Assembly (NCBI GenBank): GCA_973895155.1 | Contig: OZ316897.1 | Location: 7,368,470-7,432,469, forward strand | Direction: 5' to 3' | Length of the DNA: 64,000 nt | Source: Marsupella aquatica | Lineage: Eukaryota; Plantae; Marchantiophyta | Shown: in pieces, positions 1 through 64,000 of the stretch | How positions within the stretch are numbered: position 1 is the stretch's first letter | Layout of the letters: the number at the start of each line of letters is the position of its first letter | Made by a program: the position numbers and the translations under genes | Notes under the pieces: model-generated | What the model was told of the DNA's origin: nothing | Databases searched by the model: none | Seen by the model: only the letters and a program-made list of their open reading frames with translations

Positions 1-3000
1 TGTGTGTCACCAGCTTGGCTCCTTCCCTTTGCTAGCGCCACGTCTCGTTGCCCACAAGTCTCCCCATGCTAAGTCCTCCCTGGATGGCCTATCCAAGCCT
101 GGACCATAAGGGAGCTTGGCGTCGGAGTCAGCAACGCAGGAGCTAAGTGTTAAGGTAGTCAAGTTCCGTGACTTGCACCCCCCCTTAAAAATGGTCACGT
201 CCGCGTGACCTTAGTAAACATTCCAACACGCCTAGATCATTTTGGGCCTTAAAATTTTTATGAGGTAACAAATGGTTTGCCCATAAGGCTGATGCAAACC
301 AAGTTGGTATGCGCATTTCAGACTTAGGAAATTCCAACCTATCCCACTTATCCAAGTAGGATGCCAGTCCAATTGGGTAAGCTAACTCCAAACTTGTCGG
401 ACCCATTGTTCTCCCCTTGGGGTACTCCCCTTTGGTTCAAACCAACCCACCCACAGATGTAAGGCGGGCACCATCTACTTCCACTTGCAAAAAACAAATC
501 GGCCGCCCAACAACCTCTAGCACCAACGCAATCCGACTTTATCCTTAAGAGGCCGAGAGGAGCGAAACTAGGATACAACTCACAAAGGTAGCTACAACTG
601 CCTATACCAGTTCACAATGGCGGTAGGCCGCTTTGCTTATGATAGCTTCCAAGGATCTCTAAGGCATTACCCAAATTTTCTTCCGGTTCCCAAGTACTCT
701 CGGCCTGATCATAGCCAGCCCACTTCACCAAATACTCTAAGATTTGCCTTCCCAACTTGCGTTTGTAACAGTCTCGCCTTTTCTGGAATGAGCGATTCCA
801 GAACTTTACTCATCGCATTCTGCATATGCGTCACTGAGTTAGTTGCCCCTTGCGGAAGAGTGCACATCTGCAAGAGGCCCAAAGGAGTCCTCATAGTCAT
901 TATGTCCCGACTTTCCTACAACAATTCAAACTGATCATGGCCCAAAAATAGATCACCCATAGAGTAGATTTCCCTCCCGGCAAACTCCTCGGAAAATTCA
1001 TCCACAAGTGGTCCTACTCCCACATTCATGATCGTCACTTTGTTTGGCGGCTGCATGTCTTGGATGAACCTCAAACTCCCATTCTTTTTCCGAACCGTAA
1101 ACCATCTGTTTGAGTATGGAGCATCCGACCTCTCGAGAAGCCAAGCACTTAGTTTTTCCTTCAATAGTTCCGCCAGCTTTGGAGCTAAAGCCCGCGGAAC
1201 TGCAATCGGCTTCAGATCCCACAGAACATGCGGGACAGTGAAGATGACCATCGGTGTTATCTTACTTGGATCTGCACAACCAATCTCATCAATTAAGAAT
1301 GAGAAAGCTTTGCCATGCTCCATAATCATCCTTCGAAACGCTTCCTGTTCCACCTCAATAAGCAACCCATCAGAACCTATTTTGAGTCTTGCTAGACTCT
1401 CCTGGGTAAACTCATGCCCTATTCAACCTTCGGGTCTCAATCTCGGTTCTAGTCTGGCTCGTTCCATCATCCGGCAAAGGTATCACTGCGAGTCTCACCT
1501 TCTTGTCGACGGTCTTGTACTTTGTCTTTGAATTGACAATCTCAGAGACGAGCGAGTATTGATACTCGCTCAACTCTATCTCCATCTTCCCACTTTCCAA
1601 GTTAGAAACCACACTCTCGAGTGGCTCATCACATCTGGTTTCCACCAAAACCCCTTCCAGACTCTCATCATCATCAAGCTCGTTAGACTCGGCCAAAGTT
1701 TGACTTGCTTCTTTCACATATCTCTTATGCCGCCCGATCATCTCACTCCCACCAACATAGGTAACTTTGCTAGTTTGAGTGCAACCTACAAACAAATTGG
1801 AAAAACACTTGTTATCCTGTGGAGCCAAAACACAAGCACTCCGCTGGTCCATGAACTTCAGTGGAGCGCAAACCCGTTTCCTTGTTCCTTTTCCTTGTTA
1901 GAGTTCCTCTCAACCTCTGTCCTTGGTTTTGCACATTTCCAAGGAACACAGCAGGGAACTGCACCACCTAGATCCCATCGCTACTCCAAATTTTCACCAT
2001 GTAAGTAGTATCATCAAGTACCTTGGTCTCCATTCTCAACGCAGTTATGAATGGCATGCCCAAAATCATTGGGAATGACAATAGCTCATGAACAAAAATA
2101 TTACTAGGTTGGGCCACATTCCCAAACTTCACAATAACATCAGGACAGCCACCCCAAAAGAAATTCCTCATGGAACTCACGGAATTCATAGCCCAAACCA
2201 ACTCCTTATCAATCATCCATTGCCCTTTCTCATACCCACTCTTACACATCAAGAACCTGAGTCAAACAAAGCCCTCACTTTGCCTTTCATTCCCCTTATT
2301 TTGCACTCGCCTTCTGGACAAGCCCTTGCCCAGTGCCCATCTCGGTAAGAGAAACATTCCTTTGTCATTCCAAAACGTGCAAACGACCTTACCTGAACCT
2401 CAACTGCTCGACTTTCGACTCTAGCCACGAGCCTATTGTCAAGCGCAATTCCGACTCCGTTCTTTCCAGCTTCTTCCTCGAATTCCTTGTTCACATCCTC
2501 AAACTCATCATCAACTTCTGCATCAGCAATGGTCGATAAGTCTGAAATCCACCCAAGTCCAACCCTCGGGCCTCCCCCGTCAAGGTATGAGGTCCCTCTT
2601 TGTATATCCATTTTCTCTTCAACCTCTCCAAAATGGCTTCATGGATCTCTCGCTTCATGCTCCCTAATAGCTCAGCATTGGTAAACCCCTGAGCCTGCTG
2701 GCTTCAAACTTTTTGGCCACCATTTTCGGATACATGGCCTGATCCAAATCCCTTCCGAGCACCCAACCCGGATCCTTCCTAATCGGCTTTTCAGCAGCCG
2801 GTTGCTTCTCAATGTCCTCTTCCTCTTCGAACCTAACCTTTCTCTCTCTTTCACAAGTTTTTCGTCTTTCTCGTTCCCCCGACTGCAACGGGGTATCATC
2901 CTTATCAGTTTTCCTCCGTTTAGAGTTTGCTTCTATGTCCCAAGCCGCTCCTACTTCAACTGTAATCATATTGATCATAACCGGGTCCTCCCATCTTGAC

Positions 3001-4519
3001 TTCTCTCGGACACAATCCGCCAATATCTGGTAATACTCATCTGACTCGATCACAGGGCCATCCAACTTGATATTATAAACGTTCGCTTCCACATGTGAAG
3101 AGGATGCCTCTCCACTTCTCTTACCAGCCCGCCTTTCGTCCAATGCCTTCATCCCTCCCTTGTTTGAATTGAAGGGGATCGGCTCTTCATTGTCCGAAAA
3201 CAATATCTTCTTTTGGCCAATCTCTCTGGTGAACTTGACCAGCCCCTTATCAGTTGCTTCCTTTGGGTCTTGACATTCCCTCTTGTCATAATCCTTATTG
3301 TCGCACCACATGCATGGCCAGCTCTGGGTCTCTCGTTTCCTCTCGGGGATGCTTCCAGCCTTCGGCTTCTCAACCAAATGTGCAATCAGGATTTTCAAGT
3401 TTTGCATCATTTTTGCAAGATCATCTATTACTGGCAACGCTTCCTCCTTGGCTAGTTCCCATTTTGCCTTAGCCAACAACGGTTTAGGCACCTTCAGCTC
3501 ATGAGCCGTGGCTTCCTTGTCCAACTCTTGCCTCCGGTGCCGATTACTCACTTTTGACACTGCCTTTTCCACTTGGTTCCAATCGTTCAACAAGGTCACC
3601 CTAGTCGGCTCCAGTAGCTCCATCGCATTTTCTAGTTCCTCCCTAAGATCCTCATCGTTGCTCTCAAGAAGAGAGTGGAGCGCTGCATCTCAATGATCCC
3701 AACATCCCTCTTTGGTAACTGGGACACCTTACGCTTCTTATTACGATCATTCATCCAATCAAGAAACGTGGCTTGAGTGACTCTATCAACATCCTCAGCT
3801 TGGAATTCCTCCTTCATCCTGGAATTGAAATCATCCCAATTCTCAACCGAGTCAATGATCAACTTTACCATGGAGGTTAGCTATGGCTCCACCAGAACCA
3901 GGAACTCCCTCATGGCTGTATCCTCATTGAACTTGTAGACAGCTGCTTTTGTCAGGTAACTCTTTAGGTAACTCGTTACATTCCTTCCATCAAATTGCCC
4001 TTTTACTTTCAAAACCTCTTGGAGACAATGAGTCATTCTGCCCGCATCTCTGTTCTCCTTCTCAACTTTTATCTCCTTCTTCCTTATACTTTGCATCATC
4101 GTCATGACAATGCGGGAAGTCTGATCAATCTCGTCGCTATCACCATCTTGCCTAATTGCCCCAAGGTATCCTCAGTATGGTTGCCAATGTCGCATGGACT
4201 GAATGCAATGGTCACCTCGGGAAAATGAACTATTTTTGGCTGTGATCCAGACAAGTGATAAACACAATTCGGGGCCCAAACTCAAACACTTTCCTTTATG
4301 AAAATCTCGTGATCAATACAATGGGTGCCCTTGGGCGGGTCACTCATGAAAGTCTGATCTCTAACCCTTGGGCGGGTCACTCATGGAAGTCTGATCTCTA
4401 ACCCTTCGACGGGCTACTATCTATCTTCCATCAAGCTATCGTCCTCTCAAAGGCTATCAAGTTGGAAAATCCATGAAATCCAATTCCTCAAGTGCTCAAG
4501 CTAAGAACTTCAATCATCA
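1..4519 (-). mobile_element. Degenerate Ty3/gypsy LTR retrotransposon (Gypsy A), 3' end outside the window, inserted in a CACTA TnpA-like exon
   Basis: Minus-strand fragments in gag-PR-RT order: gag 4105-2664 (FDGRNVTSYL; Zn-knuckle-like CMWCD...C), protease ALFDSGS near 2250-2275, RT 1365-709 (YSNRWFTVRKKNGSLRFIQD, LPQGATNS). Many stops; no RNase H or integrase recognised in 1-700. Confidence 0.85.
4210..4519 (-). repeat. Probable 5' LTR of Gypsy A, containing a 2x ~37-bp tandem repeat (4328-4406)
   Basis: Minus strand begins TGATGATTG at 4519, where the CACTA coding frame resumes on the plus strand. CCCTTGGGCGGGTCACTCATG(A/G)AAGTCTGATCTCTAA is duplicated. Inner boundary is approximate; partner LTR is not in the window. 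Confidence 0.5.
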
Positions 4520-6250
4520 AGCAAGAGAGATGGAGAATGCATAAGGCTTGGAAGGAAGGTGGGGAGAAGCCAAATATGCCTCCACCAGCAAGTTGTGATG
4601 ATAAAGTGTGGGCAAGGTTAGTAGCTTATTTTATGACAGATGCTACGAAAAAGAAGAGTTCATAGATGACCAAGGCCAGGTTGAGTGTTCAGAACCCTAA
4701 TCTGACAGGAAGGACTGGCACTGCACCGATAGCAAAACGCTTTGTAAGAATCACTGGCTAATTATATAATTCATGCTACACTATGTCCTGTTCACTTTAT
4801 TTTTGAGTGTACGTTCTTTGGAAAATGATCATCTGTGTTTGTCATGGATGTGCAGAAAGCCCAATTGGGGCAAAGCCCTTCAAAAGAAGAGTTGAGGGCT
4901 GAAATTGTGAACAACAAGGCATGTGAGGCATCTGAATCCTCCAAGCACGTAAGTTAAATGAGTTATGATTGGTAATTGAATTACCTACGTTGAATTTGAG
5001 GTGTACATATATCATTGATTGTGCATATATTGCCCAACATTTCATATGGATCGAGTGATTCACTATTGCCCTGCGTCATGTAGGGAGATGGATCTTCACT
5101 TACGGAGATAAGTGATTGTTTGAAGGCGGTGGAAACTTGTCTTCCAGAGATCAATGAACGTTTGAATTCATTGACTGACTTGTTCCATGTGAACTTCAAG
5201 ACATTAATGGAAGCCGTTGTGTCAGTGAGAGATAAAATTGATTCCAATTCTGTAGGAGTTCCACCATCACCACTTGAGGTGGCAAAGTCTAGCTATGCAC
5301 TCTTCTGGCATGCCAACGACATCTAGGCTTGAAGGTAAGGCCCTTATGACTTTGTGGGATATGATTATAAAATTTATTGTTTGTATTGACATAGTGTTTG
5401 AATGTGTTATTTTTAGTAACATATATTGTTGTTGTGCCCATAGAGAATAAGACAGGTGCTGCAGAGAAGAAGTATGATCACCTGGCAAAGAGTCGTTGCA
5501 ATTAAGAGGCAACAAAGTTGCAGTCTGTACATGCAACTAATTTGACAAAGGACAGTCAATCATGTTTGGTTGAGGATGAGATTGGCAAGGGATTGGATGA
5601 TATCAAAGTTGGGGCAAAGGAGGATATCAGCAAGCATGACAATGATACCATTGAGCCAGATTCATGTGATGTGGAGCAAGGTTTGTGCTATGTAGATCTT
5701 GATCCTATTGCAAAGATAAATGATTTGCAGAATGTGTCATTGTCAATGATAGGTCTGCCTCTTGTTGCGATAAATCCAACCGAAGAGTTAGTTGGTATGA
5801 CACTCCCAGGTGAGGAACCTGCTATTGTGACAGTCCCAACAGAGGAACCTATTGAGCCTAGCTTCACTACTATGAAGAGAGGGAGCATGCACACACGAAG
5901 CAAGTCTGCTGGTAGTAGAGCCACGTCAAAGGTTTCATACAAACCTCCAAGATCGGTGCTGACAGAAACATCTAAGGTGGAAGTCGAGAAGGTACGTACC
6001 TAATGCAGAGGGACAAAGTGGCTTGTTAGCTGTTGATGAAAGTGGAACACGAGTATGATTTGGCAGAGTGCAAGTCGGTTCTACAATGTTCCATGGCAAG
6101 AGGATCCCACCAGGTTATTCAATAGTGTTAGTCACGTTACTATTGAAACCTAAAGCTCTCCTTCCCATTCCAAACACAAATGATGATCCTCCTCAGAAGA
6201 CACTTGGAGATGCTGCAGGTTCTTTGGTATTATGGCCAAGCTGTACATAG
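4520..6250 (+). pseudogene. CACTA (En/Spm) TnpA-like gene remnant, multi-exon
   Basis: 4520-4743 translates to ...PPPASCDDKVWARLVAYFMTDATKKKSS*MTKARLSVQNPNLTGRTG, resembling the plant Ptta/En/Spm transposase pattern, followed by a GTAAG donor. 6068-6250 reads FHGKRIPPGYSIVLV...TLGDAAGSLVLWP, a Tnp1/En/Spm-type C-terminal motif. A GTAC duplication near 5992 causes a frameshift. Confidence 0.7.
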
Positions 6251-6546
6251 AGGATCCATAACTCTGGTTCAGGTCATTATTTGTTTGTAGTGTGAGCCAT
6301 TCTTTGTAGATTAAAAAATTCAAGAAGCAATTCGCAATCATGTTAGATAATTGATAGTATCATGCATTTGCTTTCAATTGTTTCAAACAATTATCAGTTT
6401 AGAAGTTCTTGTTTCCTTTGAATCACATTGATGACAATGTAAACTGTGCGATTGTAATTGAATTCATCATCATCTTTTAGCAATATTGTGATTCTCTTGA
6501 AATCTTGTGAATGAGTTTTGTGGAGGATCTGCTTATATCATGCTTA

Positions 6547-6889
6547 TGTTAGGATTTACTCTTAGGTCTAGAGTTACGACTGTACCATAGTTAAGGCTAA
6601 CCTTAGTTGCAAACTTGGTTAGGTTAGTCATGTTGTGCACACTTCAAGCGATGTTTGCTTGGAGAGTGGGAACTCAGGCTCATTGTTATGGAGTTAGTTG
6701 AGAGATAGAGAGAGCTTGTGCTGTGGATGCTTGGTATGGCCGGTCAGCCTAGATCGAGTGCAGTAAAGTTCATGTGTGTTCCCGTGGACGTAGCCTCATG
6801 TGGAGGTGAACCACGTATCTCTTTGTGTTGACTCTTGTGCGTTGGATGGTTCATGGGCTTGCCGTTGCAATTGTCGTCTATGCTCAACA
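6547..6889 (+). repeat. Copia A 5' LTR (343 bp)
   Basis: TG...CA termini; matches 11558-11774 joined to 24776-24903, and 55431-55743. Confidence 0.95.
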
Positions 6890-6891
6890 AT

Positions 6892-6903
6892 TGGTATAAG
6901 AGC
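6892..6903 (+). promoter_or_regulatory. Primer-binding site, tRNA-iMet type (Copia A)
   Basis: TGGTATAAGAGC, one mismatch to canonical TGGTATCAGAGC, 2 nt after the LTR. Confidence 0.85.
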
Positions 6904-7739
6904 ATGCCTGGGAGGTGACGAGGTTTCTTCGTGACGGTTTTTCAGCGTTCAGTGTTGGTGTTGCATTTGGAGTTTTGTCACATGAAACTTGAATGTGTGT
7001 GGCTAAGCGGATAAATTAGTGAGAGGGCTTTCTATTGGTGTATAGAACTCATTGTTGGTATCCGTGGTGCAAAGGAATCGGAGTTTGCGTCGTTCTAGAT
7101 TTATTTATGTTTGACAGTTTTTTGGGGGGGAGAGATGAGAGTTCATGTTTTCAATGGTGTGAGCTTTGCGGCGCACGAGGCGTTGTATGTTGTAGCTCAA
7201 GTTGAAGACTGAAGCAAGCTGATCATTTCGGTGGTTGAGTTGTTGCCGAGTGGTTACCGAGTGCGTCGTGACAAGTGAAGGATGCGTTCAGATTTTTTCA
7301 CAGGCTATGGAGCTTGTTCCGATCTGAACCGGGTTTCTCATCCTGACGTTTGACTCAGAGGAAGAAACGCAAAGTGTTACGGCTCAATAGTTTGATCGCG
7401 GTGAGGCGGTCGTTTTGAGTCCAGGATTAGCACTTGACGTAGAGAGAGTGAGTTGCGATGGAAGGTTTTTCCTCTACTATGTGTGCAGATGACGTCGGTT
7501 CAATTCAACAACTTTTTCCTATCGGTGGACTTCACTTTCTCGAGCTACACGACGATTAGGTTTGTAACACGACCTTTTTTTGTGTTTAAATCGGATTTAT
7601 TTGGGGGGTTTTAGGGTGATTTTCTTTTGTCATTTTTTTGGTTGCCTTTGCTCATTGTTTGCCCAGCCGGCAACCGCGAGACAGCTTAGCCCTCTCGATG
7701 AGGGCTTCTTTCCCCCCAGGTCCAAGTTTTTAGGTACAC

Positions 7740-10700
7740 GATTGCATACTGGTTAACTTTGAATGATGAGACAAAGGCTCTCCAGCTTCTCACTTCATTG
7801 CCTCCATCTTAACTTTGAACGAGAGCCTTCGTCTCATCATTCAATGTTAACCGTGGAAGGAGTATGCAATGACCAACTGAGACCGTAGAACCCAGTTTAG
7901 ATCTAAATCCAAATCTAAGTCTAGGGGCAAATCCCTTGAGAGGAGGTAGGTGACATGTTGGAAGTACAACAAGGTTGGACACTTCAAGCAAGACTGTAAG
8001 GGAAAGGCAGTTGAATCTTCATCGGCAAATGTGGCTAGGGCTGATGGAGATGCTGATTTACTCAATGATGAGTATGTATTATGAAGCCAGGGGTATGCCC
8101 TGTGCACGTCATCTAGGAGAGCAGATGATGTGTGGATTCTTGATTGTGCTTGCTCTTTTCACATTTGTTACATTCGTGAGTTTTTCAGTTCTTACTTTGT
8201 TTCAAATGGTTCAATTCTGATGGGAAAATGATCACTCCTGTCAAATTGAGGGTATTGAGTCTATGAAGATTCAAATGTTTGATGGCATTATGTGCACGGT
8301 GTCCGGAGTTAGGTATATACCTGGCATGCGTAAGAATCTGATTTCACTCGATGTGTTGGATTCAAGTGGTCGTCAATGGAGTATTATTGATGGTGAACTT
8401 CAAGTCAGGTCGGGAGAGATACTGATTTTGAAGGGGAGTAAACAAAAGAATTTGTATGTGTTGCAGGGCAATACTATATGTGGAGAGGCCAATGTAAGCA
8501 AGTCTCACGAGGAGATGACTTAACTGTGGCATGCACGGCTTGGCCACATGAGTGAGAAGGGTTTGGCTATGTTACGGAAGACTGGACTCATTCTAATTTG
8601 CAATCTTATAAATTAGAGTTTTGTGAGCATTGCATTCTTGGAAAGCAGCATCGTCGTGGTTTTGGTGTTGGAACTCATCATTTCAAGGCGGTTCTTGAGT
8701 AATACATAGTGACGTGTGGGGTCCATCCCCAACTCCTTCACACTCTGGAAAGTTTTACTATGTATCATTTATTGACGATTACTCAAGATTTGTATGAATT
8801 TATTTCATGACGCATAAGTCTGATGTCTTGTCCATTTTTTAAGAAGTGGAAGGCCTAGGTGGAGAATCAAACTGGAAACATGATCAAATGTTTGGATACA
8901 AGGGTGAAGAGTCTGAGGTCAGACAACGGCACGGAGTACACTTTAGTGGAATTTGAAGAGTACTGTTCAGAATAGGGGATAACTCGTCATCTCACCATAG
9001 TTTATACTCCGTAGCAAAATGGTGTCGTTGAGAGGCTCAATCAGACACTGTTGGAGCAGTCACAAAGTATGTTGAGCCAATCAGGTTTACCAAAAGAATT
9101 TTGGGCATAAGCTGTCAATACTACAGCTTATTTGGTAAATTTTTCTTCTTCTAGTGCTATCAATTTCAAAACGCCGTTTGAGATGCGCTATAAGCGGCAA
9201 GTAGAACTATCATGGCTTGGTAGTTTTTGGAAGTGATGCATATGCTCTCACACCAAAGCAAAATAGGACCAATCTAGATCCTACCTCCAAGAAATGTGTT
9301 TTTCTTGGGTACCAGAGTGGTGTGAAAGCCTATAGGCTATGGGATCCTATTGCCTGTAAGCTTGTTGTGAGGAGGGATGTTTCCTTCAATGAATCCAAAT
9401 TATTGAAGGAGGGGGAGAATACTCAGGTCTCCCGTACTGACAAAGGATAATCTCATATCTCGGATCTCGTTGAGGGGAAGATTGGTCATGAGGTGCATGA
9501 CCAGAGAGAAGAAGTTGCTCCAATTATGGAGTTGGTTCCTGTGCCAGAGGAACTAGAGGAGTTTGTTGATGCTGGTGAGCAACAAGTGGATGCTGATGAG
9601 CTTTAGATTGTACTAGAACACGCAGATCAACCGGAGTTATCGGCTAGAAGAACATCTGGTCGCATTGTACGCGCTCCACCAAGGTATGGACAGTAGGTTG
9701 ATTCATCTCAATTGCAAGAGGAGGATTTTGTTACTGATGATGAGGATGATGCCTTGATAGTGGACGAAAGAGAACCTTCTTCATTTCATGAGACAAATGC
9801 TTCTAAGGAGAAGCAGGAGTGGACTACAGTAATGCAAATGGAGATGTAGTCACTAAAGGACAATAAAACTTGGGAGCTTGTCAAGCTGCCTGAGAGATAG
9901 CAAGTGGTGGACAGCAAGTGGATATAAAGCTGAAGGATCAGTCCACACAAGGTGGATCAAAGGTCTACAAGGCTAGGTTGGTAGCCAAGGGATTCACACA
10001 GGAAAAAAGTATGGATTACAATGAGGTCTTCTCACTAGTTGCTAAGTACTCAACAATACGGCTATTGTGTGTGCTTGTTGTTTTGTTTGGTCTACCGCTA
10101 GATCAGATGGATGTTGTCACAACTTTCCTCTATGGCACCTTGGAAGAGGTGATCTTCATGAGACAACCGCTAGGTTTTGTGAAGAAAGGGCAAGAGGATT
10201 TGGTTTGCACATTGCTGAGATCCTTGTACGGGTTGAAGCAGTCACCAAGATAGTGGAATAAGCGGTTTGATGATTGGATTTGTGCACAAGGCTTTCACAA
10301 GAGTGTGTTTGACCCTTGTGTGTATCTTAAACCAGTGAAGAATGTTATCTTTGGGTTCATTGCTTTAGTACTTTATGTGGATGACATGCTTATTGCGGCC
10401 AAGTATAGGTCTGAGATTGTCAAGCTCAAGGCACTGCTTAGTGCAGAGTTTAAGATGAAAGACTAAGGGCCAACTAAGAGGATTTTGGGTATGAAGATTA
10501 CTAGGGACTTGGAGGCTGGTAAGCTATGGTTGAAGCAGAGCAGTTATGCGAAGAAAGTAATTGCAAGGTTCAACGTGGGAGATAGTAAACCAGTGAGTAC
10601 CCCGTTGGCTCCACACTTCAAGTTGTCATCAGATTTTTGTCCTACGGATGAGACACAGAAGGGGCTGATGTCAAAGGTTCCTTATGACAAGGCAGTGGGT

Positions 10701-11340
10701 AGTCTCATGTACTTGATGACTTGCACTAGACCTGATCTTGCCATGGCTATGGGCAAGGTGAGCAGGTACATGTCGAGTCCAGGGAAGGTACAATGGGAAG
10801 CAGTGAAGTGGATTATTTGGTACTTGAAGGGTACCGTGGATCATGGTCTATTATTTGATGCACATGCTGATAATGCTAGATCATTGATGGGTTATGTAGA
10901 TGCTGACTATGCACAGGATCTGGATTGAAGGAGGTCAACAATAGGTTATGTGTTCACACTGGGAGGTGGATGCATAAGTTGGAGGTCTATTTTGCATAAG
11001 TGTATTGTTCAGTCTACTACAGAAGCGGAGTATGTTGCAGCAGCGGAAGCAACAAAGGAAACGATTTGGTTGGATAGACTGATCACTGAGATGGTATTGC
11101 CACGTACAGGGGAATGTGAAGCTCCATTGTGATAGTCAGAGTGAGCTCCACCTTGCTGTGAACCAGGTGATGGACAGCAGAGTGAAGCACATCAACGTCA
11201 GGTACCATTTTATCAAGCAAGCTATGTCTGATAATATGTTTGAGCTAGTCAAGATTGACGGTAAACTCAACCAGCCCGACTGACGTTTTTACCAAAGTGA
11301 TTCCTTTGAAGAGTTTTTCTAGACACCGTGATGCATTGCA
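7740..11340 (+). pseudogene. Copia A gag-pol, disrupted; most of gag deleted
   Basis: Short gag remnant (DETKALQLLTSLPP; knuckle CWKYNKVGHFKQDC), protease WILD, GAG-pre-integrase LWHARLGH, integrase LRSDNG, RT and RNase H fragments with many stops. Confidence 0.9.
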
Positions 11341-11774
11341 GGTTTTGCATTTGCCTCACAAGTTTGGGTTACTTAACATTTGTGTAGATACTAAGATATG
11401 CTCTTGTTCATTCCTTGTATAGGCTATGGCTTAGTTATGGTCTACTCTCGTATAAAGAGGGAAAAACCAGTTTGGTTTTTTTTTCTACAAATTCCCGTTG
11501 AGCAATCATATTGGTAGCAGTCTTTACCCTCCCCTAGACCAGAGTCAAGGAGGAGATTGTTAGAATTTACTCTTAGGTCTAGAGTTACAACTGTATCGTA
11601 GTTAAGGCTAACCTTAATTGCAAACTTGGTTAGGTTAGTCATGTTGTGCACACTCTATAACCAAGCGGTGTTTGCTTGGAGAGTGGGAGCTCAGGCTCAT
11701 TGTTACGGAGCTAGTTGAGAGATAGAGAGAGCTTGCGCTGTAGATGCTTGGTATGGCCGATCGGTCTAGAGTGC

Positions 11775-13022
11775 TGTGGAATGGCGGTCTCTACCATTTG
11801 TGTTAGAAGACAGTTTATTTTTGACATTTTTCAAGCATTTGTTCTATTCTGGACGCTAAATAGAAGCGACTGCCCTCATTGACCATTTCTCGACCGACGC
11901 TTACAGAAGCGTCCGCTCTTACCCGGTGATTTACCCTTGACGCTTTTAGTAGCATCGACTATTCCCGAGTACTTTAACTCATGACGCCTTCTAAAAGCGT
12001 CCACTCTAACTCGACGCTCAAATGCGTCCATCCACACCCGACGCTTTTAGAAGCGACCCTCATTTTCTGATACTTAGATTTAGCTTTCAAAATAGATTAC
12101 CAATATAGTAGTATTTTCCCGACCTCTAAGTACTTATGCTGTACTTTCCTCATACTTAGTTCAAGTTCAATAGGCATAGCTTTTCATATTTCCTTTATTT
12201 TAGGACCTTAACACTTATAAGACAGAGTAGGATGCTCATTTGAACCAGAGAGAGAGAGTCAGAGACAACACTGTATTCAGAATTGGATATTCTGAATAGT
12301 TCCTCCTCCTTCCATTATAACAAGGCATGTTGAGAGTGCATTGTATGGAAGTAAAGCAGCATTTGTTTGAAGTTGTGATTGAATCTCAGAAATTCCTGTG
12401 GTAATTGAATTCAATTACAGACTTCTGAGGATTGTATTGAATTCACTGCTAGGCTTGCTTGTAGAGTCAAGAATCGCTAGCAAATTCAAGAGTAGTTGTT
12501 GATAAATGAGAAGTGAAATTGGATTCTCAAAGTATTCAGTACCGTTGCTTGTTTTTGGAATATGACTTAGAGTTTGACTGAATTGCGCAACGCTGATGTC
12601 AAACCGTGTTGACGGCATTTTAAGGCATATCATTACATTTGCAACCAGAAAGCTGCTTTGTTTATCAGATTGAGAACTTCATCTCTGTACAATTTTGTAT
12701 CTTCAGAAGAAAGATTGATGAGTTACGAGATTTTAGGCATGTTTATATTGAGACCAAGTCCTTTCTGAAGGTGTGGCAATAATTTACTAGAGTCTCGGAG
12801 ATTGGAATCATTTCCTTTCTAGTCTGTAAATCTGAAATTAAGTCACTTTTATATTTTGTTTACTTTATTTTGTTGAGAAGTAAGAAAAGTGTAGAGCTGT
12901 GAGTTCTACATCACTCAAAATGATGAAAATTATTCAATTCATACCAAAATACGTTCTTTAAGGGATCAGAACCTCGGTTTTAAGTGAGAAATTACACTTT
13001 TAATACTTATTGCTATACGACA
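11775..13022 (+). repeat. Gypsy C 5' LTR
   Basis: Near-identical to 23522-24770; roughly 35-40 differences by eye (~3%), mostly transitions. Confidence 0.97.
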
Positions 13023-13028
13023 TCTTTT

Positions 13029-13046
13029 TGGCGCCGCTGCCGGGGA
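13029..13046 (+). promoter_or_regulatory. Primer-binding site, tRNA-Asp type (Athila hallmark)
   Basis: TGGCGCCGCTGCCGGGGA, one mismatch to the Athila-type TGGCGCCGTTGCCGGGGA. Confidence 0.85.
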
Positions 13047-14318
13047 ACGAATTTAAGATTGAATTGACGTATAGGCAGTGAATGCCAAAGAGATTGAGAC
13101 GTGAACGAAATCCATGTTCTGCTATCGTGGAAGAGTGTCATCACCAAAGTTAGGAGATGAAGAGCTTCCGCTTAGAGGTGATACCATATTCTATCCAAAA
13201 TGCCCCGGAAACTCTCTTGAGAACTCTGGAGGCATTTGTTGGACCAAACTTAGCGGAAGACACTCTTCTCCCATCAGAGAAGGTGCCGCTAGGTGGAACT
13301 GTTGGTCATCAGATCGCTTCGGAGGGAGTAATAGGAATGGAGGTCACAAAGACACCATAAGTGGCAAGCGAATTTACCATAACATTGCGCGTGACGTATG
13401 GGTGTAAATTGCTGAGTTACTAGGTTTGTGTAGACGATGCCACCTATCCGATCCTTAGGAACATTAAGAATTAAGAATCTGAGGAATCATTATGTTAACT
13501 CTTGGGTTTTGAGCTTGAGAGGTAGAAATGGCATACATTGGTTATCTGTTACCTGGTGGGAAGATGAAAATTTACATTTAGTAATATTGAGGCTGAATGG
13601 TAGGATTACACAGGAGAGATATTTAGTCATTTCCATTCGGGAGTTAGCTGAAGGAATTATGCACTGTGAATTACATGGAAGATTAAGAAGGAGATAGATG
13701 CGTGAGTAGTTGAAGTCCTGGCTTAGCGAGCCACGTAGAGAAGAGATTTCTGCAGATAGGAAACGGCGAATTGGTTTGGACACCCTATTTTTGTGGACGC
13801 TGCCGGAAGAAGGAATTCACAACGGGACGCCGTCAGAAGCATCCGGCTAGATCCAGCCCGTAAGACTCCGAAAGGCGGGACGCTTTTAGAAGCGTCCGCA
13901 CCTAAGACGGGACGATGAGAGAAGCGTCCACTCGCCAGGGGGCGCTTTCAGAAGCATCTGGTGGAATCCGAGATGAACCAACGCGCAAGTCGGGATGCCT
14001 TCAAAGCATCCAGTTTGGGTTGCGACGCTTGTAGTGTGTCTCCCCGCGTCTCAACTGTGAGGACACGCCTGGAGTGACGCGGTCCTAAGATCTCGGCTGA
14101 GCACTAAGGGGAGTACCAGCTGAAGGAGCGAGATAGCAAGGCAAGGAATTATGAAGGGGATGTTGAACGAAGCTGTTGAGGGACGCCTCGAGAATGGAAG
14201 CGGGACGCACCTCCCGAACTAGAGAGACAGCATCGATTCCTAATCTGGGCCAACCACGAATAAGTCCGCTGAGAACGCTTCTTGGCTCTCAGTACCACAC
14301 CTGTTTGGAGGATGAGGT

Positions 14319-16637
14319 ATGTCTGAAGAAGATCCACCAAATAAGAAAAAACTTACCAGGACCTCCAGCAATTCGGATGCCACAAGATCAGCAGCAACTC
14401 CTCGAACATTGATACCCGAGTTGCAATCACCAGGAGCACCTGCACCTGGGAGTGTGTGGAAGCATGTAAGATCTATTCAAGAAGCAATACCAAGTGGCTC
14501 GGTGGGAAGTCCTACGTCATCACGACCTCTGTTTGTAAACCTTCGTTCAGGCCCAAAATTGGTTGGATCACGAAAGACCAGCCTCCACCAAAGGACTGGT
14601 CGTTCCTCAAGCCGAATTAACTCTGGAAAAGGGAGTGTAGTCGAAGAACCTTCCTCTCACATTTCCGAGAGCACAATTGCAGAATTGTTGTCCCAAGAGA
14701 AGCCTGACAACTTTCTGCAGTTGGATAATGCAGACTCACAGGGTGAAACTGGGGGTTCATCCTCCAGTGAGACAAGCAGCAACAGTTCAGGCTTAGGTAG
14801 ACCGAACCCTTTTGCTACACCGCTCAGTTTACCTTCTGCTACCCGCTCAACTCTACCCGTAGCTCCAGCCACGATGGCTCACAATAATGTGCGATACGAC
14901 CGGTTCTTTGGTACCTCCAAAGAGGATGCAAAGGTGTATTTAAAAGAGTTTGAGGCTGCAGCAGCATCCAATGGACAGAGCCAAGATGCTGAAAAGGCCA
15001 ATCTGTTTGGTGGATTGATGAAGAAGGGGGCTCAAAAATGGTATGACTATTTCCCGGACAAGCAGGATTGGGGAATATTGAAGGCTGCCTTCTTGGCCAA
15101 ATATAAAGAAGAGGGGGCAGCTGCGCGTGCCTTTGCTCGAATCTCGCATCTCCACATGAAAAAACATGGGTCTGTGAGGAAATACGTTGATAAATTATTG
15201 GATCTGGTAGATCAATATAACCCAGCAACCTCGAAGTCTACTATTAAAGACTGGTTTATCAATGGTTTACCCTCCAGGATTGCCCGTTATGTGAGAAGAG
15301 AAGGCGGCACAACTCTGGAAGAGGTACAAGAGGCAGCCCAGAAGTATGTGGACTCGGAAATTTCTGAGAGAAAGCGAGTTAAGAAGGATCTGAAGAAAGA
15401 CAAACGGAAGAAGAAGAAACGGGCAAGGTCTAAATCTGACTCAGAGGAAGAATCGAGTGAAAGCAGCACTAGTGAAGATGATGAGAGTACAAACTTGAGT
15501 ACCAGTGATAGTTCAAGCTCAAGTTCCGATTCAGAACCCACTGCCCCTAAAAAGAGGAAGGCCCCCACCAAGGTGAAGGGCAAAAGCCCCAACCAGAAGA
15601 AAATGGATCGCATGATGGAAGAACTCTCTGGCCAATTGTCCAAATTAAATGTCAATATCGTAGCCGTGAAACCCGTACGGAGGCTGCCACCTCCCATGAG
15701 AATGAATGTATGGTGTACCCGATGCAGCCAGCAGGGCCATTACCCGAATGAGTGTCCCACATTGCGACTTCCTGTGAATTACGTAGATGGTCAGGAGGAG
15801 GTTGAGGAGTATGAGTATGACCCCGCATATATTGTCCAAACAACACCCACCGGACAGTACTTTCCGCCAGCTCCACCTCCCATGGCAAATTGGGGACCGT
15901 CTAAGACCGCCTTCAATAGACCAGTACCAAGACCACCAATGGGACCACCGGGAGGATATCCACCTAGGGGAGTGCCGCGTCAAAAAGGGGCTTGCTGGAT
16001 TTGTGGGCAACCCGACCATTATTCTCCACAGTGTCCTTATCCTAAGCAAGAAGTGGGTTATACCCCTATTTGTGGAAACTGTGGGAAGGAAGGACACCTA
16101 CCCATGGAATGCCCAAATCCGGCTAAACCTAGACTGATGGTTCGATTTGCTCAAGAACCAGTTAAAGAAGCAAGTCGGCCTGAAGCTAAAGTCCGAATGG
16201 TTTATTCTGAAGAGGTGGAGCAGTGTAACTTTATTCAACATATGGATATAAATCGGGTGGAATTAAAGCCAGACTCCCTGTTTCACCAGCCCGTATCAGG
16301 GGTAGTGCCGGATGTTCTGGTGAGTCATTTGGTGAAACCTGAAGTAGTTGGTATGCCAAACGACCGAGTCCAGAATAGGGATAGAGTTCTGACTAATATC
16401 TTTGCAACTACTCATTCGAAGAAAAAGGAATCCAAGAAGCATGAGCATCAAAAGGTCTCGAAAGCTTCCAAGAATAATAAGCGCTTGCCATGTGAGGAAG
16501 GACTGCCAAAAGAAGACAACCCTGCTTATGATAGATATGATCCAAAGTACTTCTTACCAGATATCTCTTCGGAGGTGAAAGACCACCTGGAGGAGCTAGT
16601 CAAGGAGCAAGAGAGGCCCCAGATCCGCCATTGGTAG
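14319..16637 (+). CDS. Gypsy C Gag (772 aa ORF) with three CCHC zinc knuckles
   Basis: Open ORF; capsid-like core (YDRFFG...YLKEFE...AQKWY...WFINGLP); CTRCSQQGHYPNEC, CWICGQPDHYSPQC, CGNCGKEGHLPMEC. Confidence 0.9.
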   Translation: MSEEDPPNKKKLTRTSSNSDATRSAATPRTLIPELQSPGAPAPGSVWKHVRSIQEAIPSGSVGSPTSSRPLFVNLRSGPKLVGSRKTSLHQRTGRSSSRINSGKGSVVEEPSSHISESTIAELLSQEKPDNFLQLDNADSQGETGGSSSSETSSNSSGLGRPNPFATPLSLPSATRSTLPVAPATMAHNNVRYDRFFGTSKEDAKVYLKEFEAAAASNGQSQDAEKANLFGGLMKKGAQKWYDYFPDKQDWGILKAAFLAKYKEEGAAARAFARISHLHMKKHGSVRKYVDKLLDLVDQYNPATSKSTIKDWFINGLPSRIARYVRREGGTTLEEVQEAAQKYVDSEISERKRVKKDLKKDKRKKKKRARSKSDSEEESSESSTSEDDESTNLSTSDSSSSSSDSEPTAPKKRKAPTKVKGKSPNQKKMDRMMEELSGQLSKLNVNIVAVKPVRRLPPPMRMNVWCTRCSQQGHYPNECPTLRLPVNYVDGQEEVEEYEYDPAYIVQTTPTGQYFPPAPPPMANWGPSKTAFNRPVPRPPMGPPGGYPPRGVPRQKGACWICGQPDHYSPQCPYPKQEVGYTPICGNCGKEGHLPMECPNPAKPRLMVRFAQEPVKEASRPEAKVRMVYSEEVEQCNFIQHMDINRVELKPDSLFHQPVSGVVPDVLVSHLVKPEVVGMPNDRVQNRDRVLTNIFATTHSKKKESKKHEHQKVSKASKNNKRLPCEEGLPKEDNPAYDRYDPKYFLPDISSEVKDHLEELVKEQERPQIRHW

Positions 16638-19600
16638 TAGAAGCTAAGGCACCACTGAAAAATCCAGGTTATAATATTGTGGAAGATGTTAGGAATCATC
16701 CTGCTCGTATCACCATTGGGGAACTATTGCAGGATAACCCAATTTATCGACGGCAACTGAGAGGACTACTAGCAGGAAAACGAAGGAAGAAGAAATTACC
16801 TTCTGTAGATGTACTGCGAACGGAAGGGGAGGACAAAGGACCCATGGAAATTGAGGTCCAAATTCAGGGGTGTGTCATCAGGAGAGTTCCTGTGGATGGG
16901 GGAGCCAGTGTTAATCTGATTACTTAGCCCGTGGCGTTTAATCTGGGGTTCACCAAGTTTGAGCCCACACCAAAAATTTTGCGCATGGCAGATCAGTCTC
17001 GTGTTGTTCCGGTTGGGAAGTTGAGCCAAGTGGAAACTTTGATTGCTAGTGTTCCTTTTCTTTTGGACTATGTGGTCATTAATCCAGAAATACCTTCCAG
17101 CTTCCCTGTTCTGTTGGGCCGGCCTTGGTTATACAAAGCTCAAGTGCAAGTCAATTGGCAATCCCAAGAACTGTCATTTGGGAAGCCTAAGGTGACTGTT
17201 AGTTGGATTCCGGAACCACATTTTGGAGAAACACAAACGGATGATGGGTACACTTCGTATTTTTTGACCTCTTCGCTTGTCTTGCAGCCACTAGAATTCA
17301 AATTTGAGGAAGTTCGTTACTTGGAGGTTTTTCTATCAGACACCCCTATTACCGTGACCAGGCCCTCTTGACAATTAACTTCCACATCGGAATCTTGTTC
17401 AGCAGTAGCCAGCCCTCCTGTTACGAATGTCACTAAAGGCCCTAGCCATGGTATAGGAATGACGTCCACCCCTGGGCCATCTGAACCGGAAATATCCGAA
17501 CTTGAACTTCAGCCGGCAAATCTCATAGATGGAATTGTGGATTCTAAGGCGTGTCAGAAGGTCAAAATTGAGCCAAGAAAGTTTTTGAATATTGGTAAAC
17601 ACATCCAAGGGAAGCTGCGGGAACAGTATATCAGTTTATTGACCCAGTATAAAGATGTCTTCGCTTGGAGTCACTCCGACTTAAAAGGTATCCATCCACA
17701 TTTGGGAGAACATCGCATTGATCTCATGGAAGGAGCAGTATCGGTCCGTCAGAGGCAGTACCGTTTGAACCCCAAGTATTCCATTCTAGTCAAAGAAGAG
17801 CTAGACAAGCTCACCGCTGCTGGATTTATCTATCCGGCCTGAGTAGTGAATGGGTCTCACCAATAGTCATTGTTCCCAAGAAGCCAGGGCCAGATAGTAA
17901 AACGAAAATTTGAGTTTGTCAAGACTTTCAGAAACTGAACGCTGCCACTCGAAAAGATCATTATCCTTTGCCATTTATCGATTTGGTACTTGATTTGGTG
18001 GCTCTTCATGAGCTGTACAGTTTCTTAGATGGGTACTCTGGTTATAACCAGGTGTCCATACAAAAGGAAGACCGTGACAAGACTACGTTCACCACTGACT
18101 GGGGCACGTATGCATTTACCATGATGCCTTTTGGTCTGTGTAATGCCCCGGGTACCTTCTAGCACATTATGATGATTATTTTTCAGGAGTATTTGCGGCA
18201 TTTCATGGAGATTTTTATTGATGACTTCTGTGTTTATGGATTGGCTGCTGAACACATGGTGCATTTAGAAAAGACATTTCGGAAGTGTAGAGAGGCCCAG
18301 CTTTGTCTACACCCAAAAAAGTGTTTCATTGGCATGAAAGAGGGAATCTTGCTAGGCCATGTTATTTCGCAACGCGACATAGAAGTTGATAAGGATAAAG
18401 TTAGGGTGATTGTGGAGTTACAACCACCAGCTGATTTGAAGCAACTTCGTGCTTTCCTGGGGCACGTGGGATACTATCGTCGATTTATTTATAAGCATGC
18501 CGATATTGCTTTTCCCTTAACCCACTTGTTAAAAAACGATGTGGAATATGTGTGGAATGAGGATCGGTAGCAGGCATTCCAGTTGCTCAAAGATCGATTA
18601 ATCTCTGCACCTATTCTGTCACCCCCGGATTGGACTAAGAAGTTTCATGTCTTCATTGATTCTTCTGCCTTCTGTATTGGTGCTAATCTTAGTCAAAAAG
18701 ATCCTGAGAATCAGGATCACCCAATTTATTATGCCAGTCGCGAAATGAGTGCAGCAGAGAAAAATTACTCAGTCACGGAACGTGAAGCTCTTGCTATTGT
18801 GTTTGCTTGCAAGAAGTTTTGGCACTATTTACTGGGGTATCAGATGATATTTCACACTGATCATAATTTCTTGAAGTACTTGGTTAACCAAGTGGATCTC
18901 TCAGGACGAGTAGCACGATGGGTTTTATTACTCCAGGAATTCGATTATGAAGTTCAGGTACAACCTGGCAAGCATCATGAAAATGCCGATTTCTTATCTC
19001 GCTTACCCGGGCCAGAGAATCAGCATAATCTTTCTGATGAATTCCCAGATGAGCATTTGTGGCACATTGAAGGAGAGTCTTCACGGTATTTCGATATTGT
19101 ACACATGTTGATTCATGGTAGTTTTCCTGAAGGCCTTAATGTGGAAGAACGAGCGGTTTTTGCACATAAGGTGGGGCCTTATACTATCATTCATGGCACT
19201 TTGTTTAAACAAGGTCCTGATCAGAGGATGCAACGATGTCTGGAGAACAGGGAACTCCCACAAGTAATTGAAGCTTTACATTCTGGAGAAACAGGTGGCC
19301 ATTATGTTGTCAATACTACTATAAAGAAAATTTTGGATGTTGGGTACTGGTGGCCTACCATGCATAGAGATACTTACAACTTTATTAAGACGTGTGACCC
19401 CTGTCAAAGAATAGGCAAACCCATTGCTAGTTCCAAATGGCCTCTTACGCCCATCCTGCCTTTGGCACCATTTGAGAAATGGGGTATTGATTTTATTGGC
19501 CCAATTTCACCAACAGCTCGGAAAATCCGAAGTAAATACATTATTCTGGCCACTGATTATGCCACCAAATGGGTGGAGGCTAAAGCTACTCGCAAGAATG

Positions 19601-20343
19601 ATGCTACAACAGCGGCTGCCTTTCTCTTTGAGCACATTATTACTCAGTTCGGGTGTCCTTTGGAGTTGGTAAGCGATAGGGGTTTGCATTTTCTTAACTC
19701 AACTATTGAGTTAATTACTGACACATATCTTATCAAGCATCGCAAAACTACTCCTTACAACCCCAGAGCTAATGGCTTAACGGAAAGAGCTAATGGCATT
19801 ATGGGCAAGATCCTGAATAAGATGGTGGAGTCTCACAAGACAGACTGGGATGTGAAGTTACATTCTGCATTATGGGCTTACCGTACTGCCGAGAAAATTA
19901 CAACCCTTCACACTCCCTTCTACGTGACTTATGGCCTGGATAGTATTATTCCTATTGAATTCTCCTTCCCGACAGAACGACTCTTGGTATCCAACCGTCT
20001 CTCTCCAGCGGCTAGTCTCCCACATAGGTTTTCTGATATTGTCAAATTAGAAGAAGTTTGACTTTTAGCGTTAGACCATACAACTACAATTCAGAACAAG
20101 CGTAAGCTTGTTTATGATAAAAAGCTGCGAGTCATGAATTTAGATGTTGGCGATTTAGCATTAGTCTTTGATTCCCGTTATATGTTATTTCCTGGGAAAC
20201 TCCATACCCATTGGATTGGTCCTTATCGAGTTACCCAAATCTGGGCTAACGGTTCGGTGTCCTTGACTACCTTAGACGGTCACCCACTTGACACCCGAAT
20301 CAATGGATTCCGGGTTAAGCGATATCATGAGTCTCCTATTTAG
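16631..20343 (+). pseudogene. Gypsy C pol (PR-RT-RNase H-INT), interrupted by stops and a frameshift
   Basis: PR VPVDGGASVN...LLGRPWL; RT FLDGYSGYNQ, MPFGLCNAP, FIDDF; RH FIDSS, EREALA, TDH; INT HHCC zinc domain, WGIDF, SDRG, NGLTER, C-terminal GPY motif. Confidence 0.95.
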
Positions 20344-20367
20344 TGTTTCACCTGGGACAGGTCGTAG

Positions 20368-20383
20368 TTTAAGTGGAGGGCGG
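20368..20383 (+). promoter_or_regulatory. Internal polypurine tract (PPT1) after pol
   Basis: TTTAAGTGGAGGGC is shared with the terminal PPT at ~23506-23519 next to the 3' LTR. Confidence 0.8.
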
Positions 20384-20562
20384 TAGGTAGTTTGTACTTA
20401 ATTAGAATCAGCATTCCCTCCCCCTTCACAAGTGTTCAGAATTTTAGTTTTTGCACTGGACGTTGCGAGAAGCGTCCACCCTAAAACTTAGTCTTGATGG
20501 GACGATGCGAGAAGCATCCACTTCTAGGCACGGCTAGAGAAGCGTCCTTCACGATTGACGTG

Positions 20563-23445
20563 ATGGTGGAGTCCGAACTTACGACGCGACCAATACTCGC
20601 AATTATCCCGTCGAATATGGTGGACCGCCAACAATTGAGGATGAATCTTGCATTGATGGGCCTGAAGAAATTACTTCGCTTCCCTTGGAGGATGTGCGAG
20701 TTCAGCCTCATCGATCAAGGTGTGTGGGACGCTGAGGAAGGAATCGGTGTCCGCTCGCGTCCAAGTGTTTGGACTGAAGCGCTCATAGCGGGAGTCTACT
20801 CGACACCGACAACGGGCAAGGATTTGCAGAGGATTGATGGAGAGCCCCGAGCTTATATAGAATCTTTCTTTGATCCTGAATCCTTTAAGAGGCGAAATGG
20901 TTGGGTAACCGCGGACTGTTTAGTTACCTCTTTGCAGCATCTTTTTTGATTTCTGTCACCAATTTTCATTCCAGAGAGTCAGACACACATTACCCTTTCT
21001 TTCGTTGCCACCGTTATCTCTTCATTAGAACAGAAGCAGACCATCAATTGGACGAAGATCTTATATAGGGTAATTCATACTCAGGTAAAGAACTTTCGTA
21101 GCAGGTTGCAAGCTGGAAAGTTGAGATTTACCAACTTGACTCCCTATCTAGCTCACATTTATCACAAGCATAAATGTCTGCTCCTCTCAGAGAAAGTCTT
21201 CTATCGTACCCATCGGAGCGCATCTACCTGTGAAGCAAATGAGTTACCGGAAGTACGAGAAGTCCGATCCAGTTCAACACTGGTGGCGTTATGCGAACTC
21301 CTCACTTGCGAAGAATCTGAGCTGGTAAATGAAGTTCGGAGACTGAAAGAGACAAGAGAACCAGTTGGCGGAAAAGACGAGCCAATTCTTTCCCACCCAT
21401 CAGAGGATCAAGATCTCGATCAGGACAATTCTGCTTTTAGAGCGAATGACGAAGACAGGATGGATGTGGATGAAGAAAGCTTACCAGGAGAATCTCCTCA
21501 ACAATATACTACTGCAACGGATGGGTATGATAAAACTTGACAGAACCCTGCTTCACCACCCATGGAAATGAGTAATAATGCTTTAAAAGCTTTACATGAG
21601 TATAATTCGGAAGATTCTCGTAGTCCCTCCCCAAGCCTAGATGTGGTTCCTCTTGTACAACAATCAGTGGAACCTCCGGCGGTATTATGCACGGAGCTCG
21701 TAAAGTTGTTTAAGGCTGATTTAGAGGACAAAATAGTAGATGTAGAAGGAGTAGCTGAACAACCGACCCCACCTAATTTTGTCACGCCATTTCCTATGTG
21801 GCCGACCCCCGAAACTAGGATAACAGTTGCTCTGATTATGTTTGAGGAGTTAGCAGAAGCATTGGCGAGAAAAGGACCTCCTCCACTCCCATCTGTTGAT
21901 TGGGTTTCTCCAGCTTACCTTCTAGAGGAGAGATTGCTTGAGTCTCAACATAGTCAACAAACCACTCCATCTCTCGGGCCTTCAAGCAATTTAGGGCTAC
22001 CTAAGACCAAGAGTGTATCTCCACCCATACCTTTGTCTGGAACACCTGATTTGGCATTTAGCTCTGCATCAGCTTCTATCTTACTAGATTCAAGCAGAGA
22101 TAAGGGTATTCGGATATCACTTGGAGATGAGAGTTCACTTATTACGGAGCAATTTCAAGTAACATATACTCAAAGACCTCGGAAAAGGTTGCGTCGTGTA
22201 AGAAATCAACAGATCTTTCATGAGGCGAATTCACCGGATTTTGAGCAGCTGGAGCCAATCAACACGACAATGGGGAATTTTTCTCCACCTCCTGCATCTT
22301 CGTCTCCTATTGTACTATCATGTTGGCCTACTAGGGAGTTGGTGATACCTTCTTCGAACCCAGACATTATTTTTCGTTGGAAAGGAGCTCCAAGCGATGG
22401 AGAGGAAGATGAAGATCCTCGTATTATCAGAGTACCTCCCAGACTTTGGCACACAGTGGTACTACCATCCCTGATTCCTATACCTAACCTTGCTTCAATT
22501 CATAAGTGGGAGAAGAAAGATTTTCGGATAGATTTTTGGCATTTAGAGATGGAGAGTATATTTGAACAACAGCAGATTTTGGCAAGTACATATCATCCAA
22601 GCATTCGTTCTTTGATTTGTACATATAAACCTAGTAGGGCAGTTTCTCCAATTGACAAGGAGAGACGACATAAGTTTTCGGAGTTTGAAATTTGGTGTTG
22701 GGTGTATATGCTCCGCCGAACTGAAGCCCCTTTTCCGCCAATTGCTCCTGAATTCCTTGGCCATACCAATACTCTGTTTGGGTCTGCCATGAAGGGTATA
22801 TTGTTCCGCATAAGTACGAGAAAGAGCTTGTTAAGCTACGAGAATAGTTGATACGGAATAAGGCTATGAACTCTCTGCTCAAGGGTATAAGTCACTTAGG
22901 AGACTAGTAAGGTTACCTACTCCTCCTTTATGGCCGGACGTTGTCACTCAAGGGTTGTTGAGCAGATAGCAGATTTGTAACCACTTCATGTATAAGATTT
23001 GAAAGGGCGTTTATTCCCTGGAGTATAAACGGATCTGATTGAAGTACTGAGCAACACTTATTCTGTTTGAGTCACCATGTGGACCGTAAAAGCTACTATG
23101 GATTGCTGTGATTCTCTCTCCCGCGCATTTCAGTATTCTCTTTAAGGGGAGATTAAATTGGAAGGACACACTATTCAGCACTTTGTTATTGACCCAGGCT
23201 CTGGAATAAATTTACTATCCCACAGACTGTTTCATCAATTAGTTCGCCAACACGTTTAGCCCATAAGTGCTCAAATCTCAATCGATGGACGATTAATTCA
23301 ACTTTGGGGCAGAGTAGAACAAGTGTCATTACAAATTGGAGAAGAATTTTATGACCTCGATTTTTATATTGTGAACCCCAATGACAGCCATATTCCATCA
23401 ATGGTCTTGAGTACCACTTGGATTCCCAAACCAGAAGATTTTTGA
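20563..23445 (+). pseudogene. Gypsy C extra (post-pol) ORF, ~960 codons in frame +1, with a C-terminal retropepsin-like domain
   Basis: ORF pieces 20494-20949, 21106-21540, 21562-22851 and the 23146-23445 segment are all in frame +1, separated only by in-frame stops. The last segment reads VIDPGSGINLL...DLDFYIVNP...MVLSTTWI. Confidence 0.75.
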
Positions 23446-23521
23446 TGAAGAACCCAGCACTGGTCTTTAATCAAAGCGTGGTTATCTTGTGCGGACACGG
23501 CAAAATTTAAGTGGAGGGCTA

Positions 23522-24770
23522 TGTGGAATGGCGGTCTCTACCATTTGTGTTGGAAGACGGTTTATTTTTGACATTTTTCAAGCATTTGTTCTATTCTGGA
23601 CGCTAAATAGAAGCGACTGCCCTCATCGACCATTTCTCGACCGACGCTTACAGAAGCGTCCGCTCTTACCCGGTGATTTACCCTCGATGCTTTCAGTAGC
23701 GTCGACTATTCCCGAGTACTTTAACTCACGATGCCTTCTAAAAGCGTCCACTCTGACTCGACGCTCAGATGCGTCCATCCACACTTGACGCTTTTAGAAG
23801 CGTCCCTCATTTTCTGATACTTAGATTTAGCTTTCGAAATAGATTACAAATATAGTAGTATTTTCCCGACCTCTAAGTACTTATGCTGTACTTTCCTCAT
23901 ACTTAGTTCAAGTTCAACAGGCATAGCTTTTCATATTTCCTTCATTTTAGGACCTTAACACTTAATAAGACAGAGTAGGATGCTCATTTGAACCAAAGAG
24001 AGAGAGTCATAGATAACACTATATTCAGAATTGGATATTCTGAATAGTTCCTCCTCCTTCCATTATAACAAGGCATGTTGAGAGTGCGTTGTATGGAAGT
24101 AAAGCAGCATTTGTTTGAAGTTGTGATTGAATCTCATAAATTCTTGTGGTAATTGAATTCAGTTACAGACTTCTGAGGATCGTATTGAATTCACTGCTAG
24201 GCTTGCTTGTAGAGTCAAGAATCGCTAGCAAATTCAAGAGTAGTTGTTGATAAATGAGAAGTGAAATTGGATTCTCAGAGTATTCAGTACCGTTGCTTGT
24301 TTCTGGAATATGACTTAGAGTTTGACTGAATTGGGCAATGCTGATGTCAAACCGCGTTGACGGCATTTTAAGGCATATCATTACATTTGCAACCAGAAAG
24401 CTGCTTTGTTTATCAGATTGAGAACTTCATCTCTGTACAATTTTGTATCTTCAGAAGAAAGATTGATGAGTTGAGAGATTTTAGGCATGTTTATATTGAG
24501 ACCAAGTCCTTTCTGAAGGTGTGGCAATAATTTACTAGAGTCTCGGAGACTGGAATCATTTCCTTTCTAGTCTGTAAATCTGAAGTTAAGTTACTTTTAT
24601 ATTTTGTTTACTTTATTTTGTTGAGAAGTAAGAAAAGTGTAGAGCTGTGAGTTCTACATCACTCAAAATGATGAAAATTATTCAATTCATACCAAAATAC
24701 GTTCTTTAAGGGATCAGAACCTCGGTTTTAAGTGAGAAATTACACTTTTAATACTTATTGCTATACGACA
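23522..24770 (+). repeat. Gypsy C 3' LTR
   Basis: Preceded by PPT AAGTGGAGGG; matches the 5' LTR; followed by TSD AGTGC. Confidence 0.97.
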
Positions 24771-24903
24771 AGTGCAGTAAAGCTCATATGTGTTCCCGTG
24801 GATGTAGCCTCATGTGGAGGTGAACCACATATCTCTCTGTGTTGACTCTTGTGCGTTGGATGGTTCATGGGCTTGCCATTGCGATTGTCGTCTATACTCA
24901 ACA

Positions 24904-25547
24904 ACTTAGTTTCATGTGGTTGTCATTCATGATGTTGTGTCTATTTCTTGTGTTCAATGTGTTATACTTCTAAAGTGATGATGAATGTGAGTGTTTATAT
25001 GTATTGCAATGTGGAGTGTTCATGAATTGACAATCTCTCTTTATGAACTGTTACACAATTCTTACCTTCCATTATTGGATTAGTCATGGTCGGGGTCATG
25101 GTTGCAACTTCCCCACATTCCATCTAAATTGTATTATTTATAAACATGACTATGTATGGACCCAAATAGTTGTGTTGTGAGACCCGGACCACAGACTATC
25201 GTGGTCTATTATGTGACACTATATAGTCACATGTTAGTCGTTGTTAACAAGGTTTACTTCTAAGTGCAACTAAGTCATGAACATGACTTACCTTGTGACT
25301 AATTAAAGTCATATTATAGTCACATAGCAACAAGGCTAGACTCCATGATGGAGTCATGGACCAGTCACAAATGGGTATCAAGAGAGTCACAAACTTGTGT
25401 ATCAATAGTGACTTCTATTTTTTGGTCTCAACTTTTGCAACTCCAAAGGTCACAGCTTGGGTCACATCACGTTGAGTCACAATGAAGTCACATGAGCCAA
25501 AAGGAGTCACATATTGCGGTCTTAGATTACTTTGGATTCTTCTAGTG
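24904..25547 (+). mobile_element. 3' end of CACTA element with subterminal repeats and TIR
   Basis: Ends GGATTCTTCTAGTG (reverse complement CACTAGAAGAATCC) at 25547; dense GTCAC/GTGAC/GTCATG repeats at 25080-25520; Gypsy B coding sequence starts abruptly at 25548. Confidence 0.85.
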
Positions 25548-28500
25548 ATGGTTTCCTCCCATCAAAACCTCTTGGCTCTCTGTAGAACCTTGTCACGCTC
25601 CTTGGCATCAATACTGCCAACAATAGAACCACTGCGCAAATTTTCCAACATTTGCACATCATTGTGAATATCTTGTTATCTAGAAGTTACCTCACCAACA
25701 TCCACATCAATCTGAAGACTCATCATCCACTCCATCCAATGAGGTAGAGTCCACAGATCCACTGTATGCTAGCACCCAACAAAGAAAGACAGATGCATGC
25801 CATCCTGGCACCATCTCCTTATCTGACTCATCATGCCATCTAGCTCTAGCCTCATCCTGCTGACTAGTACATGGGTTGCGACTCAACCCATCTGCATCCA
25901 AGTTCACATCTCCAAGTCTATGTACAACCTAGAAATCATACTCCTGCAACAACAATGCCCATCTTGCAAGCTTCCCAGTAAGCTTGTCAGACTCCATTAA
26001 CCACTTGAGAGGCTGATGATCAGTGATCAAAGTAAAAGGATTACCAAACAAGTAATAGTGGAAGTGTGTCACAGCCCACACTGCTGCCAAACACTCTCCC
26101 TCATAAGAGCTATACTTAGCCTCTGTTGAATTGTTTGATCTACTGACATATGCCACAACAAACTCATGCCCTTTGTCATCCTTCTGAGTCAGCACTGCTC
26201 CAAGTCCTACTCCACTCCAATTAGTGTGTAGCTGAAATGGTCTGCCTGAAATGGGTCTTCTCAAAATAGGGGATGATGCCAACCTTTGCTTCAAATTTTG
26301 AAAGGCATGCTCCTGGTCATCACCCCAAGTCCATTCCTGATCCAACTTAGTGAGTATGGTTCAAGGTTTAGCAAGTGGCGAAATCCTTTATCATACCTCC
26401 TGTAGTAGCTCGCCAATCCCAAGAATGCACAAACTTTTCTCACATCAATAGGATGAGAAATCTGTGTAATGGCCTCCACTTTACTAGTAAGTCTACTATA
26501 CACCCAATCCCCTTGGGTATATAGTGTGGCCCAAATACTCAATTTGGTCTTGGAAGAACTGACACTTGCCAAGATGGAGCTTCAACCCATGTGCTCTCAA
26601 TCTCTCCAACACAATCTACAAGTGATGTTGATGTTCTTCCACAGTAGAAGAATAGACCAAAATATCATCAATATAACATCTGACAAAATCCAAACTTGCG
26701 AGGATTCAATCCATGACTCTTTGGAACTTAGCTGGTGCATTCTTCAACCCAAATGGTAAGAGCAACCACTGATACAAACAATCTTTGCCATAAGAATCCA
26801 TCCCCCAGAATGTTGTCTTGGACCTGTCAGCATGCCTAATTGGAAGCTGATGGTACCCTGCTCTCAGATCCAATGAATTGAAAACCTTTGCATACCCCAC
26901 AACATCAAAGATCTCCTCAGGTGTGCACATAGCATATCAATCAGATTTTTTTTGGCAATTAATAGGTCTGTAATCACCACACATGCGCCTATCTGTGTAA
27001 TTTCTATGCACATCCTTCTTGGCTGGCATCACTATGGCAGATGCATACTCCCCATATGAAATCTCCACCAATCCAGCCTCCAACAAATCTTGAGTTCTAC
27101 TTTGAATCAAAGCTCTCTCCATGTCACTATAACAATATGGTCTACGAAAGATTGGCGCATCACTAGCCAATTCAATCTGAATACCAAGGCCTTTCAATGT
27201 CCCACATCCTTCATGCTAAATGCAAAACAATTCCAATAACTCTTCAAGAATCAATGCATGCGATGTCTCTCATCCCCTGTCAACTTAGGACCAATTTGTG
27301 ACTCCCAACTCTCCACCAGATCCCTAATATCTTTTTGTAGGGTAGAAGAGATAGTCGATGATTGCTATTTAGCAGTCTCTTCCTGCTCAACAATCTGTCC
27401 AACCTTGGCCAATCTTGCCATAGGTCCATGGACTGTCTGCTCACCCCCAATTGTGGTCATCACTATCTTAGTGGACCGCAAGCTCACCAATGGGCGATGA
27501 GTAACACCAGCAGAGTGCATCCGCAACTGTTCAGCTACTCCCAAGCTGATAATCCAAGTCAAGCAATTCAAATCCATTGCTTGACCAAGGACCTGGTGGC
27601 GTGAACTCTCTAACACCGAGGCAACTATAGTGGTGCTTGTCAAAAATCCCATAGCACGCTCCCTCTCATCAGTAGTAGGTTCCACTAATTGTTGAAGAGT
27701 TGTGTCCCACACAAGTCCAAGGCCACTTGCTTTGAATGCATATGAAGCAGAGTGGCTCACAAGAGTGGGTAATGCACAACGTAGGCGCCCAACTACATTG
27801 ACCACTGCCAATGGAGGTCTATCAGGTTCGGTCACACCCTGTGCACGATGCCCTAGATCCAAAATATCATCCACCACGAAGGCTGTTGAGCATGGATGAT
27901 GTCCAATGCATGCTTCAGCACCTCACATGGGATCAAATTAGTCCACCAGAAGCGTGGACGATGTGCACGAGAACCCACATGTGCAACATCCAATAACACA
28001 ACATCTCCAATCCAAGACCTCACCTGGTGAACACTGGCAACAATTTGACGACAATCATCACCTAACAATGGCACATTCTCCAAAATGTATGCTGGAGACT
28101 GTGTCTGATGTAGTTGGAGATGACGCAACACCCGTAACATCTCCCAAAACAATGCAGAGTGTGGATCATGAAGTCCATGCCCAATGCCAACTCTAGATTG
28201 GCCCCGACATGACCAACCAACACCAAATCAATGGGGCCAACACAATGCAAATGATCCACCCCCAACAATGAAATATCAGCAGGTAGTGCATACTGATATC
28301 CATGAACAACATCTACTAACAGCAACTGTGGATATGTATCCACCAACATAGCCACATAACGCAATGAGACCCTCCGTGCTATCTCATCTGTCTCCACATA
28401 CAAATAACGACGCACAAGAATTCCTGCCTAAAGAACAACAACCAATCTAGTGTTAATCCCACCAAATGATCCAACAAACAAATACCATCCAGTGGATACT

Positions 28501-31500
28501 GCCAAGCGATAGGAGTGGTATCCAATGGTGAAAGAGTCACCGGCCCATCTGCAAGAGACTACTTTGCTCCTGATTGTGGTGTAAAAGTATGATGCCATGC
28601 GCCATGTACCAATCGTGCTGCTGCCTATGGCAAGGCCTGTCCAGTGCCCCACACTGGTGGCGCCACACTGCCAATAGGTAATCCCTATAGGATCTGCTCC
28701 TCATGTGACTCCTCCAATGGTGGAACATATGTTGCATGCACATTACCCTCAATCAAATCATCAGGTCCAGTAATCACACCACTGAATGTTGCCAAAGACA
28801 AGTGTGGATTTAGGGCCTCCCATAGGTCGACTAAATTGCATTGGCAACCTGCTCAATCGAGCATCTCCTGACTACCAACCAGGTCTATATGACACTGATT
28901 CATCCCAAAAATCAAGAATAAATCACATGGGGTAGAGCACTGTACATCCCACCAACACATCATATGACTCTGCCTTAGTCAAAATAGCTCGCGCTTGTAT
29001 CTGTGAGCTATCTGTCATATGACCTTCTTGAATCGTTAAATCAAGTGGTCTCCTGGTGATATGCTGTGTAGATGTAGGTCCCCCCAATGAAGTTTGAATG
29101 GGAAAGGGACACTCCTCCAAATCATTTGGACGCAATCCCAATCCTTGTATCGCAGACTTGCCCAACATCAAGGGCTGAGCACCAATATCTAGTAACACTC
29201 TCTCTAGCTGGTATACTGCTCCAGAAGGCCCAACTAATTGGAAGATACCACTCCGATTATCCAATGACACAACACTAGGTTTAAACCTAGTCCTTTCAAA
29301 TGCAGGGTGTGCTGGTAAATACACCAACCTCGCTACTGTTGCATGCCATGTCTCACTAGTAGCAGTAGGTGGCATGGTCTTCATTGCTTCAACACTACAA
29401 GCTGCTTTTGCATGGGAAGCAACAACTGGAGTGTCCTCATAGAGTGTAGCTACCAATCTAAACACTTATGCAGGACCAATTCCCAAGTTCAACATGTTTG
29501 CCGCTAAAAATAATGGGTGCGCACTATGGCAGTAACCGCCCCCAATAGGGTACTTGTCATCCCTGCTGCATCACTACCTGATTTTGCCAACTTACCCCCA
29601 CTAGGGTTTGTCCGAACCGGGTTCATAGAGGCAGTCTGCAATGTCTTTGACAATCTATGTGAAAGACTGGGGAAGCTTTGTTAGACGATGAGCATCCCCT
29701 CTCTGAGGATCCAACTCCACAACGGCTCCTCTAGGTTCAAGAGCTTTTGCTGCTCCCCGTGTCAAAGTTGCTGATGCATCAATGTGTGCAGTGCCACACA
29801 TAAATCCCATGGTGGCAAGGTCTCCATTAGCTCCATAAGATGTGGAAGGACCATGGGATGTAGATGCCCCATCACCAGAAGTAGGTCTCACTTGGGAACT
29901 AGCCATGGCAGCTAGCTATTGCTCCAATTGAGCAATTTTAGCATCCTTTGGATCTATGATTACAATAGGGGCAGCGTTACCTCCCTGTCTTCCTGCATGT
30001 GGCATGCCATGGCCATGTCCACCACCTCTACCTCCTTCTTCTCTTCATGTGTACGGGATCCTCCCCTCCGTAACTCAGGGTGGAGTGAGAAACACCTATC
30101 CTTGGTGTGTCCAAGAGCTCCACAATCATCACAATGTTATTGATCAGGCGCTGATGCTCTCCCTGATCCTCTATGATCTGGGCAATATCTTTGTGCATGA
30201 TCCCCACCATAGGTCCAACATCCTGACTGCTGTCTAGCATAAGAGGGCACAGGTCTTTGGCTGGTAGACTCTCGTGCAGTGGGCTTCTCCCTCTGGCTCT
30301 TTTGTGCAGTAGGTTGTGGTGTGGATGTACATGTAGCCGTTGGCGCTTTCTGGGTAAATCCAAAAGTCACCACCTTCTCATTCACCATATTGAGTTCAAT
30401 GTACTCAGAAAGTGCAAAAACAACTGCCAATGTAGAATCTGAATCCCTAAGTAGAGTGACATCCCTCACTCTACGCCACAACTCCCTATCCAAAATGGCA
30501 TACCAAAACTGGACTGCCTGGGCCTCTGTCACTCTCTTCATGATGTTAATCAATCTCCTCATATGGGTGTATGCCTCATGTAGACTCTCTCCAGTCTTAC
30601 GCTGAAACTTCTACAAACCCTTCAACTTATCTGTTCTCACACCCTGGTAGTTCTGGCGCAATACCTCAAAGAACTCCACCATAGGGTTAAATGCTGGCAT
30701 AGCTGTAGCTCTTGACACTACAGCACCAGTAGTAGTGGAAGTGGATGCTGCTAAGGTGCTAGTCTAACTAGTGCTGCTAGGGGAAGCAGCAACAGTAGCA
30801 GCAATAGCAACAACAAGAGCAGCAGAAGTAGCAACAGGTTGGGCACTTGTACTTGTGCCATAGGTGATGGATACATAATTGGATGACCAATGTTGTCTCC
30901 ATGCCTCAATGTCCAGCAAATGAGCCTTCCAAAACTCATGGTAATCATCCATGGGTGGTCCCTCCAAATGCTGAAATAATCCCTTCCATGCCATGAAGGG
31001 TGTGAACAACATGGCATTATGTAATGTCTGCAGGTCGCACCGCGTATCAAACTCCTAGATGAAATCATCTAAGTCAATGGTGCCAACTGTACCAAAGAAT
31101 CTCCTTAGGCCCTTTGTGGCCCCATACATCTTCTCCATATGCCACAGCAACGGCGCAACCACCTGGTGATGAGGAGAACTGGTAACAGAATCTTTGTTTG
31201 AATCACTATCTGAAATAGCATTGCTGACTGCTACCAAAGCTGTTGGCCAAAACTGCGCCCCACTCTGAGTGAAACCGGTCCATCGTCCATCGGGTAACCC
31301 ATCAGCACCAAAAGAATCCGTGGTGACCAACCTAACCTAATCTATGTGCTAACCCTAAGGGCAATCTGTCCCTATCAGCACCACAAGCACTCACCATGGT
31401 GTGTTGGGCATCACTCCAATCATCAGGAGAGAAATACGCAGCACAACTAGAATGTTCGGTTTCAAATCCGGATCACTCCTATGGAATCAAGCGCCCACAC

Positions 31501-31970
31501 CAAACTAACATGGCGCATAAACAGGAAGCATGTGTGGAGAGGATCCAACAACAAAAATAGATACAATTCAACTCTCCACACAAAAGCAAATGCAAATCAA
31601 TATGACAATGTTCATAAGGTTCAACATATAGCCTTCATAATAGGCTTCACAATGTTCAATGTCGTAGCTAAGAATCCATGTAAAATTGGTTCAATCCATG
31701 CATCTGGATGAACTCAAAAGCATCAAAAACCATACGAGAGTTTATGATTTGGCCCAAAATGACACTCTAAATAAACCAGAATATGTATAAAATTCCTAAG
31801 TGTCTTTATTAACATCAAAGTAGAAAGGAATGTGTGTACACACAAGCACTTAACAACCACATAGTTAAGCGTGTAGGGGAGGAATAGCTTTGGGATGGGT
31901 GACCTTTCACTTGTAGTTATGCACCAAATTGGCCGCTCCAATTTCAGCAGCTTGCAACTACTCCTCACAT
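25548..31970 (-). mobile_element. Degenerate Ty3/gypsy retrotransposon (Gypsy B) with gag-PR-C5 methyltransferase-RT-RNase H; integrase separated by the CACTA insertion
   Basis: gag ~31300-30140 (knuckle CWTYGGDHAQRYC), PR VLLDIGAQPLML (29465-28923), MTase ~28500-27550, RT 27197-26470 (RMCGDYRPIN, LDLRAGYHQ, PFGLKNAP), RH 26345-25880 (EGECLA, TDHQPL, DADGLSR). Putative LTR ~31506-31970 with uncertain ends. Confidence 0.88.
27550..28500 (-). pseudogene. DNMT3-like C5-cytosine DNA methyltransferase domain within the retrotransposon polyprotein (frameshifted)
   Basis: Motif I DGICLLD-FGGI; II RRYLYVE; IDLV then IV GWSCRG (Cys codon 28207-28209); V GLHDPHSALFWE; VI YILENV (ENV 28072-28080); VIII AHRPRFWWTNL; IX ERERAMGF; X RHQVLGQAMD. 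All in canonical order. Confidence 0.88.
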
Positions 31971-32729
31971 ACCAACAAGCTGGCCCGCCGCTCCTGCTCC
32001 ACCCTCACGCCTCTCGTCCCAAGTTTCCTCAAAACTCCGAGATGAGCTAAGAGTGAGCCCTTCACGCCCGCAACGATTTGCTACGCCGGATTGAGTTTCA
32101 GATTCGACAACGTTCAAACTTTGCCTCTCGGTTTCCCTTCACAATCATAGCTTACTACATACACTCTGTGCGCGGTAGTCGTAGTCATAGCATTGTCGAC
32201 TGCAATCAATCCGCACTGTCGGCAACGCATAAATGGCAACAAGCATGAGACGTTCCTTCACAAAAATGCGATAGTCAACCGAGCCAACATTCGCCGTCCG
32301 ACTCCTTCACGGAAATATCAATCCGCACTGTCGGCAGTGAGTTCAACTTTGCAGCTTCTAAGACAATCTATAATCCTTGGTAGCCAGTAATCAGCCGGTG
32401 ATTTCTACTCCTTGGCAGCTTTTTCAATTCAAAATTCAAAATATCCACAGATTGAAGAGCTCTTGTTGAAATTGTTTGGAGTGAGAGGTATGAAGTGAGA
32501 AGCAGATACATTGAACTCATGGAAGCTATATCTCGAGGTATATGCAAGCCAGGGAATTTTGCAGGGTGAGTACAGGAGCAGGTGGGTGACTACCAGGAGC
32601 TTAGCAGACACATTGCATAAACAAAGACATCACAATTTAAAGACAGGTATATCTAGTAACGTTTTGTCTCATTCAAAAGTGAAAGGTTGGGACTTCAGGT
32701 CCCCAAGAGCCAGAAAGTTTTTGGCTCTT

Positions 32730-32842
32730 GCCCTTAAATGTCCTCAATCATTGTCGTGAGGACTGCCTCAGGAGGGGGTTGAGGCATGTATGTCCCTTGC
32801 CCTTGAAAGTCCTCAATTGTTGTCGTGAGGACTGCCTCAGGA
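32730..32842. repeat. Short direct duplication (~45 bp x2, GTCCTCAAT..TGTCGTGAGGACTGCCTCAGG)
   Basis: Two similar copies about 69 nt apart; each contains a GTCCTCA/TGAGGAC inverted pair. Confidence 0.6.
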
Positions 32843-35800
32843 CCTGGTTGAGGCATAAAAATATTGGTCAGTCCAAAGGTGCTATAACTTCACGTAAAGA
32901 CTTTAATTTGTGATTTTCATCTTTGTATTTTACAGGGCTCCCTTCTTTTGAGGAGGGGATTGTGGGATCTACTAAATTGTATGAGATAAAATAGTTTACC
33001 ATCTAAGTTCCTATTTTTCTCAGGACCTTTTACATGCAAGACTGCCCTAAAGTAACTTTTCCTTGAATAGTCTTTGGGTTTCAAGGTAAAGAAACCAACA
33101 ATTTTGCACTTGGCCAGTGTTTTGCTTCTACATGTTAATTTTCAACAGCTTCACTTTAGCAGCATATTTCAAACTGCAAAAGAACAAGAGGCACCCAAAC
33201 CGAGACCCGAACGTGAGACATAATCCCACAAGCAATAGACCCAATCAAAGGGAGGACACCAAAGAACCAACCAAGGAAAAAGAGCAAACTCTATCTTCCC
33301 AATAACAAAGGCAAGGGCATTCTGTTGGAAAACTAGTGCAACAAGGGATAGGGTAGACAAAGAGCTCTGGACAAAGTATTGCAACCAATCATCAAAATCA
33401 AACATTCTGCATACAGGTATGGAAGAGAATGTCAGAAGTTCAACCTTGTTTGCTGAAGATGGAGATATATATAGAACAAATGACGAGATGGGATAGAAGC
33501 AAGATGGATGACTATTTCAAAGTAACACGAAAGGCAGTTGCCTGCATAATGCACCTTTTGAATACAAGAATCCCCATCTATGTGTCCACCATCATTAGTT
33601 TTTTACTTGGAGGGGTCACTTTGGCAGAAGTGACACATCATGTGCAACAAAATCTACGCCCACTTAAAAAATCCAGGGTACTACGTCCACTCATCCAGTC
33701 AAACTACACAAGACAACATCAATCTGGTGTAGGACATTCCATCTGGATCAATCTTAAGCAAAGCTTGGTCACCACCTCTGCTACTGAAGTAGCCTTCTGC
33801 AGGTATGTAAATAATCTCCTACAACAATAGTTAACTTTGGTTCATCTTTCAATTGTCGCAAATAGGACATTTTGGCTGAAACAAACTGCACCGATGCACA
33901 AGCTGGAGCACTTATTGACAAAATGTCACCAATCTAATGTCAGTGATGAAAGTAGATCTAGTTGTGATCACAAATCTATGATTGGAAGCATAGACTGTAG
34001 ATTGACACAAAACTGAAAGACATGTGGTTTCAATTAATTTTCCACTACCATTTTGTCAGTCCAGATGCTGAGGCAATACATATCAAATTCAAGATGTTTA
34101 AAGAGTCTATCTAGTAAGTACATCATGCTTACCTGACCCTTCATTTGTGGAGCAGGGGAGAGAGACTATACAACAAATCACAGCTATACAACAAATTATG
34201 CGATGGATACATTGAGGAGCCAATTTAAGTCCATCCACTTCTGGTAATTGGTAATCCCAAAGATTGAGTGTGCCATTTTCATACGTGGGAGAAAAATCCA
34301 TCCTATGAAAACAATCTGAATACCCTCAAACTCACAACTCTTTAGGTGTTTGGAAAATGAAATTGCAACACAGGTTTTAGGAGGCAAAAAGAAGGAGGGA
34401 CACATTTAATTAATCCGCAGATATGTCAAAACATACTTGGGCCAGAATCAATTAACAGGCAGAGTTTCCAGGAGCCGTTCATTCCCTCGTTCAATTCATG
34501 CATCCAAAAAGGGGCCTGCGGTTTCATGACATCATGACAATCTCAGAATTAGTGTCATCCACTCCAACACTGAAAGGTCTCCCATGATACGGATTGCATC
34601 TGATGGAAACATCTGACAGATATATACGTGACGACTAGAGAGATATACTTGATGGACCCCCAAAATGATAAGTGTTATTTGACAAATTCTACGACTGATC
34701 CAGACCCTTCATGGACCTTAGATCAACCTACTGAAAACCTCATGGGGATCAAGTATCTCTTGAGACAACCACTTGAAACATATCAGGAACAAATTGTTGT
34801 GACAGAGTACCCTAAACTTTATTTTTGGCTATTCTAGCTGAAGACAACAATATTCTTCCCTGCACATTGGCCAATTGAAATTCACTTCTACACTATCAAG
34901 TTCCTAACTGGAAGTCATAAGTGCATGTTAAAGACAAGGGACTGTTGCATGCTAAATAGTTTTTATCTTGGTTAGTTTTGGTTAGAAGTGTGGGATTCTG
35001 AAGAAAAAACTCGCCAAGTAATCATTTTGCCTGAAAAGTACAGGCCCCCCCAACTTCTACTCTGCTGCTTCAGTTTACAAGATGAGGACTGGCTCAAGTT
35101 CAATGCCCAATGGTGCCCCTCTTGCAATGGGTTTGGTTGAATATTTTAAGTTAGTTTATAAATGTGGTTTAGCAAACCTCTCAGGAAGGTTTCAGTGTAA
35201 ACCTTTCCATAACTCAAGGTGGTTGTAAACATATACAACCCACTGGCTCTTGTTGACAGCCGGAAATCTATGTACCTAAACCCCTCCTGTTGTTTTCTGT
35301 TTGAACTTCTATGGATGACTATGAGCCATAACACCCATGCTAGAGTAGCTTGAGGGTTATGAGATTCTTGTACCCCCCACCCCACTATTCCAATTTCAGG
35401 CACAATTTTCAGGTCAAATAGAATACAAAATTACACTCAGAGATTATGTTATCAACCCATGGCCACTCCAAGGCCATGTTGCAAACCCATCGAGCTTGCT
35501 GCCCTTGCCACTCCAGGGCCATGGTTCTAACCCCCTCAGGCTCATGGGCCTTGGGGATTATAAATAGGAATATGCAGGTCTGGTTTGGGGTTACTATCTC
35601 CAACCCTGTGACCAGAAAATGAAGAAAAGAAAATATTCTGAGCTTTCATGGAGCAAGATTCGGGCTAGAACCCTTGCCCAGACATACATACATCTACAAC
35701 TATAATAACTGATCCTGCCTTTTCTTGTCCTTCATCCTGTTATGAAACCCATCCAGAATCAAGGGGAATCAAAACTGGCCTTTAGATATTTTAGGGTATT

Positions 35801-37495
35801 TTCATATCTGTTTCATTAGCACTTGCCCTCTCTGGCGAGGCCTCCCACGCCTGTGCCTTCATTATGGACCTCCCTCGTGATATACATATACAGGCATCAA
35901 TGCTCGCGATGCCTTGCCGGCCCTCATGATGCATCGCCCTGACGCCCTGCCTCGCCCTCCCCTTGGTCCCAATTCCCTATGGGCCGCCCTCATTGCGCCA
36001 TGCAACGCACTGGCATAGGGCTCGTGCATTATAATACTTTAATTTCTGTCCAAAAAAAGTTACTTGTGGGCAACAGATTATGAGAAAGATAATAAGAATA
36101 ACAAGTGAGTCCAAAAACGTTTACATGCTGGTAGAATTTACACCTTAGTGATAGAACTATTTTCCATAATCCCCTTGGTGGGGCCAGGGATGGCTTACCA
36201 CTAGTACATGTTGGCACATATTGATTCCAGTATTCCCTTTGTTCCCAATAATGATGCCCACCCTCCTGTGCTTTATCTCCCCCGTCAGAAAACTTTAACC
36301 GTCGTCGGCGCGGATTCCTCCCCTGCGCTTTTATATTGTTGTTGTTGGCTTTGTCTTCGTGCGGACGACATAATACGAGGCAGAGAGAGAAGCTGTTCGT
36401 GTTGCTTGGGGTGGCATGCAATTTCGCCTGCAATTACCAGTATACCCAATCTCGCCGAATTGCCAACCCAGAACCGACTCCTCCCTAGTAGTGTAGTAGT
36501 CCTTTCCATGGTATACTACGAACACGGTAAGCTATTACGGTATTGCTTCTTTGCCGGTCTACTGTAGGTGTCTCCTGACTCGTGAGACACATCTGTGGGA
36601 TCTGAAAGAGAAATCAAAAGGTCCTGAGTCAGGCCAAAACGTCATCCAGGAGATTGGGGGTGCACTACCAAATTCAGGAGCGAGCGGCACGTCGACAACC
36701 AATTGAATTGAATTGGATTGGATTGGGATCGGGGATACGGTATGGTTTTCAAAGACGGCTGGTCGTCGATGATTGAGCAGAACCCAGCAGCCTTGTCACC
36801 GCCACGTCTCCCTCCTCGTCCCTTCGCCTCTGCCCTTACCTGTGCCCGTGCCCCTCGCTGCCTCCTCATCATTCCGCCCTTACCTGCGCCCCTCAATTGC
36901 AACCAGGAAAAGTATTTGTCACTCCTCCTACCCCTAAAATTATTCTTTTGCATGCAATTCCCTTCTAGAATGCAATACTCCTCCACGGCTATTGATGTGC
37001 ATCCTCATCTGGGATGGAGGGAGAGAGAAACAGATCTTGCATTCAAGCTTTCCACCTTCGAGCATAGCTTCCTCGGTTGCGTGGAGGTTTCTGCTCTACT
37101 GCTTTAGGCTGCTTTCACCTACCCTGCTATTACCTGGTATTCCTGCTCTGCATCCGCTGTTCGGCTTAGGATATTCTTCCTGAGGTTGACCGAATTTTGG
37201 CAGGTTCGGATCACAGTCGTGTGCCAGAGGCGAGAGAATTCGCTTAGTAGAGCGAAGGAGGACCTCTGTGGGCCATGGTGGGTTGATTCAGATTCAATCG
37301 AGCAGATTCGGAAGATTCACAAGATTCGGGAAACATCCAGTTGCTGCGAAGTGGAGGAGCGGATCGTCGAGTTCTGTTGAGATTTTGGAGGAGCGAATAA
37401 ATAAAGACGCTCCGATTCGCCGTTCATCTGTCCAGCAGGAAGGCAAACGACCAGAGAAGAGCGATTCGTACGGGGAAGCGAATTCCGGAACGATT

Positions 37496-40400
37496 ATGGA
37501 TGGAGTGGAAGCAACCAGCAGCAGCATGGTATCATCGTCAGAACATGCACGCTGGGGAGGGGCGCCACTTGTGTCAGTTGAAGCCCTTGCAGTCCTTATT
37601 GTGACTGCGGTGCTGTTGCAATTGAGATTTTCTTCCCTGGTACCGCGCATCCTGCTCATTCTCAGAAGCAGTTTCTCGTTTTTGCTGCATAAGACTAGTT
37701 CTCCTCTCCCTTCTCAAAAAAGCGAGGTGGAAAAGGTCCACGAAAAGAAAATTGAAAGCTTGCAGGAAGAGGATATCAAAATCCCGAGCCTGGACTACGA
37801 ATCAGCTCGCCGGGAGACTCGTTCCGTGTACCAGAACAGGATCTACCGCATACTCGGCATCGTCCCTGTAAGTTTTCTCGATCAATCAGGGTCACAGGAG
37901 TACAGAGTTTCATTTATTGCTTCACAGATTCTCATACTTCACTACACTCCCAGCATCTTGTTCTGCTTGCGGTAGCTACAAGTTGTATTAAACATCCTAT
38001 ACCAGGCTATCAATTGTGGCCCCAGCAATCATCTTCGGAGACTTGATGTGAACGAAAGAAGGAATGATTTGTAAAAGTCAAGCCTCTGTTTGGTGGCAAC
38101 CTTTTAGGTTGCTTGACATCCCTTCCTCTTGCTTCCAGTTTTACATCGTCCCAAATTGGTCGACGGTGGGGACCCACTTTTACCCTCCGAAATAGTAATA
38201 CTCAGAAAGTGAGTTTTCTCATGCCATGCAACTTCAATTCGCCAGTGATCTTTTAACAAAATGGTGAGCTAAATATGCCGGAAGGCACTGAAGTAGAAAT
38301 CACCCCTGAACTGTGAGATCGTCCTGGTTAGTGTCGTTTGGTCAAAATAGAAGCTCCTGAAGAGCTGCTGCTGTCAGCAAACTGAGCATTCGTCATTTCT
38401 TTCATCAAAGAATAAAAAACCTGTCGTTTTCATGTTCAGGGCTGTCCTAAATCGTTTTATGTACGATCTCTCGCTTGGTTGCCAAGAAATTAAAATTGTC
38501 GATGAATCTCAATTGGGTCTCTCAGGGGCTGACACCAGTGCCACACGTCATCATGACTGTGACTCCTGCTAAACGCACAGCGCTCTCGCTAGATTCTGCC
38601 AATCTCCATGGATTCGACGTCGTAAGGATAAGTCTCCTTCAGAAAGAATGTGGGCGGTCGATATTGAATTGCGATGAAAGCCTCCAGAGGGGGGTCTTAA
38701 TCTATGTTTTTTGGTCCATAATTATTGTGGACACTTTAAGGCTGCAGTAGGGCTGGGAGTGTGGTCTTGTAAGGATCCGAACGCGCGGAAGTGAACTTCC
38801 AGAGACTTCCTCGTTGACCATCACAACATTCACAATGAGCTGTCATTACGAAGCAGAATTGCCAAAGATGAGATCCCAGAAAGGAATTTGAAAGAAGGCC
38901 GCGAACATCCTTCCTAAACTAGTGACCCTAACAGCGACATATTGAATTGTACGCGAAAGATCTTTGACATAGCAAAGAAGTTCACAGTACTTTATATTCC
39001 CCATCAGGTGCTTGAAGAAACGCTTCTGTATGCGGAGGCTCTTAAAAGTTGCATTGGAGGCGAATGCTGAAGACAGTTTTTCCTTTTGCAGGATGAAGAC
39101 GTGGAGAACTTGAAGATAACTGAGGTAAACCGCCGTCTCTTACCGTTTCCTTCCTCGTCTCAACCGGCACATCAAAAACACCAGAGGCTCCTGCTTCACT
39201 TACCCAAATTTCGCGGAATTGCACTGTTCGGCTTGTAGTGAAATTGGAGAGTTGTACGATACCAAGCGACGACTTTTTCTAGGTGGTGTCAGCGCCTGTC
39301 GGTATCGGTTTTCACTCCGGCATTGATGATTTGTGCAGAAATATGAAAGGAATTCCCGTAATGTTGAGATCTTCAGCAAAAACTGGATACCCAAGAGTGG
39401 AATAATTAAAGCTGCGATCTGTTTTTGCCATGGTTACGGAGATACCTGCACCTTCTTCTTTGAAGGTGAGCTTTGGGATTCCTATGTAAGCACTTAAATC
39501 ATTGAAAGTTATTATACATTCATCATGAATGTGCACCCGCACTCACTGAGCAATGGATTTCGGTGTTTCATTTTAATTCCTAACTCGTTTTGAGTGCACA
39601 AGAGTTTTTCAGATTTAGCTGAAGGTTGGGTGGTCTTCGTTGCCAGGTATTGCAAGGAAATTAGCCTCGCAGAACTTCGCCGTGTTTGCCATGGACTATC
39701 CTGGTTTTGGGCTTTCTGGAGGGCTTCATGGCTACATTCCGAGTTTTGATTTACTGGTTGACTTCGTTACTGAACATTACTCTTCGCTTAAGAGTGAGTA
39801 ATCGCTAATTTTTAATCTTAACTGAATCGATAATTATGTTGTTGAAGGCATTTGAAACTATGCTCAAACTATGGCTTCGTCTATTTAAGGGAAAGGTTTG
39901 CCCATCACTGGGCTGCCTCCGGAGATGTATTTCTCGGAACATAGCGGAGGGGTACGTCTGAAACTGGAGGGATGGTTTGGTGATTTTCCTTGCTTTGAGA
40001 TTAGAGAAACTCTTTGATATCTTAGGAATTGCAAGACGTTGGGTTTAGGTTCGGAAGTTACGAATCTTGTTAGATCAAAGGACTGTGCGTGTCTTCGATG
40101 GGGGACCTCCTTGTCTGCACGTATGTCCTACCTGCATTCATGCAACTTATAATGGTCATCAAAGAGCGGCGTTCTTTCCTCCATAATTATTCAGATTCAG
40201 ATTCTGTGGTATTCTTCTGATTCTCTCATTAGGAGTAGAAGTAACATCATGAGCGTGTGATTGCAGAAGCTTATGGTTCTGGTTTTACTTTGTCGATCGT
40301 GCAGAGCAAGAAATATTTAGAGACATCCCGTTTTTCCTGATGGGAGAATCTATGGGTGGTGCCGTAGCTCTTAAAGCTCATTTCAGTATGCCTACTGCTT

Positions 40401-41485
40401 GGGATGGCGCAGTGCTCATTGCACCTATGTGCAAGGTATTCAATAGGCAATTTTATTTCGTCACGTAGCTTTGCATAATCGCTTATAATATATGTCCTAA
40501 GTAAATCATGGACATTACTCCCGGAAAAAGGTCACTTGAAGGGCAGTAACATGTAACTACTATGCTGTTCGACACAGCTGAGATGGTATGTCATGTACGG
40601 TAATATTACGAGTCTTGGATGAGGAGAAATGAACCTGATTCTAGATAATCAATTTTTGTGATCCTAATCGCTCTCGTCATTTTTTACACTTGCAGATTTC
40701 AGAGGAAATGTACCCGCCGTGGTTCATAATAGAGATCTTGAAGCTTCTTGCCAGAATCGTACCCAAGGCAAGAATTGTTCCAAGCGGAGATATCGCTGAG
40801 ATCGGTTTCCAAGACGTTGAGAAAAGACAGCAAGCCATGCAAAACATAATCGCTTATGTTGGCAAACCCAGGCTGGGAACTGCTCTGTCACTCCTCAAGG
40901 CAACAGATGATATCGAGAAACGTTTGGACAAGGTACATGTGTGATTTATAGAATGGGAGCTTCTTCCATTTGTTCCCCTAAATTTGGTTCTCTTATTGGT
41001 TGTGGAGGATTTTTTTATCAAAAGCTACACATGACAAAGTTAGTTTTAGAAAGAGTTGCACCTTGAGATCCTCACGCTCAGTAGGGGTCGACTTAGCTTT
41101 CATTTGGCAGGGCGTTAACTAAATTTGCAAGATATTCTGGAATTTGTGACTTCAAAGTGTGCTGCATCCTTCAAACATTCCTTGATTAATTTCGCCATTC
41201 GATATTACATGAGGAACAAGTGATATACTATAATGCTACTTATGCTTTTTTCTTCTGCAGGTTTCGTTGCCCATGTTAATTGTACACGGAGCTAAGGATA
41301 GAGTTACAGATCCTGCTGTCAGCAAAGCATTGTATGAGCAAGCATGTAGCAAGGACAAAACACTAAATGTCTATGAAAACGCATGGCATGCTGTACTGGA
41401 AGGTGAATCTGACGAGGCGATCGATACTGCTATAGGCGATATTGTGGCGTGGTTAGACGCTCACTCTGTAAAGATAAGCAGCTAG
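37496..41485 (+). CDS. Monoacylglycerol lipase / lysophospholipase (caffeoyl shikimate esterase-like alpha/beta hydrolase, Hydrolase_4 family)
   Basis: GT-AG exons 37496-37867, 39092-39124, 39339-39465, 39647-39793, 40305-40435, 40696-40932, 41261-41485 join in frame. Motifs CHGYGDTC, DYPGFGLS.GLHGY, nucleophile GESMG, HG..D.VTD, WH. Start codon uncertain because the frame is open upstream to ~37205. Confidence 0.92.
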
Positions 41486-42298
41486 TAGGGGACGATACTT
41501 AGAATTAGGCTATAGTTCTGCATGTGAAATTTAAATCGAGGTGGGGATTCTGGGAAACATGAGTGGTGTTTATGGGCTGGATTACTTTGTATATTTTCTG
41601 TACAGTGGTCCTTCTTCATTCTTGAACTGGTGTTACAAAGGGAAATTTGACTTGAAATCGGAAAGATCAGATCAGTAGAACGTGCTAGATCGTTGAGGCG
41701 AATCTCAACTGGCTGAAAGTGTTTAGGGCCGATGAATTACGAAATTAGTGTTGAACTCAAAATTGAAAATGAGGTATCGCTCCTCAAAATTATCTGATGT
41801 GAAGGAGTTGCTGAAGGTTTGTGTCGGACATGATATAATTCTGCTCTCGGGTTGGAGTCAGAAAGCGAAAGCTCCGAATGGAAATAGAGTGTCTTTTTGG
41901 TGATTGCAGCTTCTTTTATGAGTAGACAGTTCATCATATTCCTCTTTGAAACAAGCCCACTCATCACCCACATCACCATTGAGCATAGACCTATGCAAAA
42001 CGTTTGGCAAGCCTCGGTACATAGATTCCTGCAGGAAAACTAGCATGGAGCTGGCAGATCATAAAGTAGATCATAAAGCTTCAAACTATAGTGCCAGGCC
42101 TAAGTTGATAAGCGTTGTGAAACACCCATGCAATAGACAAGATAAGTCGTGAATGCCAAGTGAATTTCCTCGACTCTCGTGGGGACAAAGGACAGATATC
42201 GACTTTGACTAGTATATTGGTAACTAAACCTCTAAGAAATCGATTCGCTGCCTTATCCATTTGTTTCATTTATGTGACTAAACGGGATGATCCCTTTT

Positions 42299-42811
42299 TA
42301 CTAACCTGTCCCCTAAACTACCTGATATTATCAACATGTCCCCAAACTACCTAATATTATTAACATGTCCCCCAAACAAAATTAATTATTAACCCGTCCC
42401 CCATTTCATACTCAGGTCAGTATTAACTTGTATATGGGTTCATGTTGCCATGTGGCAACTCACTATTGGCTATCCTTGACCCTCCTTCACCTCTCAGGTC
42501 CCCTGCCCCACTAAATTTTTCCTGAGTAAAAAAGAGGGCCATGTCGGGTTTTTGTGAGGGGAGTGTGGACCAAAAAAATGACAAGTATGTTTTTTGCCCC
42601 TCCTGCGCCTGCAACTGTGCCCTGCAATGGGGAGGGGGGTTGAGGGGGGTGCCAGCAGGCTAAGGCTAGCCAACAGTGAGTTGTCACGTGGCAATGGGAA
42701 CCTGTATACGAGTTAATACTGACCCCAATACGAAATGAGGGACAAGTTGAATAAAAAATTTATTTGGGGGGCGCGCTAGTAATCTCAGGTAGTTTGGGGG
42801 ACAAGTTAGTA
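42299..42811. mobile_element. Non-autonomous foldback element/MITE (Mutator-like), ~180-bp inverted arms
   Basis: 42299-42480 (CTAACCTGTCCCCTAAACTACCTG...GGTCAGTATTAAC...GGCAACTCACT) is the reverse complement of 42660-42811; no coding capacity; TSD not resolved. Confidence 0.75.
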
Positions 42812-43439
42812 CAATGCTGTTATGTAATTTATAATTTGTCCTACGAATTATTTTTCTTTGTTTTCTCATCCATGTGAAATTGGATGTTGACCCTAAACAT
42901 TATAAATATTTTTTTTCTCCCAACATGAGCATGAACCCTTTAAGTTATTTTTACTTCCACGATGAAAGTGGCACAAGAGGACCACACAATCCCCCTCAAC
43001 AAAAAGGAACATTCAACCTTCCTCTCTTCGATGCACTTGACACCACTCTATTCCTTCTATGAATAGAATTAATCCGTGGACCCCCATGTTATTTTAGAGA
43101 CAGTTATCTAGAAACCCTAGATGGACCTCCAAATCTTAAGAAAAAAAATTTTAAAAATGGACAAGTCAATGTTTGACACTTGAAACAATTGTTAAACTTA
43201 CCAAAACAACCATAATTAACATCAATCGCAAAACAAGCTGCAATGTGAACTACTCTTTAATGTGTGGGCAGCTTAATTGCCCACTTCAGCAAAACGGTGA
43301 TCAATTTCCTTCACGTTATCGAAGGGATGCTGGATGCATTCAGGTTGCATCGAAAGTAATCACTTTTCAATTCCTACATGCAGATAGACAAAGAGAGAGA
43401 AGTCATTGGTGTCATCAAATCACTAACCTTGCATAATTG

Positions 43440-45760
43440 TTTAAGACAAAAAAATTCATGGAAACAAATTTCCAATTGTGGAATTCAGAATGGATAGAAA
43501 GTTTGAAAAATTTAGAAATTCGTGACCACTTTAGTACTTGATAAAATCTCCCAATGTCACACTCATTAGAAAGCTAGAGGACATTGGAAATTTATAATCT
43601 CCTCAGAACTCAACTAAATCTATCAATGTTAAGTTCATTAAACAACTAAAGAAATTCGAAAATTCATAATCTCCTTAGTACTCGATAAAATCTATCAATT
43701 TTAGGTTTATTCTCATGGAAGGGGTCAAAATTTCAGGGTTGTACAACAAAATTTCTATTCACATTAGAGATTACAAAATCATGGGTAAAATCTATTTTTC
43801 AAATTATTTACTCAATTCGTATCGAATGGTGACAATTCTGAGTTCATCACGACCGTCTCTTCAAGATCTTTCCAACGCCATATTATACGTGAGTTTTCAT
43901 TATGATTTGACTCAACAATATCAAATCAAAAATTATTGTGAGGAAAATTTTATGTTTTAAATGAAATCAAAATGGAAATAAAACCGTTATTGGGAGCAAT
44001 TTACCTCAATCTTTTTATCTTTTGATTTGCATGTCAATTGTTTTACATTATTTTTTACGGCATGGCGTCCTAGTTTTTACAGCAAAGTTGCCACAAACAC
44101 GAATGTAGAAGTTAATTTTATCCAAAAACAAGTCCCTTCCTGTTTGTGACATGCCATGATGATGTGGCGCACTGTGGAACCAGAAATTTTGGAAAGGACC
44201 TCTAATGGGGGTCCATAATAATGTCCTAGCTAGAGGGCATTGTGAGATATAATGCCCAGAAAACAAGGGCTGTAGCCCAAGTTTTGAGGGGCTTTAGGGC
44301 CGTCTTGCATGTACAAGGTCTTTTGGTTTCCGGCCCTGAAATGAACCCGTGGCCTTTTTTTAATCAAGCGACAGTTCGGCAGTCTTGACGCCATCTTTGG
44401 TGGAGTTGCAAGGGCAAGGGCCGGAAAATTTCCGGCCCTTGAGGTCCCCAACCTTCAAATCATAATAAAACAAAATGGTAGACATAACACGTCGTCTTCG
44501 ACTCAGACTTCTGGACGTTTTTCCCGTGTATCTGCTCCCCACTCCTGGTAGATTTGGTTTGCACTTTTTCCCGACATTTGTGGGCTGGTAAGGGCCACTT
44601 TTTTGAGGACTCTTGCACATGCAAGACAGCCCTTATTCTCAAAATTAATCCGTGGACCCCCATGTTCATCCAAAGAATGTGTGTTTGATGAAGTGAAATC
44701 AATTTTCAACAAGGCGGTAATCGACGGTTTGGAGTCTCTCGATGGTCTTGGTGTGTGCTCGTACAAAAGAAAACGCTCAAAAGATAGAGGAGATTTATCA
44801 ACGGAAGGTTGAATATGAAGGAATTGAGTTTTTTGACGGTTTTTGCTTACACATTGGAGAAATTGTGTTTCTATCATTCATGATTGATTGTTTGTGAGTT
44901 ACATTGAGCATTACTGCCACAAGACAGACTAGAGGACAACACTTAGCTATTGGCAAAAGAGCGCTTGTCGATTTGGTGGGAAGAACACACAAAACAAACG
45001 AGTCATCGCTTCACATGAAGAATTTGTAGTTTTTTTATTTAAGAAAGCTATGGTGTGAAAGGGAGACCCACGATTGTTTCTTTGACATAGAGGCTGCATT
45101 TGGCGTCAACCTATGTTCAGAGTGAGCTTCAGTTGAAGACTAGAGGAATGCAAACAATTCAAGCCGGGAAGCAAGCATTGTGGACAAGGGATGGTGACGT
45201 AATCAAAGAAATCAATTTTCAACGGCTAAGTTTGTGATGGTGATGAGATTGTGATATCTCTTAATCGAGAAAGGGTTTCCAATGAGCCTGAGATTGACAA
45301 ATTTTGTCAAGTTTCAAATGAATTTTTGAATTTCTTTGCCTTTCCAATGAGTGTGAGTATAAGAAATATTGATCATGAGTCCATGAATTCTTTTAGTTTT
45401 CCAACATTGAGTCCGACATTGACAAATTTTACGTCAGATTTTGTCACGATACTAAAGAGATCATGAGGTTTTCAATCTCTCTAGCTTTCTAATGTGTGAC
45501 ATTGAGATATTCGTCAAGAATTAGAGAGATCATGAGTATCTGAATTTCTCTAGCTTTCCAATGAACCTAACATTGATAGATTTTGTCAAGTACTAAGGAG
45601 ATGATGAGTTTTTAATTTTACTTTAGCTTTCCAATGAGTGTGACATTGAGAGATTTGATCAAGACAAGACTAAAGAGGTCACGAGTTTCTAAATCTTGAT
45701 CTTGAGTTTTCCAATGAATCAAACATTGACAGATTTTATCAAGTACTAAGGAGATTGATT
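43440..45760. repeat. Degenerate ~65-70 bp minisatellite arrays in inverted orientation (43500-43710 and 45270-45760)
   Basis: CAATGTCACACTCATT(A/G)GAAAGCTA at ~43550 is the reverse complement of TAGCTTTCCAATGAGTGTGACATTG at ~45625; units recur in both blocks. Confidence 0.65.
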
Positions 45761-46869
45761 ATTTAGTTTTACAATGTGAAGCCAAAGGGGTTTTAACTAT
45801 GTACATTTCTATTGGTTGGTTTTTTCAAGCTTGCAAATAATTAAAAAATACAAGCATTTTGATATAAAACATTGATATATTTTTAACAAACATCAAAAGG
45901 TAATTTTATTTTACTGAATGACATATCTCCCTTTGTATTTTGGTTTTTTTACGTTCAATATTTACGGCATGGCGCTCCCAAAATTACGTTGCTTTTGCCA
46001 CAAACAGGACTGTGCACATTTGTTATTGTTAAAAGTAGGATCATTCCTGTTTGTGGCTGGTTGTGGTGATGTGTCGCAACCTCATGGCAGGGAATTTGCA
46101 AGAGACCTCTCATGGGGTCCGTAACTAGCCAGGACATTAACATACATACCAAGTTGAGTGATGTTTGGGGAAAAGACAAAAAACAGTAAACTTGTGAAAC
46201 AGATAGAAAAAGTTGAAGGGCCATGCAACAAGTTTTTGGCATGCGATTGGTTGCAAACATGAAAGATGCCAAAACAAGAATCTAATAAGATGCAATATAT
46301 TCAATTCAATACAATCTTTGTTTTGTAATAAAATCTGACTTATATATTGTTTTGTGTGGTAAGAATGGTTTTACAATTTCCTATATTTGTGGTGCTTCTT
46401 ATTACCCCCTCCTCAAAAGAATGGAGGTATATTAATGAGAGATTATTGCCCTGAAAAATGCAAAGAGAAAAGTCACAAAAGTCTTTAAGTTTACAGGTAA
46501 GGACAAAGGGTGTTTCTGTACGAGATACTTTGTAAACCGTATATGTTCGACCTGTGTGTGCTGGAAGACCCTAAACTGGAGGATAAATCAAAAACTATAA
46601 TAACATGTTGCACCTTTTTATGTAGTGGTCATCGTTCAAAATTGCAGTGCCTAAAAAAGAAGTAATCAATAAAGAAAAGACATGAAATCTTCATCCAAAA
46701 TTGCAGTGCCAAAAAAGAAATAATAAATAAACAGAAGACATAAAACTAATTAAATATAGCGTGAACCAACGAGTGGACCAAAAGGACTCTAAACCTTGTC
46801 ACACTAAAAGGAATCAAATGATCGAGACAAAAGACAAAAATTGGAACTACCTCCATGCACCAGTATGAA

Positions 46870-48107
46870 GGAGTACCAGCAAAATACTTGATGTCCCTCT
46901 CTAGCTAAAGATATTCCTGACTACTATAGCCCCTAATCTTTCAAATATACTTAATGGGCCCCTTGTCCCTCTAACCCTTTCTCAAGACCTGTCATATTAT
47001 TTTTTCCATTTTTTAAGTGTAACATACTATACAACTATCTACTTTAGTCCACCTGATGTACTGTCTAGAAACAATTCAATGCACTCTTGTTTGAAAATAA
47101 CTATATGACTTATGTATCTTAGCTCTTCTCACTCTCATATTCATTAGTTTCATGTTTTGAAATACTTCTGCAAGGGAAGTAGTACTTAAGATAAGTAATT
47201 TTTGCTCTCTTTAGTTATTTTCTGTCCATTTTTTGGAATTACTCATACCTGAAAGTATTTCTCCAAAGCATACTCATAGCTGAACTTTAGGAAGGTGAAT
47301 CAATGGTTTTGGGTTATCCGGGTGCTATTTGGGTGCTATTTTTTAAAAGTTGTTTTTTTTAAATAAATCATGTGGGACTTAAAAAATTCTTTGATACTAT
47401 TTTTCCAAAAACATTTTTGGAAATAATCATCCTAGAAGTGAGCATTTCCTTGGTGTCATTTGTGTGATATTTATTTTTTAGGTGTGAGCACCTAGGTAAA
47501 GTATTTCAGGCAATTTACGCAATAGCCACCATTGTCATCTCCGCAGTCCTTTCTGCAATCTGATTGGTCCTCACAAGCCTCAGGGTGGTCTGCCTTAACC
47601 CTGCTGCAAGACCTTTGGACAGTGGTTCCAAAATGACAAACATGAACATGAAACATGTATTTTGTTTTCAACCCAGAAGCCCACCCATGCAGCACATTCC
47701 AAGAATGAAGGCAACCATTGAACTCACCAAAACTGTTAAACATTTCTCCAAGTCTAATCTCTTAGTAATTGTTAGGGTATAACTAAAGAGAATAGACTTA
47801 CTCCCTACTTTGTGTGCAAGTGTAATTTAAAATGAATATGAGAGTGACGGGGGCTAAATACTTTGTATATAAGTTATATATATATTTTAAACAAGAGTAC
47901 ACTGAAAATTGCTTCTAGACAGTTTATCTGATGGACTGACATAGATAATTCTACAGTCATGTTACAATTAAAAATGGGAAAAATAATATGACAGGTCCTG
48001 AGAAAGGGTTACAGGGACAAAGAGCCTCATTAAATATATTTGAAAAGTTAGGGGCTGGTTAGGGATATCTTTAGCTAGAAGGGCCCATCAAGTATGTTGG
48101 AGTACCC
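46870..48107. mobile_element. Non-autonomous TIR DNA transposon, ~235-bp inverted arms
   Basis: 46870-47100 (ATACTTGATG..CTAGCTAAAGATAT..GACCTGTCATATTATTTTT..CTCTTGTTT) is the reverse complement of 47885-48107; superfamily unresolved. Confidence 0.8.
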
Positions 48108-48669
48108 TCACTTTATGCACAAGAAACAATATTGGGTGTATAGGGAAATCATGAGAGAAATTAATTAAACAAAGTCAAACAGAGTACCTTATTTGGTAGA
48201 AGGAGTGTAGAAGTCACTATAATATCATATACTCTAGAAATTGTATCTTTCAATCTCAATAAAAAATGTGAACCAATTTTTAGCCCTTTATTAAAAATTT
48301 GTTTTTTAAACCTCTGCCCAAATTACCCTTAGCCTACCCAACCTGACAAGATAATAAAGTAAATTGAATTTTTATTTTAAAATAATTATTAAAATTGAAT
48401 TTTAAAATTTTCCCCAAAAATCATTTCTTGAAACTTCAAAGCCAAGACTAGGTATGTATGATTAGTCTTGGCTTTAAAGTTTTGAACAAACTTGAGTATA
48501 AATAAAATCTATAAAATGCTGATTTCTCTAAAAAAATTTATAAAATAAACCAAATTTTTCTATCACTCAGTTGTGCTTAGACTCTACGTTGTGATGAGTG
48601 TTATCTCAAGTCTCTAATTTTTTATGTGCAATGCACGGGTTGTTGAACACCATCACAACAACTTTACTT

Positions 48670-48949
48670 TGCCTTGACATATTTTTCTCATCTCTATTTT
48701 TTCTCATATTGACATTTTTATCTCACCATGACCGTTTTTTCTCACCTCGACATTTTTTTTGTCCTTGATATTTGTTTCTCTCCTCTACACCTTTTCTCAC
48801 CTGACGTGAGATATTTTCCTCACCTCCGCATCTTTCTCACCTCTACATCTTATCTTTTCTCACCTTGACATTTTTATCTCACCACAAAATTTTTCCCTCA
48901 CCCTTGACATCTTTTCTCACCTCAACATATTTTCTTCATCTTTACATCT
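48670..48949. repeat. Degenerate ~18-20 bp tandem repeat (TTTTCTCACCT(C/T)GACAT); related repeats resume at 55744-55980 after Copia B
   Basis: More than 10 imperfect units visible. Confidence 0.7.
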
Positions 48950-51900
48950 TGTTAGGAATTGACTCAAGTTCCCGACTTTAGTTAGTTTGGCCTTACTAGG
49001 GTTAGTTGAACCCTTGGTTAGTTTAGGATAAGATCCACTTATTTAGGCCCACACATCTTAGTCCCCCTTGGGGGTATAGGTTGGAGGGAGAGCATTCTCT
49101 CCATCATTCTTCACATGTTGTTTCTCATGATCTATGGATCCTTCAAGAGTTTCTCCATCATTGTTGTCTTGTAGGTGTAGTATGAGATTGTGTGCATTCT
49201 CATGTTCCGCATTGTTGCCTAGTCTGAGCTGACAGTTTCCAACAAGTGGTATCAAAGTTTCATGTTTGACGTTCAGTTGATTGGGCAGTGGGGAGAATGT
49301 ACAGTGTGCTGGATTGGGTGAAAGATTGAATAATTATCGATGATTGCATGATCATTTCACTGGCTTTGCGCTGGAGTTTTCCTGTTTGGAAGAGGTGACA
49401 ATTTTCTTTGTCGTGATTGCTCGGCTACGGCGGCCGAAAGCTTGTTTACAATGTGACATTTGAATCAACTACTGAATGTGGGGAAGAAGTTGCTTAATAG
49501 ATAGCCTGCGGAGTTTTGGATTTTTTCAGCCAAATATTGGCTTCTACAAAGCTATTTTGCGGGAGTTATTGCTACTTTAGGATTGCAATTTTTTCTTATG
49601 GTTTGTTGTAGTTCCGCGATGGAGAGTTAGGCGCAGTGTCACAACTTGAATTGCTGCATGATATTGGGGTTCTTCTTAGAGCTTGTGGTTGAACTACATG
49701 GTTGAGCACCTTGTCACGAGGGTGCTAGTGTTGTTTCGACCAAACTGATTAGCTGATAGCTAAGTTTGTGATAGGATTTGCTCCGACCAGTGCCACAATT
49801 CTCATGTATCTTTGCATTCAAATGTTGCAGTTTTTGAGTCAATTGGGGATCGTTGGATCCTGGACCAGGTTGGATCGTGGCAATCAGTCATATAGATCAA
49901 TTTGCTTTTGGCTGGTCAAGAACTGAGCACGGATTTTGAGTGATAAGATTGGGGATTGAGAATCTACCTCAACCATGCTGATAGCCGCACATGTTATATT
50001 GTGATAAGGCCAACAGGTGGGCCCCTCACAAGTAAACAATAAATTGAGAGGGTTTTAGAGAGTGACCCGAAGAAGTCTCACCCCAAGGGCAACCCTAAGT
50101 AGGGTCAAACCAAGAGCAAACTGGAAAATGGTTTTGCCGATAATTTTCTTATTGAAGTCAATTTGAAAAATTGTTTTACGCTGGTGCATTCAAAACTCAA
50201 ATTTGCCAACTTCCAATTTTGGTAAATTTTTGAGTGGAGGTAGTTTGGTACTTGTGTCTCCTGTGTGTTTGTGGAAGCATCCATGACTTCACGAAAGCTT
50301 GCAACGCCAAAGTTTGAGGTGGAGAAGTTTGACGGAAAAGTCAGTTATAGCCTCTAGACTCAGAAGGTGACCAATGTGTTGATTCAGCAGGGTCTTGAGA
50401 AGACCACTACTGGAGTGAAGCCCTTGACTCTAACAGATGAGGAGTGGGAAGGCATGTCGATGCAGGCATGACATAGTACAATCAAGTTGTTCTTGGCCAA
50501 CAACATTCTCAAAAACGTGTTGGGGATGGATCAGAATGCCAAGCAGATCTGGGATAGTTACGCTTACCCCAACGCTTACTCAACTATACCAGAGTACTTT
50601 GTTGACTAGTCGTATTTATCAATTGGAACTGTTGTTCAGGTTGAAGTTGAAGGATGGTGGAAACATGCATGATTATCTGAGTCTTTTTGATGAGATTGTG
50701 CATGAGGTGACCACGGGAGGAGAAAAGTTGACCTATGAGTACCTTGCAATGCATTTGTTGATGTCGCTTCCAAAGAGTTTTTCAACGTTGGTAATGGTCA
50801 TCACACATGACAAGACTACGTTGAAGTTTGATGCGGTGAAGGCTACCGTTCTTGCAAAATGGAGCAAGCAACATCTTTTTGACTGTGAAGATGAATCTGT
50901 TGCCTTAATGGTTAGAGGCAAATCAACTGAGCGTACTATGGACCCGTCTACATCTACATCTCAAAGTAGATCTAAATCTAAGTCCCGTAGTAAGAAACTT
51001 CAATGTTGGCATTGTCATGAGAAGGGCCACATCAAGTGGAATTGTTCTTCTTTGTCGAAGAAAAAGTATCCTGCTTCCAACGGTGCGTCCTCCTCGTCAA
51101 CTGGCATTGTGATTGCTGATAATGAGGGATGCTGCTGAAGTGCTATGTATCGGTGTTGTAAATTCTGTGTATGACAATAAATGGATGTTGGATTTGGGTT
51201 CCTCTTATCACATGTGTCCAACGCAATCTTATCTCTCCAATTATCAACCTTGTACTGGTATTATGGAAATCAGAAATGATGTTTGATGTGTGATTGTCGA
51301 CATGGGGACTATCAAATTCCGGATGTTTGATGGTGTTGTACGAGCACTGATAGAAGTCAGACACATACCAGACATCTGTAAGAATTTGGTTTCCCTGGGT
51401 GCTTTGAAAGCTGGTGGATCTCATTTCACTGCACGTGATGGTGCGCTCTTTGTCAAAGGTGATGTATCTTTGGTTAAGGTGCTACGGCATAATAATTTGT
51501 ACCTCTTGCAAGGAAATGTCATTGCTCCTCAAGTGGGGCATGTGGATTCTATGGTGGAATGTTTGGATGCAGTAATGATATTTGTCGCAAAGTCATCTTT
51601 GGCTGCTTCAATTGAAGCACCCTCAACATCTGGTCACACACAAGCCATAGATTTTTGGCATGCATGGTTGGGGCACTTGAGTGGTAAAGCATTGGCAGCC
51701 TTGGCAAACATAGATTTTTTGTAAGACGCTCAATCTGATAAACTCTCTTTCTGTGAAGATTGCATCTATGGCAAGCAGAGGAGAGTGAGTTTCAATTCTA
51801 GTTTATACCATTCTCATGAGATTCTTGAGTATGTACATTTGGCTGTTTGGGATCCAGCGCCAAAGCCGTCGTTGGGTGGAGCCAGATATTTTGTGACATT

Positions 51901-52279
51901 TGTTGATGATTATTTTCAAATGTGTTGGCTATATACTACATGAAGGAGAAGTCTCAAGTGTTTGAGATCTTCAAGGAGTGGAAAGCCATGGTGGAGCTAC
52001 AAACTGGGAAGGAGTTGAAGTGTGTTTGGTGAGATAATGGTGGCGAGTATAAGTCGAATGAGTTTGATCAATTTGGTCGGGACCTTGGCCTCAGGCGTCA
52101 GTACACTACACCAAAGACCCCGCAGCAAAATGGAGTTGTAGAAAGGTTAAAATTGGACATTACTGGAGAAAGCATGCAACATGTTATGTAAGTCCAAGTT
52201 GCCCAACCATTTTTGGGCTGAAGCTATCAACCAAGTTGCATATGTCTACAATTTGTCACCGCATAGTAGTCTCGAGGGT

Positions 52280-52576
52280 TTAACTTTCACAAAAATGGCA
52301 CATTGATCACGTGCAACAAAGGATAGACACATTTTATTGGTTTGGAGGGAAGACTTAAAAAAAATTGCAGAAGAACAATTGGGTCTTTTACATTCAATTT
52401 TGAGACTTATAAGAACATTAGGGTCTTTCTAACCAATTTTTTGGAATATTCCAACTTTATAGGGGTTGAAAAATAAAAATAAAATCTTGCATTTTAGGGG
52501 GTTTGAGGCCTAAAACGTCGTAGGGGATGGGGAGACATCCATATAATGAGACCCCCAAGATAGTAGTAAGTTGATG
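52280..52576. mobile_element. ~297-bp unclassified AT-rich insertion in Copia B integrase
   Basis: Removing it restores LSPHSSLEG-QTPFELWYKRP; boundaries are good to a few nt. Confidence 0.65.
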
Positions 52577-54413
52577 CAAACTCCATTTGAGTTGTGGTAT
52601 AAAAGACCTGGTAATTACTCTAGACTCTGAGTTTTTGGGTGTGTTGCCTATGTTCACATTGAGCAAACACACAGGTCTAAGTTGGATCCCAAGTCTAAGA
52701 AATGTATTTTTCTAGGCTTTAGTCATGGGCAAAAGGGTTATAAATTATGGGATCCTGTTGATCGCAAGGCAGTTGTGAGCAGAAATGTTGTTTTTGACAA
52801 AGAATGGTTGTCAAGACCCCAAGATAATCAGGAGGAGCAGGTGGAGGAACCCACTATGGTGGAGCTTGATGGTGTTGAGGAAGTTGTTGAACCATTGGTA
52901 GAGGTGTAGTTCCTCAATTGAGGCGCTCCACAAGGGCCAATCTTGGCCAACCCCCCTGATAGATTTGGTTTTGCAAATCCTCATGTTCACGTAGTTGAGC
53001 ACAACAATGATCCTAATGTTATTTTGCTCACTAAAGATGAGACCCCTCTAGCTATGAAGAAGCTATGGCCTCTCCAAAGAGGGATAAGCGAGTGGAGGTG
53101 ATATTGAAGGAAATGAATTCTTTGAAAAAGAATTTAACTTGACGCTTAACTGACATTCCTTGCGGGAAGACACTGGTTCTGTGTAGATGGTTGTACAAGA
53201 AAAAGCAGGATGACACTTACGAGGCACGCCTTGTGGCCAAAGGGTACACCCAGAATGAGGGCTTGGACTACACGGAGATATTCTCACCAGTTGTCAAACT
53301 CGCTACTATTCATGTTTTACTTGCGATTGTGGCATTCTATGATATGGAATTAGATCAAATGCGGGATGTAATTATTGCTTTCCTGCCTGGATGTGGAGAT
53401 GGATTGATGCTTAATGTGGAGACTCAGCCTCCAAGTTTATTGATTAGAAGACCATACACTTGGTGTGTCAGCTCTTGCGCTCATTATATGGATTGAAGCA
53501 AAATCCTAGATAGTGGAATAAGCATTTTTATTCCTTCATGTTGTCTCTTGGGTTCACGCAAAGTGAACATGACTGTTGTATTTACATGAAGGAGGTGGAG
53601 AATTGCTCACATTTTGGTTACATTGTACTGAAACTATACGTGGATGACATGCTGATCTTGGCTGAGAATAAGTCCGATGTTGCCTATCTGAAAGCAATGT
53701 TGAGTAAGAAGTTTTCAATGAAGGACTTGGGTCAGGTCAAAAAGATCCTAGGGATGGAGATTCAACGTGATAGGAAGCAGAGGCAATTATGGTTGTCTCA
53801 AAAATAGTATTTGGAGAAGGTACTTGCCAAGTATGGAATGGAGAATGCAAAACTAGTTGCTACTCCATTGGCTTCACACTTCAAACTCTCAAAGAATGAT
53901 TGCCCTTCTAGTGAGAGTGATAGACTGGTGATGAAATAAGTTCCCTATGATAGTCTTGTGGGTAGTTTGATGTATGCGATGACATGCACTAGACTTGACA
54001 TTGCCCACGTTGTTAGCATTTTGAGCAAATTTATGGAAAACCCTGGTAAACTTCACTAGGAAGCAGTGAAGTGGGTTTTGCAATATTTGAAGGTACCTTA
54101 GATTGTGGGATTCTATTTGACGGTAAAAAAAACCCTACATTAGAGTTGGAAGGTTTTGTAAATTCAGATTATGCTAGTAACTTGGATGACAGGAAGTCTA
54201 CTATAGGCTATGTGTTTATGTTGGATGGAGGTTGTATTAGTTGGAAGTCGGCAACTCAATCGATTGTTGCATTGTCTACTACTGAGGCTAAGTACATGGC
54301 TGCCTGTGAGGCAACCAAGGAGCTGATATGGCTACAACGATTGCTGAGTGATCTGAATCTTTCACCTAAAAGACCAATGTTGCTGTGTGATAGTAAAGTG
54401 TTTTGCATTTGGC

Positions 54414-54854
54414 GGGGTAGCGAGGATCATCAGTTATCAGTTTTTTCGTTGAAATTTTTTGGAATCTCAACTGAGCAGCTGAGATGACGACTTTGCATTT
54501 CCACGCATCTCAGCAGGCAGCTGAGATTGAGTCAATCTCAGCTGACCTCGCCGAGATCGGCGAGCGGACAAAAAAACGGGAAAAAAAAATTTAAAAAAAA
54601 TTTCTTGAAAATTTCACCTGGTCATCTCGGCTGGCCCCGCTGAGAAGCGATGTCCGTACGGTACGGACACACATAGTGAAAAAAATTTCAAAAAAAGTTT
54701 TTTTTTCTTCATCAAATTTTGAGAAAAAAAATTTTAAAAAAAAATTTCGCATTTTTTTCGGCGCCGCATCTTGGTGGCCTCTCTGAGATGATGTAGCGAC
54801 TGATATTAGGTCGACTGATGGAAACGACTGATAACTGATGATATTACTTTACTC
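54414..54854. mobile_element. 441-bp MITE in Copia B RNase H, 9-bp TSD (Mutator-like)
   Basis: TSD GCATTTGGC (54405-54413) / GCATCTGGC (54855-54863); inverted subterminal ATCATCAGTTATCAGT; splits the CDS..LHLAKNP motif. Confidence 0.8.
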
Positions 54855-55430
54855 GCATCTGGCTAAGAACCCTGTGTTCCATGCTAGGGCAAAGCACATT
54901 GATATTTGTTATCACTTCATCCGTGAGATGATTCAGACAAAGCAGATGTTTATGGAGAAAGTGGCTTCAGAGGAGAATGCGACAGACATGCTTACCAAAG
55001 TTTTACATACCGATAACTTAGTCATTGTGTGGATATTATTAATGTTAGGGCAAAACCAAAGACTATATAGATATATTACTTAGTTACATATTGTATTTCA
55101 CCTGACTCATTATGTGAACTGGAGTCAAGGTGGAGATTGTTAGGAATTGACTCAAGTTCCCGACTTTAGTTAGTTTGGCCTTACTAGGGTTAGTTGACCC
55201 TTGGTTAGTTTAGAATAAGATCCACTTATTTAGGCCCACACATCTTAGTCTCATGTGGGGTATAGGTTAGAGGGAGAACATTCTCTCCCTCATTCTTCAC
55301 ATGTTCTTTCTCATGAGCTATGGATCCTTCAAGAGTTTCTCCATCATTGCTGTCTTGTAGGTGTAGTATGAAATTGTTTGCATTCTCATGTTTCGCATTG
55401 CTGCCTAGTCTGAGCTGACGGTTTCCAACA

Positions 55431-55743
55431 ATTATGACTATACCATAGTTAGGGCTAACCTTAGACTAGGTTACCAGTCATGTTGTGCACACACTATACC
55501 CAAGCGGTGTTTGCTTGGATAGTGGGAACTCAGGCTCATTATTTGAAGCTAATTGAGGGATATGAGAGCTTGTGTTGTGGATGCTTGGTATATATGGTTG
55601 GTCGGCCTAGAGTGCAGTAAAGCTCTTGTGTATTCCCATGGACATAGCCTCATGTGGAGTTAAATCATGTATCTCTCTATTTCGATACTTGTGTATTGGA
55701 TGGCTCATGAGCTTGCCATTGCGATTGTCAACTATACTCAACA
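55431..55743 (+). repeat. 5'-truncated solo LTR of the Copia A family abutting the Copia B 3' LTR
   Basis: Aligns to Copia A LTR 6547-6889 from about nt 27 to the terminal CAACA. Confidence 0.9.
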
Positions 55744-58700
55744 ACCTGGACAATTCTTTTTCTCATTGACATTTGGCCGTTTCCAGGCCAAAATAAATTT
55801 TTTCTTAATGACATCCAAGGTGACATGACCTTTTTTTCTTATTGACACCTTGGGCGACACAACATGTTTTTTTTTCAAACCATCTTGGGCAACACCACAT
55901 CTGTTATTCCCAACGACATCTTGGGCAACACAACATCTAGTTGTTTCACGACATTTATTTGCTTCACGGCATCTTTTGTGCAACGCACAGGTGTTGAGCT
56001 AGTATATGCATAATCAAATAAATAGGCAGTCTTACCTTCACGTAAAGGGTGCTTGGACAATTAAGAGTGCTTGGGCAATTCAAACACTGACTTATCATCT
56101 GAGTAATGTCCAATGTACCTGGCTGCAGGATTGGATCATAACTTTGTGTTGTAATCTTTGTGATGCAGATTGTATGCAGACCGTATGAAAATGGTTATAT
56201 GATCAAGGCTAAAAGTGCTGTGGCGAGCTAAACCACCAAAAACCTAAAAATCACCCAGACTGCCTTAATGGCAAGCATGAAAGTAGTTGTTCTTGGGGGT
56301 TGAAGGGGACTCTTAGGCTTGTGGGGCCTCTTTGGTTTTCTAGGGGTCCCTCCCATCTTCCTAATCTCTCCCCCCCCAACCCCCCTCCCCCCTCTCTTAT
56401 TGAGTCTTTTGCCTTTGGGATCTTGTCTCCCTACTTGTTGGGTTTGTTTTTTGGCAGTTTGATATACAGTGGAGGATCTACCCCATACTTTTGTTTGGCA
56501 TAGCATTTCTGAGCTTGCATGGGATCTATTTTAACTGTACATTTTTCACCAGGATGCCTTGGATTTAGAGTTAACAGGCTACAAAGGGCATTTGGGGGAT
56601 CCGTGCCAAGTGAAAAGATTTTATTAGATGGAAATCCCATCTAAGCTCGTAGCTCCAAAGATTATTTTTAAAAACTCTAAATCTAACGAAGAATGTGTGT
56701 ATGAGAAAAACCTACTTTAAGTATTGTCTACGTCGCTTAGTTTCGTCAGGTCTAGTGGTCACAAATGTTTCAAAGTACCCATAAGTCCAATCATCTTCTT
56801 TCTGCATGAAAGTAGGTTGGCCCAGGTGTTCCGTTCGTCCACTTTCAAAGTTGGCTTATAGGAGGAAATCTTGTTTGCCCTTTTTCCTTTGTCACGTCAC
56901 ATGATTTCTACTGTCAATCCTCATACATACATAACAGTTGTCTTTTCAAGGCTTCACGTTGTTCTATGCTGGATAGGCCAATGGTCGACCATGATGGAAC
57001 TGGAGCCACTGATGACTTAATAATTAAAATAACTGAACAGAATCCAAATAGAAACCAACTTCCAACGAATTGGTACCCATTCCAATCACGATTCCTTCTT
57101 CTGTCCTATTCTTTTCATTTCCTCCCAACGCAGTTTCCCTTTGTTTGCATTTTTTTGAAGAAAACTGGATGTACCACTCCAAATTCCAATTCCAACGATG
57201 GTCCCACCCACGCACGAGGACCGCCACCATTCCATTCCACATGTGAACGACGGCCCCACGCCAAATGTGCCCACACAAGACTGGTGGCAATTGAGGTCTT
57301 TCCAATCATGTATTGGAGCTGAGTACCTGTGATCCAGATTTGGAATTAGTTTTTCTTTTTTTGATGGGGGTGCATCTGCAATAACGGTGTCACTACAAGA
57401 GCCATCATCCTTGCTTTCTGTCAGGGCAGAAAATCCAGGTGGAAGGAAACCAAAGATTCTTCTTGGACCCAACTGAATAAGGCAAGACATTTGGGGGCCA
57501 CTGGAGGACGCAACTTTCCTGTCCATTTTAGGTTGTGTCCATTTTGGGGTCCTGTGGCCAGTGCTCTAAGGCTTTCTGGTCCAGCCCTTAGGTCGTCTTA
57601 ATCCACCACTGTCCCCCAAGCAAAACTATGGATCCAGGTTAGTAACATACGTCAATATTGTTCTAAAGAAAGTCTTAGAAATGCACTATTTTGTACTTCC
57701 CAAACCTGATAGAGGGTGGCGGTTGAAGGAAACCATGCCTGAAGGACAAGGCTGGGATTTAAGGTCTAGGGTTGAGCAAGGAAAGGCCACCCAATTTAAA
57801 ACGAGAAAACAAAGCCCCCAAAGGCCAGATCCTATGGACACAACCATCAAGGTAAACAACAAACAAGACCAGCACGCCCAAACCACCCCAGAGAAACAGG
57901 CTCGTCAGTGCTGTGGAAGAACCTCTGCCCAACAATAAAGCACTTGCTATGGCACCATCTAACTCCTGGAAGAGAAACCACGAGCAACTTTGATGGTTAC
58001 AGGCGATGATAGCCTTCATTCAAAGTAGCTCATGAGAGGATAGCCCCCTCGAGAAAGCAACGAACTCCCAAAGGAAGCAGAAGTCTTATGCATTAAACTC
58101 ACGAGGTAGATGAAAAGCTTCCTACTAGTCTCTTCTTGTGCGACAAGCGCTTTACGGGGATACAAGCATCTGAGGCTGCCCGAGGGTGTTTGTATCCTGT
58201 AAAAGCAGTAGAGTATTAGTTCATCTCTGATCTGGAAATCGCTGAAAAGTAGATTTTGGAGAGCCCGTCGTTTGTATGTCAATTGCACCACACTCATCCT
58301 TAAGAAACATGTTATTCGTCCAAAACATTCTTCCCAGGCCAAAGGCACGGGGCTACTGCTTGTAGGAGATGAAGCACAGCATATAGAGAGGGAAAGTCCA
58401 CTCGTGTTACAACATTCCACAATAATTGTTGGGTATGAACATTCCAAATACCTTCATAACCTCGACCAACTTCTCCATGGTGTAAATTACCCGTCCACTC
58501 GTTTTGTCTACCGTCTATTTGATGACTGCTTTCAGTTACTTGGCAAGGTGAAACTTTGAAACTTTGTGCAGGTGATCAAGCTAGGAAGGTGGATGAGAAT
58601 CTTCCATTGGTTACAATAGGGGAGTGATCCCAAATGCATTCAAAATGCTATATTATACAATTGGTGACATCTAGTCGGAGCGAGTCACCTTGTTGACGAC

Positions 58701-59729
58701 ACGTTTATTCATCTTCACCTGGCACAGTCAAAACGTATGGAACCTCCTGTCACAATCGACACGCTCAGATATGGAGAGTTCCTACGTGAGTACACAGGGT
58801 CATGTGCGTTCCAGCTAATGCCTGGGTATGATTACTTCAACCCCAAGGGGATGGGCAGACCAAATGCATGAATGAATTTGCATTCCTAAAACGGATCGGA
58901 TCAAAACTTGAAAAGCGTAGGTCAAATTGACCAACCCTCTGTCCCTGCTGAACAAGACTTGCTTCTCACCATGAACCTCGACGGCTCTTGCTGGACGTTT
59001 ATCCGCACTTACTGAAATTTCATCAGGATGCGAGGTCCACGTCTGCAAGCGGCTGGAATGACGGACAGATTGCTCTGTGCCAGATTCCAAAAGCCAAGTA
59101 ATCGTGAAGGTCGAGTGTTCACTCGACTCCGCGCTGCTTGCTTGAGTTCAGATAAGAGACAGGGACCACGATTCCCTAATATCCGGCTTCCACTTGGTTA
59201 AAATACGAGTTCTGTGAATCCACAGAAAATTGAAATGGTCGGTTGTGTAGTAAGTGCAGCCAAGAAACAGCTCAACGAGTGTCAAGCTGGTCAGAACGGT
59301 CAGAGCTCACTGCAGGATGAATCGGAGCTATGGTACACTCTAACAATAGATATACACATCCCTATCCTTGATGATGTGCGTAGGGGTCCCAACTCCTCTG
59401 CGAGGAGCATCGACAATATCCCTTCCTATTACATTTGCTGCAGCACTCGCTTTCCATCACAGTGCTGCTGCCTGCTATGATCTGCTTCAGCTACTTAAAA
59501 GGGCGTGGGACATTTGTGAACTGACTTTACGAATGCTCTCAGCGAGCCTATCTAACTAATTACATCGTTCCAAATTTGTCAAGGAACGGGACTGACTTTC
59601 CGCACAGCCCAACATTGGGAGGCCCAAAAATCCAGTCCTCCTAAGCTATAAATCTAACTAGCCATTGTTTGTTTTAGTCTGGCAAAAGTGTGAAAAGAAT
59701 GCCCGAGGGGGAGGGGGTTGAAGTAACTG

Positions 59730-62700
59730 TTATTGATCTAATTCGATCATTCTCGGTAGAAGTCCCACTTTTAACCCTAGGGGAGAGCCCCCGTCCCCAG
59801 AAGTCACCGTCAACTTCCTCTCCACACCCATCACCTTCACGACGGCATCTGGGTAAAGCAAACCTTTCTCAGCCAGCCCTGACATAGCCCTCATCAGAAC
59901 ATTGTCAACCCAACCCTGAAATAAATCTCGATTGGAAAAATTCTCCCAGGCAAAAGATACCATCACCTCCAAAAGTGTTGTGTCAATCTCCACTGGAAAA
60001 TTCACGGCTTGCACTACATGCTCCAGAGCAATCTCGAGCCTTTCCAACACCCAATCTGTGAGGTCCTTCAGATTGAAAGGCTTGAAAACCACGGCTGCAT
60101 CCAACAGGGTACACATCTCTGCTGGACATTCGCCCCGAGCACATTCTATCACCTTGGCTGTAAGCTCTTCCAAACTTTCCGGCACTGATGTTGCACAGAG
60201 TTCTTCAGTGATACATGGTTCCTCATCCTCAGACAAGTTCTCGTCAGCAGAAAGATTTAAATCAAGAGAGAAGGCTCTGCCGGGCGAGCTTTCTTCTCTC
60301 TTGCATAACTTACGGGGAGGTGATCTTGAACCACGTGACAGCACATCTTGTGTAATCGAATCGGTTCTCCGTTTGAACATTGGTGAACCGAAGAGCAGGA
60401 TGCTTTCTGGAGGCGTCTCCGCTTTGAGAGACTTCTGAGGCTGCTGTGTCTTCATGGAATCCACAATCGACAAGACTATTCCCCTCGAGTGCAACACATT
60501 TTCGCTAGCTGTGTTATCTACAAACAATCTAACCTCAAGGGGGCCAAGTTCAGACAGCTTCTCTTCATCAAACTCAACACCGCTCCGTCCTTGACGGTTT
60601 CGGGGGCTACTCAACAAACTCGCACCAGCACCACAAGTCATGATGACTATGACATTCGCAAGACTTACCTCCCTACCAATGGAATCTGCCAGTCTCCCTC
60701 GCTCCATTGCCTTGATGAGATTCTTCCTCAAAATGGAATCTGCACAGTTAATATCTTCCAGCAGCACCACCGAGAATGGCTTGCGACGCAAAGCCTCCGC
60801 CAACCTGTCGAGAGGGCTTTTGCCTCTGAGGCTCACGCCGTTGCTATCAGCTGCTAGGATTTCTGTGCTTGGTGGGGTTCGGCCGGAAGCATCAGTCTGC
60901 CACCCTGTCACCAGAATTAAGTGTTCTTCGCGACCGAAGACAAGTTTAGCGAGAGCCTTGGCCACCTCTCGCTTCCCCACGCGGTCTGGACCCAAGAACA
61001 TGAGCCAGGAGTCAGTTCTGGCGTATGCACCTGTCTTACGCCCCTCCCCGGAGCGGCACTTCATTATAGTTGCTGCCACAGCTCCCACAGCCTCCTTCTG
61101 CCATGAAACTGCATTGCTTAGAGTCCAACACAGCCCATTCAGATTCTCTGTATCAGACGACCGCATCACACCCAAGTGGGGTGACATTTTTAAGGCCTTG
61201 GGATTAGTATTCGGCTGCTGCAATTTGCAGTGAAGAGGATGTTGACCTTCTTCCCTAAGATCTCTTGTCGGTGCAACAGGCCCAAGACTTGCGCGACCCA
61301 GTGCGAGATCAGTCCCCACTGAGGCATCTTGATGACCTGACTTTCCAACCAAAATATTCGGCTTCTTGCTTAGAAGAGGCCCACTGCCAGGATCTCTCCT
61401 CATCCAGCTCAACGGTGAACCACCGGACTCAACTCCACTCTTAATTTCTGATTCCCCATTCTCAGAACCAATAGACGCCTTGGAGCTGGTTAAGAAATTC
61501 GGCATGTTCCCTCTCGCAATCCTTGCATGAAGTGGTGCCAAATCCAGTAACTTTTCATTCGATATTTTCAACGATTGAGGGGTCCACTTCGACGGAACCG
61601 GGCCAGAAAGCATGGGGAGACTCATTCGAGCGTTCTTCTCATGAGGCGAGACAATCTCTGCAACAGGACTCGCAGAGTGGTCTCGCGAGACTGTAGGCGT
61701 GAAACCTCCTTGATGCACATGGTGTGCAAAACAATGTTTCTGCCACTTCTGGCGAAGCTCTTCTATTCTTTGTGAGATCAGGTTCTCCTCCTCCTTAACC
61801 TGCACAAGTTTCATAGAGAGCTTTAAGTGATTTGTACCAGAAACTTTCGTACCGAAACGACACGCCACGTTCCCCATCGTGACAATTGGCTGTACCATGG
61901 GCGTCATTCGCTCAGTTCCACGCTTGTGAGTGCCTTGGGAAACTCATGCGTGGAAACAATCACAATTATCCTGTAGGTTCGCTAGTAGTAGGTCCTAAAA
62001 GAAATACTTCAAACGAAACAATGACATCATAACTTACCGGAAGTGTGGCACGGCACTTGTCGTTGGGATTTTGGATCCAGGGGAGCTTGGAATAACCGGC
62101 AGGACCAGCTAGAGGTTGCCCAGACCCCACACACAGAGTCTGCCCTTCCTTCATCAGGATCAAACACTCCTGTTGTAGTTTACTGTTGCAGTCGGGACAG
62201 CAATCGTGCTTCTTTAGTCTATTTTGAATCGGGCCCAACTTCAAGCCGCCTGTCTGACTTAAGAAGGAAATATCCGCATTCATGATGTTGTAGTGGCTGC
62301 CGAGTCTACGTTGATATGCGTCAGCACACATGCCCACCATACACATATTAGAGAAACTATGACATTTCAAGCTAACGAAAGCATATCAGGGGGTCCTGAT
62401 GTACATAGCCTTGCGGTTCGAAGGACAACAAATGGATCCATCCAAACGGAAGTATCCGAATCTACATAATTAGCATACAGGAATGCTACAACGTTCTTGC
62501 GGAACGTCGACCTTACAGACAGCTGGCCGGTTGGTCGCAGGAATACCGCGTCCTTCTACTTGATCTGGTTGAGACAGCGCTCAACGGAAAGTAACACATA
62601 AATAGTAAATAGTCCGAGAGCTTCGCAGAGACGATATCAAGGGTTCTAGCCTTCCATCTCGAATCGACGCAAAACTAGAGGCGCTCTCCGTAAGAGCAGA

Positions 62701-64000
62701 GTAAAACCTGAAGCGGAATGGCTATGGTACAAGCGGGGGACAGAGAGAGCAAGACAAACTGTAATGATCGGACGTCTGCTGTATCCTCCAATGACCCCCA
62801 CGCCATGGACGCACAAAACTGTAGAGGGAGCATGCTTGGGAAAATGAGACAGAGAGTGTGAACCAACCTGGGCTGGATTCCAGAACCGGGACTGTCTGGG
62901 GTCAGGAGAACGGGATGGAGTCCCAAACTGTCCAGCAGAATGTGCTTATTAGCTCGCCAGCGTTCCATCGTCTTGGGGGAAACAGAAGCCAGCAACCAAA
63001 GACGATTGTGCTCGTTCAAGTTCAGCAGCTGCTGCAGCTCCTGGAGTAAACGACACGCCATACTATGAGAAGGGTCAAGCAGCCACTGCAAGTCCCCCAC
63101 CGATAGGATGGCACCTCCGGTTAGCATACACCCATCCACGTCCCGCTTCAGCTTTGCTAGCTTCTGCTCGAAAACCTCCTGACTCAAGATTCCCACAGAA
63201 AGAGACGTGAACGGCAGATCGAGACGCTGAACCCCACGTAAGGATCGAAACTCTCCTCTCGCCAGCCGCTGAGACAACTCCTTCAGTACTAAATTAGGCC
63301 CCGACTCACTGACTATAACAGCGTTCCTCTTCTTAGGGCCAGCGACGAATGTCTCTACAATGTTGCGTATGTCTGCGTCGTGAAGATGGGTCAAAGTGGA
63401 TCGACCAAGCATCCGAGAGGCCTGCTCTGGTCTATTCTGATCAAAATGGGATGGTAAGTTAAGCGGGGCCGTGGCAAAGTAGGGGCTTTCCGTCTCAACG
63501 AGCACATCCCTACCATTGCTAGCGCCGCTCATTCTTCCTCTGTCCAGCAACTTCACATGATTCATGGACGGGTCACCTGCTGAGAATGGGCCAGGAAAGA
63601 TAGAGTTTCGGAATTGTACACTGCTGAAATGGGCATTCGAGAGTTGCATACGCCTCAGGCCAGAATTGTCAAAAGTAGGAGGACCAACAGGACCCGCAAT
63701 TGCAGCTTTGGCCACTGCCTCCTCCATAATGTTCTTCACAGCTGTGCTCGAAAAGCCTGCCTCCCGAAACACTCGGCTCACGCTCGGATCATCCAAAATG
63801 GAAATGGTGAGATGGGCGATCCCAGTCTTCACAGCCAGTAGAGGTTGTAAGCTCTGCTCTGGGGTGCCTCTCCGTTCATTGGCATGAGCTCGCTTCAGAG
63901 CCGCGCCAAGAGCATTGTTCATGGCTTGATCCTTGCTTTTCTCCGGATCAGTGGTCATCGGCAACCTGTCTAAAGCCACTTTGAAGCACAAACCTAAGGC
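59730..64000 (-). CDS. SMXL: SMAX1-like / D53-like protein (class I Clp ATPase-related repressor), 5' end outside the window
   Basis: Exons >64000-62868, 62305-62038, 61799-59730 (GT-AG, in frame). Clp-N motifs CF.VALDRLP, NAL.AALKRAHA..RRG, ISILDDPSVSRVFREAGFSS; CCPDC; D2 FLGPDRVGK; RGKS; EAR motif LDLNL. Confidence 0.95.

Follow-up and report, generated by a model that had tools for sequence, protein, structure and literature searches.

The window, a stretch of 64,000 nucleotides from the leafy liverwort Marsupella aquatica, contains on its minus strand the remains of a Ty3/Gypsy-type retroelement in which a predicted C5 cytosine methyltransferase (DNMT) domain is placed between the protease (PR) and the reverse transcriptase (RT). 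Gag, PR, DNMT, RT and RNase H (RH) are found on this one strand, with PR upstream of the DNMT and RT/RNase H downstream, the arrangement given in a preliminary description of the same DNA (Table 1). The copy displays the Ty3/Gypsy order gag-PR-RT-RH, and its relatives have the full order including integrase (INT). Pfam recognizes the RT (RVT_1, 6.8e-9) and the RNase H (RT_RNaseH, 6.6e-37). Integrase and PHD finger are missing from the copy, which ends near 25535; as no integrase follows the linker remnant, the copy is truncated at its 3′ side. A repeat search found no pair of terminal repeats around 25.5-31.4 kb, a result that is uninformative for a copy without its 3′ part. Split, DIRS-like repeats have been described for this kind of element (PMC5890265). 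Scans of the leader (31-35 kb) for tandem and inverted repeats detected only a two-copy 69-bp tandem.

Table 1. Parts of the DNMT-bearing element copy in the window, from the 5′ to the 3′ side of the element
Feature	Position	Strand	Remarks
gag-like region	30047..31327	-	tblastn with Sphagnum L002 gag segments, 42-61% identity
retropepsin (protease)	28920..29783	-	55% identity to Sphagnum; Pfam Asp_protease_2 weak
protease-DNMT linker	28535..28919	-	in-frame stops 28559-28561, 28625-28627, 28685-28687
DNMT3-like C5 cytosine methyltransferase domain (predicted)	27515..28534	-	motifs I-X, canonical order; motif IV = SCR
C-terminal tail after motif X, poorly conserved	27368..27514	-	
TAG boundary DNMT/RT	27359..27367	-	TAG 27365-27367 then CAA TCA; fits UAG-CARYYA
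reverse transcriptase + RNase H	25710..27313	-	several frames; 66% identity to Sphagnum
RNase H-integrase linker remnant	25535..25711	-	copy ends here

The surroundings of the element are those of a land-plant genome, as had been proposed. A SMAX1-like host gene occupies 59,730-63,991 on the minus strand, and its product is 74% identical to that of the liverwort Calypogeia fissa, 37% to that of Riccia and 33-34% to those of Sphagnum, which identifies the host as a leafy liverwort with affinity to Calypogeia. A different LTR element adjoins on the plus strand (11,775-24,770). Its LTRs (11775-13022 and 23522-24770) are 97% alike and form the sole strong repeat pair in the LTR search. This neighbour is inserted into a repeat of about 340 bp, other copies of which are present at 6,547-6,890 and 55,432-55,744.

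Judged from its sequence, the stretch between PR and RT is a complete, colinear and unpermuted C5 cytosine methyltransferase domain, and it is intronless. Motifs I, II, IV, VI, VIII, IX and X occur in the canonical, unpermuted order. The copy retains the catalytic Cys together with ENV, AHRPR..W.N, ERERAMGF and LGQAMD; on either side of the Cys, motif IV has changed from Pro to Ser and from Gln to Arg (PCQ to SCR). A frameshift near 28467 divides motif I, with '...PLDGICLLD' in one frame and 'FGGINT...' in another, at the place where the preliminary description had guessed a break. All the peptide strings quoted there are present on the minus strand within 27,300-28,800, distributed over three frames. 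The span of 27550-28500 that it gave for the domain proved too short: the domain itself is confirmed, but it extends further on both sides (Table 1) and is followed by a variable tail of the same frame that runs down to the TAG.

Against a family profile of 230 related DNMT domains, the window pieces produce three stop-free matches in colinear order. Nucleotides 28065-28427 correspond to profile positions 39-106 (E 5e-10), 27856-28227 to positions 106-215 (E 4e-43) and 27368-27922 to positions 215-341 (E 6e-48). The pieces are weak when taken alone. Pfam PF00145, suggested earlier as a check, gives a single weak match in the four pieces into which the domain is broken, with 19.6 bits (E 6.8e-4) for 27856-28227 and hence below the gathering cut-off of 22, whereas the close relatives P0103, P0003 and P0038 exceed the cut-off with 36-46 bits. 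Searched alone against solved structures, the same piece matches DNMT3A chains only, at E 0.11. The DNMT assignment therefore leans on the relatives. Searched in its own frame, piece A (28431-28700) yields no relatives, since a frameshift runs through motif I. A search of the 64-kb window for further DNMT copies found none.

The class of the enzyme was determined by comparing a profile of 66 domains with all chains of solved structure. DNMT3A (E 1.2e-24), DNMT3B (E 2e-22) and DNMT3C (E 9e-22) are the best matches, followed by plant DRM (E 2e-14 to 8e-12), HhaI (E 1e-10) and DNMT2 (E 1e-6); DNMT1 and CMT gave no match among these chains. Plant DRM, a relative of DNMT3 that ranks second among the solved enzymes, is aligned in a shifted register, as its permutation predicts. 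It is circularly permuted (VI-X before I-V), whereas the element domain has the canonical order, and the N-terminal motifs of the latter align to the C-terminal half of DRM. An uninterrupted Calypogeia domain (L005:7599-8666) gave a predicted structure with a mean pLDDT of 92, and the best 50 Foldseek matches of this model are all DNMT3A/B/C, with a target-normalised TM of 0.80-0.84. Profile and predicted fold together support the view that the element-borne domain is closest to DNMT3A/B/C, and not to DRM, DNMT2 or the bacterial enzymes, in agreement with the initial reading of an unpermuted, DNMT3-like domain. The motifs are colinear with those of the animal DNMT3A/3B/3C catalytic domain, and the wording of motifs VIII and X is similar (AHR.R..W.NL; LG...). 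In contrast to the animal enzymes, the element domain, which is about 20% identical to them, is without PWWP or ADD, is flanked by protease and RT, and in many family members has ECQ instead of PCQ.

A large number of related proteins are available for comparison. The piece 27368-27922 has 84 relatives at 46-66% identity (best E 4e-44), including proteins of Calypogeia fissa, Sphagnum troendelagicum and Marchantia polymorpha, and one that is named a C-5 cytosine methylase by its source. The piece 27856-28227 has 411 representatives among 1.84 billion proteins. Among the best 150 of these, 43 of the 46 relatives of at least 600 aa carry retroelement domains, which places the window domain among element-borne enzymes and not among host DNMT3 genes. 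The catalytic Cys is present in 204 of 207 family sequences, and 223 of 237 retain the Glu of ENV; immediately before the Cys, P occurs in 75 sequences and E in 123. Across the family, motifs VIII, IX and X are kept at 90% or more, and at least 90% conservation also applies to the motif VIII arginines and the SAM-binding motif I. A protein atlas returned generic DNA_methylase clusters only, and no Klebsormidium proteins were found among the named matches.

The relatives fall into two layouts. The first, PR-DNMT-RT-RH-INT, occurs in bryophytes, several Closterium species and metagenomes. Two Calypogeia loci (L001 and L005), a Sphagnum locus (L002) and a metagenome contig (L006) have the same order of parts as the window on one strand; the Marchantia locus (L004) is decayed and retains DNMT pieces, the junction and the start of RT. 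Intact relatives, for which a genome-wide translated search had been recommended, do exist. L006 encodes an uninterrupted 1322-aa gag-PR-DNMT ORF and a 1035-aa RT-RH-INT-PHD ORF, and the metagenomic protein P0103 is an uninterrupted polyprotein of 2188 aa with zf-CCHC, protease, DNA_methylase, RVT_1, RNase H and integrase. In intact relatives a PHD finger follows the integrase. The second layout, RT-RH-DNMT-INT-PHD, is found in Scenedesmus 'pol' proteins (e.g., P0206) and many metagenome proteins. It shares the DNMT family (34-41% identity) and a Gypsy-type RT/RH/INT with a PHD tail, but places the DNMT between RNase H and integrase.

Maximum-likelihood trees (quick search, SH-aLRT support, unrooted) were constructed for the DNMT domain and for RT-RNase H of the same 81 elements, with the window row merged from separately aligned pieces and gapped at the breaks. 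Paired trees of this kind had been proposed at the outset with Klebsormidium elements and host enzymes included; the present pair, made without Klebsormidium, host plant DNMT3 or DRM sequences, is congruent. One branch separates the two layouts, with a support of 99 in the DNMT tree and 94 in the RT tree. The window belongs in both trees to a five-member clade (support 100) with the two Calypogeia copies, Sphagnum and L006. Between Sphagnum L002 and L006, the DNMT has a dN/dS of 0.13 and RT one of 0.11, figures that are rough because dS is about 1 and near saturation. These comparisons show a DNMT that diverged with the RT of its element and is under purifying selection about as strong as that on RT. 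They likewise show a clade of element-borne DNMTs common to Calypogeia, Sphagnum and Marchantia and, more distantly, Closterium.

An intronless, DNMT3-like domain around which a target-site duplication is not visible could also be a processed copy of a host DNMT3 gene that landed by chance inside a Gypsy element. Such a one-off event is refuted by the recurrence of the layout: the position of the domain and the junction codons are identical in loci of four species, the DNMT and RT trees are congruent, dN/dS is 0.13, and nearly all long relatives are retroelement polyproteins. The shared layout, the trees, dN/dS and the conserved catalytic motifs rule it out and leave it a vanishingly small probability. 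An equally negligible chance attaches to a fortuitous resemblance or an assembly chimera, which the sub-threshold Pfam score of the window might have suggested and which is refuted by piece-wise matches of 4e-43 and 6e-48 to the family profile, by other species, whose independent assemblies repeat the layout, and by contigs of four sequencing runs that cover the stretch. The suspicion that a lineage and not an accident is present at this locus is borne out by four other bryophyte-clade loci, the Closterium proteins, P0103, the congruent trees and the purifying selection. Thus, the window very probably holds the DNMT of a dead member of a Ty3/Gypsy lineage that bears a DNMT3-type enzyme between protease and RT, in a leafy liverwort.

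The window copy is a dead, 3′-truncated Ty3/Gypsy-type element, and its inactivity, already noted in the preliminary description, is evident in almost every part. In the gag zinc knuckle the second Cys is gone (CWTYGG..H....C), and the protease active site reads LLDIGA as against LLDSGA in relatives (DSG to DIG). The DNMT contains three frameshifts (near 28467, 28212-28221 and 27895), and at 28428-28430 an in-frame TAG stands where relatives have Gln; to these are added the stops of the linker, the SCR of motif IV, an RT in pieces and the loss of integrase. Contigs of four public sequencing runs of the organism were aligned to 27,200-28,900. Thousands of short contigs match this interval at 90-99% identity, indicating many diverged copies of the element family in the organism, though contig depths give no copy number. 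At two of the frameshifts (28,467 and 27,895) other copies deviate in length by one letter, and two of the stop codons (28561 and 28627) read differently in them, so that these breaks are peculiar to the window copy or its closest relatives. In run X1, 55 places have A/T in the window and G/C in the others, against 20 places of the opposite kind. Decay by deamination of methylated cytosines would give such a lopsided excess of A/T, which carries no dated age.

In all six loci (the window and five bryophyte-clade loci), the DNMT frame ends with a TAG and the same frame continues with CAA-YCN into RT. The amino-acid tails flanking the TAG vary freely. The sequence UAG-CAR-YYA is the leaky stop of the tobacco-mosaic-virus type (PMC3542737). 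The six loci show a frame for the bryophyte clade that consists of gag-PR-DNMT, one in-frame TAG (CAA-YCN) and then RT-RH-INT-PHD. The conserved in-frame TAG before RT puts the DNMT on the Gag-PR side. The preliminary description had envisaged a DNMT built into the polyprotein between protease and RT; in the bryophyte clade the enzyme is indeed part of the Gag-PR product, but it is not continuous with RT, as the TAG stands between them. Gag-PR-DNMT would be the main translation product, and RT-RH-INT-PHD would be made only upon read-through of the TAG, as its nucleotide context suggests. The protease would then free the DNMT, and an enzyme freed from the main, Gag-side product would be made in Gag-like amounts, far above those of RT or integrase. 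It may methylate the newly made DNA of the element or DNA nearby. With its frameshifts and stops, SCR and DIG motifs and missing integrase, the window copy is capable of none of these steps.

Retrotransposon-borne DNMTs have been described before. KnitGypsy-Dnmt3 of the charophyte Klebsormidium nitens likewise contains an intronless, unpermuted DNMT3-like domain with conserved key residues in a Gypsy-type coding region. Its Ka/Ks is <0.2, compared with a ratio of 0.13 in the bryophyte elements, and its copies are silent and decayed (de Mendoza et al. 2018, PMC5890265). The family described here shows the features of a Gypsy-DNMT3, namely a DNMT3-like domain in a Gypsy coding region, no introns and many copies. 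It differs from KnitGypsy-Dnmt3 in its host, a leafy liverwort and thus an embryophyte, with relatives in Marchantia, Calypogeia and Sphagnum. Neither a PHD finger nor a leaky stop separating DNMT from RT is mentioned in the text on KnitGypsy-Dnmt3 (PMC5890265), with which the comparison was by description only. SymbioDIRS-Dnmt3 of Symbiodinium is also a retrotransposon-borne DNMT3-like enzyme, but it resides in a DIRS element with a tyrosine recombinase and in a dinoflagellate host. It has been shown to perform de novo CG methylation in yeast and is regarded by the authors as an independent capture (PMC5890265). In the literature searched, subscription journals lying outside its scope, there is no report of Gypsy-DNMT3 in embryophytes, and Klebsormidium nitens is the sole host. 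Later papers of the de Mendoza group cite Gypsy-DNMT3 under 'streptophytes' with no new hosts, and element-borne copies go unmentioned in the plant DNMT3 survey of Yaari et al. This is consistent with the initial impression that embryophyte members had gone unreported. The Gypsy-DNMT3 kind is known, and its host range among embryophytes appears to be new; further details that may be new are the second layout, the PHD tail and the leaky stop between DNMT and RT.

The target of the enzyme can be approached by analogy. For elements of this type, de Mendoza et al. prefer the view that the enzyme methylates the newly made DNA of its own element (PMC5890265), and the element's own cDNA is tentatively considered a possible target here as well. 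An action of the DNMT in trans, directed at host chromatin or at the insertion site and perhaps exerted together with the integrase PHD finger, is unlikely; it could serve, for example, to bury insertions in heterochromatin or to mimic host marks. The PHD finger of the intact relatives and the production of the DNMT on the Gag side, hence in excess over integrase, would suit such an action, but DNMT and PHD would land on different cleavage products and the window copy is without the integrase end. A role of the domain outside catalysis or outside DNA, for example in binding nucleic acids, methylating RNA or assisting assembly as DNMT3L does, is still more improbable. It would account for the predominance of ECQ over the canonical PCQ among family members and for the Klebsormidium DNMT3 domain, which did not methylate DNA in yeast; however, the authors call this result inconclusive because human DNMT3B also failed in the assay (PMC5890265). 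Conservation of the catalytic Cys, ENV, the motif VIII arginines and motif I, and a fold that matches the catalytically active DNMT3A/B, argue against this role. A wider proposal is that an ancient streptophyte Gypsy lineage predating land plants, present also in Closterium, carries a working DNMT3-type 5mC writer on its Gag side by means of a programmed leaky stop, hence in amounts like those of the capsid, and a PHD reader on its integrase, methylates its own cDNA or its landing site in liverworts and mosses and thereby contributes to the shape of bryophyte methylomes. Taken as a whole, this proposal is speculative and somewhat doubtful.

Plants defend themselves against transposons chiefly by cytosine methylation. 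A transposon with its own de novo methyltransferase is therefore paradoxical. Element-borne DNMTs had been documented in one charophyte alga and in dinoflagellates only. In embryophytes, Gypsy-DNMT3 elements occur in many copies and under selection, with the layout Gag-PR-DNMT / leaky TAG / RT-RH-INT-PHD. The window copy adds nothing new in function, and its value is that of a pointer to the family. Transposon copies may be among the DNMT3 genes counted in the genomes of bryophytes and algae, and the paradox is now testable in tractable bryophytes such as Marchantia and moss systems.

The cytosine methyltransferase domain is carried by Gypsy elements in more than one arrangement. In a second layout, RT-RH-DNMT-INT-PHD, it lies between RNase H and integrase (P0105, P0141, P0144, P0206 and about 60 other proteins); this arrangement occurs in 'pol' proteins of Scenedesmus and on many contigs from metagenomes. 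These elements are split from the PR-DNMT-RT group by one well-supported branch in the DNMT tree and likewise in the RT tree. The residue preceding the catalytic Cys also varies: at profile column 108 of the family alignment Glu occurs 123 times against 75 for Pro, the canonical residue. The bryophyte clade has Pro at this position, unlike most element-borne DNMTs, which have Glu.

The DNMT element shares the window with other repeats and with a host gene (see table). About 1.4 kb upstream of its gag region, counted along the element's own strand, lies a 69-bp tandem repeat in two copies (32727-32856), each unit of which contains the short palindrome GTCCTCA...TGAGGAC; the repeat may or may not be part of the element's leader. 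A separate LTR retrotransposon on the plus strand has LTRs of 1.25 kb each that are 97% alike; a Pfam search with its 429-aa post-pol ORF gave no match. This element sits inside a repeat of ~340 bp, the flanks of which are found at 11558-11770 and 24771-24904, with an uninterrupted copy at 6547-6890 and a third at 55432-55744. The copia-type gag match indicates another retroelement within the window, and the SMAX1/SMXL-like host gene shares 74% identity with a Calypogeia fissa protein, a match that served to assign the genome to the leafy liverworts.

Features accompanying the DNMT element in the window
Feature	Position	Strand	Detail
LTR retrotransposon	11775-24770	+	LTR pair, 11775-13022 and 23522-24770
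gag of LTR retrotransposon	14319-16637	+	zinc knuckles
RT-integrase of LTR retrotransposon	17899-20130	+	
Post-pol ORF of LTR retrotransposon	21562-22851	+	
ORF with copia-type gag domain	50437-51138	+	Retrotran_gag_2, E 6.6e-16
SMAX1/SMXL-like gene	59730-63991	-	NBD_SMAX1 and AAA_2 domains

The JGI metagenome contig L006 carries two family elements head to tail (2-4090 and 6342-8952), separated by ~2.2 kb of non-coding DNA. The pair may be a true tandem or a split-repeat structure, or it may have arisen when a multi-copy element was assembled. In Mesostigma viride, four gene models of unequal length (P0100 and P0249-P0251) fall in the same 90% cluster and have the DNMT domain of the family at their C-terminal end, and no retroelement domain was detected in them. 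These four models may represent a multi-copy sequence and, if so, the Mesostigma domain is perhaps element-borne too.
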